Origin: Candidatus Hadarchaeota archaeon
Lineage (GTDB): Archaea > CAYQAE01 > CAYVLA01
Length of the DNA: 64,000 nucleotides
Assembly (NCBI GenBank): GCA_964621445.1
Contig: CAZUNO010000003.1
Coordinates: 124,664-188,663 of the forward strand
Direction: 5' to 3'
In this document: piece after piece, positions 1-64,000 of the stretch
How positions within the stretch are numbered: the first letter of the stretch is position 1
Layout of the letters: each line of letters opens with the position of its first letter
Made by a program: the position numbers and the translations under genes
The notes under the pieces: model-generated
What the model was told of the DNA's origin: nothing
Databases searched by the model: none
What the model saw: only the letters and a program-made list of their open reading frames with translations

Positions 1-141
1 AGGGCCAGGTCCATGGAACTGGACCTGCGGAGATTTATCCAATCCCTTAGGCCGTCCAAAGGTGATGTAATGGCCCAGGAAACCATGAAGACCGAATTGA
101 GGCAGCCCTGGCTTTATGGATTGGTCAAGAAGCAGGACTAG
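1..141 (+). CDS. 3' end of a gene that starts upstream of the window (46 codons, ends TAG 139-141); product unknown
   Basis: Open frame from position 1 to a TAG stop; convergent with the minus-strand gene ending at 138. Too short to classify. Confidence 0.2.
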   Translation, partial: RARSMELDLRRFIQSLRPSKGDVMAQETMKTELRQPWLYGLVKKQD

Positions 142-959
142 GGAGCTCTAAAATCCCTCTTAACCTCTTCCAGGCTATCCCCGGCTATCTCGTAATCCCA
201 TCCACCTAGGCCGGCCTCTACTGCCATTGATATATGCTTGATCTTCCGGGGGTCAAAGCCCATTGCCCTGGACCCCACTATATCGGTGGCCACCACATCC
301 CTTCCGGCCAAAACCAGGCCCATGTCCACCGGGGTGCCGTCGGCTGGTCCCTCTCCCTCCATGGCCACCAGGCCATCAATAACTACCAGTGAGGGAGAGA
401 TCGCGCTATTGATGTCCAGAATGACATTTTCTATTCCCCTCATGTGATACCTGAACTTCCACTTGTTGGGCATCAGGCCGAACAGGTTCTTCATGCCCAG
501 GGTGACCAGGGTCGTCTTGTGGGTTTTCAGTTTGGCGGCGTCCACTATATGGCTCTCGGCGACTATTCTGGGTATGCTTACGGATTCGAAAGTGTTATTG
601 GTCGGGCACTCCAGCTCCACCCTTTCCTTTTCCCTCTTCAGATTCTTGAAAGGCACATCATGCCTCTCACATACCTCTAGCATGCCGGTCACCTCCGCCG
701 CCTCGTCGGCATCGGTCATGTTGGCATCGCTCTCAATTACCGCTATATCGCGATTTACCTCCCCTATCATTTCTATCAGGGTCTCGACAACCAGGGGGTC
801 GGTCGTGGCTCCCGTCTCCCAGGTTTCCGTTGCAATGAAATTTACCTTGATTAGAACCGGTTTTTCGGTTAGATGCCCCACGCCACCGGAAAGGTCCACT
901 GCACGCCGGACCGTGTCACCACATCTCTCACCCTTACTTATACCCACCTTGGGAATCAT
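138..959 (-). CDS. DUF362-family protein (uncharacterized, often linked to Fe-S proteins)
   Basis: 273-aa ORF; 'KTHKTTLVTLGMKNLFG' and 'LIKVNFIATETWETGATTDP' resemble DUF362 signatures; divergent from purL. Confidence 0.45.
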   Translation of the reverse strand: MIPKVGISKGERCGDTVRRAVDLSGGVGHLTEKPVLIKVNFIATETWETGATTDPLVVETLIEMIGEVNRDIAVIESDANMTDADEAAEVTGMLEVCERHDVPFKNLKREKERVELECPTNNTFESVSIPRIVAESHIVDAAKLKTHKTTLVTLGMKNLFGLMPNKWKFRYHMRGIENVILDINSAISPSLVVIDGLVAMEGEGPADGTPVDMGLVLAGRDVVATDIVGSRAMGFDPRKIKHISMAVEAGLGGWDYEIAGDSLEEVKRDFRAP

Positions 960-1076
960 CGGATGAAGTTAGGTTACCCGGTCTTATATTGGATTCCAGG
1001 AGGAACTTCCAGCGTCACCCAGCCGTCAACGGGGGCAGGAGAACATAATTATGCACATCCCATCACCCTGGAGATA

Positions 1077-4000
1077 ATGGGACTGCTACATCTATACCGG
1101 CAACCCGGCCTTAGCCCGTCCCAGGAGGAAAGCCTCCTGGACCAGATCAACCAAGAACTCGACCGGGATGTACCATCCCTAGAGACGGAATATTGCTACA
1201 ATATAGAGCTACAGGACCGTTTATCAGAAGATCAGCAGCAGGCCTTGAACTGGTTGCTTGCCGAGACATTCAATCCAGGTGGGCTGAGGCGAACTAGCCT
1301 CCTGGAGGATGAGGAAAATGTGATAGAGGTGGGACCGCGAATGAACTTCACGACTGCCTGGTCCACCAACGCTGTGTCCATCTGCCATGCCTGCGGGATC
1401 AAAGATATCCAGAGGATCGAGCGCTCGAGACGATATCTGCTTGAGCTTGATCCACCACTACGAAGAGAGGAGAAGGAAACGATCCTTCCACTTCTCCACG
1501 ACCGGATGACCGAATGCCACTACCCGCAACCGCTGGAGACCTTTGAGACCGGCGTTTCACCTAAACCGGTCAGGAGGGTTCCGGTTATTCAGGAGGGGAA
1601 GGAAGCGCTTCGACGGATCAACCAGGAGCTCGGGTTGGCCTTCGACGACTGGGATATCGACTACTATTACCGCCTATTCGCCAAGTACATGGGACGTAAC
1701 CCCACCGATGTGGAGTGCTTCGACGTAGCCCAATCCAACAGCGAGCACTCCCGACACTGGTTCTTCAAGGGAAGGCTGAGTATCGATGGCCAGGAAATGG
1801 ATAAATCGCTCCTCGATCTAGTCAGGCGAACCCTGAAGGAAAATCCTTCTAACAGCCTCATAGCCTACCAGGACAACTCCAGTGCCATATCGGGCTTCAA
1901 GGTAAGGACCCTTACCCCTAGGGAGCCCGGCCTTCCCAGCCCCTTTTCGGAGTGCACACCGGAATACAATCCCATATTCACGGCTGAAACCCATAACTTC
2001 CCCAGCGGGGTGGCCCCCTTCCCGGGAGCGGAGACCGGGACCGGGGGGAGAATTCGCGACGTGCACGCAACGGGAAAGGGAGCCCTGGTGGTGGCGGGGA
2101 CGGCGGCCTACTGCGTTGGAAACCTCCGGGTGCCTGGCCATCATTTGCCCTGGGAGGACCTGAACTACGATTATCCAGGGGACCTTGCCCAGCCCCTTGA
2201 AATAGAGATCGAGGCCAGCAATGGTGCATCGGACTATGGGAACAAGTTCGGGGAACCGATAATACAGGGTTATACCAGGTCCTTCGGCCTCACCCTACCA
2301 GATGGGAGTCGAAGGGAATGGATAAAACCCATCATGTTCACCGGAGGGGTAGGACAGCTTGAATCCGGACACGTGGATAAGGGGGACCCGGAGGGCGGGA
2401 TGCTGATAGTCAAGATCGGGGGACCTGCCTACCGTATAGGGATGGGTGGAGGAGCGGCATCTAGCATGATTCACGGCGAGAACGTGGCAGCGCTAGATTT
2501 CAACGCCGTTCAGAGGGGGGATGCCGAGATGGAACAAAAAGTTAACCGGGTAATCCGTGCCTGCGTCGAGCTGGGCCAGGAAAACCCCATCATCAGCATT
2601 CATGACCAGGGGGCAGGCGGGAACTGTAATGTGGTGAAGGAGATAGTTCACCCCGCCGGGGGTAGGGTCGAGATAAGGGACATACTGGTCGGCGATGACA
2701 CCCTTTCGGTTCTTGAGATATGGGGAGCGGAATACCAGGAAAACGATGCCATACTCCTTGACCCCCATCAGCTGGAGTTCTTTTCGGAGCTGTGTTCCAG
2801 GGAAAAGGTCCCATTCAGCGTTATCGGAAGGGTGACCGACGATGGAAGGATGGTGGTTCATGATAGAGTAAATCAAACCACCCCCGTCGACCTGGACCTG
2901 GAGAAGGTTCTGGGCGAGATGCCGAGAAAGGAATTCCGTCTAAGATCGCATGAGGAGGATCGGGAAGCCCTGCAACTACCCCCGGATCTGTCGGTCAGGA
3001 ATGCCCTGAGAAGGGTTCTTAGAGTGCTATCCGTGGGATCTAAACGCTTTCTGACCAACAAGGTTGATAGAAGCGTCACCGGGCTCATAGCCCAGCAGCA
3101 GTGCGCCGGTCCCTTGCACCTGACGGTCTCCGATGTGGCGGTAGTTGCCCAGAGCCATTTTGGCCACACGGGAACGGCCATCTCCATCGGGGAACAGCCG
3201 ATAAAGGGACTGATCGACCCCCCTGCCATGGCCCGTTTATCCCTGGGGGAGGCCCTGACAAATATCGTCTGGGCCCAGACCACGGGGCTCGAGGACGTTA
3301 AGTGCTCTGCCAACTGGATGTGGGCGCCCAAGCTGGAGGGGGAGGGGGCTAAGATGGTGGAGGCGGCCCGGGCCCTTAGCGACATCATGGTCAAACTTGG
3401 TGTAGCCGTGGACGGCGGAAAGGACAGTCTTTCCATGGCCGCCAACCTCCCAACCGGTGAACGGACGGAGACGGTGATATCTCCCGGATCGCTAACCATC
3501 TCCGCATACGTAACATGCAAGGATATCAGGGCGACCATAACTCCGGATATCAAGAATCCTGGTCGCAGCGTGCTGATCCTGGTCGACCTGGGGTCGGGTA
3601 ACGCCAGGCTCGGAGGGTCCGCGCTGGCCCATGCATATGGCCAGATAGGCAAGACCTCTCCTGATGTGGAAGACCCCGGTACCCTGGAAAGGGCCTTCCG
3701 GGTGACCCAGTCCCTGATCTCCCGACGGATTATCGAGGCCGGGCATGACCTTAGCGATGGTGGTCTCATTACCACATTACTGGAGATGGCCTTTTCGGGG
3801 AACTGTGGATTCACGGTCCATTTGGAGGAGGAAAGGGAGTCCTGCATCCCCAGGCTTTTTTCCGAGGAGCTCGGTCTGGTGATCGAGGTCCTGTCAAGTA
3901 ATCAGCAGGAAGTACTGAACGCGTTCCGGAATGCCGAGGTGCCCTGCAAGGTTCTGGGGACCACAGAAACAAACCGCGAGGTGAGAATCGAGTTTAACGG

Positions 4001-4994
4001 GGAGGTCGTGCTCTCCGAGAGCATGGAGGTACTCAGGGATATCTGGGAGGAAACCAGCTACCAGCTTGAGAGGCTCCAGGCCAACCCCCGATGCGCGGAT
4101 AGCGAGAGAAGGGCCACCTCCAAACAGGAGCCCCCGCCCTACAAGGTCAGCTTTGACCCCCGGAGGACGCCATCAAGGGCCTTGTCGAGCCAGCAAAAGC
4201 CACGGGTGGCAATCCTGAGGGAGGAGGGCAGCAACGGGGACAGGGAAATGGCCTCTGCTTTCCACAGCGCTGGATTCGAATCCTGGGACGTTACCATGAC
4301 CGACCTGCTTGAAGGGAGAATTAACCTGGATATCTTCCAGGGAATCGCCTTTGTGGGAGGATTCAGCTACGCCGACGTTTTGGACTCAGCCAAAGGCTGG
4401 GCGGGCCTCATCAGGTTTAATGAGGACTTATGGGGCCAGTTCACGGGATTTTACGAGAGAGAAGATACCTTCAGTCTCGGGGTCTGCAACGGCTGTCAGC
4501 TAATGGCCCTTCTGGGATGGGTCCCCTGGGCGGGAATAGAAAGTGGTAATCAACCCCGGTTCATTAGCAATGAATCGGGAAGGTTCGAGTCCAGGTTTAG
4601 CACGGTCAGGATACTCCCCAGTGAATCCATAATGCTCAGGGGCATGGAAAACTCCGTATTGGGAATATGGGTGGCCCATGGGGAGGGCCGGGCCTACTTT
4701 CCTGAACAGGGTATCGAAAAGAGGGTCCTGAAGCGGAAGCTAGCACCACTGCGATATGTGGACCGGAATGGAGAGATGACCGGGGAGTACCCCTTCAACC
4801 CCAATGGATCACCAGAAGGCATTGCCGCCTTGTGCTCCCCAGATGGCCGGCACCTGACCATGATGCCCCACCCGGAGAGAACATTCCTTAAATGGCAATG
4901 GCCCTGGATGCCCCCAGAACTCAAAAAAATGGAAGCCTCTCCATGGCTTCGTCTCTTCCAAAATGCCATGACCTGGGTTGATGATCACCGATAA
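1077..4994 (+). CDS. purL: phosphoribosylformylglycinamidine (FGAM) synthase, single-chain large type (PurL with C-terminal glutaminase domain)
   Basis: About 1300 aa; 'GVCNGCQLMALLGW' class I glutamine amidotransferase Cys motif; PurM-like repeats. Track start 873 is probably too far upstream: in-frame ATG at 1077 is preceded by a GGAG at 1071-1074, and 'MGLLHLYRQPGLS' matches the usual PurL N-terminus. Confidence 0.85.
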   Translation: MGLLHLYRQPGLSPSQEESLLDQINQELDRDVPSLETEYCYNIELQDRLSEDQQQALNWLLAETFNPGGLRRTSLLEDEENVIEVGPRMNFTTAWSTNAVSICHACGIKDIQRIERSRRYLLELDPPLRREEKETILPLLHDRMTECHYPQPLETFETGVSPKPVRRVPVIQEGKEALRRINQELGLAFDDWDIDYYYRLFAKYMGRNPTDVECFDVAQSNSEHSRHWFFKGRLSIDGQEMDKSLLDLVRRTLKENPSNSLIAYQDNSSAISGFKVRTLTPREPGLPSPFSECTPEYNPIFTAETHNFPSGVAPFPGAETGTGGRIRDVHATGKGALVVAGTAAYCVGNLRVPGHHLPWEDLNYDYPGDLAQPLEIEIEASNGASDYGNKFGEPIIQGYTRSFGLTLPDGSRREWIKPIMFTGGVGQLESGHVDKGDPEGGMLIVKIGGPAYRIGMGGGAASSMIHGENVAALDFNAVQRGDAEMEQKVNRVIRACVELGQENPIISIHDQGAGGNCNVVKEIVHPAGGRVEIRDILVGDDTLSVLEIWGAEYQENDAILLDPHQLEFFSELCSREKVPFSVIGRVTDDGRMVVHDRVNQTTPVDLDLEKVLGEMPRKEFRLRSHEEDREALQLPPDLSVRNALRRVLRVLSVGSKRFLTNKVDRSVTGLIAQQQCAGPLHLTVSDVAVVAQSHFGHTGTAISIGEQPIKGLIDPPAMARLSLGEALTNIVWAQTTGLEDVKCSANWMWAPKLEGEGAKMVEAARALSDIMVKLGVAVDGGKDSLSMAANLPTGERTETVISPGSLTISAYVTCKDIRATITPDIKNPGRSVLILVDLGSGNARLGGSALAHAYGQIGKTSPDVEDPGTLERAFRVTQSLISRRIIEAGHDLSDGGLITTLLEMAFSGNCGFTVHLEEERESCIPRLFSEELGLVIEVLSSNQQEVLNAFRNAEVPCKVLGTTETNREVRIEFNGEVVLSESMEVLRDIWEETSYQLERLQANPRCADSERRATSKQEPPPYKVSFDPRRTPSRALSSQQKPRVAILREEGSNGDREMASAFHSAGFESWDVTMTDLLEGRINLDIFQGIAFVGGFSYADVLDSAKGWAGLIRFNEDLWGQFTGFYEREDTFSLGVCNGCQLMALLGWVPWAGIESGNQPRFISNESGRFESRFSTVRILPSESIMLRGMENSVLGIWVAHGEGRAYFPEQGIEKRVLKRKLAPLRYVDRNGEMTGEYPFNPNGSPEGIAALCSPDGRHLTMMPHPERTFLKWQWPWMPPELKKMEASPWLRLFQNAMTWVDDHR

Positions 4995-5005
4995 ATTTCA
5001 TGCAC

Positions 5006-5254
5006 CTATATCCAGGAGCCCCTCGCCTTTCTTAGTCCCTCACGCCTGGACCTGAGTCTGAGGGCCCCGGCGATACGAAGCATCTCGCCACAGGAGGTAC
5101 ATGACCAGTCCGGCGTTGGTTCCGTAAACGTCCTTCCGCACCGAGGACAGGCATACCTCAGATCCTCATCCTCCCCCTCGGACGGCATATTGAAATCCAT
5201 TTGGCTACTCACCCCCCTTTGCCCTTCTTTCTGTAAAGGTAAGCAGGCATTCAA
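5006..5254 (-). CDS. small zinc-ribbon protein (two CxxC pairs)
   Basis: 82-aa ORF with 'CPRCG...CTSCG'; no family assignment possible. Confidence 0.3.
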   Translation of the reverse strand: MNACLPLQKEGQRGVSSQMDFNMPSEGEDEDLRYACPRCGRTFTEPTPDWSCTSCGEMLRIAGALRLRSRREGLRKARGSWI

Positions 5255-5415
5255 TGTCAGTGAACTCGGTTGCCTCTTTTCTCAAACAACCGGCGTATAA
5301 GACCATGTCATCTTCGCTGATATGCCATTATTTATTAATATTGCGTTTATTATTTGAAAATAATGTAAATATTACTTGAATATGGACTACTTTTTCCGGT
5401 TGCTACGTATAGATT

Positions 5416-5724
5416 TCAGCCCTTGCGGAAACCGAGGTAGGCCCCGGCCCCGAATGCCCCAAAAACCGAAAGCGAGACCACGGCCGTGGACCAGTAGGAT
5501 TCGACCTGCTGGAAGAGCAGGGCCACTATCTCGTCCGCAGAACGTCCCAGATCCCGGTTAATCTCTACAAACCCCTGTTGCTGGAGGTAGATTAGGGAAG
5601 CACAATAAATGCCCATCACTATCAGTAAGTATTTCATAAGCTTCTTGGCCACGAATCCAGTGGCGAAACCGATAATGCCCCAACCCCCAATGCTGGGGAG
5701 ATGGGAGAACATTTCGCTGGACAT
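5416..5724 (-). CDS. small membrane protein, FUN14-like
   Basis: 102 aa, two predicted TM segments, glycine-rich 'GGWGIIGFATGFVAKK' typical of FUN14-type proteins. Confidence 0.35.
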   Translation of the reverse strand: MSSEMFSHLPSIGGWGIIGFATGFVAKKLMKYLLIVMGIYCASLIYLQQQGFVEINRDLGRSADEIVALLFQQVESYWSTAVVSLSVFGAFGAGAYLGFRKG

Positions 5725-5871
5725 GATCTGTAAATTAGACTCCCATATTAATAATGTTTACTGTTAATTGCAATATTTAGACCCCAGGGGTGAATTTTTT
5801 GCATATATAATGATAAATACCCCGCGGTTTTCCGAATGTTTTCCTTTTAGAAAGGGGGATCAAATATATCT

Positions 5872-6567
5872 TTGACCCTTCTCAACATATGGGGAGACCA
5901 ATTGAAAATCGCTATCAAGATCGGGGGCTCCATTTCCATCAACGGGGAGGGTCCTCGGAAGGATTTTGTATCAAAATTTGCAGAGGTCGTCCGTGACATA
6001 TCCTTCGATACTCTATGCGTTGGAATTGGAGGGGGGAAGTTGGCCAGAAACTACCTGCAGGCAATTGAACCCTTCCTCAACGACCAGGAATCGGAATTGG
6101 TCGTCCTGGACATTCTCAGGGCAAATACCAGGTTCATGGCCTCGGTTCTTGGAGGACGGGCCGTTCTGGATGAATCCTCTCTAAACCTGCTTTCCAGAGG
6201 CCAGGACGGCATTCTGGTCATCGGAGGAATCAAGCCAGGAAGAAGCACAGATGCAAATACCGCTCTCCTGGGCGAGAAGGTCGGCGTTGACCTATTTGTA
6301 AAGATGACCAACGTGCGGGGGGTCTTCGATGCGGACCCCGCGTCCGACCCCGGCGCCCAGCTCATCAGGAGGATGACCTACGACCAGCTATACGAGCTTT
6401 CCATCGAGGGGAGCCCCGGTAGTTATGGAATACTGGACCGTCTAGCAATTGATGTACTCAAGCGGTCGGGAATACCCACCCGTATCATCGATGGTCGGCG
6501 ACCGAAGGGGCTAAAGATGGTCCTGGAAGGCAAGGACCTAGGAACCCTGGTGCTCCCCGAGGATTAG
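5872..6567 (+). CDS. pyrH: UMP kinase, archaeal type (amino-acid kinase family)
   Basis: 'LKIAIKIGGS' N-terminal kinase motif and 'VGIGGGKLARNYL'. True start is probably the in-frame TTG at about 5902. A TATA-like 'catatataatgataaat' lies upstream at about 5796-5815. Confidence 0.6.
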   Translation: MTLLNIWGDQLKIAIKIGGSISINGEGPRKDFVSKFAEVVRDISFDTLCVGIGGGKLARNYLQAIEPFLNDQESELVVLDILRANTRFMASVLGGRAVLDESSLNLLSRGQDGILVIGGIKPGRSTDANTALLGEKVGVDLFVKMTNVRGVFDADPASDPGAQLIRRMTYDQLYELSIEGSPGSYGILDRLAIDVLKRSGIPTRIIDGRRPKGLKMVLEGKDLGTLVLPED

Positions 6568-6577
6568 GGCCCCTGTC

Positions 6578-7579
6578 TTACTTCTCGGAGGCTGCCCGGT
6601 TTATGGCGACCTCCGCTATATCGGTCCCATAATCCCCTATTCTCTCCAGGCTCTCAATTACCGAATTCAGGGTTACGCTGATGTTCGGCTCTAGCTTGGA
6701 CAGCATCTGCTTGAACCGTTCGCTTCGCTCCCCCAGGTCCTTTCTGAGGTTCAGTGATTTATTGGCTAGTTCTAAATCACCATCCAAGAGCGCCCTCACG
6801 GCCCCCTCATGAATTTCTCGTGCCGATTCGTTTAGAAGCCTCAATTCCGCCTTTTCCCTTCCATCCAATTTTCCGATAAGCTTAAGGACATTCCTGGCCA
6901 TTTTCTCCCCGTGATCCGCGATATGCTCAATTCTCCTGGCAACTGACTGTAAATCAAGGCACTCTATAGGCTTAAGGCGCAGGGAGGCCGAGGTGGCAGG
7001 ATTGGATGCAGCCTTTCGCAACTGGCGTAGATTCAGGAAATGGAGGCGATCCACATCATCGTCCCGGTCAATTGCCTCTTTTGCCAGGTCGGGATTATCC
7101 GTAACCAGGGCCTCCATCGCATCCTCCTGCATCTTAGCGGCGACATTGTGGGTTCTGGCGATTCCACGCCAGACATCTACATCCCTCATGTCGATCAGGC
7201 CCTCCAACAGGTACCTGTCCCCGGACTTCTCGATTATCTCCAGGCCAACCAACTTCCTTTGAACGCCCTCAATGGCCTCCTTCTGGCCGGAGGAAAAGCC
7301 CGAGTCCGAAATTAAGGTAATGGCGTCGCAACCATTCAGGTAGCTGGAAATTATCCCTCTAGCTAGCGAGCGCTCCGGGGTTCTGCTCGAAACCTCTATA
7401 GTCCTCTTCCTAACGGGGTCCAAATCTCCAGCGTGGGGCACGATGACAATGGTCCCGTCCATTTGAGCGATCAGGCTTACCGGTACCTGCTTCTTCAAGC
7501 CTACTCGCCTGGCCCAATCCTTCGGCAGGGAAATGGCGTAGGTTGAACCGCCTATAAGTTGAACCCTTCTTTTATCCAA
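6578..7579 (-). CDS. phoU: phosphate uptake regulator PhoU-like with N-terminal AbrB/SpoVT DNA-binding domain
   Basis: N-terminal 'RVQLIGGSTYAISLPKDWARRVGL' swapped-hairpin motif plus two PhoU-like helical repeats; architecture typical of archaea. Confidence 0.65.
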   Translation of the reverse strand: MDKRRVQLIGGSTYAISLPKDWARRVGLKKQVPVSLIAQMDGTIVIVPHAGDLDPVRKRTIEVSSRTPERSLARGIISSYLNGCDAITLISDSGFSSGQKEAIEGVQRKLVGLEIIEKSGDRYLLEGLIDMRDVDVWRGIARTHNVAAKMQEDAMEALVTDNPDLAKEAIDRDDDVDRLHFLNLRQLRKAASNPATSASLRLKPIECLDLQSVARRIEHIADHGEKMARNVLKLIGKLDGREKAELRLLNESAREIHEGAVRALLDGDLELANKSLNLRKDLGERSERFKQMLSKLEPNISVTLNSVIESLERIGDYGTDIAEVAINRAASEK

Positions 7580-7607
7580 TAAAATATACTCCTATATTGA
7601 TCTATAA

Positions 7608-8582
7608 TTAATAGTGATAGTAAAAACTTTTCGTCCATCTACCCCTGCAATCACATTCAAGGGCTTTTAGCTGGGAGGGGTCCTGGCTCAATGAAAAGTC
7701 CCGAACCATCTGCTTTCCCTTGCTGCTGCACTTTCGACAGTTGTGTGGGCCCCTTCTGGTCCCGAATGCTACGGTGTCGCATATCAGGTTCTTGCTGGGA
7801 TCGAGGGCATCCCGGGCGGAGCGCAAGATTCTCAAGACCGTCCAGATCCAGGGAGGTCGATAGTTACCTCTCTTATAAAGACTCTCCACCAAGGTCCCCT
7901 TCTGGACGTTGCATGCGTTTATGGAGATTGAATCCGAATACTCCGCCGATTCTTCAACGCTTTTTACCGTGTCGTAGGCCGCGTCGAATTCGCTCAGAAA
8001 TGGCGGTTTGACTAAAAGATAGGTTTTAACCCGGGCTCCCGAGTTTCTTACCACAATGGACTTTTTTCTAAATCTCTCGAATGTGAATCCCTTCCCTATG
8101 CAGTTCTTTCTGACCCAATCACTCGAAGATTCCAGGCCCATAGCCACCTCGATCTCCAGGTCAGGGAGCCCCGAGACCAGTCCAGAAACCAGGGAGGACT
8201 CTATAAATTCGGGTCTTGATTCCACGGTGAGTTCGGAAAGCCCACTGACCCCCCTTAGCTCCTGGATCAGGTAATCCCTGGCCTCCCCCCTCACCTCTCG
8301 GGTATCAAAGAAGCTACCAGAGGTGAAAATCTTGAGTCCAAATGGCCCCTTAGATGCCGGTAAGATTGCCAGCATCTCGTCCACCTGGGCCTTTAGCTCC
8401 TCTACCTCGACCTCTCGACCGCAGGTATCCGCTATATATCCACACATCGAACAGCCGCCGGTTTCACGTGCCCATCGACAACCGCCCGTATCAAGTATGG
8501 CGTAATAGATGACCCCGGGGCCGTGAAACATCCTGTCCCGTGCGGACCAGAAGCTAGGGTTGATCTCGTCCCTGGTTCTCAC
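7608..8582 (-). CDS. radical-SAM-like Cys-rich protein, possibly archaeosine-pathway RaSEA family (tentative)
   Basis: 'GGCRWARETGGCSMCGY' Cys cluster near N-terminus plus C-terminal 'CRKCS' and 'CDCRG' clusters. Family assignment is from memory of motif spacing and unverified. Confidence 0.35.
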   Translation of the reverse strand: MRTRDEINPSFWSARDRMFHGPGVIYYAILDTGGCRWARETGGCSMCGYIADTCGREVEVEELKAQVDEMLAILPASKGPFGLKIFTSGSFFDTREVRGEARDYLIQELRGVSGLSELTVESRPEFIESSLVSGLVSGLPDLEIEVAMGLESSSDWVRKNCIGKGFTFERFRKKSIVVRNSGARVKTYLLVKPPFLSEFDAAYDTVKSVEESAEYSDSISINACNVQKGTLVESLYKRGNYRPPWIWTVLRILRSARDALDPSKNLICDTVAFGTRRGPHNCRKCSSKGKQMVRDFSLSQDPSQLKALECDCRGRWTKSFYYHY

Positions 8583-8711
8583 CTCTCTAATCCTGCTGAT
8601 GCGTTCCCTGATATTACTCGACAGGTGTTTCTCCTCTGATCCGAATGGATGCGGTCCTCCAGTTCTGAAGGTGAGAGTTAAAGGAGTTATATCTTTTCAA
8701 GTAACGTACCC

Positions 8712-10001
8712 ATGCCCAGCATTTTCCACTTCGAACTCAACCGACCTTCGAGAATGGACAAGCTTCTAGGTCAAGTTATATCCTCAGCCCAGACACCAGC
8801 TTCCCTTGAAGTATCGGGTTTCGTGGGGAAGGAATCCTTCTCCGGAACCGTGGACTGCCCTTCCATCCCCCGTGGGAGATGGGGAACAGGCGCCATCCAG
8901 CTCGGCAGCCCCCTGGAAACCGGTTTTCTGTTACATGACCAGGCCGGACCTGGTGAGGGGCATGGCGATTTACCTTCCCTGGTCGAGTCCCGTGCCATCT
9001 ACGGCCCGGAATCCCCGTTATTTGGCACCTTTATCCTCAGAAGCTCCGATGGTAATTATATAGGGAGGGATGTATTGGGAACCCGTCCCCTTTTCTCCGG
9101 CAAGGGTAAGGGAACTGCATTTGGAAGTGAACCACGGGTTCTAAAAGAACTGGGATTTGGGGACATACGGAACTTTCCCCCGGGAAAGATACTTGATAGT
9201 TCGGGCAGGAGACGTGAACTGTCCTCGCAAATACAGATACCTGACCATAGATCGGTCAATCTAAAAGGGCTAATCGATAGACTCTACTGGTTTCTCGAAT
9301 CCACGCCCTCCCCCCGAGCCATCTTTTTTTCAGGAGGGATTGACAGCCTTATCCTGGCGAAGATCTCGGAGGAAACCGGGGAAACAATCCTGATCACTGC
9401 AGGGGTGCCTGGTTGTAAGGACTTCTCCGGAGCCAGAGCAGCCTCAAAAATACTCTCCAGCGACCTACAACTGGTCAAAATCGATCCGTGTGATATTCCA
9501 AATGATGTGGATGATATGGTCCCAATTATCCATGACCAGAATAAAATGAACCTGGCAATATGCCTTCCCATTTTACATGCCGCGGGGGCCTGCTCGAATC
9601 AGGGGATCGAGCATGCCATTACCGGTCAGGGTGCCGATGAACTGTTTGGAGGATATCACAAGTATCTCTCCAAACCGAAATACGAGAGATCGATGTTCAC
9701 TGACCTGTTCAACCTGCACGAGAGGGGGATGGATGCATGCGATCTAGCTTCCCGGGCGAGGGGTGTAAGGCTGTTCCTTCCCTACCTTGACCGGGAATTC
9801 ATCAAGACCACCCTCCATTTACCTCCCGGGATGAAGATAGATAATGATAAGAGAAAGGTCGCTCTCAGAAAGATAGCTAAGAAGCTAGACATTCCCCAGG
9901 CCCTTTCTTCAACCAAAAAACGGGCCATGCAGTACGGTTCAGGGGTAAACAAGTATGTGAAAAAATATCTCAGGAGGAATGGAACTGGAAAGCGACCTTG
10001 A
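8712..10001 (+). CDS. asparagine synthase-like PP-loop amidotransferase without an evident N-terminal catalytic Cys
   Basis: PP-loop 'FFSGGIDSLILA' and AsnB-type 'TGQGADELFGGYHKY'. No Cys follows the initiator Met, so glutamine hydrolysis by this chain is doubtful. Confidence 0.55.
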   Translation: MPSIFHFELNRPSRMDKLLGQVISSAQTPASLEVSGFVGKESFSGTVDCPSIPRGRWGTGAIQLGSPLETGFLLHDQAGPGEGHGDLPSLVESRAIYGPESPLFGTFILRSSDGNYIGRDVLGTRPLFSGKGKGTAFGSEPRVLKELGFGDIRNFPPGKILDSSGRRRELSSQIQIPDHRSVNLKGLIDRLYWFLESTPSPRAIFFSGGIDSLILAKISEETGETILITAGVPGCKDFSGARAASKILSSDLQLVKIDPCDIPNDVDDMVPIIHDQNKMNLAICLPILHAAGACSNQGIEHAITGQGADELFGGYHKYLSKPKYERSMFTDLFNLHERGMDACDLASRARGVRLFLPYLDREFIKTTLHLPPGMKIDNDKRKVALRKIAKKLDIPQALSSTKKRAMQYGSGVNKYVKKYLRRNGTGKRP

Positions 10002-10551
10002 CGATTCACAAAAGAAAATCCTGGCCCTGAGCCGGGAGCACGGACTTTCAGCTATACAAAGGATACTGCTTGGGCATGATGGATCAATGACCCGGCTTCT
10101 TGAACTGGCCAGCGGCCACCAGGTCTTTTTACATACCCTGAAGCAGGTGGTTATACCCTGTCCGGCCGACATATCAAAGATCCTACAGATTTCTCCTCAA
10201 GAGAGGGTTAACGAGAGAGAGATAGTAATGAAACGAGATGCTGATGACCGCCCGCTACTTCATGCCATATCCTATACACCCCTTTCAAGACTTGAAAAGA
10301 GGTTCAGGTCCGACCTCATGAAGGCCGACATCCCCATAGGACGCCTAATGCAGAGATATAACATGGAAGCGAGGAGAGAAATCACCGAGGTCGGTCTGGA
10401 GAGGGAGAATGAACGTCTATCCCATATTTTGGACTGTGAGGGCCCCTTTCTCTGGAGGTCGTACATCATATTCAAAGACGAGATACCCCTGATAACCATT
10501 CATGAATCCTTCTCGACCGATGTCATCTCCAGTGCCCGCGAAAGCACTTAA
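9979..10551 (+). CDS. chorismate pyruvate-lyase-fold protein (UbiC/DUF98-like)
   Basis: 190 aa; 'LLGHDGSMTRLLE' resembles the 'LLEDSMTKRFE' region of E. coli UbiC. Confidence 0.4.
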   Translation: MELESDLDDSQKKILALSREHGLSAIQRILLGHDGSMTRLLELASGHQVFLHTLKQVVIPCPADISKILQISPQERVNEREIVMKRDADDRPLLHAISYTPLSRLEKRFRSDLMKADIPIGRLMQRYNMEARREITEVGLERENERLSHILDCEGPFLWRSYIIFKDEIPLITIHESFSTDVISSAREST

Positions 10552-10586
10552 ATCGGCCAGATATGGCTTGGATGTGAGGAATCTAT

Positions 10587-11270
10587 TTGGATATTGGAAG
10601 GAGAAGGGACCTCCACATGCACACCATCCTTAGCGATGGAGGTATGATCGCCTCTGAGGTCGCTCGCAGGGCCGAGAACCTCGACCACGCATTGATAGCC
10701 ATTACCGATCACGTTGACAAGTCCAATATCGATATCTGTCTCTCGGGACTACTGGACGCTTTGGCCGACATCAATTCCCTATCTGAAATATCCGTGCTGG
10801 CCGGGGTGGAAATCACCCACGTTCCACCAGCGACCATAGATGAAATCGCCAGGCAGGCCAAGTATAAAGGGGCAAATATAGTGGTCGTGCACGGCGAAAC
10901 CGTGGCCGAGCCGGTCCAGCCGGGAACCAACGCCGCGGCCGTAAACTCCCCCTATGTGGATATCCTTGCCCACCCCGGCTTGATCTCTCCCGAAGTGGCT
11001 CAAACGGCCAGGGAAAACGAGGTTTACATCGAACTGACGGCTAAGGCAGGGCACGACAAGACCAACCCGCACGTAGCCAAGGTATGCCGCGAATGCGGTG
11101 CCAAGATGGTGGTAAATACCGACCTCCATTCTCCAGATGATTTCATCTCTCAAACGGAGGCACTGGAAATTGCGCTAGCGGCGGGCCTGGACAGAAAACA
11201 AGCCATTCAAACGGTAAGGGAAAATCCCATTGAGCTATCTAGTCGTGCTGCCCTTCATTTCCGTCGATAG
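10587..11270 (+). CDS. PHP-domain metal-dependent phosphoesterase
   Basis: 'DLHMHTILSDG' and 'ITDH' His-rich PHP motifs. Confidence 0.55.
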   Translation: MDIGRRRDLHMHTILSDGGMIASEVARRAENLDHALIAITDHVDKSNIDICLSGLLDALADINSLSEISVLAGVEITHVPPATIDEIARQAKYKGANIVVVHGETVAEPVQPGTNAAAVNSPYVDILAHPGLISPEVAQTARENEVYIELTAKAGHDKTNPHVAKVCRECGAKMVVNTDLHSPDDFISQTEALEIALAAGLDRKQAIQTVRENPIELSSRAALHFRR

Positions 11271-12612
11271 ACCGTAATAACCTCTTAACGATCCTACCTT
11301 TTTTAAGATCCGCCTTTTCCGCGCTTGTCCATAGGCTACTTCGCCTATTCTCTCTATCCCCGGCATCCACATCCACCACCCTCTTCACCTCGGTGTACGG
11401 GCTCTCCCTGAACCGGGGCAATAAACGCTTCTCCCCGGCAGGGCCTTGGATAAATACCTGGTCTCCCTCCACTTCTCCTATTCTTTTCGATTTAACCCCC
11501 ACTTCTTCTAGCTTAGCAATCAACGAGGCTGAAATGGAGGGTTTACAGAAGACGAGGAGGGAATCCAATGAAACCCCAAGAACGTCAACGCCCCGGTCCT
11601 CCAGTAGCTTCTTGACCCTCGGGTCTGGCAGGGAAAGTATTTTCGACTCATTTACCCTGGCCCCGTGACCGCATTCCTTGGCTATCTCGTGGAGATCGGC
11701 TCGAATACCTCCGTTGGTTACATCGGCCATGCAGTGGATTCCATCAACTAGTTCGCTATTCAAGATGGCCCTCGCGGCCACCAAAAAATCCACGTTTATC
11801 GTTTCCTGGACCACTTCCGGTTGGCCCGAATAAATTGCCGTGGTGCATATGGTTCCTCCTCCGGCACCCTCGGTCATTATTATGTCGTCCCCCCTTCGCA
11901 CATCCCTACGTGGGAAAAGACGTTCTGCACTTCCAAAAGCACTGACCCCTCCCGTTAGCCGGGAACCTATTACCATGTCCCCGCCGATTCTAAGAGTGCT
12001 TCCCCCCAGTACTGGGCAACCGATAACTTCACAGACCGAGCTAACCCCTGCCATGAACTCGAATAGCTTGGCTACATCCCCATCATCCGCGAGATGGAGG
12101 TCTACTAACAAGCCGCCGGGGGATGCCCCCTTCACATATAAATCCCGAAATGCGGCCCGGGTCACGTGGAATCCGGCCAGGAAGGGGAAATCGCTAAGCC
12201 TTGAATGCATTCCTTCCATCTTGACCACCAGATACCGGCCCTTATCGGTATGTATCGCCCCCGCATCGTCCATGTCCTGGGGGGAGAGAACGGCCGCGCC
12301 TCCGGTGTAGGAGAGGTCGCTTAAAATCTCATGAACGAAGAAATCACCGGTTCCCCTGCAGCCCACGCCCTGCTCACCCATGGTCACCCCTGATCTAGAA
12401 TAACCAATAACGCTCTCCTCCTGGTCCCCGGCAACAAGGCTGGCCTTGACCTCGGAGACGATTGCCCGGGCAATCCCTCGGGCCCTTTCCCGGTCAGTAT
12501 CCTTAAAATCCAGTATCTCACCGGTTAACCTGGTTATGATATCCTCTTCCCCAGTCTCCTTCGCCAACAGGTTACGAGCCAACCCTTCAAGATCCGCCAT
12601 TTTCATCACCAA
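11239..12612 (-). CDS. AIR-synthase-related (PurM-like fold) protein with N-terminal extension
   Basis: 457 aa; glycine-rich PurM-superfamily segments ('EGAGGGTICTTAIY', 'DVTNGGI'); exact family unresolved. Confidence 0.45.
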   Translation of the reverse strand: MVMKMADLEGLARNLLAKETGEEDIITRLTGEILDFKDTDRERARGIARAIVSEVKASLVAGDQEESVIGYSRSGVTMGEQGVGCRGTGDFFVHEILSDLSYTGGAAVLSPQDMDDAGAIHTDKGRYLVVKMEGMHSRLSDFPFLAGFHVTRAAFRDLYVKGASPGGLLVDLHLADDGDVAKLFEFMAGVSSVCEVIGCPVLGGSTLRIGGDMVIGSRLTGGVSAFGSAERLFPRRDVRRGDDIIMTEGAGGGTICTTAIYSGQPEVVQETINVDFLVAARAILNSELVDGIHCMADVTNGGIRADLHEIAKECGHGARVNESKILSLPDPRVKKLLEDRGVDVLGVSLDSLLVFCKPSISASLIAKLEEVGVKSKRIGEVEGDQVFIQGPAGEKRLLPRFRESPYTEVKRVVDVDAGDRENRRSSLWTSAEKADLKKGRIVKRLLRSIDGNEGQHD

Positions 12613-12692
12613 GGCCCTACAGGTCCCGCGAGCATCATTCCTTTCCTCTGGAAGGTAATTTCGCTACTTCTCGAGATATTTATCAGCCTTAC

Positions 12693-13568
12693 TTGGGCCT
12701 AAACTACCGGGAGGCAGCTTTGATAGATATTAGCAATTGCCGACCTGATCCTGATTTCAACGGTAAAACCTATGAGAGAATCGCGAGAACACTAAACCTA
12801 GATACCTATGCTGATCACGAAGCCACTCAAATTCTCCATTCCCTTATGATGGGCAGGGCAGAGGAATCCAGAAATGCCTTGGACCGGCTTGAAGAACTTG
12901 TAAACTCTAGACCTGCCTTCGTATTTGGGTGTGGACCTTCCCTGGATAACCATATCGCGGGATGCATTTCCTATCTGAGATCCGCAAAGGTGGTGACAAT
13001 AGCCGCCGATGGTGCAGCATCTGCCCTCATTGACAGGGAGGTCCTGCCAGATATCGTGGTTACCGACCTGGATGGAATACCGTCCGATATTTCCCTGGCA
13101 TCAAATAGGGGAACCATAGTACTACTACATGCACATGGTGATAACCTGAACTCGGTTCGGAGATGGCTGCCAAGAATCAACAACGTTATACCTGTGACCC
13201 AGACCGAACCGACGGACCTTGTTCACAACTTCGGAGGTTTCACGGATGGAGACAAATCAGTACATGTAGCCTGCCTGTTCGGTTGCTCGGCCTTGCTGCT
13301 TGCTGGAATGGACTTTGGAAACGAGGTGGGCCGATGGTCGTCTCCACAAGGCCCTCATGATGACCTTGGAATGAAACTGAAAAAGCTGGAAATTGGTAGT
13401 GAACTAACAGCCAGATGCATATCAGAATGTGGTGCACCTGTGTATTCACTCCCACCCAGCCCATTCGACTGGGTTCCTGAAATTGAGTGCCAGAGACTTC
13501 CCAAAATTTTGGGCGCTAGGAGAACGAGAGATGAAAGACAAGATGCTAATCGAAAAAATGATGCCTGA
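12693..13568 (+). CDS. mptE: 6-hydroxymethylpterin diphosphokinase MptE-like (DUF115)
   Basis: 'FVFGCGPSLD' and 'IVVTDLDG' DUF115 motifs; first gene of a pterin cluster. Confidence 0.5.
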   Translation: MGLNYREAALIDISNCRPDPDFNGKTYERIARTLNLDTYADHEATQILHSLMMGRAEESRNALDRLEELVNSRPAFVFGCGPSLDNHIAGCISYLRSAKVVTIAADGAASALIDREVLPDIVVTDLDGIPSDISLASNRGTIVLLHAHGDNLNSVRRWLPRINNVIPVTQTEPTDLVHNFGGFTDGDKSVHVACLFGCSALLLAGMDFGNEVGRWSSPQGPHDDLGMKLKKLEIGSELTARCISECGAPVYSLPPSPFDWVPEIECQRLPKILGARRTRDERQDANRKNDA

Positions 13569-14175
13569 AGGTTCGTTACAGGAGCTAATCCTGGTCTCAA
13601 TATCACAGGCTGGGAAAACCAACCTAGCACCAATAGGCGTTTGGAGCGATGATAAAGGGCTCTTGGCAAGGATTGGCCGCGAAACCCAGAGCATGCGTAA
13701 CTTGCTCAGCCGTCCTCAAGCCCGTTTTTGTGTGACCCTGAACCCGCTATTGATAGCCAAATCGGCGTTTAATCTTGATTGCCATGAATTTATCCTGGAT
13801 GATAGCAGAGGACTCCCCCAGATATCCGGTTCCGAAGCCGATATTCTGGTGGAGATGAAGAGCCATAGGGATTTCGTGAAGAGGGACCTGCTTGGGAATT
13901 CGCCCTTTGTAGAGGTGCTCTTCGAGGTAAAGGAGGTCAAGGTAAAAGGATTGCCTCGTCCCCCATCTCGTTCTCTTTGTGCGACCATCGACTCCATCAT
14001 AGGAATAACTAGGGCTAGGCTGGCTCTTGAAAGGGAACTGGAAATATATGAACAGCTGGCTAGGCAGGTAAGAGAAAATATTTCAAAAGCAAGGAGGTTA
14101 GGAACAAACCAGGAAGAGGAGGAGGCCCTCCAGCTGTGCGAGGAAGAGCTGAAAGATATGACTAGAGAGGAGTGA
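13531..14175 (+). CDS. hypothetical protein, possibly DUF447-like split-barrel flavoprotein associated with methanopterin clusters
   Basis: Track ORF starts at 13429 inside the previous gene; in-frame ATG at 13531 ('MKDKMLIEKMM') gives a compact junction. Family assignment weak. Confidence 0.3.
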   Translation: MKDKMLIEKMMPEGSLQELILVSISQAGKTNLAPIGVWSDDKGLLARIGRETQSMRNLLSRPQARFCVTLNPLLIAKSAFNLDCHEFILDDSRGLPQISGSEADILVEMKSHRDFVKRDLLGNSPFVEVLFEVKEVKVKGLPRPPSRSLCATIDSIIGITRARLALERELEIYEQLARQVRENISKARRLGTNQEEEEALQLCEEELKDMTREE

Positions 14176-15737
14176 GCATGAACATGCTCACTGATGAGGG
14201 GGGGAAACCGCTCATAATAACCGGAAGGATCTGCTATCCAAGTATAAGTAAACTCACGCGCGAATTTGAAATCTCCATTTATGAGGTACCGATCGACGTC
14301 GCGGCCTTACTCACGGCAAATGATGTCATCGATGCCATGAAGGATATTGACCTGGAGGAGATAAGCTACGTCATGCTACCGGGTATGTTCAGAGGAGACA
14401 TAGACGCCCTCCAGGAGCGCTTTCAGATACCGTTCTTTCTAGGTCCTACTAACTTCGTTGATATACCTCTAGTAGTAAGCGAAACCTCGATCGCCGAGCT
14501 ATCAAAGACGGTCCCCGCCGATAGGCAAATAGCAGACCATAAGCGGAAAGAGGTTCTTGGCTTCTACAGAGATGCACGCCGCAGGGAAAACCAATGGCAA
14601 GGGGAACCTCTCATTATTGGTCATGATGATAATGGGGTATCCATAGGGAGAGGGTGCCCACCTGCACTGGTTGCCGAGGTCGTTGATGCACCAAGGAAGG
14701 ATGTCAAGGACATCCTAAAGGAATGCAGGCACTACCTTGAATCCGGAGCAGATATCATAGATATGGGGATGATTCCTCGGGAGGATAACTCGAAATGGAT
14801 CACATCAACAATACCCGAGATTAAGGCCGAAATCCAGGCGGCCATCAGTATAGACACAATGTCAGAGAAAGAGATCTTGGCTGCGAACGATCACCAAGCG
14901 GATCTTATTCTAAGTATCTGTGGAAGCACCATTGATTTAGTCCCCAGCATCGACCTGCCCTTTGTGCTAGTTCCCGTTGATGATCCCCAAAGCAAACCCC
15001 CTGATTCCAGCCAAGCCAGAGTAGAGAAGCTAAAATCCTACCTAAAACTCATCGGTAACCGGAATGTAATCCTTGACCCTTTACTGGCACCAATAGGAAC
15101 TGGATTCTATTCATCCATTAAATCGTATTTAAAACTGGAGGAGGAACTCCCGAAATTTCCATCATTAATGGGGATAGGAAATGTTACCGAATTAATCGAT
15201 GTTGATTCCATTGGCATCAACGCAGTGCTCGCTGCTTTGGCGCTCAAGGCAAACACGTCATTGATCTTAACAACGGAAAACAGCCAAAAATGTAGAAACT
15301 CGTTATCGGAGCTCAGCACAGCTTTAGCGATGATCTATTACTCACAACAGAAAAAAATAGTCCCAAAAAACATGGGCCTTAACCTCCTTCGCTACAAGGA
15401 AAAGAGGAAAAGGATTGATCCCACACCTCTAGCAAAACCTGAAATCAAGGCAGGAAAAGGAAAGCAAAAAACGGATATTGATAGGAATATAAAGTTCCAC
15501 ATTTTACTAAGGAACAAAAGAATTCATGTACTGAGGGAGGGAGAGGGAGATAAGATCCATCTTTCGGGGAATTCCGCCATGGACATCTGCTTTGAGCTGG
15601 ATAGGCAAGAACTATTGCCGGGACCAGCCCATTCCGTGTATTTAGGAAGGGAGCTGGCAAAGGCAGAGACCGCGCTAAAGACCGGCCGTAGCTACATCCA
15701 GGACCAGAACCTATTCACTGAGGTTGATGAGTCTTGA
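14172..15737 (+). CDS. mptH: dihydropteroate synthase-like pterin-binding protein with C-terminal extra domain (MptH-like)
   Basis: Pterin-binding TIM-barrel features ('GADIIDMG', 'ISIDT'); C-terminal 'GDKIHLSGNSAMDICFELDRQ' resembles the extension in archaeal DHPS-like proteins. Confidence 0.5.
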   Translation: MSMNMLTDEGGKPLIITGRICYPSISKLTREFEISIYEVPIDVAALLTANDVIDAMKDIDLEEISYVMLPGMFRGDIDALQERFQIPFFLGPTNFVDIPLVVSETSIAELSKTVPADRQIADHKRKEVLGFYRDARRRENQWQGEPLIIGHDDNGVSIGRGCPPALVAEVVDAPRKDVKDILKECRHYLESGADIIDMGMIPREDNSKWITSTIPEIKAEIQAAISIDTMSEKEILAANDHQADLILSICGSTIDLVPSIDLPFVLVPVDDPQSKPPDSSQARVEKLKSYLKLIGNRNVILDPLLAPIGTGFYSSIKSYLKLEEELPKFPSLMGIGNVTELIDVDSIGINAVLAALALKANTSLILTTENSQKCRNSLSELSTALAMIYYSQQKKIVPKNMGLNLLRYKEKRKRIDPTPLAKPEIKAGKGKQKTDIDRNIKFHILLRNKRIHVLREGEGDKIHLSGNSAMDICFELDRQELLPGPAHSVYLGRELAKAETALKTGRSYIQDQNLFTEVDES

Positions 15738-16729
15738 AAACTGGAGTTCGGGTTAAAACCGGTCCAAGACTCCATTTCGGCTTGTTAGACCTATCCGGTG
15801 ACATGGGCAGGGTGGACGGTGGAATCGGCATGGCCCTTCAGGAACCTTCTCTGGTCATCCAGGGTAGGAGATCGAGTTCCACGAAAAGCAACAAGTTCTC
15901 TAAACTGGTTGAGTATGCGGTTGACGCTCTAAACAAGCATTATGATAAAAATTACAGCCTCGATATCCAGGTAGATCGATCTTACCCCCAGCACGTGGGA
16001 CTGGGATCCACCACCCAGATCCTCCTCTCAATCTCATACATCTACAACTTAATTTTCGGACGAACACATAACTCGCGAGAAATGGCCAATTTGCTAGGGC
16101 GAGGTGGAACATCCGGGATTGGGGTAGCATCCTTTCGATCAGGAGGCTTCATACTTGATGCAGGTCATACCTTTGGTCATAACGGTGAAAAGAATACATT
16201 CCTGCCGTCGAGGGTTTCTAATTGTCCTCCTGCACCCGTTCTCTTTAGGCATCGCATTGCATCTGACTGGGTCGTTGATCTACTCGTACCCCTTGATTCC
16301 CCAGGCCTCTCCGGTAGACCTGAAGCCGAATTCTTTCAGAAAAAATGCCCAATTCCTCGGCCAGAAACCGATAGGATATCTAGAATAGTATTATCAATTA
16401 TCCTTCCAAGCGTTATTTCATCTGATATTAAACGCTTTTCTAAAGGCATTAACCTACTTACAACGTTGGGATTCAAGTATCTAGAGATACAAAACCAATC
16501 TGAATACGTAAGGAATCTAATTTCCGATATTAAACTGGTTACTAAAAATCAAGCAGCAGTTGGTTTAAGTTCATTTGGTCCAACCGTTTTTGTTATAAGT
16601 AAAAATAATTTAAGAATGAAATTCATTGATAAATTAAAGGATCACATATCGTATATACAATCACAACATGGAGTTACTTACTACGTAACAAGGTGTAGAA
16701 ATATTGGGGCTACTGTAAATGTATGGTAG
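15734..16729 (+). CDS. mptG: beta-ribofuranosylaminobenzene 5'-phosphate synthase-like (GHMP kinase fold)
   Basis: N-terminal 'RLHFGLLDL' and GHMP 'GLGSTT' motif. The last 350 nt are markedly AT-rich relative to the rest of the gene. Confidence 0.55.
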   Translation: MKTGVRVKTGPRLHFGLLDLSGDMGRVDGGIGMALQEPSLVIQGRRSSSTKSNKFSKLVEYAVDALNKHYDKNYSLDIQVDRSYPQHVGLGSTTQILLSISYIYNLIFGRTHNSREMANLLGRGGTSGIGVASFRSGGFILDAGHTFGHNGEKNTFLPSRVSNCPPAPVLFRHRIASDWVVDLLVPLDSPGLSGRPEAEFFQKKCPIPRPETDRISRIVLSIILPSVISSDIKRFSKGINLLTTLGFKYLEIQNQSEYVRNLISDIKLVTKNQAAVGLSSFGPTVFVISKNNLRMKFIDKLKDHISYIQSQHGVTYYVTRCRNIGATVNVW

Positions 16730-16917
16730 TTATCTTCATTGTTTGATTGTTTGACAAAGGAAACAGAACAACCTGAAAGAGGGGTACTATTGAGTTTTGT
16801 TTGATCGTTTGAATGATTATAGTTGTAGCTCCGATGGATATCTTGGAAAAGAGCATTTTCCCACCTGGTTTAGTTTTTTGTTTGTGTATGTTTGTTCAAA
16901 TGTTCAAATGGATTGGG

Positions 16918-18018
16918 TTATCCCTTTTTGAAGGCTCTGGTAATATCTTTGGAGAGAGTGTACTTGTTTTTTCTCCCGACTTTTTCCACTTGAACTGCTC
17001 CCATGTTACGTAACCTGTTTAGTTGGGTGTTTATGCTACCGTAGTTGTCAACGTCGAGTTCATCTAGCACATCCTTTATGAAGGCACCGTCGGGATAGTC
17101 AACAAGGGCCTGGATTATCTCACTTTGTTGTGGTGAGTATCTTTCTAGGATCTGTTCTCTCATTGGGCCCGTGTCCTTCTTCTTTCCTAGGTAATCAGCG
17201 ACCAGATCGGCATCTATAACATCTTTCCCTGACCTAATAGTCTGGAAGACTAATTGAGCTGCTATGGTTAGAGTATCCCTGGGTACCCCGTTTGAGTGTG
17301 CATGGATCTGTTCTATCGCCTCGTCTGTGAAGGGAAGGCCATCCTCTACTTCCTTCTCACCCCTGGCCCATGCTATTCTCCTGTAGATAAGTTCCTTTGT
17401 TTCTTCTAGGTCGAATGCCTCGAGGTAGATACGCATCTTTATTCGATCCTCGAGCGGAGGAACTTTCTTCCTGATGGTGTCTAGAGCATCTTCAGTTCCC
17501 GCGAACACTATGGACCCGCCGGCATCGTGTAGGGTTCTCACCCATCGGGCAGCTGGTTCGGATATTTCCTGGAATTCGTCGATTAAGATAACGATGTTTT
17601 CTTGTTGTAGGTGTTGTGTTATGTTTGTTGCAATTCTGTCTAGCTCTAGGGCCCTGTTTCTGGAAAAGATGGAGGATAGTCTTTCCAGGATGGAGGGTGA
17701 GTGAACGTTTTGATGTATGTGCCGGAGCATTTCGTCGTGGGTAAGGGGTTTTTCTATTAGGATTACCTTTCCGCCATTTTCCTTGCGAAGCATGTAGTGA
17801 AGCTTCTTTAGAAATGCGCTTTTACCATATCCTATGGGGGAAAGAATGGATACCATGCCCTGGTTATGTTGAAGCATGAAGGTTGCTTGGTTAAGTTCCT
17901 CTTCGTATCTGGGAACATAAACGAATTCATTGGGTAAAGGAGTATTCAGAATAAAGGGTTCTCTTCCGTGAGTCCAGCCTTGTTTGTTATAGAACTCCTC
18001 TGTTATGTTGGTGTTCAA
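16918..18018 (-). CDS. AAA+ ATPase with C-terminal winged helix (archaeal ATPase/AAA_22-like; Orc1-like not excluded)
   Basis: Walker A 'SPIGYGKSAFL', Walker B 'ILIDEFQ', C-terminal wHTH-like 'NRLRNMGAVQVEKVGRKNKYTL'; sits in a low-GC, GT-skewed island. Confidence 0.5.
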   Translation of the reverse strand: MNTNITEEFYNKQGWTHGREPFILNTPLPNEFVYVPRYEEELNQATFMLQHNQGMVSILSPIGYGKSAFLKKLHYMLRKENGGKVILIEKPLTHDEMLRHIHQNVHSPSILERLSSIFSRNRALELDRIATNITQHLQQENIVILIDEFQEISEPAARWVRTLHDAGGSIVFAGTEDALDTIRKKVPPLEDRIKMRIYLEAFDLEETKELIYRRIAWARGEKEVEDGLPFTDEAIEQIHAHSNGVPRDTLTIAAQLVFQTIRSGKDVIDADLVADYLGKKKDTGPMREQILERYSPQQSEIIQALVDYPDGAFIKDVLDELDVDNYGSINTQLNRLRNMGAVQVEKVGRKNKYTLSKDITRAFKKG

Positions 18019-18019
18019 T

Positions 18020-18563
18020 TTCTACCACTGAGGTGCGTGCCTTAAGGATCGTCTTGTGCGGGTAAACCTAAACATCACTCTAACGTTTGCTGAACATAGA
18101 TAACGTACGGCTTCCAATAATTGATAGGCAAATCTCGTTCTAATAAAGCTTTTTGTTTTATTTGTTGGCCCATGTTTTAGTTGTTGTTGCGCTCTGATCA
18201 GAAGTTGTATGAATAGTTGGGTTTGTTGTTATTGTTGGGGTGCTTTGGTAGGCAATTTTGATAGGCCTGGATATATCCAAAAGCAGATGATAATGATTTC
18301 GTTTGGTTTGTTGGTCTATTGTGTTCCTTCCGTTATGCTTGAATGTTTGGTGGGGTTTAACTCAGAGACCGTTGTTGGTCTTGTTGGAGTTAGTTATTGC
18401 TTACGTTAGGAGTTTGTATATGTTTGTTATTGATACGTTTACCTGTTAGCTGAACCGTTTATTGATGCGGTATAGTTGTTAGGCAGGTTTGAATTTGTTT
18501 GTTTTGGTGTTATTGGCGGTGGATAATGGCTGTTTAATTTGTTGATTTGTTATTAAGCGTATG
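18020..18563 (+). other. 544-bp non-coding stretch with strong G+T skew on the plus strand and a recurring 'gttattg' motif
   Basis: Only low-complexity ORFs; base composition unlike flanking coding DNA. Confidence 0.4.
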
Positions 18564-19493
18564 TTATGCTTTAGCTCGACCTATTAAATGGCGGGAAATT
18601 GCGCCAGTTACGTCAACTCCGGATGCCCTAGCGGTTGCTTCAAATGATGGAGAAGGGTTAACTTCAAGTAGCTTATGCCCTTCGGAAGTATCAAGAATGT
18701 CTACGCCGGCAATATCTAGATTAAGTACTTCTGAAGCCTTAATAGCGTCTTCAGCCATCTCAGCGGGTATATATTGTTTATCCAGCGCCTCTGCGGTGGC
18801 ACCAAGGGATATATTATGCTTGTATATGGAGCCCTGTCGCTTTATTGCAGCGATGATTTCATTACCAACAAGCAGTATTCTAATATCATATGAGGAAGGA
18901 ATGTAGGGCTGGATCATGGCGGGTTGTTTGTTCATATGAAAGAGGGAAAGGGTGTCTCCTAAACAAACATCATCCTTAGCTAACATAACACCAATCCCAC
19001 CAGCGCTTTGAAGGGCCTTGATTACACAGGGGGAATGGATAGTTGAGTTTGTTATATGTATGTTACGTATGGGGTTTGGTGATACGAAAAAGGGAACTAT
19101 TGGTAAATCATTTTTAGATAGAATGGAGAGACAAAGATGCTTCCTGGCGCTTAGATATATGGAACGCGGATGGTTAATAACGGGGACTTGTTGAGAGGCA
19201 ATCCACATGGTCTCAAAAAAGAATTGGAAACATCTAGGACCGTATTCCTCAAGCCATGAAGATATGGGCCTTTGGAAAATTAGATCAAAGGAGGAAAATG
19301 ACATGTTTTCAACTTGGCCGTAAGCTAGGTCATTTAGGTCTGGAGAAGGGCCTGAACCGGTTTGAGGATGATTGATTAGGGAGAGCCAGGTGTCATTTGG
19401 ACTGAAAACATCAAATTCGATGCCCAGGGAATTGAATTTTGGGGCAAAAAGGGATACTTCCTTTTTGTTTTTTGGAAAGTAGGCTATCCTCAT
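18564..19493 (-). CDS. RimK-family ATP-grasp alpha-L-glutamate ligase (MptN/CofF-like)
   Basis: ATP-grasp C-terminal core ('VNPSPSFE', 'DIAGVDILD'); 309 aa is typical of RimK-type ligases; AT-rich codon usage. Confidence 0.55.
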   Translation of the reverse strand: MRIAYFPKNKKEVSLFAPKFNSLGIEFDVFSPNDTWLSLINHPQTGSGPSPDLNDLAYGQVENMSFSSFDLIFQRPISSWLEEYGPRCFQFFFETMWIASQQVPVINHPRSIYLSARKHLCLSILSKNDLPIVPFFVSPNPIRNIHITNSTIHSPCVIKALQSAGGIGVMLAKDDVCLGDTLSLFHMNKQPAMIQPYIPSSYDIRILLVGNEIIAAIKRQGSIYKHNISLGATAEALDKQYIPAEMAEDAIKASEVLNLDIAGVDILDTSEGHKLLEVNPSPSFEATARASGVDVTGAISRHLIGRAKA

Positions 19494-20085
19494 TGGAATT
19501 CCCTTTGATTTTATGTTATGACTTGTAGCATAACAAGAAGGGGGGGAAAAGTTATATGTGTTGTTATGATTAGAATAATGGAGTAAGAAAGGGGTTGGCT
19601 GATAACGGCAAGGTTAGAGATTTGGGTTAATAACAATAGGGGGTAAATGGGGAAATTACAAATAAATATTAATAAGATTGATTCCAAAAGTTATTAATCA
19701 TTTTATTCAGCATTGGAATTAGAAGCCAGAAATGCGTTCATGAAGATATGAGATGACATTAATCCTGTATCTGGGACGTTGGAGATTATCATTTGCTAAA
19801 TAAAGAAATCTAAGGGCCTGGCCTGCCGGTTACGGGCATTAATTGTAAATCATAATAAGTCTCAAAAAGGGGGGTGGAAACGGAAAAAAAGAAAGAGGCA
19901 TCTCGAAAAGGGGCAAAAGGGGGGTGCTAGTGTAACTATATATGAATTAGGGCTGCAATAAGGTTTAATTAAAAAAATGGACAGCTATGGGGGCATAAGA
20001 GGAGTAATGGGAAGCAAAAAGGGGTTTGATGGGTAATAAGATGGGTGTTAGGAGGGGGTCAAGGATGCAGGATTATTTCTAATAC
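19494..20085 (+). other. 592-bp purine-rich non-coding region with G runs
   Basis: No ORF of 60 aa or more in any frame; A+G-rich on the plus strand; lies between the ATP-grasp gene start and the mfnB-like gene end. Confidence 0.4.
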
Positions 20086-20793
20086 TCAAATTAGGGTTTC
20101 TTTGAAACGATCAACCCTATGTGCCGTTATTTTACCGTTACGCCGGTCGTTAGATTGACAGGCAGCACCTCTGATACCTATAACATCTGGTGATAATGTT
20201 TTGAGTTGTTTAGAGTGATTCAGATTTAGGGAGCCGGCCAGGGCGGAGATCATATCCATTTCCTGGAGGTGGGAGATAAATGAACAGAGTTCATCATAAG
20301 CCATGAAGTCAAACAAACATCTACCATCTTTGTTTATTGTGTCGATAAGGACCCCATCAGCTCCAGATTGGGATGCCGCCTGGAGTAGGACCAGGGGGGA
20401 AATGGACCCAACAAGTTCCCAGTCGGCGTAGCCACAGGCTATTACCTTAATCGAGGGATCGATTGATTTAACGATATCAACGGAGGGGGTGAGTAGGGCT
20501 TGGGCCTCGGATTGGGTTTTTGTACCAAAGAGACCAAGCTTAACGTAATCCGGTGAAAGATATGCCGCCCCGGCGGCTGCCAAGCTGACGGTTCCGGGAA
20601 GATTTGGGAGATCACCTATAGCACAACTGGTTTCACTTGTTCCGTTTACGGCATCGATAATCCTAGAGGCCTTCTGGGGAGTTGGGGCTCCAAGAGAGCC
20701 CTCCGCGGGATTCTTTATGTCAACAATGTCGGCGCCACCCGAGATGGCTTCTGGCACCTCTTCCTCGTCTACAACGCTGACTAGTAACCTCAT
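20086..20793 (-). CDS. mfnB: (5-formylfuran-3-yl)methyl phosphate synthase MfnB-like (DUF556)
   Basis: 'MRLLVSVVDEEEV...GGADIVDIKNPAEGSLGA' and 'DVIGIRGAAC' closely match my recollection of M. jannaschii MfnB. Confidence 0.65.
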   Translation of the reverse strand: MRLLVSVVDEEEVPEAISGGADIVDIKNPAEGSLGAPTPQKASRIIDAVNGTSETSCAIGDLPNLPGTVSLAAAGAAYLSPDYVKLGLFGTKTQSEAQALLTPSVDIVKSIDPSIKVIACGYADWELVGSISPLVLLQAASQSGADGVLIDTINKDGRCLFDFMAYDELCSFISHLQEMDMISALAGSLNLNHSKQLKTLSPDVIGIRGAACQSNDRRNGKITAHRVDRFKETLI

Positions 20794-21464
20794 GATGTGA
20801 TGGTAGAGGATTCGCTATAAATATGAGTTCCATACGTTCGGCCGTTAACCAAAAGCTGATGAATTCGTTTTGGGTGGTGACCATTTACAATCCATGCCTC
20901 AAGTCCATGTTTCCTAAGAATAATCGGGAGATATTCGTCTACCAGGGATTGACGGTGACCGGAGAGGTCCTTTGCTGTGAGGGATTTGATGATCTCTTTG
21001 GATTTTTGATTCGTCAGCCCATCAACAGATTTTAATAGAAGCAATTTGGAGTTTAGGGTATTGGCTAAATAAGCGGAGATTGTATCGGAGGTCACTTCCC
21101 AGCTTTGGGGAAGATCTGATTCCTTGATAGGCGAGTAGGGAAGAAAAATGGGGATCGGTTTGCCGGGTTCCGGCTTTGGCTGCGTCGATAGGCTAAAGTA
21201 ATTCGGCCAGCTAGATTCAATACAATAAGCGTTGAGGTGCATGGCAAGGATTGCCAGCCAGTGAGAACCTCTATTCCCAATACTGTAGTTATGCCCCAGT
21301 TTTCTGATTAGATCTGCATAGGAGCCCCCACCCGCTACAGCCGCAATATCTTTTATCTTATGGACATTCCAAAGCTCGCCGACTATTTCTTCCAGTATCT
21401 CACTTGCGTCATTTATGAGACTTCCACCGATCTTCACGACCCACATTACTTGGCCATCCTCCAT
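20790..21464 (-). CDS. amino-acid-kinase-family small-molecule kinase (MfnE-like)
   Basis: 'VVKIGGSL' N-terminal kinase motif and 'AVAGGGS'; 4-bp overlap with mfnB-like suggests co-translation. Confidence 0.45.
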   Translation of the reverse strand: MEDGQVMWVVKIGGSLINDASEILEEIVGELWNVHKIKDIAAVAGGGSYADLIRKLGHNYSIGNRGSHWLAILAMHLNAYCIESSWPNYFSLSTQPKPEPGKPIPIFLPYSPIKESDLPQSWEVTSDTISAYLANTLNSKLLLLKSVDGLTNQKSKEIIKSLTAKDLSGHRQSLVDEYLPIILRKHGLEAWIVNGHHPKRIHQLLVNGRTYGTHIYSESSTITS

Positions 21465-22582
21465 GCCTCAATCGAAAGTGAAACCGCTGGAGCTGTAGTG
21501 CAAACCTCCTTTTCCAGGCCGGCAACATCCATGTTGAGTTCCTGGTTCACGAAATTTTGGAAGGGGATAGGTGTTTTTAATCCGGTCTTTAGGGCGGCTG
21601 GTTTGGCAAGACATTCAGAGCCGCTTCCCGCGATAATACAGGGAATCTCTGTCCCGAGTTTGGCTCTGTTGAGAACAAAGCCGATGGACTTCTCCACCCT
21701 TTCAATCTGTCTATTGCGAACCGAGACGGCGATTTCTCGGATCTGGTTCCCATTAAGCTCTTGAAGGTCCGAGCACACGACTCTGGCCAGTCTTCTCATG
21801 CAGGCGGTAAGGTTTGTTCCCTTGCCATCAGCTGTAGGTCCGCCGTAATCACCTGGACCTAACAGACCGAGAATTATGTTGACATCGCCCATAGTTGCAA
21901 ATTCCTCTGAAGCGCAGGGGATTTCACTACCACCCAAATTCACCGAGTCCACTACTGTGGCTACGTTGGTCCTAGTCGAACCGGTGTATACCAGTTCCCG
22001 ATTCTTGAGTCTACCTCTGTCCGTTGGGTCATTGACAGCTGGACGTCCAGATAGGATGGGGATTATATCGGTGGTGGTTGATCCCGAATCTATTAGCAAG
22101 GACTGGGAGTGAGCTCTCCCTATCAGCAAGGATGTTGGGACCCAATTTGCTGCGGCGACTTCCAATGGGCGGGATATTGCTGTTTTGCCCTTAACCACCG
22201 ATCCCGAGTTTAGGATGATTCTGGTTTCTGGCTCCTGTTCTAGGAGACTAGAAAGAACGAATTCTACTCCCTGCTTTTTTGATTGGAAGCAATCCGCGAG
22301 CTCCGCCGTCATGGTGGCCAAGGTTAGATGTGGGACAGCCTGGTAGGGCTCCAATAGCTTCTGAACTAATTTGGGGAAAGAGCGGTAGTTCTTCCAAAAT
22401 GGATGGTAGATTGATTTTAGGTCACGGATTTCGAGCCCCTCTCCCCCATTTGAGGTTACTGCAATTTTGGTGTTTGCACCGCCAATATCTAACCCGATTG
22501 CTAGCATTTGATGTGCCTCTCTGATAGCCATTTCTTTACACGGGCAAATCGTTGAGGTATCTCCATGGAGTCCTTGGCCCAA
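21446..22582 (-). CDS. hydantoinase/ASKHA-fold protein of the H4MPT-linked C1 family (MfnF-like)
   Basis: 'LAIGLDIGGANTK' ASKHA phosphate-1 motif; the real start may be the internal M near 22528. Confidence 0.45.
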   Translation of the reverse strand: MGQGLHGDTSTICPCKEMAIREAHQMLAIGLDIGGANTKIAVTSNGGEGLEIRDLKSIYHPFWKNYRSFPKLVQKLLEPYQAVPHLTLATMTAELADCFQSKKQGVEFVLSSLLEQEPETRIILNSGSVVKGKTAISRPLEVAAANWVPTSLLIGRAHSQSLLIDSGSTTTDIIPILSGRPAVNDPTDRGRLKNRELVYTGSTRTNVATVVDSVNLGGSEIPCASEEFATMGDVNIILGLLGPGDYGGPTADGKGTNLTACMRRLARVVCSDLQELNGNQIREIAVSVRNRQIERVEKSIGFVLNRAKLGTEIPCIIAGSGSECLAKPAALKTGLKTPIPFQNFVNQELNMDVAGLEKEVCTTAPAVSLSIEAWRMAK

Positions 22583-23685
22583 ACACAGGTCAATACCTTG
22601 CTTTTTCCCTTCATATAGTAGGGACCCACAGGAAATGGTGGGGAAACTATCATCTTACTTTGAAACATCTTCTGGTGGATTGATTGGTCAAATGGGACGG
22701 TCCGGATTAAGGGTAGTATGGACCATTTTGAAAAGCCCTCAGTATCAACAGCGGTTTTCTCCCCGGTGATGATCGATGCCAATCCTTTCTGGATTATCTT
22801 TTCTATACCTATACATGATGTGGTCATCCTGGGATTTATCTCCATAAAATGAGCCTTGCCCTGACTATATACAAAGTCTAGGGTCATCAGGCCCTTAAGC
22901 TTGCTCTTTGTTACCATGGAGGAGATATCATCCCAAAGCCCACGAACGGGAAGGGGGAATGGGCTGGAACCACCCAGGTATTCAAGCTCTTGAGAAGCCT
23001 GGATGGCTTGGGTGTTAATTGCAAGAGGAATTACCTCGCTTTCCATGGCCATGAAGGTCGCACTGAGGTGGCGTCCCTGCTTGAATTCCTGAATAATGGC
23101 AGAATTCCACCCGGAGCTCCTTAATTTTGCAGCTGCGCGTCTGCAATCGCTATTGCTTCTAACTATGGTTGTGCCCTCGCATCCAGCCCCGTCAGGGGGT
23201 TTTATAACCAGGGGTAAACCCATTTTGGGGATTGCCCTGGATATTTCCTTGGTAGTAGATTCAGTGGTTAAGGTTCTGGGCACGGACAGGAAATTGCATT
23301 GCTGGTCGACTAATTCAAATGAAGAGGGCTTATTCGCCAACCGGGAAACCGTTCCCGAGGGGCAGCTCAACAATTCCGTTTCCTGCTCAATGGCACGAGT
23401 GAGCTCGAGGAGTTTTCCGCCTGATTCTGGAGCAATTATGAAAGCGGCGTCGAAGCTAGATGAAGTCTCTGGGAGCTCTTCCATTGGGTTTTCCCGGGGA
23501 AATACCAGATCATAGATCGGTAAAAAACCGGCCTCTCTCTTTAAACTCTTATTAACTGCGGCGGTAACCTCGTGACCATCCTTTTTGAAGGATTCACATA
23601 ACGTCCGGAGCATGCCGAACCCCTGTGGCAGAATGCTTCTCGGCCCGCCCTTGAGTGATGTCCATTCCGACAGGAGGAGCTTCAT
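22501..23685 (-). CDS. ATP-grasp ligase (MfnD-like, tentative)
   Basis: 394 aa; ATP-grasp core ('LPLVIKPPDGAGCEGTTIV', 'MEINPR'). Confidence 0.4.
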   Translation of the reverse strand: MKLLLSEWTSLKGGPRSILPQGFGMLRTLCESFKKDGHEVTAAVNKSLKREAGFLPIYDLVFPRENPMEELPETSSSFDAAFIIAPESGGKLLELTRAIEQETELLSCPSGTVSRLANKPSSFELVDQQCNFLSVPRTLTTESTTKEISRAIPKMGLPLVIKPPDGAGCEGTTIVRSNSDCRRAAAKLRSSGWNSAIIQEFKQGRHLSATFMAMESEVIPLAINTQAIQASQELEYLGGSSPFPLPVRGLWDDISSMVTKSKLKGLMTLDFVYSQGKAHFMEINPRMTTSCIGIEKIIQKGLASIITGEKTAVDTEGFSKWSILPLIRTVPFDQSIHQKMFQSKMIVSPPFPVGPYYMKGKSKVLTCVWAKDSMEIPQRFARVKKWLSERHIKC

Positions 23686-23734
23686 GGCTACGCATTTAAT
23701 AGCGGACTTCTTTTAAATCTGGTGAGCTGGGACC

Positions 23735-24448
23735 TTGAGAATCATTCCCGTTCTGGATATTCTTGATGGAAAAGTTGTAAGGGGTGTTGCTGGTAATCGG
23801 AAGAGGTACAAGCCGGTCACCAGTTCCATAACCGATTCAGTTCATCCGGTGCAGGTTGCCCGGGATCTCCTTGACATTCACACCTTCCGGGAAATCTACA
23901 TAGCCGACCTCGACGCTATCGAGGGCAGGCCCGACAACAGGGAGCTTGTGAAAGAAGTATCTGAATTGGGCTGCCAGGTTTACCTCGACTCCGGAATTAC
24001 GGGTCCGGGGGACATTGACCCGGATTACGAAATCAACCACCTGGTAGCTGGAACCGAGACCCTGGATTCATTGGAGGTCTTGGCAGAGATCTGTCAGATG
24101 CACCCGTCTGTAGTTTCCAGCTTGGATTACAAGGGAGATGACCTGCTTTGCCGAGAGGAAAGCCTGAAACATATGAAACCCCGAGAGCTCGTCGCCAGCG
24201 TATGCGCTGCAGGCGTTTCGGAGATCATCTACCTGGACCTGGCTCGGGTTGGAACCGGTTCCGGTGTAGTATGCGAGAGAGTTGAGATGGTCATAGAAGC
24301 GTCCGAGGTACCGGTGATCGTGGGAGGCGGGATTAGGAATGCATCCGATATTCGATCCCTTGATGAGGCTGGGGCGGATGGTGTTTTGGTTGCGAGCTGC
24401 GTTCACTCAGGTGAGTTGGATGAAGGGGACCTAGAGGGTTTGACCTGA
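23735..24448 (+). CDS. HisA/HisF-family TIM-barrel protein (paralog associated with cofactor clusters)
   Basis: 'RIIPVLDILDGKVVRGV' and C-terminal 'VIVGGGIRNASDI' phosphate-binding motifs of the HisA/HisF fold. Confidence 0.55.
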   Translation: MRIIPVLDILDGKVVRGVAGNRKRYKPVTSSITDSVHPVQVARDLLDIHTFREIYIADLDAIEGRPDNRELVKEVSELGCQVYLDSGITGPGDIDPDYEINHLVAGTETLDSLEVLAEICQMHPSVVSSLDYKGDDLLCREESLKHMKPRELVASVCAAGVSEIIYLDLARVGTGSGVVCERVEMVIEASEVPVIVGGGIRNASDIRSLDEAGADGVLVASCVHSGELDEGDLEGLT

Positions 24449-25425
24449 TGATATCTAAGGCTCTTTATGAACTCATTAGGGGCCTCTCTGCTGGACCCTA
24501 CCAGGATTCTGTGGTATGAGCGGTTTCCGGAGACCCTTTCCAATATACCTTTACATTGAACCATTTCGCCACTGCGTGCCTGCCCAACGTAGGTATGGGT
24601 ATAGGACACGATTTCCGATATCTCAAATCCCGAATATTCACATTTCTCAACCTTGTATATCGCCGGGTAATCATAGGCCCTATTAGCATCTCTCACCATG
24701 CATTCAGCTCGGGCCTGTTCAATCCTCTGGTATCTTAAGTCTCCGAAGGATCCGGAGATCTCATGGGGCTTCCGGCAGGAGAGCAGGTCAAACCTTACAT
24801 CGCCCAGCTTAGCCCGATTGAATTTTCTGGTCTCGTGCCAGACGAATTCCGCGAAGGAATAATCCCCATTTGCTTCAATACCTCTTTTGGAATAGATATC
24901 CTTCCAATCGGTTCTGCCCAGTGCTGCGATTCTGTCCTCGGTAATGGCTCTCTTTACCGAGTTAACTGTCTTGGAAAGGTTATCTAGCCCGTACACGACC
25001 AGGTCAACATCCGAGCTGGTATTCTGGGCGCCGATAAGGTAGGACCCGGTAATTCCCATGTCATCCAGCGACAGATTAGATTCGGAAATGATTATTGATA
25101 CGATATCCGATACTATAGGAGCCGTCCCCCGTTCAAGCAAGTCCTTTAAGGCAGGACCGGGCATGTAATGCCTCTTGATCGAGGATCTTGGAACGATCGT
25201 AAGTTTTCGGTCAAATTCCGGCCGAAAATGGACGTAGTTAGGGGCATGTTTTTGTAGATACAGGCGTGATTCCTCGCTCGATTCAAACTTATGAATATCC
25301 CCACACTCTCTTCTGTAACGAAGCTGGGATACAACGCCGGAAATTGGATGGTTGAATAGGAGAACGGAGAAAATCAGACCATCCTTGGTTTCAATGAAGT
25401 CCCTTACCCGGTACATGCGATTCAC
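24403..25425 (-). CDS. nucleotidyltransferase-domain protein (Pol-beta superfamily), function unknown
   Basis: 'GITGSYLIGAQNTSSDVDLVVYG' fits the G[GS]...D.D nucleotidyltransferase signature. Confidence 0.3.
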   Translation of the reverse strand: MNRMYRVRDFIETKDGLIFSVLLFNHPISGVVSQLRYRRECGDIHKFESSEESRLYLQKHAPNYVHFRPEFDRKLTIVPRSSIKRHYMPGPALKDLLERGTAPIVSDIVSIIISESNLSLDDMGITGSYLIGAQNTSSDVDLVVYGLDNLSKTVNSVKRAITEDRIAALGRTDWKDIYSKRGIEANGDYSFAEFVWHETRKFNRAKLGDVRFDLLSCRKPHEISGSFGDLRYQRIEQARAECMVRDANRAYDYPAIYKVEKCEYSGFEISEIVSYTHTYVGQARSGEMVQCKGILERVSGNRSYHRILVGSSREAPNEFIKSLRYHQVKPSRSPSSNSPE

Positions 25426-25479
25426 AAATATATCGCCGATGAGTAATATCTTTAGTTGGCCTAGTATTAGGATCAGACA

Positions 25480-26160
25480 GTGATTGCTGGAATTGTGCCC
25501 TGCAAGGGACTGAAAAATGGGAAAACTAGGCTTGATCTTCCACCTGAACTTGGGAGAGAAAAGAGGGAGCTAATAATATCAATGTTTGATCGGGTTCTAA
25601 AAGCGATGGTGGAAAGCAGGCTGGAGACGGTCTATGTAGTGAGCCCTGACGAAGGCATCCTTGAGCATGGTTCCGCTTTGGGAGCGCGGACAATTCTTGA
25701 ATACAATCCCTCGGGGGCCAATTCCGCTGTTGAGCTGGCTAATAAAAAAGCGATTAAAGACGGCTTTGAGGCAACGCTCGTTGCTTTTTCGGACATTCCT
25801 CTTATCTCGAAGCGGGACCTAAACGGAATACTGGACTTGATTATTGAGTCTAACAGATGCGTGGCCGCGCTCCGTTCAAGGAGGGGGGGAACGAACCTTC
25901 TATTGCGGAAACCTCCTTCGGCAATACCATCTCGATACGGGAAAAACAGTTTTATCAAGCATCGCGATGAGACAATGCAGAATAGAATTCCCTTCTTTGA
26001 GTATGTGAGCAACCCGGCGTCCCTCGATGTAGATACGATATCCGATTTGAGGCTCTTGTTTCGGGGTGAGAGGTCGGCAGGGAATGAGTTGGAAAAAGAA
26101 GAACAATTTCGAATCTCACAAAGGATCACGGAGGCATTAGATTGGCGAAGTCGAGAATAG
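25480..26160 (+). CDS. cofC: MobA-like nucleotidyltransferase, CofC-like (2-phospho-L-lactate guanylyltransferase family)
   Basis: N-terminal 'MIAGIVPCKGLKNGKTRL' and 'AFSDIPLI' resemble CofC/MobA-type guanylyltransferases. Confidence 0.4.
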   Translation: MIAGIVPCKGLKNGKTRLDLPPELGREKRELIISMFDRVLKAMVESRLETVYVVSPDEGILEHGSALGARTILEYNPSGANSAVELANKKAIKDGFEATLVAFSDIPLISKRDLNGILDLIIESNRCVAALRSRRGGTNLLLRKPPSAIPSRYGKNSFIKHRDETMQNRIPFFEYVSNPASLDVDTISDLRLLFRGERSAGNELEKEEQFRISQRITEALDWRSRE

Positions 26161-26289
26161 TTGTCGTGGAAGGTCTTAGTTATCTGGTTCCAAGAAAGAA
26201 GTACAAGGTGGCAAGGAAGGAATGTCCTCCAGCAGTCGATACCTGGGATTATATTATGGATCACATAGAGGATTATGGTAGACTGTTGG

Positions 26290-26340
26290 ATGAGGAAGAG
26301 GAACTAGAGGAAGAAGAGGAAGAAGAGGAAGAAGAGGAAT
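26290..26340 (+). repeat. GAA/GAG trinucleotide repeat encoding a poly-Glu tail
   Basis: 'gaagaggaagaagaggaagaagaggaa' forms the 3' end of a 66-aa ORF (26142-26342). Confidence 0.5.
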
Positions 26341-26347
26341 AACCTAT

Positions 26348-26821
26348 TCAATGAAAAATTTTCACAAAGGCCATCAGGGAAAATGTCAGTACTAGCAATA
26401 GTGATAAAACGAGGCTCATCTCTCCCATGCCCAGTAGGGGGGTTAGGCATATTCCAGCAACCATGAGAGGCACGAGGCTAAAAGCCAATTTACTCGCACT
26501 GTATCTCCCCAGCCATTGCGAGACGTGTTTGAATTCGTGTTGGATAACATATGGATCATCGACGGAGAGGATTCCCCAACCGACGAAAGAGTAGCCTGAG
26601 ATCTCGATCGATTTCTGGCCAAGGAAATCCCTGTTTTTCTTTCTCTCGAGTTTATTTATCTCAATATCCCTGCTGCAAATGTAATTTCCCTGGCCTGTTC
26701 TGGGTTTCATTATCAGGGCAGTTGGTTTCCCATATATAATCGATAGAAGGCAAGCAAGGCAGAGAAAGGGGAAATATACGGCATGGGCAATTGCCCAGGA
26801 AACGGTCCTGGGAAAGGTCAT
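26348..26821 (-). CDS. putative membrane zinc metallopeptidase (HExxH motif)
   Basis: 157 aa with TM segments at both ends and 'VIQHEFKHV'. Confidence 0.3.
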   Translation of the reverse strand: MTFPRTVSWAIAHAVYFPFLCLACLLSIIYGKPTALIMKPRTGQGNYICSRDIEINKLERKKNRDFLGQKSIEISGYSFVGWGILSVDDPYVIQHEFKHVSQWLGRYSASKLAFSLVPLMVAGICLTPLLGMGEMSLVLSLLLVLTFSLMAFVKIFH

Positions 26822-26902
26822 AAGAAGCGGTTGGAATGGAAGGTGTACTAATTTGGGAGTAAATTCAAGATTTTGCTTTGCCGCGGAGTTGGTTTTGCTC
26901 AG

Positions 26903-27232
26903 TTACTTCTCTTCCTCCAGCGGTGCACCTGCATAGCTTGCTGCGGACAGCCTTTCTCCCTTTCGAATGCCGAAAAGCTTCATCGTCCGTTCATCGATGC
27001 CAATGGAGTTGGCGGGGAGGTAATCATCCTCAACGGCCTTGACCAATAGGGTTCCTCTCTTACCGATAATCTCTATGGTACCGCCGGGCATGATCTGTAG
27101 CCTCTCCAGGTCCTCTCCTCTCATCTTCACCGTGTTGATCCAATCCACCGGCTGGGCTTCGATGTTGATTACGCCTTTCTTTTCCTCCTCCTCAGACATT
27201 TCCATCTCCCGGTAAATGTGGGCGCTTCTCAT
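26903..27232 (-). CDS. hypothetical protein
   Basis: 109-aa ORF with coding-like composition; no recognisable motif. Confidence 0.3.
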   Translation of the reverse strand: MRSAHIYREMEMSEEEEKKGVINIEAQPVDWINTVKMRGEDLERLQIMPGGTIEIIGKRGTLLVKAVEDDYLPANSIGIDERTMKLFGIRKGERLSAASYAGAPLEEEK

Positions 27233-27273
27233 ATATAGATATGAGGGATTCCCTCCCCGGGTGAAGGAAAACG

Positions 27274-28461
27274 TTACTGCAATGCGGACTCGATGGTGGA
27301 GAGTGCCAGCTCCATTTGCTCCTGGCCTATAATCAGCGGGGGTACCATTCGAATTACGTTACCGGCCGTTCTATTGATCAATATCTTCTCGGAAAGACAA
27401 TGTTCGAATACTCTCTTGGCTACCCCTTCCGAGCACATTTCCATGCCCAGCATGAGCCCAAGGCCCCTTACCTCCTTGATCTTTTCCGGGTAATTCCCCT
27501 TGATCTGCTTCATGCGGTTCAGACACCAATTGCCGAGCTTACTAGCCCTTGTCGGTAGATCCTCCTCCACAAGGACCTCCAACGCAGCTTTGGCGGCGGC
27601 ACAGGCCAGGGGGTTTCCACCGAAGGTTGACGCGTGGTCTCCTGGTTTGAACTTTGCCATGACCTCGTCCCTGGCAGCCATGGCCCCGATGGGGAACCCT
27701 CCTCCCAGCCCCTTGGCCATTGAGACTATATCGGGAGTCACTCCAATGGTTTGGCAGGCAAGGAAGCTCCCCGTTCTGCCCATTCCCGTCTGAACCTCGT
27801 CGAATGCCAGGTAGAGTCCTTGATCATCACATAGCTCCCGGACCCTTGAGAGATAATCCCTTTTAACGGTTCTAACTCCTCCCTCACCCTGGATGGGCTC
27901 CAGTATCACCCCACCCACGTCCGTGCCCACCGCGGATTCAAGGCTCTGGAAGTCTCCGTAGGGAACGAATTTTACGCCGGGAACCAAGGGGCGAAAGGGT
28001 TTTCGGTACTTTTCCTGCCCAGTTACGGAGAGAGCGCCAAAAGTTCTTCCGTGAAAGGATCTATCTGCAGCGATTATTCCACTCTTTCCCGAAGCCCTTC
28101 GAATGAGCTTCAGGGCCGATTCCACGGCCTCCGCTCCGCTGTTACAAAGGAAGACCTTGCCGATAGGGCCCGGCAAGATATCGACTAGCGTTCGGCAGAG
28201 ACGGGCCTGGGGCTCGATATAGTAGAGGTTCGAACAATGCATCAGCTTACCTGCTTGCTCCCTTATCGCCTCTACAACGCGAGGATGACAGTGCCCGACA
28301 TTATTCACGGCGATGCCGGCGAGACAATCGAGATATTCATTTCCCTCGGAATCCCAGACCTTTACACCTTCGCCCTTGACTAGGCATATGTCAAGTCGGC
28401 CGTAAAGGCCTGCGTGATACTCCGAATCTAGGTGGAAGATCTCGGAGGTTAAGGAATTCAT
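27274..28461 (-). CDS. argD: class III PLP-dependent aminotransferase (acetylornithine/LysW-lysine aminotransferase type)
   Basis: Full-length class III architecture: 'VWDSEGNEYLDCLAGIAVNNVGHCHPRVV', 'LCDDQGLYLAFDEVQTGMGRTG', and PLP-lysine region 'DIVSMAKGLGGGFPIG'. Confidence 0.8.
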   Translation of the reverse strand: MNSLTSEIFHLDSEYHAGLYGRLDICLVKGEGVKVWDSEGNEYLDCLAGIAVNNVGHCHPRVVEAIREQAGKLMHCSNLYYIEPQARLCRTLVDILPGPIGKVFLCNSGAEAVESALKLIRRASGKSGIIAADRSFHGRTFGALSVTGQEKYRKPFRPLVPGVKFVPYGDFQSLESAVGTDVGGVILEPIQGEGGVRTVKRDYLSRVRELCDDQGLYLAFDEVQTGMGRTGSFLACQTIGVTPDIVSMAKGLGGGFPIGAMAARDEVMAKFKPGDHASTFGGNPLACAAAKAALEVLVEEDLPTRASKLGNWCLNRMKQIKGNYPEKIKEVRGLGLMLGMEMCSEGVAKRVFEHCLSEKILINRTAGNVIRMVPPLIIGQEQMELALSTIESALQ

Positions 28462-28492
28462 GGCTTGGAGTTGTAGCGAGTTCTCAAAAAGG

Positions 28493-29071
28493 TTACCGGG
28501 CTATCTTTATCAAAGAAATGGCCATGTCCTCATCGCAGTTCAGCTTCCGGATGAGCTGGAGGTCCTTTCCGCACGCACTGGAAAGATCCATTCCGGTTGA
28601 TCGGGGGTAGGTAATTACGGCCTGCCCCCCGGGCTTCAGAACCCTTGCAACCTCCTTCAGTCCTAGGTCGGGACGAGGCAGGTTTTGGATAACCGTTGCC
28701 CCTATCACCACGTCGAAGTAACCCGACCGGAAGGGTATTTTTTCACAGTCGCCAATTACCACCTCGCATTCCGGATGACGTTTCTTCAAAAGGGAGACCA
28801 TGCCTGTCGAGAAGTCCAATCCGAGGTATGATAGAGTCTCAGTTTTCAGGGAATCTATAAGCAGTCCGGTCCCACAGCCCCAATCGAGAAGAACATCACC
28901 CGGGGATAGGGAGAGCATGCTCAGGATGATCGGGTACTTGACCTTCTGTATTTCGGTATAACGTCTCTGGTAGTGGGATGGCGTGGCATCGTATCTTCGC
29001 CTTGTGTTGTTTTTGCGGGTATTTTTCCTGCGGTTCATTTCCACCATTTTCTCTTCTGGGATGGAGAGCAA
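28493..29071 (-). CDS. class I SAM-dependent methyltransferase
   Basis: Motif I 'VLLDWGCGTGLL' and post-I acidic residue. Confidence 0.7.
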   Translation of the reverse strand: MLSIPEEKMVEMNRRKNTRKNNTRRRYDATPSHYQRRYTEIQKVKYPIILSMLSLSPGDVLLDWGCGTGLLIDSLKTETLSYLGLDFSTGMVSLLKKRHPECEVVIGDCEKIPFRSGYFDVVIGATVIQNLPRPDLGLKEVARVLKPGGQAVITYPRSTGMDLSSACGKDLQLIRKLNCDEDMAISLIKIAR

Positions 29072-29247
29072 ACCCGGGAATCAGGGCTAGCGTCTCTAGA
29101 AAAAGAAGCAATTAATTTCTTTCCTTATTTTTAGAAAATTATCTCAGATATTCATTAATAATAGAAATACAAATGGCCTTTTCTTCCGTTTCTCGCGTTT
29201 TTGTAAACATTTATAAGGGAAATTGCGGGGTTTCGGCCTGATCGAGC

Positions 29248-30636
29248 TTGGACTCTCTAAACTTAGCCATACGTAACCTCAACCGGCGAAAATTGCGGAC
29301 CGGTTTGATGATAGCCGTGATGGCTATTGTTTGTACTAACTTCATTCAACAGGTTAACTTCACCATTGGACTTCAGGTTACGGGAGATGTCGAGGAAGCA
29401 CAGTCGGAGTGGGAAAAGAGATCCTCTCACCTGGCCTTCTTTGATGCGGAGATATATCCACAGGGCAAGCCCGATGACAAAATCCAGAAGGTGAACCCGC
29501 GGGACCTGGCGAAGATTCCAAATGGACTTTATGAAAAGGCTTTTCTGGCATCCGATGACGTGGATGGGAAGGTGGCGAGGGAAGTTGCGTTGAATTATGT
29601 CAAGGTGGAGATAACTCAGCCCGGCGAGTTCGAGACGGTACGAATTCCTTCGGGCGATCAATATATGGAGGTGCTGGGTGTTGGTTCGCCGTATATATCC
29701 ATGTTCCTCAACAACACGCCCAGGCTGGAGCTCGCGGATTGCCCCTACTGTAATGGTGACGGGTGCGAGAAGTGCGACTTCACAGGAAAGTGGGGAGAGT
29801 ACCCGCCTCCCAGAGGAGGTGGCCTGGTAATCTCCCAGTACTACATGAACAGGGAGGACATGAATCTCACCCTGTTTTATGACAGCGAACGGGAGAAATG
29901 GGTGGGAACAAATGTAACCGCTTTCTACGATCTGGAGGGGGCAGGAGTTCAGGGGGAGTACGCCCTGTATAGCCCGGGTTATATGCCTCCTGCTGATGGT
30001 GTACAGCTTCAAATCATCGGGGTTCTTAGAACGTTCGATCCATCTTTTGGTCTGGTGGCCCTTGACGATGCCTGGACCTTGAAGGGAATGGAGGATGATA
30101 GGTTCTCAAGCTTCCTGTACGTGAGGATTCCAAGCGTTCTTGATTTCGGTGAGGTAAATCAGAAGCTATCGCCTTTCTACCCGCAGTTCAATGTCTTCGT
30201 TCTTTATCCCCAGATCAAAAATGTGCAGGCGGTTATTAACATCCTGCAGTGGGAGTTGCCCACTGTGGCAGGGCTGGTGGCCCTGTTGATCTTCCTGAAT
30301 ATGATGCAGATGTCGGTGTATGAGAGGCTGAAGGAGGTAGGAACCATGAGGGCCCTGGGTGCGGAGACCACAACCGCCATAATGATCTTCGCCTTTGAAG
30401 GTATAGCAATTGGCGGGCTTGGAGGGCTAATTGGGTACGCCGCGGCCTCGATAATAAGCCTGGCTACCAAGTTCGGAGGACTGAATCCGGACCTCAACCT
30501 GGTTGCCCAGATAGGTCCGGGCAAACTCATAATGGGTCTAGCTTTTGGCCTGATGATTGCGTTTATCGGGTCGGTATTGCCCGCCTTCTTCGCAATTGCC
30601 AAATCACCGGATGACTGCCTGAGAGGGGCTAGGTAA
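29248..30636 (+). CDS. ABC-transporter permease, FtsX/MacB family, with a Cys4 cluster in the extracytoplasmic domain
   Basis: N-terminal 'AIRNLNRRKLRTGLMIAVMAI', C-terminal FtsX-type TM bundle; 'CPYCNGDGCEKCDFTGKW' inserted in the large loop. TTG start per the track. Confidence 0.55.
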   Translation: MDSLNLAIRNLNRRKLRTGLMIAVMAIVCTNFIQQVNFTIGLQVTGDVEEAQSEWEKRSSHLAFFDAEIYPQGKPDDKIQKVNPRDLAKIPNGLYEKAFLASDDVDGKVAREVALNYVKVEITQPGEFETVRIPSGDQYMEVLGVGSPYISMFLNNTPRLELADCPYCNGDGCEKCDFTGKWGEYPPPRGGGLVISQYYMNREDMNLTLFYDSEREKWVGTNVTAFYDLEGAGVQGEYALYSPGYMPPADGVQLQIIGVLRTFDPSFGLVALDDAWTLKGMEDDRFSSFLYVRIPSVLDFGEVNQKLSPFYPQFNVFVLYPQIKNVQAVINILQWELPTVAGLVALLIFLNMMQMSVYERLKEVGTMRALGAETTTAIMIFAFEGIAIGGLGGLIGYAAASIISLATKFGGLNPDLNLVAQIGPGKLIMGLAFGLMIAFIGSVLPAFFAIAKSPDDCLRGAR

Positions 30637-30666
30637 ACGGTTTTTGGGCAGGGCTCCAGCAATCTA

Positions 30667-31050
30667 GTGTAGCCTGGATTCCTCTTCGACCTTGCGTATG
30701 ATACCGGGATCAATCCTGCCCTCTTCCAAAGGTCGGTCTTTTCTCAACAGAAAGGTGGTTACTTTAGCGTTTTCACCGGCTATGATTGCATTTACTACCT
30801 CTTTACGGTAATTTTCCCCATAGTAATCGTCGAGAGCCTGAAGGTATTTTGCTGAGGCCTCGATAACTAAACCCTCGGTTTTAGCCCTCTCCTTGTATTT
30901 GATATTGGGTAGACCGCTTGGTGACCGCTTTCTTTCGTAATCAATAAGGTATGATGGCCTGGATTTCGCATGTATCCTGGTTATCAGAAAAAGGATCTCG
31001 TTATCCGCCAGTCGACCATAGACGAAGACCTTCGTAGCCTCATCTCCTTC
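30667..31050 (-). CDS. 128-codon coding-like frame with no ATG/GTG/TTG start until its last 10 codons, in frame with the PUA gene TAG stop; possible frameshifted gene or pseudogene
   Basis: Manual translation gives a non-repetitive sequence ('YGRLADNEILFLITRIHAKSRPSYLIDYERK...'). An ATG at 31017-31019 lies in the adjacent frame, and one extra base in the A5 run at 30988-30992 would join it to this frame. Confidence 0.25.
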
Positions 31051-31545
31051 CTACTCTATCTCGGAATTCCATAGTTGGTCACCGACGTGATGAATATTCT
31101 CGGCAACCTTGCCCTTCTCCTCGGGGTCGATATCGATGGAATCTACGAGCATCTCGGCGACACATATTGGCTTGTTATGCCTTTCCTCGGTCACCACGCA
31201 CAACTCACCCTGGCTTAGCTCGTGATCCCATTGAACGATGCCCGGTGCCATGACATCGGCACCGTTAATGAGATAGGGAACGGCTCCCGAGTCAACCGTC
31301 AGATAGCTGTTGTCGATATCGATGCGGAGGAATCCCTTAAGGGTTGGAAACATGCCACCTCTGGTGGTGAACACCACAGGTTCGCGGTCGGAAAGAATTA
31401 GCTCATGCTCGTCACCAGCGGCATGTTCCAGTGGTTGACGGAGAATGGAGTCTATCGCTTCCGGGGAGAGAAAGTTTGATAATTCCTGTCTTACCTTTTC
31501 GATCTCCTTTGAGGAAATGGGGTGCCGCCTTCGAATTCTCATCAA
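31051..31545 (-). CDS. PUA-domain RNA-binding protein
   Basis: 164 aa; C-terminal PUA-like region ('ELCVVTEERHNKPICVAEMLVDS'); adjacent to translation-related genes. Confidence 0.5.
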   Translation of the reverse strand: MMRIRRRHPISSKEIEKVRQELSNFLSPEAIDSILRQPLEHAAGDEHELILSDREPVVFTTRGGMFPTLKGFLRIDIDNSYLTVDSGAVPYLINGADVMAPGIVQWDHELSQGELCVVTEERHNKPICVAEMLVDSIDIDPEEKGKVAENIHHVGDQLWNSEIE

Positions 31546-31601
31546 CCTAAACCTCCGCTCGAATAGATTTAAATATCGCTTGAGGGATCAAGCGCTGGGA
31601 C

Positions 31602-31835
31602 TTGACCATGGTTCAGAAACCAATGGATATACTTGATTCATCACTGGACCAGGTAGTGCTCATAAAGCTTAGGGGTGGCAGAGAGTTCAGGGGCCTCCTC
31701 CGCGGCTATGATGTACACATGAATATAATCCTGGACGAGGCGCAGGAGCTAGACGGACCGGATGCCCTGAACTTCGAGACCGCCATAATTAGGGGCGATA
31801 ATGTTGTATTCATATCGCCGACCGATAAGAGGTGA
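31602..31835 (+). CDS. Sm-like archaeal protein (LSm/SmAP)
   Basis: Sm1/Sm2 motifs '[32 protein letters not shown]'; 77 aa. Confidence 0.85.
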
Positions 31836-31840
31836 TCAGA

Positions 31841-32008
31841 GTGACAAAGGGAACGACATCTTTTGGCAAGAGGAACAAGGTTACTCACGTTATATGTCGC
31901 AGGTGCGGCAATCATTCCTATCACGTAAGGAAGAAGAGGTGCGCTGCCTGCGGTTTTGGGCAGAGTTCAAAGAGAAGGACCTATAACTGGCATAAGTGGT
32001 CAACGTAA
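31841..32008 (+). CDS. rpl37e: 50S ribosomal protein L37e
   Basis: Not in the ORF track. GTG start 5 nt after the LSm stop gives 55 aa '[55 protein letters not shown]' with the L37e C4 zinc ribbon; LSm-L37e order is conserved in archaea. Confidence 0.85.
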
Positions 32009-32074
32009 GGGATACGGATAACCGTCCTTGAATCCGAGAACATTTTAAAGCAAATCCAACTAGTGATCTGCGGT

Positions 32075-32198
32075 GGGCCGGTAGATCAGTCGGTAGATCG
32101 TCGTCTTGGCATGGCGTTTAACGCCCCAAGCTGGCGGAGGCCGCGGGACAGGGTCTGGGTTTCCAGGCCTTGCGCGAATTCAAATCCCGCCCGGTCCA
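32075..32198 (+). tRNA. tRNA-Ala (anticodon GGC) with two predicted introns (20 nt at 32112-32131 after position 37; 31 nt at 32148-32178 in the T-arm)
   Basis: Hand fold: acceptor GGGCCGG/CCGGTCC with G3:U70, D-arm TA-GATC-AGTCGGTA-GATC, anticodon stem TCGTC/GGCGG, T-arm GCGGG-TTCAAAT-CCCGC, discriminator A; no encoded CCA. The second intron position is non-canonical. Confidence 0.45.
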
Positions 32199-32518
32199 CT
32201 TTCGGGTTAACCCATTTAACCAATTAGGAATATAAAATAGGCCTTTTTGGATTTTTTTATGGGGAATATTGCCAATTACGGGGAAATCCGTTTCGATTTA
32301 CGTGCAAAATGTCTTATTATAGACCCGATGTCACAAAAACTTTATAAGCAGGCCCGTCCTTTACAGGAATGGGTCGCCTGAGCGGTAACTCAACCCCCTA
32401 AACCCCGAAAAGAAAGAACCCCCTATTTCCCCGAATTGTGTGTTTCTTTTCTCGCTGAGGCGGCCCCTTTGGGTAAAGACCAATAAGCCTCTAGTATACA
32501 CCATATTATCGTGGTCGA

Positions 32519-34939
32519 GTGAGGGGTCCGGAAGTCGGCATATCCAGCCTTGGCGGGGAGTGCATTTCAGTCGCGCTTCTATCCCTGGCCTCGCTTACCC
32601 TGGAGATCAGCCTTACCAGGGTTTTATCATTGGTTGCCTGGTATCATTTCGCGTTTATGGTGGTTAGCATAGCCCTTTTTGGTTATGGGGCTGCTGGAGC
32701 TGTTCTTTCCGTGTTCCCTGGGCTCAGGAAGGATGGGCGGGTCCTCATTGTCTCATCCTGGATATGTTCCATCGCCGTAGTTCTCTGCCTGGTATTCCCG
32801 GTGGTATTTCATTTCGACCCCATGCTGGCAGACACCGAGCCATTCCACCTGGTAATGATAGTTTTACAGTATCTTAGCCTTGGTATTCCCTTCTTTCTCA
32901 GCGGAATATGCCTGGCTTCCGTGATATCCAGGCATTCGGAGAGGTCCAGTATAGTCTACTTCTCAGATCTAACCGGAGCCGGGTTGGGGTGCATAGCCGC
33001 TTTGCTGCTGCTTCCACTGGGGGGACCAAAAATCCCCGTCTTCTTCGCCGCGGTGGCGGCGGCCCTTGCATCCGCCATCTTTTCATATGTCCACGGTGGA
33101 AGACGTCTTATTTTCCTGGGATTGGCTACTGGATTGGCATTGCTATTGGTGGGGGGAGTGGTAGAATACGATCCGGAGATCTCCGAGTACAAGGCCATGA
33201 GCGCGGTTTTGCGGCAGCCCGGCGCTGAAAGGGAGTGGAGTTCATGGAATGAGGTGTCGCGGGTTGACGTGCTGAATAGCAGCATGATAAGGTATGCCCC
33301 CGGCATGCCCTTCGAGAAGTACTATCCGATTCCCGAACAGCTTGGCCTTACCGTGGATGGGGACAACCTGGAACCGATAACCAGGTTTAGCGGTAATCTT
33401 TCCGATCTATCGTTCATGAGGACTTTGCCCTCCTCGGTTCCTTACCAGATGTCCTCCAGATCCAGAGTCCTGGTAATCCGGTCCGGTGCCGGTTTCGATG
33501 TGCTCAAGGCCCTGGTGAATGGGGCCGAAAGAGTTTCCGGGACCGAGAGGAATCCTGGAATTGTCGAGGTGGTTGGTAAGGAGTTCGAGCGGTTCTCGGG
33601 GGATATATACTCCCGTGAGGATGTTGACCTGGCGCGGAGGGGTGTAAGGTCATATCTAGGCGAGGTTGAGGGCAATTTTGACCTGATGGAGATATCGCTT
33701 AAACAGGACCCCGTAACCTCGGCTGTGGGGATGTACAGCCTCTCCGAGAACTACCTTTTCACCACCGAATCCTTTGGTGAGATGTTTGAGCATCTATCCC
33801 CGGAGGGAGTCCTGACCGTTACCAGGTGGCTATCCCCTCCACCAAGACAGGGGGCCAGGGTGGTGAGCCTAATGGTCGATTGCCTGGAGAGGGAGGGAGT
33901 GGATAGAGTTGGAGAGCATATCGCTTGTTTCCGTACATATCTAACGATTACTGCGATGATTAAGAAGACGCCTTTCACCGTTGCTGAGATTGATGATCTC
34001 AGGAGGATTTGTGAGGAGAGATCGTTTGACCTCGTGTATGTGCCAAATATCACCAGATCGGATGTCAATCGTTTCAACCTGTTTGATCGGCCATACTACT
34101 TCAACGCGATAAGCAAGATCGTGAACGACACTGAAAGGGAGAGCTTTCTGTCGGATTATATCTTCGATCTTTCCCCTCCCACGGATGATAGTCCCTTCTT
34201 CTTCGATTTTCTAAAGCTGGGTAGACTGGGTGATATCGCCGGGGCTCTGGGCCCGGCCTGGAATCCCTTCCTGGAGGGAGGCCTCCTGATCCTGGCGGTT
34301 TCGGCGCAGTCATTGGTTGCCTCCTTCCTGTTCATAATGGGTCCTATTTGGCTATCATCCAAGTTGGGACATGAATTGGAGATGGAGTGGAGGTGGATAT
34401 CCTACTTCCTCTGTCTGGGCGGGGGCTATATGCTGGTGGAGGTGTCCTTCTTGCAGAGATTGATACTGTTCCTGGGACAGCCATCACACGCCATGGGGGT
34501 GACTCTGTTCTGCATGTTGGTCTTTTCCGGCCTGGGTAGTCTCTGGAGCGGACGTTTTAGGCCGAGTTCCAGGCTCGTAGGGCTCTGTGTTCTAGGTATC
34601 GTGTTTATGGTCCTTGCTCACGTTTTCCTTTTCAGTTTTCTAATAGGGAATTTCATGGGGCTGGGAATATGGATGAAATCTCTGGTGGCCGTGTCAATAC
34701 TAGCCCCGGTAGCCTTCCTAATGGGAATTCCCTTTCCCACGGGATTGAGGGTTCTGGGAAAGAATTCCCCGGATTCAGTTCCCCTGGCCTACGGTTCGAA
34801 TTCATGTGCCTCGGTTGTGGCCTCGGCTGGTGCCATGGTTCTGGCCGGGTGGGGTGGGTTTTCCGGTGTTTTGCTGTTGGCTATTGTACTCTATTTGATA
34901 GGTTTCCTTTCCCTAAAAGGTGTTGGGAAAAGCGGATAA
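32519..34939 (+). CDS. polytopic membrane protein with central spermidine-synthase-like (class I MTase fold) domain
   Basis: 806 aa; multiple TM helices at both ends; central 'VLVIRSGAGFDVLKAL' nucleotide-binding-like motif. Confidence 0.45.
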   Translation: MRGPEVGISSLGGECISVALLSLASLTLEISLTRVLSLVAWYHFAFMVVSIALFGYGAAGAVLSVFPGLRKDGRVLIVSSWICSIAVVLCLVFPVVFHFDPMLADTEPFHLVMIVLQYLSLGIPFFLSGICLASVISRHSERSSIVYFSDLTGAGLGCIAALLLLPLGGPKIPVFFAAVAAALASAIFSYVHGGRRLIFLGLATGLALLLVGGVVEYDPEISEYKAMSAVLRQPGAEREWSSWNEVSRVDVLNSSMIRYAPGMPFEKYYPIPEQLGLTVDGDNLEPITRFSGNLSDLSFMRTLPSSVPYQMSSRSRVLVIRSGAGFDVLKALVNGAERVSGTERNPGIVEVVGKEFERFSGDIYSREDVDLARRGVRSYLGEVEGNFDLMEISLKQDPVTSAVGMYSLSENYLFTTESFGEMFEHLSPEGVLTVTRWLSPPPRQGARVVSLMVDCLEREGVDRVGEHIACFRTYLTITAMIKKTPFTVAEIDDLRRICEERSFDLVYVPNITRSDVNRFNLFDRPYYFNAISKIVNDTERESFLSDYIFDLSPPTDDSPFFFDFLKLGRLGDIAGALGPAWNPFLEGGLLILAVSAQSLVASFLFIMGPIWLSSKLGHELEMEWRWISYFLCLGGGYMLVEVSFLQRLILFLGQPSHAMGVTLFCMLVFSGLGSLWSGRFRPSSRLVGLCVLGIVFMVLAHVFLFSFLIGNFMGLGIWMKSLVAVSILAPVAFLMGIPFPTGLRVLGKNSPDSVPLAYGSNSCASVVASAGAMVLAGWGGFSGVLLLAIVLYLIGFLSLKGVGKSG

Positions 34940-34940
34940 C

Positions 34941-35729
34941 TCACGACTCCTTTATGTGACCGGTCATGGGCACGAAACGAACGTCAATAAGGTGGTGGAC
35001 CGTCCTCTGGCCATCCTTCCTGGTGACAAGATCCAGAGTCTGGATGCCATGGGAAGGGCCCACCGGCATTATGAGCCTTCCGCCATCCTTCAGCTGTTGG
35101 AAAAGGGGTGCCGGTATGTGGCTTCCGGCACAGGTAACGATTATGGCATCGAAGGGGGCGTACTCCTCCCAACCAAAATAACCATCACCGTTCCTAACCT
35201 CGACGTTGTCGTAGCCCAGGCGATCCAGGGTCTTTGATGCTCTTTCTGCCAGCTCGGGCACTATCTCTATGCTGTAGACCTGTTCGCATATCTCGGCCAG
35301 AACAGCCGCCTGATATCCCGAGCCGGTGCCTATCTCAAGAACTTTGCACTGGTTGGGCCTCAGCTCCAGGGCCTGGGTCATGAAGGCGACTATGTAGGGC
35401 TGGGATATGGTTTGTCCATAGCCGATAGGCAATGGGGAGTCCCGATAGGCCTGGGGCTTCCTGCCGTCGGGAACGAATTCGTGCCTGGGCACGGATTTCA
35501 TGGCCTGGAGAACGTCCTGGTCCCGGATATTCCTGGTTTCTAGCTGGGTTTCAACCATTTTTAGCCTCTCATCTGCCCGGTTATCCGAATCCTGGGGCTG
35601 GGAGTAGGACGTGTTATTAGTCGGTTCCTCCCGCGGCCGGGGGGACCAGGCAAGGAATATACCTATGGCTAATATGGTAACAATGACCAGCGCAATCGCA
35701 AGTTTCCCGTTCCAGGAAAGCCTTTTCAC
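34941..35729 (-). CDS. pcm: protein-L-isoaspartate O-methyltransferase with N-terminal membrane anchor
   Basis: 'GYGQTISQPYIVAFMTQAL', 'VLEIGTGSGYQAAVLA', 'DAIIVTCAG'. Confidence 0.85.
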   Translation of the reverse strand: MKRLSWNGKLAIALVIVTILAIGIFLAWSPRPREEPTNNTSYSQPQDSDNRADERLKMVETQLETRNIRDQDVLQAMKSVPRHEFVPDGRKPQAYRDSPLPIGYGQTISQPYIVAFMTQALELRPNQCKVLEIGTGSGYQAAVLAEICEQVYSIEIVPELAERASKTLDRLGYDNVEVRNGDGYFGWEEYAPFDAIIVTCAGSHIPAPLFQQLKDGGRLIMPVGPSHGIQTLDLVTRKDGQRTVHHLIDVRFVPMTGHIKES

Positions 35730-35833
35730 GATAATAATTGAAATCAGGGCCTGAAATGATTTTTGGAGCCGAAGGTATTTTTCGAATGATGGCGATAAGA
35801 TTTAAATCCATTTTTCGGGAGGATGAAGGTACT

Positions 35834-35933
35834 GGGCCCGTGGTCTAGCTGGTTATGACATCGCCTTGACGTACTCCTTTTCAGGCGTTCAAAAAGGCGA
35901 AGTTCTTGGGTTCAAATCCCAACGGGCCCACCA
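35834..35933 (+). tRNA. tRNA-Val (anticodon GAC) with a 23-nt canonical intron (35872-35894) and encoded CCA
   Basis: Acceptor GGGCCCG/CGGGCCC, anticodon stem TCGCC/GGCGA, loop TTGACG-intron-A, T-arm TTGGG-TTCAAAT-CCCAA, discriminator A then CCA. Confidence 0.7.
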
Positions 35934-36292
35934 TTTATTGGTGATTTCTAAGTTAGGGGTTTATCTGTGCGAGATTAGATTATGGAACCAGGGCAATTTC
36001 CACTTATTTGAAGCCTTCCCGTAATTTAGGCGGTCCGAAGTAAAATAAAGGGGGGGGCGTTCATGGAGATCTCTCAGTGCTGTTCTGACTTCATTCTTTT
36101 TCAGTATCTCTCTCGATATGCTCTAGGTAGTATTCCCACAGAACCATGCGGGTCTAGGCCATGTTTCTTAGGCACTGCCCTTGCTTCTAGATCCTTAGTT
36201 AAAATCAAATGAATTCCGAGTTCAAGTGAAAGAGAGATTGGCCTCTTCTATTTGTAACCCATACCGGGCAACTAAGATAACCGCTGATTCCC

Positions 36293-37561
36293 TTAATCTC
36301 GGGAAATTTCCTCTTCTAGACGGGTTGTACTGACTTCCTTGTAAAGCCTGCGTCGGACCATCACCGACCAGACGATGAATCCGCAACCCATGGCGGTGCC
36401 GGTCACCGCTAGCCATTCAATCACGTATACCCACATTAATGCCCGGTTCTTGAGCTCGACGGCGTCCTGTTCCACGTTCTTGATCATATTATCGGCTTCT
36501 CGGTAGGCGTCAAGGGTCCTTTCGATCTCCAGGTCCAGGTAGTATGGTGTGGCCTGGGCTATTACCGTGTTGATTTGGTCTATCTTCCGCTCAATTTTAT
36601 CCGTGTTGGCCCCGAAGGAGTCACAGAATTCAAGTAGGCCCAGCAGCAGGCTTTTTCGGGTAGCTACATCCTGCATCTGGGACCTGAGGGTGTGAACCAG
36701 GTCTATATCCTGCGGCACATCTCGGTGATCCAGGTATATCATCAGGTTGCTCCCGAAGTCAATATAGTAGGTCCAGAAGGGCTTTTTTCTACAGAAGAAA
36801 TAGATCTCACCGGTATAGGCGAATACCCTGGCCTGATTCTCCACCTCCCAGGTGACCATGGCCGGGTGATCCTTGAATTTGACGCTCTCGGCATGGGCAA
36901 GTTTCCGGGCTCCGGGCTTGAGCTTGACCAGGTTGTGGTGGAAATCGTTCATGAAGTAGGCTCTTTCTCTCTTCCAGGGCAGGCTGCTGATGAACTCGTG
37001 TTCCCTGTCATCTATGCGCAGCAGTATTCCATTTTGGGGGTATTGGACCCAGGTATCGATGACGTCCCTGGTAGGTAGCAGCTCCCCTATTTCGGTCTCT
37101 CCCCAGGCTGGCCTGCCGAAGGCTCCACCAAAGGTCTCCCAGCCGCCGAACATGACCAGCCCCATGCCGCTATCCCTCACCCCTCTGGCCAGCATCCTGA
37201 TGTAGGGCTCTACCGCGAACCGGTTGGCGTTGGAGATTACTATAACATCGAACCTCGATGCCAGATCCTTGTATGTCCTGGGCATGTATAGCCTGACAAA
37301 CCTGTATATCTCCGCGCCCTGACCGGCCTGGATGGGCCCTATCGCGCCCCAATCGCGCATAGTTGCCTGCACAAAGGAGATCGAGAACAGAGGGTCTGAT
37401 CTCATCTCCCAGAAGGGACGCGAGCGAGCCGTACAGCCCACGTAGAGAACCCCGATCCGTCCATCCTCTCTGCCCGTTACGGAAGGCGGGATGAAAAGAG
37501 CCATACATGCAAGAAGGACGAATAATGCTCGGCGGGGCAAGTATTCAGCCAAACACTCCAT
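36293..37561 (-). CDS. GATase1-like (type 1 glutamine-amidotransferase-like) domain protein with signal peptide and C-terminal TM anchor; paralog A
   Basis: Shares long conserved blocks with the ORFs at 56232 and 57580 ('GVLYVGC', 'RLYMPRT', 'DFGSNLMIYLD', 'AVELKNRALMWVYVIEWLAVTGTA'). Confidence 0.5.
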   Translation of the reverse strand: MECLAEYLPRRALFVLLACMALFIPPSVTGREDGRIGVLYVGCTARSRPFWEMRSDPLFSISFVQATMRDWGAIGPIQAGQGAEIYRFVRLYMPRTYKDLASRFDVIVISNANRFAVEPYIRMLARGVRDSGMGLVMFGGWETFGGAFGRPAWGETEIGELLPTRDVIDTWVQYPQNGILLRIDDREHEFISSLPWKRERAYFMNDFHHNLVKLKPGARKLAHAESVKFKDHPAMVTWEVENQARVFAYTGEIYFFCRKKPFWTYYIDFGSNLMIYLDHRDVPQDIDLVHTLRSQMQDVATRKSLLLGLLEFCDSFGANTDKIERKIDQINTVIAQATPYYLDLEIERTLDAYREADNMIKNVEQDAVELKNRALMWVYVIEWLAVTGTAMGCGFIVWSVMVRRRLYKEVSTTRLEEEISRD

Positions 37562-37644
37562 CTCTGGTATTTAGATATCCCTGCTTACCGATAAAGTTTT
37601 GTCCCTTACTCAGGGGGCGTAGGTTGATGGTCTCCTGATGAAAA

Positions 37645-38355
37645 TCAAATATGACGGACAAGTCCTTGTATCTCCCATACAGTGTGCATTATTTCTCTAA
37701 ATGACACAGTTGACTTTCCCCTCCTCCTAGGGGAGTGGGAGACCGGTAGCTGGGTTATGCTGAATCCCTTCTTGATGGTTCGGGCCACGAGTTCCAGGTC
37801 AAATGCGAACCTATTGCTTGTAATTTCCACTTCTTCGGGAATCTTGCGGTCGAAGATCTTCATGGAACAGTCTATGTCCTTTAGACCCTCCAGGGCGAAT
37901 AGTATTCGGCATACCGTATTGTAGCCTTTCGATATACACCGGCGGTGAAATGGTTCATCATGGCGCTGTCTGTAGCCGACCACCATATCAAATTCTGGAA
38001 GCGGCTCCAGCATCCTTTGAAATTCCCCGATATCGAACTGCAGGTCGGCGTCAGTATATGCTATGTACTTAAAACGGGACGAGGAGATGCCGGTCATTAT
38101 GGCCGCTCCATATCCCTCGTTCCTGTCATGAATGGAAATCCTGACCTGAGGGAAATCCCTTGACGCCTCCCTCATCCTTTTTCCAGTACCATCGGTACTC
38201 CCGTCGTCAACCAGGATGATTTCGTATTGGGAAAGGCCAATGCTGGAAAGGGAGCGGTCGGCACTCCTCGCCGTGTCGTAGATCAGCTGCTGTTCATTAA
38301 ATGCGGGGATAACAAATGATAGCTTCACTCTGGATGCATCCAATGAAATCCCCAT
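37645..38355 (-). CDS. GT2-family glycosyltransferase, polyprenol/dolichol-phosphate sugar synthase type
   Basis: 'FVIPAFNE', 'ILVDDGSTDGT', 'YTDADLQFD' motifs. Confidence 0.8.
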   Translation of the reverse strand: MGISLDASRVKLSFVIPAFNEQQLIYDTARSADRSLSSIGLSQYEIILVDDGSTDGTGKRMREASRDFPQVRISIHDRNEGYGAAIMTGISSSRFKYIAYTDADLQFDIGEFQRMLEPLPEFDMVVGYRQRHDEPFHRRCISKGYNTVCRILFALEGLKDIDCSMKIFDRKIPEEVEITSNRFAFDLELVARTIKKGFSITQLPVSHSPRRRGKSTVSFREIMHTVWEIQGLVRHI

Positions 38356-38467
38356 TGGTTTTCCCTGGGATTTGTACTGGGTCTGAAATATGTTAATGAG
38401 GCAGCCGTCCTTGGTGGCAAGGCTTAATATGTGATACAGGATGCTGATTATTGATAGGCGGGATTGA

Positions 38468-38833
38468 ATGGTCTGGCTTTATATCTCGATGCCTGTCTTT
38501 CTGAACGGTCTTGGTCAGTTGATGCTCAAGAAGGGAGTGGATACCATGCTTTATGGGGAGATCGGATTCCCATCCCTAGAGAAGCTGATTCCGGATATAT
38601 TGAGCAGCCCTCTGGTTCTGGCCGGCCTGGCCTGTTCCGGTATCAGCATGTTGGTCTGGCTGAAGATTCTATCCATCTCCGAGGTGAGCTATGCCTATCC
38701 CATAACCGTTAGCCTGACCTACGCTCTGGTGGTGGCTGGTTCGGGCCTGGTTCTCGGTGAGGATGTGTCCATGATGAGGATGCTAGGGATAGTGGTAATC
38801 GTCACCGGAGTGTTCATCGCGGGGATGACCTAG
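38468..38833 (+). CDS. small 4-TM membrane protein (EamA/ArnE-GtrA-like, candidate lipid-linked sugar flippase subunit)
   Basis: 121 aa, hydrophobic; divergent from the GT2 gene and directly upstream of a large membrane protein. Confidence 0.45.
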   Translation: MVWLYISMPVFLNGLGQLMLKKGVDTMLYGEIGFPSLEKLIPDILSSPLVLAGLACSGISMLVWLKILSISEVSYAYPITVSLTYALVVAGSGLVLGEDVSMMRMLGIVVIVTGVFIAGMT

Positions 38834-38837
38834 GGCT

Positions 38838-40616
38838 TTGGGAAGGGGATCTGAATTGCGGTTTTCTGGACTTCAGGACAGCCTTTTAATCCTCCTGATA
38901 GTTACCGGAATTCTCCTTGCCTTTTCTTTGCAGGGCCTGGACCTGACGGATCTTGGCTGGCATCTGACAAACCAGATGTGCACGGTCAAATACTCGCCCA
39001 ATTTTGACTCCTTTGATTGGACTTTCCTGCTCTCAAACTACGCAGGGGGGATATGGCTTTCCTTGATTGGAGGGCCGTCTGTGTTATGGGCCAGGATTGG
39101 AGGCGCTCTTCTTGTCGGGGTCAATTCGGTTATCGTATATTCCATCCTCTCCAGGCATTTCGGGCGTATGGAGGTGCTTTTGACGGTACCGGTGACTGCT
39201 CTGTTCATTGCTGCTTGCTCCAGCCAGATATTGATACACTACTTCTCCTTCCCGGCCTTCCTGCTCTGCGTTGAGTTTTGGCTTTTGGACCGGGCCATGG
39301 ATGAGAGGTCAGGAACCAATAAGTTGCTAATCGGCATGGGAATGGGCGGGTTGCTAATTCCCATAATTCTTAGTTACCTTCCCATGGGCTTGCTGCTGGT
39401 ATTTCCTCTCATCGCGATCACCTACATCCGGCTCACGGATGCCTACCTTGAGCTTAGAAGGGTTTTTGTGGGAGCTTTGTTGGGGTTATCGATATCCCTG
39501 GTTTTAACCCTGGTGGTATTTCTCTCTGCAGGAATCCTAGAGGGCTTCTGGGATGCCGGTATCTCGTTGATTTCCGGTGGTAGAGCGGTCGCCGACCATG
39601 AGGCGGCTGACCTGATCCGGCTCTATGCCGCTGACCTCAGGAGGGTAATCTTGCGGACCTTTCTTTTAGGCTCCTTTCTCCTTGTTGTGTACAGGGCCAG
39701 GAAGCACGGTGGAAAAGCGCTTCAAGTAGCGGTAGGAATAGCCTTGGCCGGGTTTATTGGCGGCGTATTGTGGGCGTGGACCGAGGGATTAATCGCCATT
39801 GATCCCGGAAAGGAGCTAAGCAGAGTGGCCATGGGCTGGATATTCGTCGCCACCTGGATCGTGCTTTTCAGGGGGGATGGGCGGAAACCTAGACTGGATA
39901 TTCTGGTTCTGGCCGGGGTCCTGGCAATGATTGTGACCCCAGTGGGCTCAAATGGCGGCCTGGTCAAGGCGGTCTACGGAATGTGGTTGATTCTACCCCT
40001 ATCCCTGCTTAGAGTCAAGGATCTTCCCCCGCCCTCGTGTCCAGGACCCCTTCGATGGCTGCAAAAAAATTTCAAGCCCATCGTTATTGTTTTACTTGCT
40101 CTTTCTCTGCTGACGCTCTGGTTCACCGTTTATCGGGACCACTGGAACCGGTTGGATCTGACCACTGGTTTTTCGGAACCTTCCCTTGCGGGGATATATT
40201 CAACCCCGGAGAGAGTGGAGGCAGTGGAAGGGGTTTTGTCCTTCCTGGATAAAGAGACCCAGAAGGGGGACAGAACGCTTTTCGTAAACGTGGTCCCCCT
40301 GATATATTACCTAACGGAAACCAGGCCGGCACTAAATAACTCCTGGCTCTTTCTGGAAGAGCTGGAGAGGATAAAGACCAGACAGAGAAAGGTTAACAAG
40401 CTACCTACCATATTTGGTTACACCTCGAGTTTCCCGGACGATGAATGGCCCGACGAGAAGAAGGAGGGGGATTCAGGTAATATTTCGGAAAAGATAGAGT
40501 TCCTGGAGATTGTATATGTCAATGAACTGGGATACGAGCTAGCCTTCGAGTCCGACTCGTTCGTGATGTACTCCCGCCCCGGAGAAGATGCCAATGTTAA
40601 CCATCGAGAAACTTAA
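38838..40616 (+). CDS. large polytopic membrane protein, candidate GT-C-type glycosyltransferase
   Basis: 592 aa with many TM helices and a soluble C-terminal domain; gene context only. Confidence 0.35.
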   Translation: MGRGSELRFSGLQDSLLILLIVTGILLAFSLQGLDLTDLGWHLTNQMCTVKYSPNFDSFDWTFLLSNYAGGIWLSLIGGPSVLWARIGGALLVGVNSVIVYSILSRHFGRMEVLLTVPVTALFIAACSSQILIHYFSFPAFLLCVEFWLLDRAMDERSGTNKLLIGMGMGGLLIPIILSYLPMGLLLVFPLIAITYIRLTDAYLELRRVFVGALLGLSISLVLTLVVFLSAGILEGFWDAGISLISGGRAVADHEAADLIRLYAADLRRVILRTFLLGSFLLVVYRARKHGGKALQVAVGIALAGFIGGVLWAWTEGLIAIDPGKELSRVAMGWIFVATWIVLFRGDGRKPRLDILVLAGVLAMIVTPVGSNGGLVKAVYGMWLILPLSLLRVKDLPPPSCPGPLRWLQKNFKPIVIVLLALSLLTLWFTVYRDHWNRLDLTTGFSEPSLAGIYSTPERVEAVEGVLSFLDKETQKGDRTLFVNVVPLIYYLTETRPALNNSWLFLEELERIKTRQRKVNKLPTIFGYTSSFPDDEWPDEKKEGDSGNISEKIEFLEIVYVNELGYELAFESDSFVMYSRPGEDANVNHRET

Positions 40617-40658
40617 GAACTACTCTATTCCAACCCAAACAAGGTTAGGGTTGATCCT

Positions 40659-43581
40659 TTGAAGCTGGCCTTGCCTTGGCATTTTGGATGGGCGATGGCC
40701 GGTTTGGTCTCCTTGACCATGGTGGTCCTGGTGTCTTCGGCCCAATGTTCAGGAGGAGGTTTGCCAGAATTGGAACTATACGTTTCCAAACAGGGGGATG
40801 ACTCTTGGTCGGGCTCCCTTCCCGAGCCCAATGCGGAGGGAAATGATGGCCCCTTGGCAACCCTTGGACGGGCCCAGGCCGCGGTTCGGGAGGCCCGGGC
40901 CCAGGAGGACCGTCCGGTAAAGGTCATCATACGGGGTGGCACCTATCAGCTTACAAAGGCACTCACCTTCACCCCGGAAGATGGGGGCTCGGAAGATTCT
41001 CCGGTAACGTATGAAGCATACCCGGGGGAGGAGCCAATATTCTCAGGTGGCAGCGAGATCGGAGGTTGGGAGAAGGGAAATGGCTCCGTATGGAGGACAC
41101 GGGTACCTGAAGTTGAGAGCGGGGACTGGTATTTTCACCAGCTTTTTGTGCAAGGAAACCGCGAAACTCGGGCAAGGACGCCAAATAAGGGCTACCTCAA
41201 TATCGCCGATACCCTGAAACCACTTCTGGATCGGGATAAGGCACTTCGAGAGAGAGGATACAAGATAGGTTTTCAGTACAGGGACCAGGACATAGAACAC
41301 TGGGAGGGCATCGAGGACGTTAACATCTTTCTTTACCATTCCTGGACCTGTTCGGTACACTGGATAGATAGTCTAAACCAGGAAAACCGGACCGTACGTT
41401 TCACAAATCCTTCCTCGAAACCGGTGGGTTACTGGGACCCGGAGCAGCGCTATCACCTGGAGAACTATCTGGAGGCCCTTGACGCTCCCGGCGAGTGGTA
41501 CCTGGATCGTAAGACCGGTGTCCTGCACTACTGGCCTCCTGATGGCAGGGACCCCAACGACTTGGAGATCGTGGCTCCCCGACTCCGCCACCTGGTCAGG
41601 ATTCAGGGAGATCTATCCCAGGGTCGGACAGTGGACCACCTGGTGTTCCGCGGTCTTTCATTCCAACATGCTGACTGGGAGCTGGACAGGGAGAGACGGG
41701 CCGACGGCCAGGCAGCTACCTTCCTCTCTGCAGCGGTTGTGGCTACCGGTGCCCGTAACTGCCTCTTCGAGGATTGTGAGATCTCCCATGTGGGCGAGTA
41801 CGGTTTAATCCTGGGAGAGGGCTGCAAGCTCAACAAGGTGGTCAAGTGTGAGTTCCATGACCTGGGAGGCGGCGGGATTCGTATGGGGACTACCGGACTT
41901 CCCCAGGACCCGGAGAGGCAGACCGATCACAACACCGTCGATAACTGCTTCATCCATTCAGGGGGTCACGTGTTCAGGGCGGGAATAGGTGTTTGGATAG
42001 GCAAGAGCAGCTATAATAACGTGACCCATAATGAGATCTGCGATTTCTATTACTCTGGATGCTCGGTTGGCTGGAGCTGGGGGTATGACCCGACCTCGGC
42101 CCACCACAATATCCTGGAGTACAATCACATCCACCATCTTGGCAAGGGCGTTCTCAGCGATATGGGCGGAATATATACTCTGGGGATATCCCCCGGGACC
42201 AGGGAGAGATTCAACCTCATCCATGACATCTATTCCTATACCTATGGTGGCTGGGGGCTGTATACCGATGAGGGCAGCTCCAATATTACACTGGAGGGAA
42301 ATATCGTGTACAACACCAAGAGCGGGAGCTTCCACCAGCACTATGGTTGTTGTAATCAACTGCGTAACAATATTCTCGGTCCCGCCCTCGACTCCACCAT
42401 CCGGCGTTCCCGGCAGGAGGACCACATATCCTTTACCATGGAGAAAAACATCATCGTCAGCAGGGAGGGCAAGGTTCTGGGGGGATTCATGGGATAATCG
42501 GAAATATCGTATGGATTACAACCTGTACTGGGATGTATATGGAATTCTAGGAGAGGACATGGATTTTGGAGGCATCGGCTTCGAGGAGTGGCAGGAACCG
42601 GGAAGGGATTACCACTCCCTGGTGGCTGACCCCATGTTCGTTGATCCAGGAAACCACGACTACAGGTTGAATGAGCAATCCCCGGCCCTGACCATGGGTT
42701 TTGAGCCCATTGATGTCGAAAAGATCGGTCTTTACAGCGAGGAGAGTTGGGTTCAGGCCCCCGAGGCCGTTTCCAGGGAGCCCGTATTCGGGTTCTCTCC
42801 TCCCTTGCTCAGGGAGGGTCCCGTCTCCCACCCAGAAAACCTTTCGAAAAGTGACATGTGGATCATCAAGTACGATCCTGAAAAGGGAAGGGGTACGATT
42901 CCTCGGGACACCGAGGAATGCGCCCTGGTCTGGACCATAGACGGGGGGAGGTACCCGTCCACCACGCCTCCGGGAAGCCAGGAGGTTAACGGGAGCTGCG
43001 AGAGCCCGATGAAGAGGGGCCTGGACGGTAGGTGGTACCTTATAATACCCGAACAGAAGCTTGGGGCCATATCCCTGAGCTTCAGGGATGGAGTCAGAGG
43101 GGAGAACTGGGACGATAACCGGGGAGAGAGGTGGTGGATCACATCCAGCGATTACGTTCACAGCTTACTAGTAGAATTCGACCGGGTTATAGCCAATGGA
43201 TCCAAATACGGGGCAGACATGTCCTCGTTTGAGGGCGCGGCCTCGGAAGCCTGGGAGGACTATAGATCCGGTGAATACGGGAAGGCCATGAATCACCTGA
43301 GCGGCGAGGTTAACCGGGCCTGGATCCGGTACACGGACCGGTTGCTCGAATTCACAGCTAGTGAGCTGGAGTCAATTCGCTCCACCGGGGTAAACCTGGG
43401 CAGGGAGGAACGCCTCCTGTACCTGGCGGAGCTGATGAAGGGACAGGGAAAGTTCGGTGTTGCCGAGGGTTACTGCAAGAATGTTCTCTCGGAACTCTTG
43501 GAGATAAGGGATATGATACCTGAGGGTGCATTATTCTTGGCATTCATAACCCTACTTGTGGCCCGGAGGTTGATCAATTGA
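40659..43581 (+). CDS. secreted right-handed beta-helix protein, about 975 aa, interrupted by a frameshift at a G6 run (42479-42484); pseudogene or homopolymer error
   Basis: Track ORFs 40659-42497 and 42031-43581 overlap in different frames; removing one G joins '...EGKVLG' to 'DSWDNRKYRMDYNLYWDVYG...'. Signal peptide present; the first 150 aa of the second ORF look like off-frame translation. Confidence 0.5.
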
Positions 43582-43970
43582 GGCCTTTAGAAAGGATGGC
43601 GGTTATTGAGCCCGCCCATTATTTCCAGTTTTATCTCGGGCTTCCGGATGATGAGTTTTCGGACATACTGCTGGGGTACGTCCCCTCCCGATACTGCGGG
43701 CACTCCCAGATACTTCGTTTCGAAGGTTTTGACTCCTCCCCGCATGGTATTCACCGGTTTCTGATAATCTACCTCACTGAGGCTTTGCCCGAAGAGCTTC
43801 AATCCCTTGGTATAGTAGTGAATGTACCACACTCCTCCCCCGATGTCCATGCGCACACCCCCCAATAGGAAGTGCTTGAAAGCTACGGTATTTTCATCGA
43901 TATGGAAGGTACCGTCCTGCTGGGTTACCGTTAATCCCCACTGCCTAATACCGGATTTATAACCGCCTAT

Positions 43971-44540
43971 CTACTCCGGTATTTTGAGCTCGGGGTATTT
44001 GTGGTACAGATCGACATGGATTATAAGCCCCTCGATGGGAGGGCTCACCTTTCCCTCTATTTTTATTTCTCCTGGGTTGGTATAGGTGTTTGGCTTCGGC
44101 TCGGTTATCGAGATCTGGACCTTGCTCCGGCTCAATTCCAATTTGGCGGTTGCCTTGAGCCCATCGCCTGAGGCCGTTATCTCTATCTCTCGAGTACCTA
44201 GGTCACTGCTCCTGCGGATCTTTACCGCCGCCTGGGCCCTGAAAGGTGGGACTTTTCTTCTCGGCTTGATCTCGCTTCTGCTCAGATACACCCCTTCGCC
44301 GCAGGAGAGGGAAATGCTTGCCGCCCCGGGGATATCACCCTCCGCGATGATCTCAAACTCCTGGGTGATGTATGGTCTGTCCGGGTCCCGGCTCAGGTCG
44401 CTGAGGTCCAGATTTACCTCGCTTGGTTTCACACTCACTGATAGCTCCTGCCCGGACACTACTGATAGTGAGAGTACTAAGGCGAGGCACAGCAAGAGGT
44501 ATTGGAGTGAACCCGAGGGTGGATCTATGGGTGAGGCCAT
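43971..44540 (-). CDS. secreted hypothetical protein (signal peptide)
   Basis: 189 aa; N-terminal 'LLLCLALVLSLSVVSG' signal-like segment. Confidence 0.35.
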   Translation of the reverse strand: MASPIDPPSGSLQYLLLCLALVLSLSVVSGQELSVSVKPSEVNLDLSDLSRDPDRPYITQEFEIIAEGDIPGAASISLSCGEGVYLSRSEIKPRRKVPPFRAQAAVKIRRSSDLGTREIEITASGDGLKATAKLELSRSKVQISITEPKPNTYTNPGEIKIEGKVSPPIEGLIIHVDLYHKYPELKIPE

Positions 44541-44628
44541 GGTACATTAAGATGGGAAGATCGAATATATACACTATGTATGGTTGAGCATGGGATAATC
44601 CTATAAAGCAAGTTGATGTAGTGAGAAC

Positions 44629-45741
44629 ATGGAACTGTTTGTAGGCGATGAGTCCATCAAGAGGGCAATAAGGGAGAGCATTGCCTACGGTCAACCCGTT
44701 AGGGACATCTCTATTCTGGGTGAAGAGCTAGAGCCCGCCTCAACCGAGATTGACCCCCACTCGGGGGACAATGCCTGCATGCTAAGCGGGGGAGTTGACT
44801 CGAGCTTGGTGGCATGTATGTTGGCCGAGGTGGGCGAAGTGACCGCCTATACCCTGACCTTTGGAAAGGAAACCGATGAGGCCGTTTATGCAAAAAAGGT
44901 GGCGGAAATACTTGGAATCGAGCACGTGGAAATCAGGAATACCACCGAGGAATTCATAGGCAATTATGAGGAAATTTCTACCTTCCAACCTCATGCGAGG
45001 CCAGCATACTGGGCAGTAATGGGGGCCGTGAAGGAGGACGGGTATGATAAACTTTACTCCGGCGAGGGGGGAGACGAGCTCTTCCTGGGATACGTCACGA
45101 GATATGAGAGAATCAGGCGTTATCAGAGATGGAAAGCGGTCAGACCCTTACTGGGACTGGGGACTTTTCTTCCCGGCAAGTATGGTAGATACGCGTGGAT
45201 CATGAGCAGGAGGACATGGGCGGAGTTCATGGCAGCAAATGACACTAAGGTGAAGGACATGTATTACCCGGAGGGTTTCAAGGAACTATGGCATCAGGAC
45301 TGCATCGTGTCCAGTATGAGATGGGACTACCTGAAGCTGAGACACTATGTGGACACCATCAACCGTATGAGCAGAGAAAGCGGGGTAAAGGCGGTGTTCC
45401 CCATCATGGCCAATGAATTCTTGCCAGAGAAATGGCGAGAGTATAGATGGAAGGAGCATTGTGGAAAGAAGCCCCTAGTTAGGAGGCTGAAGGAATATAG
45501 CCCGGAGATAGCCAAGATAGCCACCCGCGAAAAACAGGGATTCCGCCCCCCAGGGATAAGGGAGAGGTGGAGAGCCGGCATGGGTCAAAGGATAATGTCC
45601 GATCTACGCGACTCGCCCATAAGGTCTCTTGCAAGTAGGGAACTAGATCTGGCTATAGAAAAAGGCCCGGATAACGACATGCAAAGACGAGCACTCACCG
45701 AGATGTATACCATAAATAGATTCCTTACCCACCGGGGTTAA
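44629..45741 (+). CDS. asparagine-synthase-domain protein (PP-loop amidotransferase lacking the N-terminal glutaminase domain)
   Basis: 'MLSGGVDSSLVA' and 'SGEGGDELFLGY'; 370 aa with no Ntn domain. Confidence 0.6.
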   Translation: MELFVGDESIKRAIRESIAYGQPVRDISILGEELEPASTEIDPHSGDNACMLSGGVDSSLVACMLAEVGEVTAYTLTFGKETDEAVYAKKVAEILGIEHVEIRNTTEEFIGNYEEISTFQPHARPAYWAVMGAVKEDGYDKLYSGEGGDELFLGYVTRYERIRRYQRWKAVRPLLGLGTFLPGKYGRYAWIMSRRTWAEFMAANDTKVKDMYYPEGFKELWHQDCIVSSMRWDYLKLRHYVDTINRMSRESGVKAVFPIMANEFLPEKWREYRWKEHCGKKPLVRRLKEYSPEIAKIATREKQGFRPPGIRERWRAGMGQRIMSDLRDSPIRSLASRELDLAIEKGPDNDMQRRALTEMYTINRFLTHRG

Positions 45742-45776
45742 GCCTTTTCCGTGTTCTCTTCTGGATTGGTAAATTC

Positions 45777-46325
45777 TCAGGCAAAGGCCTTGAACATTTC
45801 CTTGCGGGCCTTGCATATTGGACATGTGTCGGGAGCCTCGCCTTCCACGGTGAATCCGCACCCCTCGCAAACCTGGATGGGTCCTATGTCGAGGTCTTTT
45901 CCCTCCTCGACGGCCTCTTTCGCCCGTTTGTAAAGGACGAGATGGATCTTCTCCACCTTGAATGCCCACTCCATGCCCCCGGCTGCCGCGTCCTCTCCCT
46001 GGAACCTGGCGGCGTCGATATAGACCGGGTACATCTCCTCGACCTCAAAGGTCTCCCCCTCTATGGCAATATCGAGGTTCTTGGAGGTATCGCCTGGACC
46101 GAATCCTGCTCCCGAGACCACCGAATAAGAGTCCTTAAGATGGCCCAGGTTATGGAAGTGAAGTCCGGCGTGGACCTTCTCGGCGTGGCTGATTGCCTTG
46201 AACAGCCGGGCCACATTTGGTAATTCCTCTTCAGCAGCTATATCAGAGAACAGCAGGTAACGCATGTGGGCCTGGCTTTCCCCACCAAATGCACTCATGA
46301 GGTTTGTCTGGGTCATGGCCTTCAT
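45777..46325 (-). CDS. rbr: rubrerythrin
   Basis: Ferritin-like diiron region plus C-terminal rubredoxin-like 'CEGCG...CPIC'. Confidence 0.85.
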   Translation of the reverse strand: MKAMTQTNLMSAFGGESQAHMRYLLFSDIAAEEELPNVARLFKAISHAEKVHAGLHFHNLGHLKDSYSVVSGAGFGPGDTSKNLDIAIEGETFEVEEMYPVYIDAARFQGEDAAAGGMEWAFKVEKIHLVLYKRAKEAVEEGKDLDIGPIQVCEGCGFTVEGEAPDTCPICKARKEMFKAFA

Positions 46326-46874
46326 TTTGATCGCTATCCGGGCAGAGAGTGATTGCTATTAAAGTTGACAAAAGGAAACTTCCTTGTCACATTATTGACA
46401 TCCTTTTGGATTCTTACCGGCTTTCATGCGCACGCCTGGCTATGTTTGGCCTGGTAGAAATTCGAGTGAGATGCTTGTAGTGTTCTGATGTCAGATATTG
46501 GAATCCTCCAAAGTGACGGGGGCCCTGCTTTCCATAAACCAATCGATGCTGGAGAGCCTTCGGTCCCCACCTGTCGACAAGCTCGAGCGTATCATAGGTG
46601 ACACCGCCGATGCGATGTCGCGCGTTCGAGAAGGTTAAGGAAACTTCGACAGTGGCGTCATCGATATGAATCGGAAAGGATGGTTGGGACCATTTCTAAT
46701 ACCTGTCATAGGGCCTCGCGTCGGAGGTCCAGTACTTTGTTACACATCGGTGCTCTTGGAGTGCTTTCTCGAGGATCATTCTGTTAGAATCAAACCTGAT
46801 AACCGGCGGATGGCTAGAGGTCCTAGTTACCCGTCAAACATCGGGCATTGGAAACCAATTGGTGGCTTCTTGGT

Positions 46875-49800
46875 CTAAGCCTTTTCGTTAGTTCTTCCGA
46901 CTCTTATGATCGTTCTTTGGAGGGCCCAACCTGAACCCAGGAGAAGCAGCAGCACGGCGGCGGGTTCCGGCACCGGGGTCCACACTACGGGCTCGGTGGA
47001 TACTCCATCATGAGAAACGTACATTACGATCGATGATATATCGGATAGAAGGAACGAGCAGGTTTCTCCCAGTTCGATGAGTCCCCCGGGAGATAGGGTC
47101 TCAAACCCTTTGGCCTCCCGCCAGACCGTGTTGCCCGATTTGTCCCGGGCTATGAACACCCCGCTGCCGGATAATTCGGTCCGCCCGGTATTTTGAACGG
47201 TAATGGACATGCCTGAAATATTTCCGTTCCCCGTCTCAACTTCATGTTCCGTTAGCTCGCAGGATGGAAGGCCCACCTGGAGGTCCGCGGTTCTTCGATC
47301 AAACACCTGACCCTCCAAATTCTTTATTTCAGCCTCAACGTAGTAATGCCCGGGCTCGACCTGGGGGTGCCAGGTTAGGCCGCAGGATGCAGGTCCCTTA
47401 AGGTTACTGAGTGTCTGGAGAAGAAGACCTTCTACTAGATCCCCGTTTTCGATTCGTCTGATGCAGATATCGGTAACCAGGTCCAGGGCGTATCCGGAGT
47501 TCTGGATAGAGATCTCCACGTCCACGCTCTCCCCAATATCGTATTGGGCCCTGTCCGTATCCAGAGTTATTATTGAGACATCCGATTGGGTATAATCGAC
47601 CTCGAATGTGAAGGTGGACCAGACCATGGATTCCCCGGTTGAGGGGTCGTACTGGAAGGGAAACACCTGCAGGACCAGTTCGCTAGCTCCGTCCGGTTTC
47701 TCGATCTCTGTCCATCGATAGTCCGACCCAGGATACCATCCCCCTTCAGCCAAAGTGGAATCGCTGCCAATCCCGCCTCTGAAGTCATTCGTCGTCAGGG
47801 GTAGATGGAGACCGGACTGTCTAGTAAGTCCGGTTTTTTCGGTGAGCTCGACGCTCTGTACCTTTGTTCGGACCGGGCAGGAGAAGGACTGGACGTAATA
47901 TGGTATCTGGGGCCTGTCCCTTTCCATATAAGTCCAACCGCCGGGGATATCAACATGATCGAAGCCCTCAAGCTCGGTAACCGTGTATTGAGGAACGGTC
48001 ACAACCAGTTCGGGTGAGAGGGTCTCCCCGCCTTCCCTGGAATTTGAGGAAAGGGAGGGGACGGCACCGAACTTCGGGTCCCCGTATATATTGTACTCCC
48101 AGGCGAAGAGATTGCCGTATTTGTCAGTCCCGTACCTGTTCCGCTCGGTTTCGAGGAAGGCCTTGCCGATGGATTCTGTTGTGTCCCAGTTGTTGAAGAT
48201 GTGGTTACCCGCCTTGGAATCCTGTTTCATGGGGGCGAGCTGGGTTGAACCAATATACACGACTGCTCCTGAGTTCAGGAAACCTTCGGCTATATTGTAA
48301 TCATCACCTGATTCGTAGTTCCCGGTCAGGCAGGATAGGGCGATGACCGCGGGCGATGCTTGCCCGAAATCCAGGGGGAAATCGTTAGGGTTGCTCCACG
48401 AGGAGGAGCTGGTTTTAAGTCCACACTGGATATCGTCCCATTCATCCAGGTTTCCGTGACCTCTGAAGCAGATCAAATCCTGGTCAAGGATGCTTTGTTT
48501 GAAGGCGGATGCCTTCTGGTCGTGGGTGGAGTACCACTTTAAATGAAGTTCGGAGGCGGTAAGTCCCTTGCCCTTCAGTACCTTGACCAAGTTCGTGACA
48601 TCATTGACGAAGGTCCCCTGTTTGTATCCGGTTCCACTCACCAGCAGGGCGTGGGATCGATCGTAGCTAGACCCTCCCTGGCCGAGGTGGACGTATATGC
48701 TGTGATTTATGGTGGCCGTAAGCTCCTCCAGGGTGTTCCCGATTACCCTGCCAACTATGAGATCCGGTACGCCGTTACCGGTGGTGTCGGAGTAGGGATG
48801 GTCGCTCAGCGGGACATCCTTGGTATTTGGGGCGTTGTTCCATTCTATATCGAAGCCGTATTGGTGCCATGACGGTACCAGTTCGGTCTCACCGACGATG
48901 AGCAGGTAGCCATGCCCCAGTTTTGAGAAGGAGGGGCTGAGCTTCTTGTTCCAGGCCCCCTGGGAACCGATGACCTTGTCAAAAGCGGAGGCGCTGTTGG
49001 TGTCCAGGTATCCCAAAGTTCCATGTTTCAACATGGCCAGTCTTGCCATGGTGCTGAGAAGGTTCTGCGCGTCCTGCTTGTTATAGTAGTAAATTGCCCT
49101 GAAGGGGTTGGTCACAATCAGGTAATTGGAGGCCTCAAGAGCCTTATCATAGGCGGCTTGTAAGGTCTGCCCCCCTGTGGTATACTTTACCGAGCTCCAG
49201 GTTGAGCTGTGCTCGCTTCCCTTTAGTGACTCGTACCATAATTTGAGCTTGCCGATCTCTGGGGTCGGTTGATTGCTCTGTAGCATGACGGGGACGGCCT
49301 TGTAGGTGAAGGTTCGAGATTTCCCAACGTCTATATCATCCTCAACAAGGATTAGGCAGTACCACCACTTTGCCGACGGATTGTATTCGGCGAGGATGTC
49401 GGCGGTTGAGCTGTTGCTGGAGATGGGCTGGAGCAGCCTAAGGTAATCCTGGAGGATGATCCCTGTTGCGTTGCCCTTGCCGACGTTCTTCACGGTTATC
49501 TTCATGGTGAAAACGTTCTGGTTTCTGGTTAGCTCCCTTGAGGTAACCACCAGCTTTGGCTCCATCTTTGGCGTGGCAGGGAGCAGTATGTCCAAAGTAT
49601 CCAATCCCATCTTTAGGTCGACATCGTATGCCATGATCCCGATGCGGTATTCCTTTCCCTTGGGCACCGGTTTTATGTACCATTTGAACTCTATGTTTGC
49701 CGTTTTTGGGTTGGAGGGGAACCCCTCAGTCTGGATGAGATTCCCGTCGACATACACCTGGGCGGTGCTCAGCCCATTTTGATCTGAGATATCTGCCCAA

Positions 49801-52800
49801 ACCGTAAGGTATTCCTCGGAGCGAGTCCATGAGCAAATTGAAACATAGGGGGCGGTGGGATCTGGTGTGTTCTTGGCCCGGACCTTGGCGGAGTCCTCTG
49901 CTGCTTTCCCGTATCCATCGTAAGCCTTCGCGGTTATGGTGTAATTACCATCGAGGAATCTAGGGGTGTCAAAGGGCCAGCGATAGGGTGGAGAGTAGTC
50001 GGTGAAAGTCTGGACGCCGTCTACGTAGAACTCCACCTTCTCCACGCCCACGTTGTCCGTGGCCTCGGCGAGGACCGTTTTGGTTCCATTCAAGGTACCC
50101 TCGAGTGGGAGAAGTTCTATTAAGGGTTCCTCGTTATCTGGGATGGGAAGAGTTGAGAAAAGCCCTGCCTCCGAGGCGGTATTTCCATCCACATCCATGG
50201 ATATGGCCAGGAAATGGTAGGTGGTAGAGGGTTCAAGACCGGTAAGGTTTATGGAATGGATCTTGTTATTTCCCCTGTGGGATTCCGAGTAACCATAAAT
50301 CCTGGAGACGGTATCGTATCTCACGGTGCCGTTGGCCGATTCATCGGTGACCCACTCCACTATGGCCCAGTTCGTTTCACATTTCACCGAGGGACCGCTT
50401 GTGAACCTTGGTGGGGTATTTGAATCCCCGATAGGTACAAAGGTGGCCTTGAGAGAATAGTTACCATATACCGTAAAGGTGGTGTCGGGGGACTCGACGT
50501 TTTCCACGGTGTCGACATCGCCGGTCCATAAAGAGAACTCGTGGTCCTGTGAGGGAGAGGCCGACAGGGAAACGTTTTCCCCGCTATCGAAGGTTAAGTT
50601 CCCGGTGCCAGGTGAGGAAACGGTGCCGTTGGGACATGTTTCTATCTGAACCACGTGCCGGGCTTCCTTGGTTGCACAGAAACCGTAAGTTTCGCCGGGA
50701 GAAACCCTTACGCCGGCCATCGCAGCCTTGGTCTGGGTGAAGAGGTACCCCTCATACTTCTCGAGGATCCCCACCAGGATGCCTCCGGAGAAATCGATGT
50801 ATAGCTCGATCTTGTGGTCCGGGCCCCAGGATTGGGGCATGGGATGGGATGGAGTCCTGACATACCCCCATGCGTTGAAGCTTTCCCCATCGGGGGTCGT
50901 GTATCTACCTTCCACGTTGGGACCGGTTGAATATGATGCCGTGCTGGGCCAGAGTTCCAGGGTGCCTTGTACCCCGTTTACGGTAAAGTCATAGGTTCCC
51001 AGGAAATCAGAAAGAACGATGGTTCCCGGAGCCCCCGTTTCATATGAGATCTCCTGGTTCTTGAGCGCATAGAATCCGTAGGGGGTTCCATGCCACCAGG
51101 TCTTGCCGGCCATGCCGTCCAGGGTCTGGGTGAAGAGATAGGCCTCGAAGACCTGGTCGTCTCCGGCGGAGGGGGTGTCCTGGAAATCGAGCTTGAACTG
51201 GAACTGGAACTTGTGGTCTGGTCCCCAGGAAGGTGAAAGCCTGTATTTCCAGGTGTTCATCCTTCCCTGCACGTCATGGGTTTTTCCATCGGAGGCCGTG
51301 TAGTTGCCCTTGATGTTGGGAGTGCCCTCTATCGCGTCGCCATTTGCCTCCCATAGATCTAGATTTCCGAGCCATCCATCGTGGACCATGCTCCAGTTCC
51401 CGATGGCGTCCTTCCTCTGGGTTGGGGATATCCCGCCTATGCGCAGGGAGGGGTCCCCGAAAAGCTGGAACTTCTGCGCGTGGTGGTAGTAGGCCTGCGA
51501 TCTCCAAGTTGAGGTCCACAGAGGGTTGATGCCGAAATCCTCCTGTATGTACTCATAGAGCGCTCGATTCCATATATCACCCATGATGGCCGGTTTGCTG
51601 GAGTAGGTATATGCCTCGAAGAAGTGCCTATCGAGGGTTAATCCCGCCGGCTGTGAGCCCGTGTAGCAGCCTATGTAGCCTATGGCCCCCACATCTCGTT
51701 TCACAAGGAAGAACTCGGCCAGGGAATCCGAGTCGTAGTTTCTGGTTGCGTTCCTCTGGATGGCCGCGGGAACGGGGGGATCGACTGCGTTGGGGTTCTT
51801 GGGCCAGCATCGGCTGTCGTTCCATCCACAGCAGGGAGGACACTCGACGGAGGGGTCGAATTCCTTTCCATTCACGTCAAGATGCTTGCCTTGGTAGTGG
51901 AAGTGTGCGGTGCTGCATGCCGCGGCAAACACCACTGGCAGCCGGTCCGCGTTGTCTAGCTTTACCGGGAAGGAGACGTACACATCGCCGCGCTGGGTTC
52001 CGTTTCTTTCGTCTCCCACGAAATTTACGATGCCCGAGGTGTTTCCCCACCTGAAATTTCCGGTAAGTGGGGTTTCATTACCCGCGCAGAAATTCGTGGT
52101 CCAGGTGCGGGCGGGCTGGAACTTAGACCCTGAGGATAGAGACACCCAGACCTTTCCGGCTTCTTTTCTGGTGAAGGCTATGATATCGTCACTGCCATCG
52201 CCGTTGAAGTCACCGACCCCTGGCTCCTGGGACGGGTAGCAGAAGTTGCCGTGCCATAGGTCTGGAGACCCGAATTTGGTGCCGGTGGAGAGGGCAACGT
52301 GAACGTTGGCCGCTGACCGCTTGAAGGTGATGATGTCGTCCTTTCCGTCGCCGTCGAAGTCGCCTATCATGGGGATCTCGCTCCCCCAGGAGAAGCTCCC
52401 GTGCCAGAGCTTCCCTGGTAGGAAGGAGGTTCCGTTGGAGAGAGATACGTACACGTCGTTGGCGGCTGAACCCGACTTGGTGCCCTTGATGAAGGTGATG
52501 ATGTCGTCCTTCCCGTCGCCGTTGAAGTCCCCGACCTCCGGCCACTCTCCCGGGAGGCAGAAGTAGTTCTGCCATTTCTGCTGGGTTCCGAAGCTCGAGC
52601 CCGTGGAGAGGGCCACGTGGACCTCGGATACATTTCTGTGGAAGCAGGCTATGTCGTCCTTCCCGTCGCCGTTGAAGTCCCCGACTCTTGGTATCTCGCC
52701 CCCCGGACAGAGGTTCCCGTGCCAGATTTGACCGGGACCGAAGTTGGACCCGGTCGAGATTGCGACGTATACATCACCCTGGGCGGAGCCCTTACCCGAG

Positions 52801-55800
52801 TCCCTAAGGAAACAGGCGATATCATCCCTACCATCCCCGCTGAAATCACCGATAACTGGTAGCTCCTGGCCCAGACAGAAGTACTCGTGCCACTTCTCGG
52901 CCGAGCGGAAGTGGAGCTTCATTCCATCCGAGGTGTATACGTGGGCCCAGAGATCGGTGTTACCGTGACCTCCGAAGCTGACGAAACCGGCTCCCTTGTT
53001 CAGTTCATCGTTTATGCTTTCCCGGTCCGGGTTACCGTCGGATAAACCGGCGGGAAGGTCGGCAATCCTTTGGTCATAGAGCCTCACTGGAGTCATACCA
53101 GCTGAAGAGAGGTTGGAGGATACGTGTTCCATCGTCTTCCAGGCATCTGCGTAGTCATTGTATGCATTCTCCCCTTCCTTGTATCCGGGAACGACCATCA
53201 GTGCCCTTTGGAACCAGCTCGAGTCGTAAGAGGAGAACTCGTATGATATGATCTTTTCCACGTAGGTTTTGACCTCGCTGGCCGTTGATGCCGGTATCCT
53301 GCCAACCGCTATGTCCGGAATTAGGTCGGCGTCATCGAGGTTTATGGTGCTGATTGGGTCACCGGACTGCCAGGGTATCCCGTCCATCTCCCCGAACAGG
53401 AGGTCGCCGTCCCCATCCCAGTCCTCGAAGCTGCCGTCCTGTTCATAGAGGTCTGCGTAGTAGAGATCGGACGGGGCGAAGTTGTTACCCCAGTGGGTGG
53501 GGTCATGTATCTTGCAATACCTGACCGGGAACCGGTCGCAGTCTCCCACCAGCATCAGATATTTGATACCGCAGGCATCCTCGTAGGCCGCGGCTCCCAT
53601 CTTTATCCTCTCCTGGATGTCCACCCCGCTTGACGCGAAGCTTCTATTGAGGGTTTGCCAGCTCTGGATGTAGCTCTCCATATCGGTGTGGTCCTTATGT
53701 TTCTTGAGGGGGATAAGCTCCTCGACGAAGTCCTGGTCGGTCAGCATGAGTAGTTCGATATCCCGCGTGGAGAGGTTAATCTCGGTCAGGGTGGAGAAGT
53801 CTCCGGTGAAGTTTGGGGGGATGGACTTGGAGAGCGGTGGATTATCTGATCCCAGACGTACGCCCACTCTAACCTTCTGGCCCGGTTTGCTTTCCAGCTC
53901 TGGAAGGCTGAAGGCCAGCTCCCACACCCTGTGGTTGTATCTCGAGTGAATAGAAGGTCCAAAACCCGCGCCGGCCGTGGAGTGGCACGCCTGGAGTGGT
54001 GTCCATGACTCCTCGCCTAGGTAGTACTGCAGCTGCATTCCCTGGAAAACCGAGGCCCGGTAGTTGGTGTCCAGGTTGGGTGATATCTCGCCATCGCCAT
54101 CGATGTCAAAGGTGATCCACGCAAGGTCCGATGGATCTCCTTCGGTGTCCGCCGGGATATCCAAAAGCATGTACATGCAGGAGGCATCGTTCTGGACACC
54201 AAGGTAGCCCGCCCCAAGGTCTAGGAAAGCGGAGCGGTTCCACTCACCGGCATCAATCTGGCCGTCAATTACCGGTGGCAGGTACGAGAAGGGGCTTTGA
54301 ACCATAAGGGGTTCAGGGACCACCATGTTGATGTGGCAGGTGGCGGGGCCTGCGTTGGACTCGAATTGAATGGTGTGCCCGTATTGCCCTGGGGAGAGGG
54401 CGGACCGGGAAACGGTGATGTTGATTTCGGTTTCATGGCCTGCCGGTACATAACCGGTCATTGGATTAGCGCTGAGCCAGCTGGGCAGATCCGAGACCAT
54501 GTCCCAATCGAGGGCTGCGGAGCCCGGGTTCTGGATGTAGACCGACCCCTTGGTAAGACTCGTACCGAGGTTCAGGACCTGCGGCTCCAGCACAATCTGA
54601 GGATCTCCCTCCGGGACATCCATGGCTACTCCAACCTCGGACTCCCCTCCATTGGAAACCAGGTGAATGATGCAAGCATAGGTACCGGGTGACAACCCAC
54701 TCCTGTCCACCGACGCGGTAACCAATTCGTGGGTTCCCGATCCGAGTTCTCCATCCGTCTTCGAGAGCTCAAGCCACTCGGCGATTTCTCCCTCTGTCTC
54801 CCAGACAAGGGACCCGGAGCCGGCATTGCTCACGTTGAAGAAGGCCGATTGGTCCTCGAGCCCGAGATCAAGTGAAGCGGGGGAGACCTGAAGTACCGGG
54901 CCCTGGCTGAAGGAAGCGTTGATGCTTTGATTTCCCAGAATGGTGATGGTTGTGGACGCTGAGTCGGGGTTGGCCATGGTTCCTGTGCCCCCGGACCAGC
55001 CGGCGAAGTTCCAGCCGGGATCAGCAACGGCCTCCAGAGGTACCTCGAAATCCAGGGGGTATTCGAAGGTTCCCTCACCGGGATCAGCCACGTAGCCGCC
55101 CTCTCCGCTCGATATGGTGAGGAAATAAGACTGCGGTTCGGAATCCGGGACCTCCATATTTACCTCCACCTGGCCCTTTCCTCCATTGGAGATGATGAGC
55201 ATGGTGTGTTGATAGGTTCCCGGGTTAAGTCCCGCTCGATCAACCGCCGCCATGTAGGGCAAGGTCTCGCCCACCCCGGCCGCTCCGCTGGATGGGAAGC
55301 TTAGCCAGGACGGCAGGTCCTGCTCCAGCTGCCAGCTAAGTGGCCCGTTCCCTGAGTTTCCGATATTGACGTAGAGCTCGGTGGTAACCGTGCCGAAATC
55401 CAGGTTCTGTGGCTGCAAGGTGAGCACCGGCAGTCCCTGGAAGGTGCCGGTGATGGCATGGTAGCCGTTAATCGTTATGGTGGTGCTGCTCGAATCGGGG
55501 TCGGCCATGGTTCCGGTGTCCCCGTCCCAACCGGTGAATACGTATCCGGATTGGGCTGATGCCACAAGCGAAACCACCTCCCCATAGTCCCGGTTAAAGT
55601 TGCCCTCTCCCGGGGTGGTTACCGATCCTCCCGAGGTGCTGCCGATGGTTAGACCGGGAACGGTCATGGTGACCGTCACAGTGCCGTCGCCTCCGTTTGT
55701 GGTTACCGAGATGTCGTGGTTGTAGTTCGCCGGCCCCATGCTGGTCCGGGTGACCGTGGCCTTGATAGATGCCCATTCGTCCGGGGTTATGGGGTCTCCC

Positions 55801-56012
55801 GTCATCTGGGAGAGGGTTAACCACCCTGGAAGATCGGACTCGATGGACCACTCGAGGTATTGATCCCCTGTATTTTTTATATTGAACCAGAGCTCGGTGG
55901 TAGTTGATCCGAAGCTCAGGGAGGATGGGGATAGTTCCAGGGCTGGGCCTGCAAGGGCGATATGAGGGATGCCGATAAACAGTACCCCCAGAAGCAGAAA
56001 GGAGTTTCTCAA
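46875..56012 (-). CDS. giant secreted surface protein (3045 aa): N-terminal Ig-like repeats, InlB B-repeat-like module, two caspase-fold (C25/gingipain-like) domains, FG-GAP repeats, FN3-like domain, PEP-CTERM-like C-terminal anchor
   Basis: Signal peptide; repeated 'L.L.P..L.FG....EL..NI.N.G...L.W' modules; 'GYVFTGWDGD'; His/Cys dyads 'FGGHGN'+'AAACSTA' and 'FRGHGN'+'ALSCLTG'; five 'GDFNGDGKDDI' FG-GAP units; C-terminal 'VPEPAAVLLLLLGSGWALQRTIIRVGR'. Confidence 0.8.
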   Translation of the reverse strand: MRNSFLLLGVLFIGIPHIALAGPALELSPSSLSFGSTTTELWFNIKNTGDQYLEWSIESDLPGWLTLSQMTGDPITPDEWASIKATVTRTSMGPANYNHDISVTTNGGDGTVTVTMTVPGLTIGSTSGGSVTTPGEGNFNRDYGEVVSLVASAQSGYVFTGWDGDTGTMADPDSSSTTITINGYHAITGTFQGLPVLTLQPQNLDFGTVTTELYVNIGNSGNGPLSWQLEQDLPSWLSFPSSGAAGVGETLPYMAAVDRAGLNPGTYQHTMLIISNGGKGQVEVNMEVPDSEPQSYFLTISSGEGGYVADPGEGTFEYPLDFEVPLEAVADPGWNFAGWSGGTGTMANPDSASTTITILGNQSINASFSQGPVLQVSPASLDLGLEDQSAFFNVSNAGSGSLVWETEGEIAEWLELSKTDGELGSGTHELVTASVDRSGLSPGTYACIIHLVSNGGESEVGVAMDVPEGDPQIVLEPQVLNLGTSLTKGSVYIQNPGSAALDWDMVSDLPSWLSANPMTGYVPAGHETEINITVSRSALSPGQYGHTIQFESNAGPATCHINMVVPEPLMVQSPFSYLPPVIDGQIDAGEWNRSAFLDLGAGYLGVQNDASCMYMLLDIPADTEGDPSDLAWITFDIDGDGEISPNLDTNYRASVFQGMQLQYYLGEESWTPLQACHSTAGAGFGPSIHSRYNHRVWELAFSLPELESKPGQKVRVGVRLGSDNPPLSKSIPPNFTGDFSTLTEINLSTRDIELLMLTDQDFVEELIPLKKHKDHTDMESYIQSWQTLNRSFASSGVDIQERIKMGAAAYEDACGIKYLMLVGDCDRFPVRYCKIHDPTHWGNNFAPSDLYYADLYEQDGSFEDWDGDGDLLFGEMDGIPWQSGDPISTINLDDADLIPDIAVGRIPASTASEVKTYVEKIISYEFSSYDSSWFQRALMVVPGYKEGENAYNDYADAWKTMEHVSSNLSSAGMTPVRLYDQRIADLPAGLSDGNPDRESINDELNKGAGFVSFGGHGNTDLWAHVYTSDGMKLHFRSAEKWHEYFCLGQELPVIGDFSGDGRDDIACFLRDSGKGSAQGDVYVAISTGSNFGPGQIWHGNLCPGGEIPRVGDFNGDGKDDIACFHRNVSEVHVALSTGSSFGTQQKWQNYFCLPGEWPEVGDFNGDGKDDIITFIKGTKSGSAANDVYVSLSNGTSFLPGKLWHGSFSWGSEIPMIGDFDGDGKDDIITFKRSAANVHVALSTGTKFGSPDLWHGNFCYPSQEPGVGDFNGDGSDDIIAFTRKEAGKVWVSLSSGSKFQPARTWTTNFCAGNETPLTGNFRWGNTSGIVNFVGDERNGTQRGDVYVSFPVKLDNADRLPVVFAAACSTAHFHYQGKHLDVNGKEFDPSVECPPCCGWNDSRCWPKNPNAVDPPVPAAIQRNATRNYDSDSLAEFFLVKRDVGAIGYIGCYTGSQPAGLTLDRHFFEAYTYSSKPAIMGDIWNRALYEYIQEDFGINPLWTSTWRSQAYYHHAQKFQLFGDPSLRIGGISPTQRKDAIGNWSMVHDGWLGNLDLWEANGDAIEGTPNIKGNYTASDGKTHDVQGRMNTWKYRLSPSWGPDHKFQFQFKLDFQDTPSAGDDQVFEAYLFTQTLDGMAGKTWWHGTPYGFYALKNQEISYETGAPGTIVLSDFLGTYDFTVNGVQGTLELWPSTASYSTGPNVEGRYTTPDGESFNAWGYVRTPSHPMPQSWGPDHKIELYIDFSGGILVGILEKYEGYLFTQTKAAMAGVRVSPGETYGFCATKEARHVVQIETCPNGTVSSPGTGNLTFDSGENVSLSASPSQDHEFSLWTGDVDTVENVESPDTTFTVYGNYSLKATFVPIGDSNTPPRFTSGPSVKCETNWAIVEWVTDESANGTVRYDTVSRIYGYSESHRGNNKIHSINLTGLEPSTTYHFLAISMDVDGNTASEAGLFSTLPIPDNEEPLIELLPLEGTLNGTKTVLAEATDNVGVEKVEFYVDGVQTFTDYSPPYRWPFDTPRFLDGNYTITAKAYDGYGKAAEDSAKVRAKNTPDPTAPYVSICSWTRSEEYLTVWADISDQNGLSTAQVYVDGNLIQTEGFPSNPKTANIEFKWYIKPVPKGKEYRIGIMAYDVDLKMGLDTLDILLPATPKMEPKLVVTSRELTRNQNVFTMKITVKNVGKGNATGIILQDYLRLLQPISSNSSTADILAEYNPSAKWWYCLILVEDDIDVGKSRTFTYKAVPVMLQSNQPTPEIGKLKLWYESLKGSEHSSTWSSVKYTTGGQTLQAAYDKALEASNYLIVTNPFRAIYYYNKQDAQNLLSTMARLAMLKHGTLGYLDTNSASAFDKVIGSQGAWNKKLSPSFSKLGHGYLLIVGETELVPSWHQYGFDIEWNNAPNTKDVPLSDHPYSDTTGNGVPDLIVGRVIGNTLEELTATINHSIYVHLGQGGSSYDRSHALLVSGTGYKQGTFVNDVTNLVKVLKGKGLTASELHLKWYSTHDQKASAFKQSILDQDLICFRGHGNLDEWDDIQCGLKTSSSSWSNPNDFPLDFGQASPAVIALSCLTGNYESGDDYNIAEGFLNSGAVVYIGSTQLAPMKQDSKAGNHIFNNWDTTESIGKAFLETERNRYGTDKYGNLFAWEYNIYGDPKFGAVPSLSSNSREGGETLSPELVVTVPQYTVTELEGFDHVDIPGGWTYMERDRPQIPYYVQSFSCPVRTKVQSVELTEKTGLTRQSGLHLPLTTNDFRGGIGSDSTLAEGGWYPGSDYRWTEIEKPDGASELVLQVFPFQYDPSTGESMVWSTFTFEVDYTQSDVSIITLDTDRAQYDIGESVDVEISIQNSGYALDLVTDICIRRIENGDLVEGLLLQTLSNLKGPASCGLTWHPQVEPGHYYVEAEIKNLEGQVFDRRTADLQVGLPSCELTEHEVETGNGNISGMSITVQNTGRTELSGSGVFIARDKSGNTVWREAKGFETLSPGGLIELGETCSFLLSDISSIVMYVSHDGVSTEPVVWTPVPEPAAVLLLLLGSGWALQRTIIRVGRTNEKA

Positions 56013-56231
56013 GGTAGGGATGTGGGGGGAGTTTATGATATATTTGTATTGTGTATGAGATCATTCGGCATGCTAGCGATGTTAATACCGGCTGTATGAG
56101 TGATCTGGTCCGGAGATGGCGGTGAGGAAAATCCATCGATCCAATTTCGAATCCCGTTCGACCATCCAGAATAATCATTATCGCGTGAGGAAACCTTTTT
56201 CCATTCCCAATCTAACTCCATATAGAGATTT

Positions 56232-57461
56232 GTGACCATGGCTGGTCAGAGACCATTGGGGTTGGGCTCGATAATTTTATTGGTTTTTGCCCTTTTTGTT
56301 CCACAATCGGCCTCATCTCTCCCTGATGGTAGGCTAGGCGTTCTATACGTGGGGTGTTTTGCTCGCTCCGCGCCCTTCGAGCAAATGAAGAACGATCCTT
56401 TTTTCTCCATGAGCTATGTGCCGGCCACATTTAGGGACTGGGTTGCGGTTGCCGGGCTCACCATAGATGATACCAAGAGAATGATTAGGCTTTATATGCC
56501 GCGGACCCTGGAAAGGCTGACCAGCCGGTTTGACGTGGTGGCACTGGCTAACGCTAATAGGATGGGTTTGGGAACCAGGAACGTGGAGATGATTGCCAAG
56601 GGAGTGCGGGAGGAGGGGGTCGGGTTTTTCATGTCCGGCAGCTTTGAGAGTTTTGGGGCTAACGCGGGATATCCTGCTTGGGGCGATAGTGCCATCGGGG
56701 AGATACTGCCAACTGAGGATGTCGTGGACACCTGGCCCCAATGCGGCCGTCTTGTCCTCGACGCACCGGATCACGAACTTCTCAGTAGTGTACCTTGGGA
56801 CGACCCTGCACTCAAGCATCCCGATAAATGGGATCATAACCTGGTCACCGTAAAGCCTGGGGCGAACCAGATTGCACATCTTTTGTGGAAGCCGGGGGTT
56901 GACCACCCCCTGATGGTTACCTGGGAGGTAGAGGGCGGGGCAACGGTTTTCGCGCTGACCAGCGAGATTTCGCGTCTCACCTGGACTGGGGATGCCTGGG
57001 AGTACGATTACGATTTCGGTAGCAATCTCATGATCTACCTGGACGGCCGACCTGTGCCCCAGGAAACGGAGATCGTTCACCGGGCCAGGTCCAAGATACT
57101 GGAGATAGCGGATAGGAGGAAGTTGGTTATCGACCTTCTCCAGTTCAGCGAGTCCTTCGGGGCCAATACACATGAGGTAATGAACAGTCTTGGCGAGGTG
57201 GACGAGGTCATTTCCCAGGCCTCCGAGCAGTACATCGATCTCCAGTACCAGGAGATGCTGGAAACAAACGAAATAGTGGTCTCCATGCTCCAGGATTTAC
57301 AGCAGGAGGCGGTTGAACTAAAGAACCATGCCCTGATGTGGGTCTATTTAATCGAGTGGCTGGCAGTTACGGGGACCGCTCTGGTCTGCGGTTTCGTGCT
57401 TTGGACGGTTATGGTCCGGCGCAAGCTTTACAGGCAGGTTAAAGTGACCAGAGGTAGGTAA
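56232..57461 (+). CDS. GATase1-like domain protein with signal peptide and C-terminal TM anchor; paralog B
   Basis: See paralog A; divergent from the giant gene. Confidence 0.5.
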   Translation: MTMAGQRPLGLGSIILLVFALFVPQSASSLPDGRLGVLYVGCFARSAPFEQMKNDPFFSMSYVPATFRDWVAVAGLTIDDTKRMIRLYMPRTLERLTSRFDVVALANANRMGLGTRNVEMIAKGVREEGVGFFMSGSFESFGANAGYPAWGDSAIGEILPTEDVVDTWPQCGRLVLDAPDHELLSSVPWDDPALKHPDKWDHNLVTVKPGANQIAHLLWKPGVDHPLMVTWEVEGGATVFALTSEISRLTWTGDAWEYDYDFGSNLMIYLDGRPVPQETEIVHRARSKILEIADRRKLVIDLLQFSESFGANTHEVMNSLGEVDEVISQASEQYIDLQYQEMLETNEIVVSMLQDLQQEAVELKNHALMWVYLIEWLAVTGTALVCGFVLWTVMVRRKLYRQVKVTRGR

Positions 57462-57579
57462 GCGGTTTAATCCCCCGATATTTTCTCTAAATGATCCAGG
57501 GCGATAATTTCCAGTTAAGGACGCTCTACCGGAGTTTGAGAAGAAATAATAACCCTGTTCGGCATCGAGGCCTTGGTCC

Positions 57580-58815
57580 ATGATCCACGAAAATAAGGCG
57601 CTTTTGATCGCTGGACTCGCCTTTTTCCTATTCCTTATGGTTTCCATGCCCACGGAGGCCCTGCCTAGCGGGAAAATTGGGGTTCTCTATATTGGCGATC
57701 TCGCTCGCTCACCACCTTTCAACATGATGACCTCTGACCCTCTGTTTTCCATGTCCTTCGTTCCCGCATCTCTTCGTGATGACTGGGCTGCCGAGGCGGG
57801 GCTTACAATCGATGATGTCCATAGGAGGATACGGCTCTATATGCCACGGACCACGGAAGCACTCGCCGATCGGGCCGATATCGTGGTGCTGTCCAATGGA
57901 AATCGTTTGGCGGTGGGCTCCAAGAACGCCGACCTGATCGCAAGAGGGGTCCGGGAAGAGGGGGTCGGCCTCTTAATGGCCGGTGGATGGGAGAGTTTCG
58001 GTGGCAGTGGGAGTTGGTCCCCGCCGTGGGGGGAGACGTCCATAGGAGAGATACTCCCAACCGAGGATTTGGCGGGCACATGGATACAGGATGGGCGCCT
58101 GGTTATCGATAGACCTGACCATGAGCTCATTGACAGTTTGCCCTGGGATTCCCCGTTGTTAAAGAATCCCGTTCTTTGGCACCATAACCTGGTCCAGGTC
58201 AAGCCGGGTGCCAATCTGCTCGCCCACGCTCTTTGTGCGGGGGGAGAGGAGCACCCCCTGATGGTTACCTGGGAGATCGAGGCGACCAGGGTATTCGCCC
58301 TTACCAGCGAGATACACACCCTTTCTTGGTATGGAAAGCCCTGGAAGTACGACTATGATTTCGGGAGCAACCTGATGATATACCTGGATGGTAGGCCTGT
58401 GCCCCAGGAGATCGAACTGGTTCACCGGGCCAGGTCCAAGATACTGGAGATGGATCGGAGGAAATCGCTTCTGATGGGCCTTCTGGATTTCTGTGACTCC
58501 TTCGGCGCCAATACGAAAGCGGTCATGTCCAAGATCGATCAGGCCGATGATGTGCTATCACAGGCAAATGAGGAATATCTACAGCTACGATTCCAGGAGA
58601 TGCTGGAAACCTACGAGGTAGCGGAGGACATGATCGAGGAGGTTGAGGAGGACGCGGTGGAACTAAAAAACCGGGCCCTTCTCTGGGTTTACGTTATCGA
58701 GTGGCTGGCGGTAACCGGAACCGCCCTGGTCTGCGGTTTCGTGCTCTGGACGGTTATGATCCAGCGACGATATTTCAGAGAGGTCCGCAGCACCCGTCAC
58801 AGGTCAGGAAGATGA
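57580..58815 (+). CDS. GATase1-like domain protein with signal peptide and C-terminal TM anchor; paralog C
   Basis: Tandem to paralog B with the same conserved blocks and C-terminal TM helix. Confidence 0.5.
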   Translation: MIHENKALLIAGLAFFLFLMVSMPTEALPSGKIGVLYIGDLARSPPFNMMTSDPLFSMSFVPASLRDDWAAEAGLTIDDVHRRIRLYMPRTTEALADRADIVVLSNGNRLAVGSKNADLIARGVREEGVGLLMAGGWESFGGSGSWSPPWGETSIGEILPTEDLAGTWIQDGRLVIDRPDHELIDSLPWDSPLLKNPVLWHHNLVQVKPGANLLAHALCAGGEEHPLMVTWEIEATRVFALTSEIHTLSWYGKPWKYDYDFGSNLMIYLDGRPVPQEIELVHRARSKILEMDRRKSLLMGLLDFCDSFGANTKAVMSKIDQADDVLSQANEEYLQLRFQEMLETYEVAEDMIEEVEEDAVELKNRALLWVYVIEWLAVTGTALVCGFVLWTVMIQRRYFREVRSTRHRSGR

Positions 58816-58945
58816 AGACCCCTGGAGTTCACCCGGGCTCGAAGGTCGAGACAGGCGGAGTTTTCAGGTTGGTGCTAAGGCGAATACCCTCTCCTCAGGA
58901 TAGGAAAAAGAAACAATATATAGTATGTGTACACATAATACACAT

Positions 58946-59185
58946 ATGGGTTCCAAGAATATCTCCATTCGAAAGGATGTATACGAGAAGCTAAAAATCG
59001 AGAAGAGGCCGGACGAGAGCTTCACCGAAGTGATTGATAGGCTACTGAAATCCGAAAAACCGCCGCTCACAAAATTTTCCGGGACCATATCCGAAAAAAC
59101 AGCAGTAGGGATGGAACGCACGTTGGAGATACTATCGGAGATGGAGAAGAGGGAGATAGCCAAGCTTCACGGGGAGTCAAAATGA
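58946..59185 (+). CDS. vapB: type II antitoxin (VapB-like)
   Basis: About 80 aa, 'MGSKNISIRKDVYEKLK'; 4-bp overlap (ATGA) with the downstream PIN gene. Track start 58925; ATG at 58946 preferred. Confidence 0.6.
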   Translation: MGSKNISIRKDVYEKLKIEKRPDESFTEVIDRLLKSEKPPLTKFSGTISEKTAVGMERTLEILSEMEKREIAKLHGESK

Positions 59186-59574
59186 TCCTCGATACAACAT
59201 TCGCCATAGACCTGCTGAGGGGAAATAAGAGCGCGGAGAAGAAGGCCCGGGAGATGGAGGACAGAGACGAGGCAGTTGTCATACCGACACCCGTGGTGCT
59301 TGAACTCTTCGCTGGTGCGGCTCGTTCGGATGCCCCCATGAGTGAGAGACGGAAAGTCGAGGAATTCGCCAGTAGCTATGGTCATGCTATCCTGGGATAC
59401 AATGAAGCTAGGCTGGCTGGAGAGATCCTGGGAAACCTGATGCTGAAAGGCCAAAGGATCGGGTTGATCGACACCATGATTGCCAGTATCGCGATCACTC
59501 ACGGAGAAACCGTCTTGACGAGAAGCCCTGAGCACTTCGATAGAATCGAGGGGGTCAGGGTAGAGGGTTACTGA
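59182..59574 (+). CDS. vapC: PIN-domain toxin VapC
   Basis: 'MILDTTFAIDLLRG' N-terminal PIN motif, 'IDTMIAS' C-terminal acidic motif. Confidence 0.8.
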   Translation: MILDTTFAIDLLRGNKSAEKKAREMEDRDEAVVIPTPVVLELFAGAARSDAPMSERRKVEEFASSYGHAILGYNEARLAGEILGNLMLKGQRIGLIDTMIASIAITHGETVLTRSPEHFDRIEGVRVEGY

Positions 59575-59868
59575 GAGATTGGCGCAGGGCAGGACATTCG
59601 TTCTGTCCGTGGAGTCGGTGGTGTCTTTTCTCTATCGATGCTTGAACTTGGTATCTCCGCCTGGTGTATAGTTTGGGTTTGACCATCAGGGTCCATAACG
59701 CTACGGCGTAAGCTCTACCGGAAAGTTGAATCCACGACTTTGAGATAGGTATTGTTGGTTTAAGACATACCTGGATTTCCGATTGGACCTCATCGTGATT
59801 TTAAAAAGAATCAACTATTGTGGGCAATATTAAAATAATGGGTAATTGATATATTGTGGGTAGATTCT

Positions 59869-60108
59869 ATGACGGTTGCGGCGAGATTGGATGACAGGGG
59901 AAGGATTACAGTACCGGCTTCGGTAAGAAAGAAATTGGGATTCAATAGGGGAGATCTTCTCGAGATTAGAGTGGAGGACTCAAGAATTATACTCTCGCCC
60001 TTTAAAAATGAAGAAGGAAAAAAGCTCGACGAATTAATCGGTGATTTAAAATTTGACAGGTCTTCTAGGAGGGAGGCTGAATCTTGGCTAGAGGACCAGA
60101 ATATTTAG
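59869..60108 (+). CDS. AbrB/SpoVT-family antitoxin
   Basis: 'RLDDRGRITVPASVRKKLGFNRGDLLEI' swapped-hairpin motif; overlaps the next PIN gene. Confidence 0.55.
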   Translation: MTVAARLDDRGRITVPASVRKKLGFNRGDLLEIRVEDSRIILSPFKNEEGKKLDELIGDLKFDRSSRREAESWLEDQNI

Positions 60109-60527
60109 TTGAGACCGATTTCATTTTCGGGCTTAGACAGGGTGATAGATTGCATGATCATGTTTCTGCTGCCCTGGAAAGAAACCTTGAGGGTGAAATC
60201 AGCCTCTGTATTTCCGCTGTGGCTCCAATTGAGACAAATGCGGTAATGGCATCTCGGGGTGTCAGCGAGCATCGGATTAGCGCTGCCTTTTTGCTCATTA
60301 ACAAGGTATTGGAAAAGAACGGGATTGAGAGTTACACCAAGATTAAGATTCCTGATATGGAATTTGCCTCGAATCTTAGACAAAAGTTGAACAGACTTAC
60401 CTTCTTTGACTCCCTGCATGCCGCAATCTCAAAGAGAATGGATATTCCAATTCTATCTAGCGACCCAATATATGATTCGCTGGACCTGATATGGGTTGAT
60501 CTCCAGGATTTTAGTGAGCTCTTCTGA
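60084..60527 (+). CDS. PIN-domain protein (VapC-like toxin)
   Basis: 'LVETDFIFGL' and 'FFDSLHAA' PIN motifs. Confidence 0.6.
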   Translation: MARGPEYLVETDFIFGLRQGDRLHDHVSAALERNLEGEISLCISAVAPIETNAVMASRGVSEHRISAAFLLINKVLEKNGIESYTKIKIPDMEFASNLRQKLNRLTFFDSLHAAISKRMDIPILSSDPIYDSLDLIWVDLQDFSELF

Positions 60528-60834
60528 ATGTTTCTTGTCAGTATCAATTTATCCCTTAATCACGGAAAGAAAATATCAAGCGTGAAGGATTTTGATACAT
60601 AGGGAAGATACCTGAGGGAATTGAGGGTGCTTCCGGTCGAGAGGAGCGGGATCGTTTTGTGGGGTCTGGCAATGGCAATTATCTTGGGGGCTTTTATCGG
60701 GATAGCCATCTTTGAGTACTATTCCAGCAAAAACTAGTCATTCAGAATGGCAATTAGCACAACCCCTAGCAGAAAGTAATCAGTGAACGTGCGTTTATGA
60801 ATTATGAATGGAATAATCGATAGAGGAATCCTGG

Positions 60835-61719
60835 TTATTGGTTTTTCTTCTCATCCCTGTTATTTACCGATTTGAATGAGCTGGGGGAGCCTTTTCTTCT
60901 AGCCTCCATCATGGTATTTGCTGTTACATCAGGATGGCGATAGTGATAATCCTCCTCCGCCACTCCACCCCTTATGGCCTTATGGGGGCAGAAATTGTAG
61001 CATGCCAGGCAGTTTTCGCAGTGATCCAGCCATACAGGCCGACTCTCAACCATCTTTATATTATCCACCGGGCAGACCTCGGCGCAGATGCCGCACTCCG
61101 TGCATTCATCACCTACCGAGTAGCTATTTCCAATCATGCGTATCATTTCATCAAGGGCGGACTCCCTTGGTGCGCCAGTGAGCTGTGAGAGGCTTCTTCT
61201 AGTGAGGAGCTGGACTAATAGGTTGAGTGGTTCGAGCAGGGCGCTGAAGAGCCAGGACCAGAAGAACTTGCCCCTTCTTCCTGCCTTGGCGTTTTCGGCG
61301 ATGGCATCCAGCTTCTGTTCGGACCTGGCCAGGGTCTTTTCCTGGTTTTCCCAGAACTTCCGAAAGGAGTTCTGGGGCATGTGTATACCATATGAGCCCT
61401 TTAGCTCGCCGCCCCTGAACTCGATTATTCTTCGCAGAGCTCTAAGGGAGTCTCCCGCTGCTCCCCCGTAGTTGGAGACGGCGAAGATGTACTTTCCCTC
61501 TATTCCCTCAAGCTTCCCTGCAAACTCCTTGACTATGACCGGCAATGTTCCGTAATATACCGGGAATACAATTCCAATGATATTGGCGCTGGGCTTCACC
61601 TGTTTCTCGTTCATCAGGTTCCCTATTGGAGTGATTTTGCCTTGGAGTCTTTGCGCGAGGCCTCGGGCAAGGACAAGGGAGTTCCCGGTCCCCGAAAAGT
61701 AAAAGATCTCTGAACTCAT
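60835..61719 (-). CDS. flavodoxin-like domain fused to a 2x[4Fe-4S] ferredoxin domain
   Basis: N-terminal 'IFYFSGTGNS' FMN-binding loop; 'CTECGICAEVCP' and 'CENCLACYNFCP' clusters. Confidence 0.7.
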   Translation of the reverse strand: MSSEIFYFSGTGNSLVLARGLAQRLQGKITPIGNLMNEKQVKPSANIIGIVFPVYYGTLPVIVKEFAGKLEGIEGKYIFAVSNYGGAAGDSLRALRRIIEFRGGELKGSYGIHMPQNSFRKFWENQEKTLARSEQKLDAIAENAKAGRRGKFFWSWLFSALLEPLNLLVQLLTRRSLSQLTGAPRESALDEMIRMIGNSYSVGDECTECGICAEVCPVDNIKMVESRPVWLDHCENCLACYNFCPHKAIRGGVAEEDYHYRHPDVTANTMMEARRKGSPSSFKSVNNRDEKKNQ

Positions 61720-61977
61720 TTTATGTCTGCTAGATTTCGGGATATAAATCGTTAATCTCTCTTAATCTGGTATTGGATTTTGATAGGGCTCAAACCCATT
61801 CCACTTCTTGTCCCTAGGGCGCTTACAGCTATTGTTTTCCTGCATTTTCGTTCCTGGTTGGCCTCTTTGTTGGCTTTACCAAAACTTTTTCATCCCTCAG
61901 CTTGCCTCAAAGTCGGAAAATTACAAACGCTGAAGAAGATATTAATGGGAATAACCCATAATCCCTCGTGTGGGAAT

Positions 61978-62208
61978 ATGGGTATAAAGGTTGAAATTGA
62001 TAAACGGGGCAGGCTACTCCTACCTGCGGAGATAAGAAACAGGATCGGCAGCAGGCGGTTCCTCCTGAAGGAGGTGGAGGGGAAGTTGGACCTGGAACCT
62101 TTACCTCGTCCAGAAGAGGTGAAAGGAAAACATAGGGGACTTTTGGAAAAGGATATTCAGGAATTAGAGGAGGACCAGGAGAAATTTGTGAACCGGGGAT
62201 CTCGTTGA
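61978..62208 (+). CDS. AbrB/SpoVT-family antitoxin (VapB-like)
   Basis: 'MGIKVEIDKRGRLLLPAEIRNRIG'; track ORF starts at 61780 but ATG at 61978 matches the domain N-terminus; 4-bp overlap with the PIN gene. Confidence 0.5.
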   Translation: MGIKVEIDKRGRLLLPAEIRNRIGSRRFLLKEVEGKLDLEPLPRPEEVKGKHRGLLEKDIQELEEDQEKFVNRGSR

Positions 62209-62644
62209 TGGAAATACCTGAGCAATTATTGATAGAAGCAGATCTATTCATTTCCTATCTAGGGGGGATATGGTTGAGCAGAATTTTTCGAGAGTCGTTG
62301 AGAGCGCCGAAAACCGGGAAACGGAACTATTATCCTCATCGGAAGTCTACGATGATGTTATATCCGCTCTCAGGAGCCAAGAAATAGGGCTAGAAAAGGT
62401 GATGTGTTTCGTCTCAGATATGAGGGCTATACCGCACAGACCGATACCTGTTACCGCTGAAATTGCTAGAGTAGCACTTGATCTCTACGGAAGATATGGT
62501 GGATCTAGAAAGCTGCATTATTTCGATTCTTTTCACGTGGCAACGTCGAGGCAGACCTCTCTAAACTTGCTTACAAGTGATCGATACATTCAGGATCACT
62601 CCAATGATCTAGGCATCAAGACTGTGGATATTAGGAAAGTATGA
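62205..62644 (+). CDS. PIN-domain toxin (VapC-like) interrupted by a frameshift at a G6 run (62262-62267); pseudogene or homopolymer error
   Basis: PIN N-terminus 'LLIEADLFISYLGG' is in one frame and C-terminus 'HYFDSFHVATS' in another; one extra G joins them into a 146-aa PIN protein. Confidence 0.5.
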
Positions 62645-63343
62645 CTTCCAAGCCGATTACTTTGTCCTTGTTTCTGAATCTGCCACCACAATTATTTAGG
62701 TTCCGTATTAGTGACCTGATTTCTTGGACTTTTTGAGAGATCGTCGTGGTCAATCAGGAATGGCGTCTGCAAGAGGTTTCCAGATATCCCGGGATCAAAA
62801 TGCAATTAAGGCTCGGGAATGGGATATGTCAGGGCTGCTTTTTAAGTTTCCCTACCGTCAACCTGGGCATATCGCGCGCGAAATTCTATGCGAGCGCTAA
62901 ACGGTAGAAACCGGTCACATAGAGGTTTATACGTCTAAAAATGCCTACACAACCCTTCTAGAAAAAAGCAAACTTTTCTGAAAACCTCGAAGACGGCTCG
63001 ATAAGCCCAAAAAGACGGCATTTCTACCCTAAAACCGGGATAAGTTTCCCTTATCGCCCGGCTGAAGCAGCCCAATATCCATAGCATGGCCCTTTTTGAC
63101 CAAATGAAGCCTGCAAACAAAAAATCGCGCTCAAAAAACACCGCAACAACCACTAAACCCAAAAACAAGGCCAGAGAGGAGCGACTCCCGAGCCTTAATT
63201 CTAATATAAAGGGAAACTGACCATGCTTGAAAGAGAACCTGACCAGAGATTGCTATGGTTCCTCTTAACGCGCGTTGGAAAAAATGAGATGCCCGTCCGG
63301 AAACCCAGACGGGCTAGTCGAATTTCTCGTTAATGCTGGGAAC

Positions 63344-64000
63344 TTACTCCTCCATTTCCTGCTGTTGGAAGTAGAGCCACAACCCGGCGGCGCCGACCAC
63401 GATTACCAGTACTATCAGGCCTAGCAGCAGGAGCCACGGGAATCCCTTCCCCTCGACTTCCAGTCCGTAGGACCAGCTATGGCTGATCCCGTCACCGGAA
63501 GCGGTGATGGTCAGCTCGTGGGTGCCCTCCGGCACGTCGTCTCCCAGCTCGATGGTCAGGTTGGAGCTGAACTCGGGAACTCCTGACTCCGGATCGAAAG
63601 TGGCAGTCGCCCCTTCGGGAAGACCATCTATGGAGAGGGTGACCTCTCCGCCGAATCCCTCGATTGGCCTCACATTGACGGTGATGGTGAGGGTCTCGCC
63701 CTGCTCGGCGGAACCGCCTTCGGTGGTGGAACCGGTCTCGGGGTCCACGGCGTCCATCTCGAAGTCCTGTTCCGGAGCGGCTGTAACCGTCAGTTCGTAG
63801 GTGGTGGTGTGGGTCTTGCCTCCGCCGGTCCCGGTTATTGTTATCTCGTGGGTGCCCGCGGTGGTGTCCTCCCCGACATTAAGGGTCAGGGTGGAATCTA
63901 GATCCGGGGTCCCGGTGGACGGATCGAAGTCGGCACTGACGCCGCTGGGGAGTCCGGTGGTGGTTAGGGTTACTGTGTCGTCGAAGTCGTTCGTTGCGGT
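63344..64000 (-). CDS. 3' portion of a repeat-domain surface protein with C-terminal TM anchor; N-terminus lies beyond the window
   Basis: Frame stays open upstream of the track start (63757) to the window edge; two Ig-like repeat units of about 95 aa ('GTHEITITGTGGG...', 'GTHELTITASGDG...'); C-terminal 'GFPWLLLLGLIVLVIVVGAAGLWLYF'. Confidence 0.45.
   Translation of the reverse strand, partial: TATNDFDDTVTLTTTGLPSGVSADFDPSTGTPDLDSTLTLNVGEDTTAGTHEITITGTGGGKTHTTTYELTVTAAPEQDFEMDAVDPETGSTTEGGSAEQGETLTITVNVRPIEGFGGEVTLSIDGLPEGATATFDPESGVPEFSSNLTIELGDDVPEGTHELTITASGDGISHSWSYGLEVEGKGFPWLLLLGLIVLVIVVGAAGLWLYFQQQEMEE

Follow-up and report, generated by a model that had tools for sequence, protein, structure and literature searches.

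STAND/AAA+ regulators that act through arrays of asymmetric boxes are exemplified by Escherichia coli MalT, with its co-oriented MalT boxes, and by the bacterial enhancer-binding proteins. In archaeal Orc1/Cdc6 proteins, an AAA+ base and lid are followed by a C-terminal winged helix, and the corresponding origins carry inverted pairs of ~22–36 bp origin recognition boxes (ORBs) around an AT-rich unwinding element. Helical phasing is a feature of regularly spaced archaeal operator arrays such as that of Ss-LrpB, whose own gene is preceded by three boxes at distances of whole helical turns, and of phased A-tract DNA ahead of promoters, which is curved. At the RNA level, G-poor unstructured elements are known from Rho rut sites, which are C-rich and G-poor, and from the (CAA)n leader TMV omega. 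Archaeal RNA polymerase is known to terminate at oligo-T. Here we compare with these systems an archaeal locus in which two long gaps flank a gene for a RimK-like ATP-grasp enzyme. We propose, at roughly even odds (a probability of about 0.5), that both gaps are long conserved non-coding DNA control regions and that the ATP-grasp gene and the ATPase gene downstream of it are separately regulated units.

The locus is part of the methanofuran/tetrahydromethanopterin biosynthesis supercluster of an uncultured archaeal clade. It lies in a 64-kb stretch of DNA, which was analysed as a whole and is hereafter called the window; the window carries an intron-containing tRNA and the H4MPT/MFR pathway (Pfam annotation of 38 window ORFs). 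The features on which the argument draws are the following.

16730–16917, minus strand: third C-poor gap (C.11), between convergent 3′ ends and outside the two stretches of the original prediction
16918–18018, minus strand: AAA+ ATPase (AAA_22) with a C-terminal ArsR/Penicillinase_R-like winged helix (Pfam; winged helix-turn-helix match to ArsR)
18019–18563, minus strand: downstream gap, non-coding, A+C-rich and G-poor on the gene strand, site of the phased AACA array and of the predicted promoter of the ATPase gene
18139–18153, minus strand: predicted BRE/TATA of the AAA+/winged-helix gene, AAAAAG-CTTTATTAGA, at the boundary of G depletion
18154–18543, minus strand: five co-oriented AACA-N5-AACA boxes (18531–18543, 18373–18385, 18224–18236, 18173–18185 and 18154–18166)
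18564–19493, minus strand: RimK/MptN-like ATP-grasp glutamate ligase gene (Pfam RimK, 1.9e-28)
19494–20085, minus strand: upstream gap, non-coding, C+T-rich, G.09 on the gene strand
19506–19567, minus strand: promoter-proximal A+C-rich block, with ATAACAAC at 19560–19567 and AACATAAAATCA at 19506–19517
19660–19697, minus strand: AT-rich inverted pair TTAATAAC-N14-TTATTAATATTTATTT, some 170 nt ahead of the start codon (ATG) of the ATP-grasp gene
19861–20020, minus strand: candidate termination zone of the mfn operon, with T5–T7 runs and the conserved CCCCCCTTTTTGAG
20086–20793, minus strand: mfnB (4-HFC-P synthase; Pfam 4HFCP_synth, 4.3e-73), in the same place in all related loci

A scan of GTDB species representatives yielded relatives at 38% identity or less only, and a metagenome scan contributed five further loci; the lineages compared range in GC from about 48% to 59%. 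The order mfnB, gap, RimK-like ATP-grasp gene, gap, AAA+/winged-helix gene is kept in all of the at least eight related lineages retrieved, the gap after mfnB measuring 550–611 nt across 10 lineages and the gap after the ATP-grasp gene 545–687 nt across lineages. G depletion is present at every related lineage retrieved, despite the ATP-grasp proteins being merely 41–48% identical. The original prediction hinged on conservation in relatives, and length, position, composition and several motifs are indeed kept. Contigs carrying the locus are broken in some relatives, one ending in a poly-C run and two inside a gap; compositional outliers of such kind break assemblies.

The strand bias that first drew attention to the two stretches is real, and they are the most C-depleted parts of the window. 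On the plus strand, 18019–18563 has A.20, C.125, G.26 and T.415, and 19494–20085 has A.36, C.095, G.28 and T.27, against a mean C of.246 for the whole window; both gaps are G-poor on the gene-bearing (minus) strand. Among all 400-nt windows of the 64 kb, the minimum C (.0925) and the maximum T (.455) both fall at 18.1–18.6 kb, and C below.13 is confined to 16.45–20.26 kb. Since no 400-nt window anywhere in the 64 kb has G below.13, the bias affects one strand only and is peculiar to this locus. The statement that most intergenic gaps are shorter than 150 bp is roughly right, but about six other gaps exceed 400 nt; on a crude gene map of the window, none of these shows strand bias. The ATP-grasp gene between the two stretches is the most G-poor of 40 CDSs of the window (G.17, third-position GC skew −0.41). 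Its clade has a mean skew of −0.28 versus +0.12 ± 0.10 in 66 distant RimK-like genes, and among the genes compared such a G-poor coding sequence is unique to this clade.

Composition of this kind could be mutational in origin and without direct function, for example through cytosine deamination on an often single-stranded strand, with antisense transcription or R-loops (G-rich antisense RNA on a C-rich template) as the source and the gaps as ordinary intergenic DNA. The third-position skew of the ATP-grasp gene (−0.4 to −0.66) is indeed as strong as in the gaps and fades away in the adjoining genes, and in 18019–18563 the C-poor strand is T-rich. The gaps also evolve at about the speed of weakly constrained sites: outside conserved islands, identity is 69% in the gap versus 85% in the coding sequence, which suggests divergence at roughly neutral-like rates there. 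In 19494–20085, however, the C-poor strand is A-rich and not T-rich, and the bias would have to persist across lineages of about 48% to 59% GC. A purely mutational origin moreover leaves unexplained the gap lengths, the box positions, their helical phasing, the protection of AACA from substitution and the abrupt stop of the bias at the TATA box described below, and we regard it as quite unlikely.

The gaps could alternatively hide genes, namely a structured non-coding RNA, degenerate pseudogenes, or small proteins or peptide precursors on which the ATP-grasp enzyme would act. In favour of this are the length of the gaps, their position on both sides of an ATP-grasp gene, and the fact that certain ATP-grasp enzymes have small peptides or carrier proteins from neighbouring genes as substrates. 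The complete list of ORFs in both gaps is short.

18209–18409, plus strand: 66 aa, Cys/Val/Gly/Leu-rich, low-complexity, not conserved
18303–18449, plus strand: 48 aa
19511–19687, minus strand: 58 aa, Leu/Ile-rich, low-complexity, not conserved

The claim that neither gap has an ORF of at least 60 aa thus misses one low-complexity 66-aa frame and is otherwise right. Open stretches in the gaps are no longer than in shuffled sequence (window and 10 relatives), tblastx of the gaps gave no coding signal between lineages, the gaps have no similarity to the flanking genes of which they might be relics, and the gene callers of five sources made no conserved calls in them; no protein-coding frame emerges. 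Structured RNA, which had been suggested, fares no better. At gathering score, Rfam has no match in either gap and only a tRNA at 35834–35930 in the whole window, and at E ≤ 5 the interval 17800–20300 gives four sub-threshold noise matches only; the weak box C/D-like noise at 19670–19720 is what could be quoted in favour. Folding energies are insignificant on both strands of both gaps (MFE z-scores −0.42, −0.82, −0.62 and −1.12), and the covariation term of a three-lineage alifold is unfavourable (+1.0 kcal/mol), a weak test with only 3 alignable sequences. Hidden genes are therefore, on these results, extremely unlikely, and compositional outliers like these gaps are not to be read as RNA genes.

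Evidence for a DNA-level function comes from the downstream gap. In the downstream gaps, AACA occurs 186 times versus 64 expected (3-fold enrichment), and distances between copies peak at 9–12, 19–23, 30–33, 42–44, 51–53 and 61–64 nt. The AACA periodogram has its maximum exactly at 10.5 bp in each of seven lineages (power 6.6 versus a null of 1.4 ± 0.3, matched by 0 of 300 shuffles). AACA is also phase-locked to the TATA box (Rayleigh p about 2e-12), with an identical phase in six lineages, the distal part more than 160 bp upstream included; the elements of 18019–18563 and its relatives are, in other words, helically phased and in register with the promoter. The longer AACA-N5-AACA box has six matches in 64 kb against 0.28 expected, all on the minus strand between 17617 and 18543, and matches to its PWM are found in the window at this locus only and also in six related loci. 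Box positions are conserved: one box directly follows the stop codon of the ATP-grasp gene, and three others lie about −137, −53 and 0 relative to the BRE (spacings 84 and 52–53 bp); the TATA-nearest of them may be no more than the BRE itself. Between two sequences of 95% identity, AACA was protected from substitution, accounting for 1 of 33 differences versus 5.4 expected. A search for short direct repeats had been suggested, and here the outcome is mixed: tandem and dispersed repeat finders returned short low-complexity families only, with no long inverted or direct repeats, whereas the co-oriented AACA boxes are present.

The G depletion ends at the predicted promoter of the AAA+/winged-helix gene. 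A nearly invariant AAA(A/G)CTTTAT(T/C)AG lies 113–140 nt ahead of the start codon in seven lineages, and AAAAAG-CTTTATTAGA fits the pattern of a purine-rich BRE followed by a T/A-rich octamer. Upstream of the TATA box G is.09–.13, versus.20–.28 downstream, in 7 of 7 lineages, and the final ~120 nt of 18019–18563 would form the leader of the AAA+/winged-helix gene. A bacterial-type promoter/terminator scan, which is not applicable to archaea, gave fewer promoter-like sites than in shuffles and was set aside. As in Ss-LrpB arrays, boxes are spaced by whole turns (52–53 and 84 bp) upstream of the candidate regulator's own promoter, and as in phased A-tract curved DNA, A-rich elements recur at a 10.5-bp periodicity. 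Unlike in either system, all boxes are asymmetric and point the same way, the array extends much further, and one-strand G depletion spans the whole neighbouring coding sequence. Part of the strand bias is attributable to asymmetric boxes that share one orientation, but because the AACA boxes occupy only about 15% of the downstream gaps, they alone cannot explain a G content of 9–13% throughout; nor can they alone explain the G-poor third codon positions of the ATP-grasp gene. G depletion in general, running through the ATP-grasp coding sequence as well, is thus only partly explained.

The upstream gap begins beyond mfnB, the final gene of the mfnD-F-E-B operon, whose stop codon lies inside ATTTGAGT. 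T5–T7 runs are found at 20016–20020, 19971–19977 and 19884–19890, CCCCCCTTTTTGAG occupies 19861–19874, and a TT(T/C)GAG element lies 209–222 nt past the mfnB stop in eight of nine lineages. Oligo-T termination is likely used at 19861–20020, and the first ~225 nt of 19494–20085 probably carry the termination zone of the mfn operon. The inverted pair at 19660–19697, a candidate operator and/or distal TATA, is kept in all lineages as TAATA(C/A)-N15-19-(G)TATTA(A/C)AA, and in L075, L085 and L078 its arms are invariant and its spacer variable. In the promoter-proximal block, AACATAAAATCA is the counterpart of the conserved AACAGATATCA found at −34 to −22 in relatives and is predicted to be a TATA-like element about 25–30 nt ahead of the ATP-grasp ATG, which would imply a leaderless or very short-leadered ATP-grasp mRNA. 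The 90 nt directly before this ATG are at least 90% conserved in the same three lineages, the coding sequence 85%. In 19494–20085, WW, SS and CC dinucleotides recur about every 10 bp, a signal whose power none of 300 shuffles matches. This upstream-gap periodicity of 10.0 bp is weaker than that of the downstream gap, has no phase lock to the ATG across lineages, and in the window's own 19494–20085 reaches the 97th–99th percentile only. The ATP-grasp CDS has an AA/T/CC period of 10.0–10.25 (0 of 300 codon shuffles).

These promoters bear directly on an RNA-level reading, in which the gaps would belong to the mfn and ATP-grasp transcripts as long untranslated stretches whose low G content serves to keep them unstructured. 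They might then provide a C-rich, G-poor landing zone for factor-dependent termination (an archaeal counterpart of Rho rut sites), enhance translation through CAA-rich sequence, or soak up a protein that binds single-stranded RNA. Like rut sites and omega, the downstream gaps read CAACAACAA or AACAAAC, with G of 4–16% and almost no predicted structure. The gene-sense RNA of the locus is predicted to be almost structure-free, with a folding energy of −0.12 kcal/mol per nt, about half that of the antisense RNA, and the depletion is strictly strand-specific, covers gaps and CDS alike and stops at the promoter. The downstream gaps of high-GC lineages, furthermore, contain no oligo-T runs (T.08–.16) yet must terminate ATP-grasp transcription, and L083 attains C.60 with G.05. 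To our knowledge, however, Archaea lack Rho; most of the G-poor sequence is located upstream of promoters and not within the mRNAs that these drive; and the TATA-like element 22–34 nt before the ATP-grasp ATG would place most of the upstream gap outside the sense mRNA. At the RNA level there is no rationale for a 10.5-nt period that keeps its phase with a TATA box across more than 400 nt, and in one distant locus (L090, see below) the array has the opposite orientation with respect to the ATPase homologue. The helical phasing speaks for DNA, and we consider an RNA-level role for the gaps unlikely. Long UTRs, another of the earlier suggestions, would apply to the first ~225 nt of 19494–20085 and the last ~120 nt of 18019–18563 but not to most of both gaps, which lies upstream of conserved TATA-like elements.

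The enzyme encoded between the gaps shares the RimK ATP-grasp domain with the RimK/MptN/CofF/MyfB ligases (Pfam RimK, 99.8 bits against a cut-off of 21), and its best NCBIfam matches are the RimK family and MptN. In contrast to those ligases, it scores far under every equivalog cut-off (MptN, 103 versus 350 bits), is below the cut-off of the subfamily TIGR00768 as well (126 versus 143.4) and has a G-poor CDS. As with MyfB, which builds the polyglutamate tail of methylofuran (PMC8141765), the gene adjoins methanofuran genes. For this RimK-type ligase of methylofuran, the bacterial analogue, the authors of that study infer that the amount of enzyme expressed sets the polyglutamate chain length (PMC8141765), which would give a reason for tight, separate control of the ATP-grasp gene.

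The product of the gene downstream, an ATPase of about 366 aa with a Walker A/B core and a winged helix, belongs to a tiny family and is 65–83% identical across lineages whose MfnB is 47–63% and whose ATP-grasp protein is 41–48% identical. Its nearest relatives are AAA_22/ATPase_2 proteins with a winged helix-turn-helix, and it is weakly similar to the nSTAND, NACHT and NB-ARC Pfam models. The AF2 model (pLDDT 67) suggests the same three-domain layout as in Orc1/Cdc6 or STAND proteins, and its top Foldseek matches are archaeal Orc1/Cdc6, then NLR, RuvB and MuB. Among anti-phage defence models, PADLOC gave weak matches only, and this reading was rejected. Like MalT-type regulators, the locus combines an NTPase domain fused to a helix-turn-helix with several non-palindromic co-oriented boxes upstream of promoters, in fixed register with the core promoter. 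It differs from them in its archaeal BRE/TATA promoter, in an array longer than 400 bp in which almost each helical turn has its box signal, and in a small protein with no recognizable sensor domain, whose binding is predicted.

Boxes also occur beyond the ATPase gene. In the third gap, TCAAAC-N2-TCAAAC is found at 16799–16812 and 16741–16754, 58 bp apart, and an inverted copy at 16896–16909 lies directly past the ATPase stop. This 58–59 bp spacing recurs in five lineages, there are no other matches in the 64-kb window, and related boxes flank the ATPase gene in both orientations. We examined one neighbourhood among ~90 more distant AAA_22 and winged helix-turn-helix homologues (E ≤ 1e-10), L090, where a 29% identical ATPase homologue in a different gene context adjoins the densest TGTT cluster of its contig; the cluster has spacings of 10, 9 and 11 and inverted orientation, and contains the reverse complement of AAACAATTCAAACAA. 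Adjacency and this one distant homologue are the basis for linking boxes and ATPase.

The structural matches raise the question of whether the locus is a replication origin or centromere-like site, with the ATPase as a divergent ORC-like initiator and the AACA boxes as its recognition boxes. The best matches are archaeal Orc1/Cdc6 on origin DNA (2v1u and 2qby; E about 5e-10), and a long repeat-bearing non-coding region lies directly upstream of the gene of this highly conserved protein, as beside Orc1/Cdc6 genes. The locus is the lowest-GC part of the window, and the sign of GC skew switches near 14–16 kb. TM-scores are only 0.30–0.38, however, with RuvB, NLR and MuB nearly as good, and the Orc1/Cdc6 profiles TIGR02928 and PF09079 (Cdc6_C) give no match to the ATPase at E ≤ 1e-3. 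Because cumulative skew over the 64 kb follows gene orientation, it is uninformative on an origin. In place of inverted ORB pairs the locus has short, co-oriented direct repeats, there is no conserved AT-rich unwinding element, high-GC lineages have no AT-rich element, the gaps of L075, L077 and L079 are not AT-rich, and the window is without replication genes, the genomic context being cofactor biosynthesis. An origin or centromere-like site is thus very unlikely. Of the suggested replication or segregation sites, what survives is the underlying idea of a protein-binding region at the DNA level, given the 10.5-bp phased boxes, and not the role in replication or segregation itself.

If both gaps are control regions, as we propose, the upstream gap would comprise, in gene order, the oligo-T termination zone of mfnDFEB, the inverted-repeat operator or distal TATA, and the A+C-rich block with its TATA-like element. 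The downstream gap would be a region of more than 400 bp upstream of the ATPase gene, with AACA-N5-AACA boxes displayed on one helix face at a 10.5-bp period, 5 and 8 turns apart and in phase with a strong BRE/TATA. A protein would bind these boxes head-to-tail and cooperatively; judged from sequence, it is probably the neighbouring ORC/STAND-like ATPase, which would control its own gene and the ATP-grasp gene. A further version of the proposal, which we find decidedly doubtful, is that the ~2.1 kb between the mfnB stop and the promoter of the ATPase gene form, as a whole, the assembly platform for a previously undescribed sequence-directed nucleoprotein filament. In that case the ATPase would polymerize head-to-tail with one contact per helical turn on a strand-asymmetric DNA face, the ATP-grasp CDS included, and long-term selection would have shaped composition even at synonymous sites. 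Such a filament, if true, could be a cofactor-responsive chromatin switch for methanofuran/H4MPT biosynthesis or, alternatively, a non-canonical origin or partition site.

Gene regulation in uncultured archaea is almost entirely uncharacterized, and this locus offers a precise testable case, centred on a small, very conserved AAA+/winged-helix protein with no characterized relatives. Its gene lies beside asymmetric boxes that are helically phased with a predicted archaeal promoter, among the genes for two C1 cofactors, methanofuran and tetrahydromethanopterin. If the link between the ATPase and the boxes holds, they would represent a new regulator family together with its DNA code, and would show that binding-site architecture can imprint a strong one-strand bias over 2 kb, a coding sequence included.

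The two ORF-free, strand-biased stretches lie in a methanofuran/tetrahydromethanopterin biosynthesis supercluster (8-28 kb), with the following features in and beyond it:

Supercluster, minus strand: MfnD, MfnF, MfnE and MfnB (mfnB, 20086-20793)
Supercluster, plus strand: MptE-like gene, DUF447, dihydropteroate-synthase-like gene, beta-RFAP synthase
Supercluster, further genes: CofC-like, HisA/F-like, aminotransferase
19494-20085: upstream gap
18564-19493, minus strand: RimK/MptN-like ATP-grasp ligase gene, between the two gaps
18019-18563: downstream gap
16918-18018, minus strand: AAA_22 ATPase gene (366 aa, C-terminal ArsR-like winged helix), after the second gap
16730-16917: third, short C-poor gap, after the ATPase gene, between convergent genes
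35834-35930: tRNA gene of 97 nt (Rfam, 55.8 bits; missed by ARAGORN)

The window is archaeal, with BRE/TATA-type promoters and an intron-containing tRNA, and the gene at 35834-35930 is consistent with an archaeal tRNA of that type. Elsewhere it encodes a fused FGAR amidotransferase (873-4994), a single large PurL of 1373 aa with N-terminal, linker, PurM-like, and glutaminase domains; this single fused form is unusual for archaea. An ORF of 3045 aa (46875-56012, minus strand) has a 549-nt gap downstream. The polyglutamate tail of methylofuran, the bacterial analogue, is built by RimK-type ligases, and its chain length was inferred by the authors to be set by ligase expression level (PMC8141765).

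On the plus strand, the downstream gap contains 12.5% C and 41.5% T and the upstream gap 9.5% C and 64% A+G, compared with a window mean of 24.6% C. When the 64 kb are scanned in 400-nt windows, both the lowest C and the highest T fall within these stretches, and values below 13% C are all confined to 16.45-20.26 kb. GC content at 16-20 kb drops to 0.41 versus 0.51 for the window (seen within 14000-24000), and the only ORFs in the stretches are low-complexity frames of 66, 48, and 58 aa. Since all genes of the segment are on the minus strand, the stretches are G-poor in gene orientation: ahead of the ATP-grasp gene the sequence is C+T-rich, and past it A+C-rich. Third-position GC skew is negative in the flanking genes too (mfnB, -0.35; ATPase, -0.28), and the bias thus tapers off into the neighbouring genes, with no end at the gap border on the mfnB side. 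The ATP-grasp gene itself is the most G-poor among 40 coding sequences of the window, the mean GC skew of its clade being -0.28 versus +0.12 +/- 0.10 in 66 distant RimK-like genes.

GTDB species representatives contained no close homologue (best, 38%). A large protein collection yielded eight ATP-grasp clusters (42-48% identity) and about 14 ATPase clusters (63-84%). Gene order was the same in every contig retrieved, namely mfnB, a gap of 550-611 nt, ATP-grasp, a gap of 545-687 nt, ATPase, a gap of ~190-250 nt, and a convergent beta-RFAP synthase gene; these lineages match the window proteins at identities of 65-83% (ATPase), 47-63% (MfnB), and 41-48% (ATP-grasp). In every lineage G is scarce on the gene-sense strand, its fraction being.09-.19 (upstream gap),.04-.16 (downstream gap), and.16-.22 (ATP-grasp coding sequence), at a locus GC ranging from about 48% to 59%. 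Because order, gap lengths, and G depletion are common to every lineage, the feature is real, old, and maintained, and the strand-biased stretches singled out in the original prediction stand as a non-trivial feature. Outside conserved islands, gap sequence drifts at approximately neutral speed: upstream gaps of one lineage pair (L075/L078) are 69% identical versus 85% for coding sequence, and downstream gaps of another (L072/L081) 94.7% versus 98.3%. A regional mutational bias tied to antisense transcription or R-loops is an unlikely source of the G depletion in our estimation. One contig (L083) ends in a run of >60 C within the downstream gap, and two others (L087 and L088) have their starts 171-197 nt ahead of the ATPase gene, the region being of low complexity and prone to assembly breaks.

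Neither gap matches an Rfam family, and folding of both strands of both gaps revealed no excess of structure (z from -0.4 to -1.1), so that the suggestion of structured RNAs was not borne out. The gene-sense RNA is predicted to be nearly structure-free, and the G depletion could stem from an RNA-level need for unstructured C-rich transcripts, for example, in factor-dependent termination, an explanation that we consider possible if doubtful. Hidden genes are very unlikely, given the lack of an Rfam family, of any conserved coding signal in tblastx comparisons between lineages, and of open frames longer than those in shuffled gaps. The gaps lack similarity to the flanking genes, which speaks against their being relics of these, and a search for long repeats in the gaps found none.

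The upstream gap carries the following elements, in gene order:

Several T5-T7 runs
19861-19874: (T)TTTGAG(Y)(R)TT, then ATCCCC, 209-222 nt past the mfnB stop in 8/9 lineages
19814-19829: palindromic island containing G
19660-19697: AT-rich inverted pair TAATA(C/A)-N15-19-TATTA(A/C)AA, about 170 nt before the ATP-grasp ATG
CGAATAA, in most lineages
A+C-rich block bearing (CA)TAACAAC boxes; at its end, AACAGATATCA (-34..-22, 8/11 lineages)
19506-19517: AACATAAAATCA, the window equivalent of AACAGATATCA

Judged by sequence, the T runs and the (T)TTTGAG(Y)(R)TT region probably act as a zone of oligo-T termination for the mfn operon. The inverted pair, in which the arms are invariant and the spacer free among close lineages, is as expected for a candidate operator or distal TATA, and the AACAGATATCA/AACATAAAATCA element has the position expected of a TATA box in front of a putative leaderless or near-leaderless ATP-grasp mRNA. 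The last 90 nt before the ATG are at least 90% conserved in three lineages (L075, L085, and L078), exceeding the coding sequence. WW, SS, and CC dinucleotides in this gap show a 10.0-bp period (power 5-6; 0/300 shuffles), which lies at the 97th-99th percentile in the window itself, is weaker than the downstream-gap signal, and has no phase lock to the ATG. Within the ATP-grasp coding sequence, AA, T, and CC recur every 10.0-10.25 bp to an extent that exceeds codon-shuffled controls. S/W periodicity of ~10 bp is strongest in the window at 62700-63350 (normalised power up to 18 versus a 99th percentile of 7.3), inside an ORF-free gap of 699 nt that contains A-runs in phase (aaaaaag, aaaacc, aaaaag, etc.) and has no Rfam match at E<=1.

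The downstream gap carries a promoter-like element:

18139-18153: BRE/TATA-like AAA(A/G)CTTTAT(T/C)AG, nearly invariant, 113-140 nt before the ATPase start codon

This element reads as an archaeal BRE/TATA, and G depletion stops exactly there in 7/7 lineages (.09-.13 upstream versus.20-.28 in the presumed leader). The proposal of long UTRs was right in part, with respect to this presumed leader and the probable mfn termination zone. Upstream of the BRE/TATA-like element, nine gaps together contain the tetramer AACA 186 times versus 64 in dinucleotide-preserving shuffles, with distances peaking at 9-12, 19-23, 30-33, 42-44, 51-53, and 61-64 nt. The periodogram maximum is 10.50 nt (mean power 6.6 versus a null of 1.4 +/- 0.3, reached by 0/300 shuffles; 4.9-10.8 per lineage); controls (mfnB, the ATPase gene, and the 2 kb to each side) showed nothing in the 9.75-11 band. 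In six lineages AACA keeps a consistent phase to the TATA box (offsets 5.7-8.0 of 10.5; Rayleigh p about 2e-12 when pooled), and it does so >160 bp upstream as well. The bipartite AACA-N5-AACA boxes are conserved in position: one follows the ATP-grasp stop by 16-50 nt, and three more lie near -137, -53, and 0 relative to the BRE, separated by 8 and then 5 helical turns. The AACANNNNNAACA-type pattern (AACAANNNNAACA) has six matches in the window, all on the minus strand at 17617-18543, versus 0.28 expected, and a PWM search of the window and six related 6-21 kb loci located no box elsewhere, apart from a site within the ATPase gene that codes for TNIT. Of the 33 differences between two sequences 95% identical, only 1 strikes AACA versus 5.4 expected (binomial p about 0.02). 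Because the period equals the DNA helical repeat and is locked to the promoter, the phasing is a property of double-stranded DNA, not RNA. TNIT is present at two places in the ATPase (N-terminal MNTNITEE, 17995-18018; internal ATNITQQ, 17603-17629), in each case with codons rich in AACA that fit the box pattern, and the first ~30 nt of the gene show nucleotide-level conservation between lineages.

The ATPase carries Walker A (GYGKS), Walker B (ILIDEF), and GVPRD motifs and a winged helix, and its whole family falls into one cluster at 50% identity. Beyond that cluster, the nearest relatives (E from 1e-32 down) are AAA_22/ATPase_2 proteins of ~350 aa with a Penicillinase_R-like wHTH, not Cdc6. 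Its AlphaFold model (pLDDT 67) best matches archaeal Orc1/Cdc6 (2v1u, 2qby, 1w5t; E about 5e-10, TM 0.30-0.38), closely followed by NLR/STAND proteins, RuvB, and MuB; the model shares the three-domain plan of Orc1/Cdc6, a likeness that is not by itself a sign of family membership. A replication origin at the locus is unlikely, and the earlier idea of a DNA site came closest, albeit for a regulatory and not a replication site. The gap at 16730-16917 holds two TCAAAC-N2-TCAAAC boxes 58 bp apart (58-59 bp in five lineages), and an inverted copy directly follows the ATPase stop codon, in the same arrangement in five lineages; these boxes may be sites on the DNA or else pair as arms of a long-range hairpin in the 3' UTR. 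Beyond the close family, the association of array and protein was examined for one distant homologue, P0028 (29% identical; locus L090), which has a different gene context, oriented divergently to a DUF354 gene. The 249-nt gap between these two genes (3752-4000) is T+G-rich (C.11 in the core) and contains the densest TGTT cluster of the contig, with spacings of 10, 9, and 11 nt and the reverse complement of AAACAATTCAAACAA; ATAAAATCA lies beside the DUF354 start, and the same nonamer is present upstream of the window ATP-grasp ATG. Since this array adjoins the homologue gene in inverted orientation, the array seems, from this one case, to travel with the ATPase family with its orientation free, which favours recognition at the DNA level.

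The gaps are conserved, non-coding, and unstructured and carry promoter- and terminator-like signals, and in 18019-18563 asymmetric boxes form an array phased with the helix and in register with the promoter. We infer that the gaps are long control regions that would render the ATP-grasp and ATPase genes separately regulated units. The boxes would be bound cooperatively, head-to-tail, by a protein, for which the adjacent ATPase/winged-helix protein is the most economical candidate. The G depletion between the boxes and at all three ATP-grasp codon positions goes beyond this reading and is not explained by it; an extended nucleoprotein platform as its cause appears rather unlikely. Both helically phased regulatory arrays and regulators of the NTPase-HTH type are already known. 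We found no described counterpart in the literature of an archaeal, one-strand-biased phased array of >400 bp paired with a tiny ORC/STAND-like protein family.

Follow-up and report, generated by a model that had tools for sequence, protein, structure and literature searches.

Positions 32075–32198 (forward strand) of the 64-kb stretch of DNA analyzed here, hereafter referred to as the window, raise the question of whether they hold a tRNA gene at all and, if so, how often and where that gene is interrupted. Default ARAGORN finds no tRNA in the whole 64-kb window, Rfam with standard filters misses the gene and returns as its sole match a tRNA at 35834–35930, and the only open reading frame at the site (32063–32227, +, 54 aa, with a GTG start) is a mechanical call that spans the whole tRNA gene. 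With relaxed filters only, the Rfam family RF00005 matches exactly 32075–32198 over model positions 1–71 with 37.7 bits against a gathering score of 29 (E-values of 1.6e-6 in a local scan and 2.5e-4 over the whole window), and this tRNA match is far beyond chance. In a relative (L112), a 31-residue product in the gene caller's table at 1641–1941 overlaps the end of the corresponding tRNA; ORF calls of this kind, including the 54-aa frame in the window, are probably spurious and hide the tRNA in annotations.

The original prediction held that a tRNA-Ala fold is recovered here only if two segments are removed, 20 nt after position 37 and 31 nt between the 5' strand of the T-stem and the T-loop, and its boundaries proved exact. 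When 32112–32131 and 32148–32178 are removed in silico, ARAGORN gives a flawless 73-nt tRNA-Ala(ggc) with stems of 7/4/5/5 bp, a 5-nt variable loop, A73 and the alanine identity pair G3:U70 that had also been predicted, which together are the features of a class I tRNA and the identity elements of tRNA-Ala. Removal of either segment alone leaves no fold or a distorted one. As read along the forward strand, the interval runs GGGCCGG UA GAUC AGUCGGUA GAUC G UCGUC UUGGCA (20 nt) U GGCGG AGGCC GCGGG (31 nt) UUCAAAU CCCGC CCGGUCC A, and its parts, with exon positions numbered from the ARAGORN cloverleaf of the spliced sequence, are as follows, preceded by a putative promoter.

32036–32049 (+): BRE-like element GAGAACA (32036–32042) and TATA box TTTTAAA (32043–32049), ending 25 nt before the mature 5' end
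32075–32111 (+): exon 1, tRNA positions 1–37, comprising the acceptor 5' strand, D-arm, anticodon stem 5' strand, U33, anticodon GGC and A37
32112–32131 (+): intron 1, 20 nt, at the canonical site 37/38, strict hBHBh', with a bulge-helix-bulge in the local minimum-energy fold
32132–32147 (+): exon 2, tRNA positions 38–53, comprising the anticodon stem 3' strand, variable loop AGGCC and T-stem 5' strand GCGGG
32148–32178 (+): intron 2, 31 nt, at the non-canonical site 53/54 on the T-stem/T-loop boundary, relaxed HBh'
32179–32198 (+): exon 3, tRNA positions 54–73, comprising T-loop UUCAAAU, the T-stem 3' strand, the acceptor 3' strand with U70 and discriminator A73

The CCA end is not encoded by the window gene and is encoded in four orthologs. 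The predicted spliced product agrees with intron-less archaeal tRNA-Ala homologs at 71/73 positions, as seen at five loci from a distant lineage (L082, L083, L092, L096, L103). Under the Rfam tRNA model, intron-less genes score 66.5 bits, single-intron Hermodarchaeota genes about 54 and two-intron genes 37.5–44, and a single-intron fold outscoring the two-intron model was not found. In tRNAscan-SE 2.0 an insert is judged by whether its removal raises the score and restores the fold (PMC8450103), and both effects are seen here by way of the intron-less equivalents and ARAGORN. On sequence and comparative grounds, we hold it to be highly probable that 32075–32198 (+) is a tRNA-Ala(GGC) gene of three exons and two bulge-helix-bulge (BHB) introns, functional in an uncultured archaeon.

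Geometry of the two introns

In the BHB geometry, a 3-nt bulge lies 3' of each strand of the central helix H and is cut after its second nucleotide (PMC4090602). The strict form, hBHBh', has two 3-nt bulges with a 4-bp helix between them, inner and outer helices, and cuts after bulge nucleotide 2, and intron 1 shows all of these. Its helix H pairs UUGG (32106–32109) with CCAA (32126–32129), its bulges are CA^U (32110–32112) and GC^U (32130–32132), its inner helix joins 32113–32116 to 32122–32125 (GGCG:CGCC) and its outer helix is the anticodon stem itself (27–31 with 39–43). This layout is the same in all 10 orthologous sequences, among which the inner helix appears as GGCG:CGCC, GGUG:CACC, GGC:GCC or GGG:CCC. 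Since intron 1 and exon 2 of the window both begin with TGGCG (5 nt), sequence alone would permit a junction anywhere from 37/38 to 42/43; we set it at 37/38 because of the BHB geometry and because the introns of the orthologs begin with A, and the 20 nt that had been predicted to follow position 37 agree with both.

Intron 2 lies between G53 and U54, as anticipated. Its helix H (4 bp, CGCG:CGCG) is formed by exon nucleotides C48–G51 (32142–32145) and the CGCG of the intron at 32173–32176, the 5' bulge is GG^A (32146–32148, i.e., G52 G53 ^ A), the 3' site is AA^U (32177–32179, i.e., A A ^ U54) and both cuts are in the correct register. The inner helix of 10 bp (32149–32158 with 32163–32172) begins right after the bulge and stops right before H'. 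We sought an outer helix and found only a weak 3-bp pairing at the 3' site, the register of which shifts between orthologs. As the 3' site is not closed by an outer helix, intron 2 is assigned to the relaxed HBh' type (PMC4090602, PMC5829648) and falls outside the strict hBHBh' definition. The inner helix covaries (CAGG:CCUG, CGGG:CCCG, CAGA:UCUG). Helix H is invariant in the orthologs, which is expected since its exon strand doubles as a strand of the T-stem, so that it is backed by conservation and geometry and covariation is uninformative for it. When H is forced, the fold lies only 4–7 kcal/mol above the T-stem conformer (in six orthologs), and the minimum-energy fold makes the T-stem instead. 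It is clear that a BHB motif is present at the junctions of both introns, strict in the first and relaxed in the second; the lack of a valid motif there had been named beforehand as grounds for rejecting the two-intron structure.

Orthologs, covariation and competing readings

Nine further distinct genes, gathered by an exon-1 pattern scan of metagenomes and by contig look-ups via the flanking proteins, carry insertions at exactly both sites (metagenomic and MAG contigs L090, L093 (= L110, L111), L098, L112, L086 (= L089), L088 (= L115–L117), L097, L104 and L107), which makes ten sequences with the window. Their intron 1 measures 16–22 nt and their intron 2 27–31 nt, with diverged interiors. 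Most of them share the gene order of the window, namely FtsX permease, PUA, LSm, L37e, tRNA, 806-aa SpeE-like membrane protein and PCMT (L097 and L098, the shortest, cover only the genes adjoining the tRNA); their DNA is only 65–74% and their flanking proteins are 50–85% identical. That both introns are kept across diverged collinear loci indicates an old conserved state, not one odd gene.

In the window, the tRNA-Ala gene comes directly after the genes for LSm and ribosomal protein L37e. Among 80 L37e-anchored genome loci, tRNA-Ala(GGC) likewise follows L37e in Hermodarchaeota, Heimdallarchaeota, Bathyarchaeia, Nitrososphaeria and others, and in Theionarchaea and Methanofastidiosa it is found about 1 kb further downstream of L37e. 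Since this order is widespread in archaea, the window gene stands at the orthologous position. A fuzzy exon search of the same 80 loci returned no two-intron copy, and in those Thermoplasmatota loci whose L37e is closest, no tRNA follows it. The signals around the gene are also shared: GAGAACATTT(T)AA, covering the BRE-like element and the TATA box, recurs at an unchanged distance in each of the 9 orthologous loci examined (all but L112), and GGU directly precedes G1 in all nine. T-runs follow 45–60 nt downstream of the gene (32243–32258). By the archaeal BRE/TATA consensus, we infer a promoter function for the upstream signals, and the T-runs would correspondingly act as a terminator.

The covariation test was carried out on nine of the ten sequences (all but L112). 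MAFFT misaligned the intron interiors and was replaced by a boundary-anchored pseudo-alignment of equal length that uses the junctions only, with nothing fitted to structure. The 21 proposed pairs form in 98.4% of cells, vs. 33–47% when their 3' partners are slid by 1–3 columns; five pairs have changed on both sides, and the observed covariation score is attained in none of 500 shuffles. Compensatory substitutions are found in the anticodon stem (pair 27:43 occurs as U-A, C-G and U-G) and in the inner helices of both intron 1 (C-G, G-C and U-A) and intron 2 (A-U to G-C, G-C to A-U, and C-G, U-G and G-C). Helix H of intron 1 shows one change, from U-A to U-G (L107).

These data bear directly on the other ways in which the locus could be read. 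One is that the gene is a disabled tRNA pseudogene, with insertions that are mere debris and an RNA that never matures, another tRNA-Ala reading the codons GCC and GCU. The failure of default gene finders to see the gene would fit such a state, but the exons are essentially invariant, the intron structure has been kept by compensatory changes in 10 diverged genomes and the promoter is conserved; purifying selection of this kind is unexpected for a pseudogene, and we give this explanation only a slim chance.

Another reading accepts that intron 1 is spliced by EndA and takes the T-arm insert to be no BHB intron, so that it would either stay in the tRNA as an expansion or be taken out by a different activity. 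This is in keeping with the missing outer helix of intron 2, with the lack of covariation in its H and with the poor cutting of HBh' substrates by the EndA of M. kandleri and A. fulgidus (PMC5829648). A hairpin of 27–31 nt retained between G53 and U54 would, however, destroy the T-arm and the elbow that every tRNA needs, and the spacing and geometry, a 4-bp H and cleavage behind the second bulge nucleotide of either strand, fit the rules of EndA exactly in all 10 sequences. Enzymes of the (alpha-beta)2 and epsilon2 types do cut HBh' and BHL substrates (PMC3239211, PMC5829648). It seems very improbable that the T-arm insert is anything other than a second BHB intron.

The alignment given by Infernal cmscan, which scores the 37.7 bits noted above and so exceeds the gathering score, represents yet another structure, in which a single large insertion or long variable arm of 53 nt separates the anticodon arm from the T-arm, the 3' strand of the anticodon stem being GGCGU and the 5' strand of the T-stem GCGAA. 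This structure has two A-C mismatches in the T-stem, and tRNA-Ala, being of class I, has a short variable loop. In the orthologs, intron 1 starts with AGG rather than UGGCG, which removes the alternative anticodon stem, and the covariation favors two separate hairpins. The intron-less homologs fit the two-intron product at 66.5 bits, the score of the spliced equivalent, against 37.7 for the single-insertion alignment; a better-scoring single-intron fold, the other outcome that had been set down as speaking against the prediction, was thus looked for and not found, and we regard a single insertion as scarcely credible. The call made by ARAGORN in its intron mode (-i) on the genomic sequence, a one-intron tRNA-Gly(UCC) whose 33-nt intron would lie at 33/34 and whose extra arm would be long, can be dismissed almost with certainty, as its anticodon stem contains a G.G mismatch, its T-stem has just 3 bp, its arm would be class II-like although the tRNA is one for glycine, it ignores G3:U70 and it is not kept in the orthologs, and ARAGORN itself gives the clean alanine fold once the two segments are removed.

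Group I and group II introns in tRNA genes (bacterial or organellar) are hundreds of nucleotides long and contain a catalytic core. Self-splicing introns of either group are ruled out for this gene, with inserts of only 20 and 31 nt and no Rfam intron match.

Proposed splicing, host clade and surrounding features

For the two-intron tRNA-Ala gene, the following pathway seems reasonable. Transcription from its own BRE/TATA promoter would yield a precursor of about 125–130 nt, in which EndA would cut after nucleotide 2 of each bulge flanking the 4-bp helix. Intron 1 would offer the enzyme a strict hBHBh' built on the anticodon stem, and intron 2 a relaxed HBh' in which exon C48–G51 is paired with the CGCG at the 3' side of the intron, meaning that the T-stem could form only after excision. 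An RtcB-type ligase would then join the three exons, RNase P and RNase Z would trim the ends, and CCA would be added post-transcriptionally. We infer the enzymes of this pathway (EndA, ligase and those that trim the ends); neither EndA nor RtcB was detected among 30 ORFs of the window scanned against Pfam. It has been reported that efficient cutting of relaxed HBh' or BHL motifs requires an EndA with a specificity loop, the A. fulgidus alpha'2 and M. kandleri enzymes being poor at this (PMC5829648). As the relaxed T-arm intron is fixed across the clade, the splicing endonuclease of the clade should accept relaxed motifs, and we predict that its EndA has broad substrate specificity.

With regard to the host, all protein searches delimit a tight clade, with in-clade identities of 66–71% for ArgD, then 55% or less for Methanopyrus, Methanonatronarchaeum and Firmicutes, and of 50–66% for the PUA protein, then 44% or less. 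A protein labeled 'Theionarchaea archaeon' has 50% identity to the 806-aa protein and the same PCMT neighbor, and the tRNA-Ala of the Theionarchaea loci L021, L024 and L026 is of a different build and contains a single intron. In a neighbor-joining (NJ) tree of PUA, LSm and L37e, the clade stands on its own deep branch, with a distance that is marginally smallest to Theionarchaea (0.50 vs. 0.52–0.56 for Asgard and Bathyarchaeia); by L37e alone, Thermoplasmatota are closest at 77–79%. The nearest outgroup by PUA similarity (L113 and L114) has no LSm/L37e/tRNA neighborhood. The sequence comparisons point weakly to a host from a deep archaeal clade nearest to Theionarchaea-labeled MAGs.

On the euryarchaeal side of the tree, EndA is usually of the strict alpha4 or alpha'2 type. 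We consider it unlikely, though conceivable, that the clade is a deep euryarchaeal-side lineage weakly nearest to Theionarchaea/Methanofastidiosa, in which case its universally conserved HBh' T-arm intron would imply an independently evolved EndA of broad specificity. Such an enzyme would have a new specificity loop or subunit arrangement (cf. ARMAN-2 and Hadesarchaea), and the 53/54 intron would be a fixed, ancient and non-canonical marker of the clade.

Several other features were observed in the window and are listed here by coordinates.

12693–13568: MptE-like kinase
14172–15737: pterin-binding protein
15734–16729: GHMP-kinase-like protein that may be beta-RFAP synthase
16918–18018 (−): ORF for an AAA/STAND-type NTPase, within a low-G+C region
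20086–20793: MfnB (4-HFC-P synthase)
25480–26160: CofC
32336–32468 (+): conserved non-coding element between the tRNA-Ala gene and the gene for the 806-aa SpeE-like membrane protein
35834–35930 (+): tRNA-Val(GAC) with a canonical 23-nt intron at 37/38 (35872–35894), Rfam 55.8 bits
36293–37561 (−), 56232–57461 (+) and 57580–58815 (+): three paralogous ORFs of about 410–420 aa
46875–56012 (−): 3045-aa ORF flanked by the three paralogous ORFs

The tRNA-Val(GAC) intron has UUGA:UCAA as its H and bulges CG^U and AA^A. For the same interval (35834–35930), ARAGORN in intron mode reports Leu(CAA) with an intron at 33/34, which is a miscall, as removal of the intron gives Val(gac). Both tRNA genes of the 64-kb window thus bear introns, and default ARAGORN detects neither.

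The conserved non-coding element opens with an invariant TATA-like AAAACTTTATAAG (32336–32348), followed about 22 nt on by an RNA of ~98 nt (32371–32468). This RNA has a terminal helix of 15 bp, in which 3 pairs have changed in a compensatory manner, as well as an inner hairpin and long C-rich stretches (CUCAACCCCCUAAACCCC and AAAGAACCCCCUAUUUCCCCGAAUUGUG) that are unpaired and do not vary. It occurs in the eight clade loci in which the core was located (the window, L086, L088, L090, L093, L104, L112 and L117), and in L093 it accompanies the membrane-protein gene rather than the tRNA. Between relatives it is about 80% identical, vs. 65–70% for the flanking coding sequence. No Rfam family matches it (the best match, at E=0.33, is spurious), and a 5S-like or C/D-box identity was rejected, with no Rfam support and no C-box motif; we regard this RNA as a candidate new sRNA or 5' leader.

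Window positions 5872–26160 hold a dense cofactor biosynthesis cluster typical of methanopterin, methanofuran and F420 metabolism, which includes ATP-grasp enzymes besides the genes listed and has an arrangement conserved in the relatives L108 and L110. Genes for methanopterin, methanofuran and F420 do not decide the lineage. Within the cluster, positions 16000–20000 have a G+C content of 0.40–0.43 vs. about 0.52 elsewhere, and this part may be a foreign or mobile insertion. The three paralogous ORFs begin with a signal-peptide-like N-terminus followed by G(R/K)(I/L)GVLY(V/I)G..ARS.PF, one of them having a weak GATase1-like Pfam match, and the product of the 3045-aa ORF is probably a large surface protein.

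Comparison with known multi-intron tRNAs

Multiple or non-canonical tRNA introns have been described in Crenarchaeota/Thermoproteales (up to three per gene), Thaumarchaeota, Korarchaeota, Nanoarchaeota, ARMAN, Asgard, Hadesarchaea, M. kandleri and M. thermautotrophicus (PMC4033280, PMC4090602, PMC5829648, PMC8450103), and T-arm introns are already established (PMC12397907). The original prediction had also expected multi-intron tRNAs to help with lineage placement. The multi-intron character stands, but its value for placement is limited because such introns are known from TACK, Korarchaeota, DPANN, Asgard, Hadesarchaea and Methanopyrus (PMC5829648, PMC4033280). Likewise, the predicted T-arm position is confirmed at 53/54 and is indeed unusual, but it has a precedent in ARMAN-2 (PMC3239211).

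The gene leaves the current understanding of tRNA splicing unchanged. It contributes one more case to the documented co-evolution between the type of EndA and the disruption of tRNA genes (PMC5829648, PMC4033280), and its intron pair could act as a simple clade marker. Since default ARAGORN and Rfam with standard filters both overlook it, genomes of the clade would seem to be without tRNA-Ala(GGC), an apparent absence that would make inferences on completeness or codon usage wrong.

The multi-intron tRNAs of Thermoproteales/TACK resemble the window gene in combining a canonical 37/38 intron with a non-canonical one in a single gene, in their short introns, in their BHB or relaxed HBh' / hBH motifs and in their dependence on a broad-specificity EndA, which is predicted here. 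An example is the tRNA-Pro(UGG) of Pyrobaculum islandicum, with introns at 25/26, 37/38 and 56/57 (PMC4090602). The window gene differs in its host, which belongs to another clade that is not demonstrably TACK and whose intron load is known from two tRNA genes only, with three introns between them, and also in its isoacceptor, Ala(GGC), and in the site 53/54.

Closest in position is the pre-tRNA-Pro(GGG) of ARMAN-2, which has introns at 53/54 and 59/60 (PMC3239211) and thus shares an intron at exactly the T-stem/T-loop boundary of a multi-intron tRNA. The ARMAN-2 introns are reported as strict hBHBh', with the one at 53/54 paired with a second intron in the T-loop, whereas the 53/54 intron of the window is a relaxed HBh' paired with a canonical one at 37/38; the two lineages are unrelated and the intron sequences dissimilar. 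The pre-tRNA-Glu(UUC) of Methanopyrus kandleri offers the same combination of a strict canonical and a relaxed HBh' intron in one precursor outside TACK/DPANN (PMC5829648), although there the relaxed intron lies in the D-loop, not the T-arm, and the EndA is characterized, whereas that of the window clade is predicted only.

The positional orthologs in Hermodarchaeota (L015 and loci within L019–L025), Bathyarchaeia, Nitrososphaeria, Heimdallarchaeota and Atabeyarchaeia (L037), all directly 3' of rpl37e, share the neighborhood of LSm, L37e and tRNA-Ala and have near-identical exons (GGGCCGGTAGATCAG...). In contrast to the window gene, they lack introns, carry a single one (at 37/38 or 33/34) or, in the case of L037, appear to carry two inserts elsewhere, and none has a 53/54 intron. 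Among loci of the Hermodarchaeota type, the single intron is at 37/38 in L015, L084, L085, L099, L101, L091 and L100 and at 33/34 in L019, L020, L022, L025 and L087. The Atabeyarchaeia chromosome (L037:3300–3440) apparently has two inserts, in the variable-region/T-stem and T-arm/acceptor areas, with no anticodon-loop intron, and its tRNA-Ala is not matched by Rfam at E<=0.01. The intron position of this positional ortholog therefore varies between Asgard lineages. Set against these systems, each trait of the gene (several introns in one tRNA, an intron in the T-arm and the 53/54 site) has been documented before, and what is new is this gene in an uncharacterized clade.

Follow-up and report, generated by a model that had tools for sequence, protein, structure and literature searches.

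The question raised by this locus is whether three neighbouring genes in the 64,000-nucleotide stretch of DNA analysed here (the window) encode the components of a single glycosylation pathway and, if so, what that pathway might modify. The host is archaeal, as indicated by an archaeosine RaSEA gene scoring above its cut-off and by genes for methanofuran, methanopterin and F420 biosynthesis. A preliminary description, made from the sequence, had proposed a GT2 synthase, a small flippase-like protein and a large GT-C-like membrane protein; the ORF list contains exactly these three ORFs (Table 1, with the large one in its 38838-40616 form), and by their sequences all three are true genes and not chance ORFs. 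It is likely, at a probability of roughly 0.75, that they represent an archaeal three-component (multi-component transmembrane) glycosylation module.

Table 1. Features of the putative glycosylation module, in window coordinates.
Feature	Position	Strand	Length	Remarks
GT2 (GT-A fold) polyprenyl-phosphate sugar synthase, predicted	37645-38355	-	236 aa	ATG start
Divergent intergenic spacer separating the GT2 and small genes	38356-38467		112 bp	presumed promoter region
Small ArnE/ArnF-like (DMT/SMR-type) protein, candidate flippase subunit	38468-38833	+	121 aa	ATG start
Large polytopic GT-C-fold glycosyltransferase, unnamed family, predicted	38856-40616 (or 38838-40616)	+	586 or 592 aa	
Conserved motif QGLDLTDLGWHLTNQ, residues 26-40 of the large protein	38931-38975	+		directly after TM1
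C-terminal soluble alpha/beta domain, residues 424-586 of the large protein	40125-40613	+		opens with conserved YRD(D)xNR

The GT2 gene diverges from the small and large genes, which lie 4-22 nt apart on the same strand, the range reflecting two candidate TTG starts of the large gene. A database protein identical to the large protein (P0001) is 586 aa long, matching the TTG at 38856; the TTG at 38838 gives 592 aa. The divergent spacer is presumed to be a promoter region; A+T-rich boxes of TTAATAT type and AACATATTT type can be made out in it by eye, about 35-40 nt before each start codon. A scan of the DNA for sigma-70 promoters and terminators remained at background level, which is uninformative because the consensus is bacterial and the host archaeal. 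Since the GT2 gene is divergently transcribed, co-regulation of the three genes is an assumption, and this counts against reading them as a module. No ArnA/B/D-type sugar-nucleotide genes adjoin the three genes in the window.

The GT2 protein matches Pfam Glycos_transf_2 (PF00535, E 1.6e-25), and its best NCBIfam matches are ArnC (1.6e-21), PgfS (3e-20) and PpgS (3.6e-17), all far under their equivalog cut-offs (76.6 bits against 529 for ArnC). The NCBIfam models for AglJ (2.7e-13) and a Dol-P-hexose transferase (1.9e-10) are matched as well, also far under their cut-offs. The best relatives of solved structure are ArnC (2e-21), the P. furiosus Dol-P-Man synthase (4.5e-16) and GtrB (3e-8), and BLASTP aligns 221 aa of the protein with E. 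coli ArnC at 29% identity (E 1e-24). Homology to ArnC, DPMS and GtrB spans the whole catalytic domain and the interface helices. The alignment stops at ArnC residue 224, short of the ArnC TM pair (from about residues 233 and 265), and hydropathy analysis detects no hydrophobic or TM segment, so that the two C-terminal helices of ArnC and GtrB are absent. The earlier comparison with ArnC and GtrB is borne out by the NCBIfam, PDB and BLASTP results alike, which place the protein among the ArnC/DPMS/GtrB-type polyprenyl-phosphate glycosyltransferases, and it is from this homology that the protein is predicted to make a polyprenyl-monophosphate sugar. Among the closest GT2 relatives listed, about a quarter (32 of 120) are GT2-GtrA fusions, which ties this TM-less subfamily to lipid-linked sugars that need flipping. 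With no TM segment, the GT2 protein has no evident route to the membrane, a point against the module.

The small protein has four hydrophobic segments by hydropathy and is most similar to the ArnE and ArnF flippase subunits, with scores that fall below the curated cut-offs: 6.1e-12 for NCBIfam ArnF (46 bits, cut-off 99), 5.6e-8 for NCBIfam ArnE (33 bits, cut-off 92) and 7.8e-6 for Pfam EamA (26.7 bits, cut-off 28.2). With E. coli ArnE, BLASTP finds an alignment of 62 aa at 32% identity (E 5e-6). There is no match to GtrA (PF04138), even at E 10; the preliminary description was right about a four-TM, ArnE/ArnF-like protein, and its GtrA model is the part that fails. By sequence similarity the protein is related to the ArnE/ArnF subunits and not to GtrA, and it may flip a lipid-linked sugar. 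A very weak resemblance to TMEM234, a eukaryotic family, is also seen, both for this protein (E 0.04) and for a relative in a Methanomicrobiaceae MAG (L011; 7e-4).

Lysine and arginine are unevenly distributed in the small protein, with four in loops 1 and 3 against one elsewhere, a bias in the same direction as that of E. coli ArnE. E. coli ArnE and ArnF have opposite biases, as does the pair of small genes in L011, and such opposite biases fit an antiparallel heterodimer; the 4-versus-1 bias found here suggests a fixed orientation. No second small subunit was detected by HMM and phmmer searches of all ORFs of at least 60 aa in the 64-kb window, and the corresponding gene in L004 has no partner either. 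The single subunit, the one-sided K/R bias and the scores below curated cut-offs all weigh against the module. A homologue search with the small protein returned two matches only, with one new locus (L020); its neighbours encode an Asn synthase and a carbamoyltransferase, its 5 kb contain no GT-C gene, and the locus is uninformative.

The large protein has at least ten TM segments by hydropathy, and no Pfam or NCBIfam model recognises it. Its homologues are 28-44% identical to it over more than 90% of its length, and an exhaustive profile search places 2,110 cluster representatives from archaea and bacteria in the family. Two independent structure searches with a model of the protein return the GT-C fold, with a clean gap to other folds. 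The longest matches are to catalytic enzymes, namely STT3B (429 aligned residues) and ArnT (409), and AglB and PglB are matched as well. The earlier description of the protein as GT-C-like agrees with these searches, and the reading of it as a transporter was rejected, since the MFS and MurJ folds are found by Foldseek only at noise level (probability <0.3, TM about 0.1).

The N-terminal module of GT-C enzymes is present in the model, with TM1 (residues 2-24), a long first loop containing two helices (32-45 and 55-69), and TM2 (76-98). D29 and D32 lie before the first loop helix within the conserved motif, and conservation over 80 diverse family members is nearly complete, with G34 preserved in all 80, D32 in 79, D29 and G27 in 78 each and Q26 in 76. 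In E. coli ArnT, D31-E32 precedes a G-x-W67 motif, common to both proteins, by the same distance of 35 residues. It is possible to interpret D29/D32, on the basis of this position and conservation, as a candidate catalytic acidic pair in the first extracytoplasmic loop. The C-terminal alpha/beta domain is presumed to face outside.

At the sequence level, the placement of the large protein is less straightforward. It has no PMT or PMT_2 (PF13231) match, even at E 10, the closest relative (P0002) reaches E 0.15 with PMT_2, and 20 of 80 more distant members match that model, the best at E 5e-9. Judging from these scores, the family borders PMT_2 and the protein itself is not a recognised member. 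Alignment of the family profile with E. coli ArnT by hhalign covers residues 54-200 at a probability of only 38%, and thus sequence alone does not prove the ArnT link; the weakness of the protein's own sequence link to ArnT/PMT_2 is a further point against the module. Searches of PDB sequences gave nothing with the single sequence or with a 14-sequence profile, and the matches of an 80-sequence profile, two designed proteins, were discarded as spurious. The protein was also considered as an oligosaccharyltransferase paralogue (STT3/AglB/PglB), but this was rejected, as it has no STT3 Pfam match, no WWDxG was seen in the translation, and the likeness is at the level of the fold only.

Genomes were scanned for GT-C relatives with a 14-sequence alignment as the query, and the family proved to be recurrently linked to ArnC-type GT2 genes. 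A polyprenyl-phosphate-type GT2 gene (ArnC/PgfS-type or of the type in the window) lies within 6 kb of the GT-C relative in nine of 15 distinct loci, a proportion that would far exceed chance, given a few such genes per genome. Two of the nine (L006 and L022) resemble arn operons and also encode an NTP-transferase, a dehydratase and a DegT aminotransferase. In the closest relative (L004/L005) the identical divergent trio is found, at a protein identity of 44-46%, and in L011 the GT-C gene precedes two ArnE/F-like genes as well as one for a full-length ArnC-like GT2. The remaining six loci, including that of Methanocella, have no such GT2 gene within 6 kb. An ArnE/F-like small gene is found beside the GT-C relative in L017, with no GT2 gene detected in the surrounding 6 kb, and only a TuaG-like GT2 is found near the relative in L018.

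The pathway that we infer from these components would begin at the cytoplasmic face, where the TM-less GT2 protein would move one sugar from a nucleotide sugar to polyprenyl phosphate. In an archaeal host this carrier is presumably dolichyl phosphate. The ArnE/ArnF-like protein, acting as a dimer, would then carry the lipid-linked sugar to the outer leaflet, where the GT-C enzyme would take it as donor and hand the sugar to an extracytoplasmic acceptor, with the D29/D32 pair of the first external loop acting at the membrane surface.

Several other explanations must be weighed against this scheme. The small protein may not be a flippase at all, serving instead as a membrane anchor or activator of the GT2 protein, comparable to GacJ with GacI or DPM3 with DPM1, or as an unrelated DMT/SMR-type exporter, with flipping carried out elsewhere and the rest of the module unchanged. 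A GT2 protein without a TM helix needs some route to the membrane, and systems that pair a cytoplasmic GT-A enzyme with a small membrane partner have been described (PMC8035078). An antiparallel SMR-type dimer does not sit easily with a single gene and a charge bias to one side, the protein stays under the ArnE, ArnF and EamA cut-offs, and ArnE/F-type flippase activity has not been directly demonstrated for comparable proteins (PMC11127046). However, the best family matches are ArnF and ArnE and not a GacJ-type family, and ArnE/F-like genes recur where no anchor is needed, as in L011, where the GT2 protein has its own TM segments, and in L017 with its lack of a nearby GT2 gene. The frequent GtrA fusions among relatives of the TM-less GT2 protein likewise pair this type of GT2 with a flippase rather than an anchor, and a role other than flipping is accordingly considered improbable.

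The possibility that the genes share no pathway is less probable still. The GT-C enzyme would then obtain its donor from elsewhere (for instance a Dol-PP-linked oligosaccharide or the product of another synthase), and the GT2 protein would serve another route, such as N-glycan assembly. This would suit the opposite strand of the GT2 gene, the six loci of 15 in which no such gene is nearby, and the presence of diphosphate-linked donor users (STT3, AglB and PglB) in the GT-C class and among the fold matches. Nevertheless, the divergent arrangement has been kept in L004/L005 despite the low protein identity, the linkage in nine of 15 loci lies above the inferred chance level, and neither an STT3 Pfam match nor a WWDxG motif was seen. 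As for the idea of a large protein that shares the GT-C-like fold without being a glycosyltransferase, and would instead be a transporter or, as PIG-U/GAB1, a non-catalytic scaffold, it can hardly be reconciled with best and longest fold matches that are catalytic enzymes, with acidic residues kept at the catalytic position in nearly every member, with the noise-level scores of the transporter folds, or with a genomic company of glycan biosynthesis genes.

Among the closest known systems is the Arn pathway (ArnC, ArnE/ArnF and ArnT), which modifies Gram-negative lipid A with aminoarabinose. The cut-offs of the ArnC, ArnE and ArnF equivalogs are all missed, and by this measure the module is not the Arn pathway proper. 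An archaeal host has no lipid A, and the Arn carrier is undecaprenyl phosphate and not, as presumed here, dolichyl phosphate. ArnC has two C-terminal TM helices that the GT2 protein lacks, the ArnE and ArnF pair of opposite orientation is replaced by one small subunit, and the ArnT/PMT_2 models are not reached by the sequence of the large protein. Compared with PMT/PMT_2-type enzymes (GT39/GT83-like), the large protein also has no MIR domain, whereas its family is characterised by the C-terminal alpha/beta domain and by QGxDxTDxG and YRDxxNR motifs.

In Haloferax volcanii, the S-layer N-glycan is completed by AglD, AglR and AglS, which are a Dol-P-mannose synthase, a flippase candidate and a Dol-P-Man mannosyltransferase. 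These provide an archaeal precedent in which a Dol-P-hexose is made inside and moved across the membrane, and a polytopic transferase then attaches the hexose to a protein-bound glycan on the outside. The likeness drawn here is one of description, and AglR is a Wzx-like multi-TM protein, unlike the 4-TM ArnE/F-like protein found here. Synthase, flippase and GT-C enzyme are encoded together in the known three-component systems, including GtrB-GtrA-Gtr* of Shigella phages and CsbB-GtcA-YfhO, GtlA-GtcA-GtlB and GacI/J-GacK-GacL of Gram-positive bacteria. Their acceptors (O-antigen, teichoic acids and rhamnan) do not exist in archaea. The three-component scheme itself has been described, as have GT-C members that resemble one another little in sequence and carry an acidic outer-loop motif, and a TM-less cytoplasmic GT-A variant, GacI, is known (PMC8035078, PMC11127046). 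The module differs from these systems in that its flippase candidate is ArnE/F-like and not GtrA or Wzx, and no GacJ-like partner was identified.

No new mechanism is involved, since good descriptions exist of systems with this architecture whose component families can replace one another. Most likely the module is a further case of the known three-component glycosylation systems, with a GT-C enzyme from an unnamed branch of its superfamily at the centre. If this is correct, a fold, a probable catalytic motif and a probable type of donor can be assigned to an uncurated family with about 2,100 cluster representatives, and the three-component extracytoplasmic scheme is extended to methanogen-related archaea with an ArnE/F-type flippase candidate. 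A TM-less synthase, one small membrane protein and one GT-C enzyme would also provide a compact system for studying Dol-P-sugar translocation. A bolder version, which appears doubtful, would hold that the large protein represents a new GT-C family at the CAZy level (about 2,100 clusters at 50% identity, from methanogen-related archaea and several bacterial phyla) and that a single-gene ArnE/F-like 4-TM homodimer flips its Dol-P-monosaccharide donor in this archaeon. To our knowledge, no protein has yet been assigned to the membrane crossing of Dol-P-sugars in eukaryotes, and a homodimeric flippase, if real, would offer a simple archaeal system with linked genes in which to study the passage of dolichyl-phosphate sugars through membranes.

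As to the acceptor, the preliminary description favoured a giant surface protein said to be encoded beside the module, or else a surface polymer. The giant gene (46875-56012, minus strand, encoding 3045 aa) in fact lies 6.3 kb away, beyond four intervening genes (beta-helix/GH141-like, a 189-aa ORF, Asn-synthase-like and rubrerythrin), and no giant surface protein gene adjoins the GT-C relatives in any homologous locus examined. Its product was therefore rejected as an acceptor proposed on position, while a surface polymer is possible. The best guess is a surface glycan, whether an exopolysaccharide or the N-glycan of surface glycoproteins, because the relatives sit in polysaccharide or nucleotide-sugar clusters and because a secreted, glycan-active-looking enzyme adjoins the module both here and in the closest relative.

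The ORF list contains the three ORFs claimed in the preliminary description, and each has conserved relatives, which marks them as genes rather than chance ORFs. GT2 is transcribed divergently from the small and large genes across a 112-bp spacer, and those two genes nearly abut in the sequence. A database protein identical to the large protein (P0001) has 586 residues, placing the start at the TTG at 38856, from which large protein residues are numbered here.

Features of the module and its surroundings, in window coordinates
Feature	Position	Strand	Size and remarks
GT2	37645-38355	-	236 aa (ORF list)
Small protein	38468-38833	+	121 aa (ORF list)
Large protein	38838-40616	+	592 aa from TTG (ORF list)
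Giant protein	46875-56012	-	3045 aa; Peptidase_C25 (gingipain-like), BACON_2, Flg_new_2, FG-GAP, Big_7, CARDB-like repeats
Beta-helix/GH141-like protein	40659-42497	+	signal-peptide-like N-terminus
Overlapping other-frame ORF	42031-43581		hydrophobic C-terminal anchor at end
GATase1_like (PF07090)	36293-37561	-	membrane-anchored
GATase1_like (PF07090)	56232-57461	+	membrane-anchored
GATase1_like (PF07090)	57580-58815	+	membrane-anchored
Cofactor gene cluster	14172-26160 and 7608-8582		DHPS-like, beta-RFAP synthase, MfnB/E/F/D-like, CofC, His_biosynth-like
STAND/AAA ATPase	16918-18018		winged-helix C-terminus
RimK-like ATP-grasp	18564-19493		

With a probability of roughly 0.75, the three genes encode a three-component glycosylation module, in which the GT2 would make a Dol-P-sugar on the cytoplasmic side, the small protein would carry it across the membrane, and the GT-C enzyme would pass the sugar on to an acceptor (probably a glycan) on the outside. 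Such a module was proposed in the preliminary description, and it is the best-supported reading, from GT2, ArnE/F and GT-C homology or fold together with linkage. Archaeosine RaSEA (score above cut-off) is encoded in the window, as are proteins that make methanofuran (MfnB/E/F/D-like), methanopterin (beta-RFAP synthase, DHPS-like) and F420 (CofC), which marks the host as an archaeon with methanogen-like metabolism; in an archaeon, dolichyl phosphate would presumably be the lipid carrier.

The GT2 matches Pfam Glycos_transf_2 (E 1.6e-25), and the NCBIfam models at the top of its list all describe synthases of polyprenyl-phosphate sugars (ArnC 1.6e-21, PgfS 3e-20, PpgS 3.6e-17), with scores far below all three equivalog cut-offs. 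It shares 29% identity over 221 residues with E. coli ArnC (from NC_000913; E 1e-24), and the closest solved structures are ArnC (2e-21), Pyrococcus furiosus Dol-P-mannose synthase (4.5e-16) and GtrB (3e-8). However, ArnC and GtrB have membrane helices, whereas hydropathy detects none in the window GT2, and the alignment ends at ArnC residue 224, just short of ArnC's two TM segments. A C-terminal GtrA domain (PF04138) is found in 32 of the 120 closest relatives listed, and several sources label such fusions bifunctional GT2/GtrA proteins or dolichol-phosphate mannosyltransferases; the fusion connects this subfamily without TM helices with lipid-linked sugars that have to be flipped.

The large protein has no match in Pfam or NCBIfam, nor among PDB sequences with a single query or a profile. 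A word-indexed search detected only 14 relatives (one labelled Methanocella), and an exhaustive profile search detected 2,110 cluster representatives at E <=1e-3, of which 662 reach E <=1e-30; the family is therefore large but unnamed. Pfam PMT_2 is matched by 20 of 80 diverse members (best E 5e-9). The 14-sequence alignment yields a confident AlphaFold2 model (pLDDT 81.5, pTM 0.86), whose top 22 Foldseek hits in the PDB are all GT-C enzymes (STT3, ArnT, DPY19, AftA, AglB, Pmt4, ALG9/12, Emb; E down to 2.4e-6). Transporter folds appear at noise level only, so the original GT-C assignment holds against a transporter identity.

The small protein has four hydrophobic segments by hydropathy. Its best family matches are ArnF (6.1e-12) and ArnE (5.6e-8), with a weak match to EamA (7.8e-6), all under the curated cut-offs; BLASTP aligns it with E. 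coli ArnE (32% identity, 62 residues, E 5e-6) but not with ArnF. The likeness to Arn or Gtr components first suggested thus stands for Arn and falls for GtrA, which gives no match even at E 10. A simple tally of K and R residues in the loops (loops 1+3 vs the remainder) gives a bias of 4 vs 1, which has the same direction as in E. coli ArnE (7 vs 0) and the opposite direction to ArnF (1 vs 5). At L011, a Methanomicrobiaceae MAG locus, two small genes lie side by side with opposite biases, like ArnE and ArnF. The window and L004 (a locus of the closest large-protein relative) have a single small gene, and scans of all ORFs found no second copy; the protein therefore either has a partner encoded elsewhere or functions as a homodimer. 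ArnF-like small proteins are also faintly similar to the eukaryotic TMEM234 family (PF10639), 4-TM proteins of unknown function, with E 7e-4 for the L011 protein (8224-8640, - strand) and 0.04 for that of the window.

The main uncertainty within the module reading is whether the small protein is a flippase or a membrane partner of the GT2. The latter role is rather unlikely, given the ArnE/F matches, and has a precedent in GacI/GacJ, where a TM-less GT2 acts with a membrane partner (PMC8035078). That the genes are merely adjacent, with no common pathway, is more doubtful still. The closest relative of the large protein (44% identity, L004/L005) lies in the same divergent trio, with a TM-less GT2 and one small gene, and at L011 two ArnE/F-like genes come after the GT-C gene, along with a full-length ArnC-like GT2 that has two TM helices. 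In 9 of 15 distinct archaeal and bacterial loci (Methanomicrobiaceae, Methanocella, Smithellaceae, Syntrophaceae, other deltaproteobacteria, Chlamydiae, Victivallales, metagenomes), the GT-C gene has an ArnC/PgfS-type or window-type GT2 at a distance of <=6 kb. Since genomes carry only a few ArnC/PgfS-type GT2 genes, this is, on a rough estimate, far above chance. Two of these loci (L006 and L022) resemble arn operons in carrying genes for an NTP-transferase, a dehydratase/epimerase and a DegT aminotransferase, and further GT-C loci adjoin Wzx-type flippases or tandem paralogues.

It is very improbable that the large protein is GT-C-like but non-catalytic. Directly C-terminal to TM1 (residues 2-24) is QGLDLTDLGWHLTNQ, in which D29, D32 and G34 are conserved in 78, 79 and 80 of 80 members, respectively, and in the model two loop helices and then TM2 come next, as is usual at the N-terminal end of GT-C enzymes. 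In E. coli ArnT, D31-E32 occupy the position of D29/D32, and G65-x-W67 is present in both proteins, 35 residues past the acidic pair. An acidic residue after TM1 is catalytic in ArnT, PMT and STT3 structures, and by analogy D29 and D32 are candidate catalytic residues.

Two to four large polytopic membrane-protein genes stand in tandem at bacterial loci (L018 1195-9046, L017 4894-8671, L024 2096-5725), with homology to the window GT-C family confirmed for the L017 and L024 pairs; by analogy with serotype-specific Gtr enzymes, this suggests diversified acceptor or linkage specificity. In a transposase-rich region of one genome (L001/L002, 7563-10945), a GT-C homologue lies between two UDP-GlcNAc 2-epimerase (Epimerase_2) gene fragments, an arrangement that looks like the result of insertion into the epimerase gene or recombination with it.

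The window module has a known architecture around an uncurated GT-C family. The Haloferax AglD/AglR/AglS branch matches this architecture as well. The same architecture is found in the Arn and Gtr systems and in multi-component systems of Gram-positives (PMC8035078; PMC11127046). However, the module falls outside the Arn pathway proper, because equivalog cut-offs are missed widely, the GT2 has no TM helices whereas ArnC has two, there is one small subunit whereas the Arn pathway has ArnE and ArnF, and the PMT_2 profile does not match the window GT-C protein. Of most interest is the possibility that archaea flip Dol-P-sugars with a single protein of the ArnE/F type.

The giant surface protein had been proposed as acceptor from its position, which the gene order does not bear out: the end of its gene and the GT-C gene are 6.3 kb apart on opposite strands, with rubrerythrin, a 189-aa ORF and genes for a beta-helix protein and an Asn-synthase-like protein between, and no giant neighbour occurs at the related loci examined. 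It is possibly one of many targets. A Peptidase_C25-bearing surface giant is unusual for an archaeon. The secreted right-handed beta-helix/GH141-like gene lies 43 nt downstream of the GT-C gene on the same strand, and at L004 a GHL6/GHL10-like gene flanks the GT2; these neighbours hint at a glycan context.

The beta-helix gene and the overlapping ORF (together 40659-43581, + strand) look like one ~975-aa protein, apparently interrupted where the frame shifts by one base at a G6 run (42479-42484); sequencing error, pseudogene and genuine shift are all conceivable. The three GATase1_like proteins are paralogous (53% identity in the one pair compared); one gene is directly downstream of the GT2 and two are divergent from the giant gene. 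Three further copies surround the homologous module at L004 (1-1107, 11745-12944, 13868-15109), and these genes are the sole recurring link between module and giant gene. Finally, a low-GC stretch at 16000-20000 (0.40-0.43 vs ~0.52 elsewhere, with strong GC skew at 18-20 kb), which includes the STAND/AAA ATPase and RimK-like genes, may be acquired DNA.
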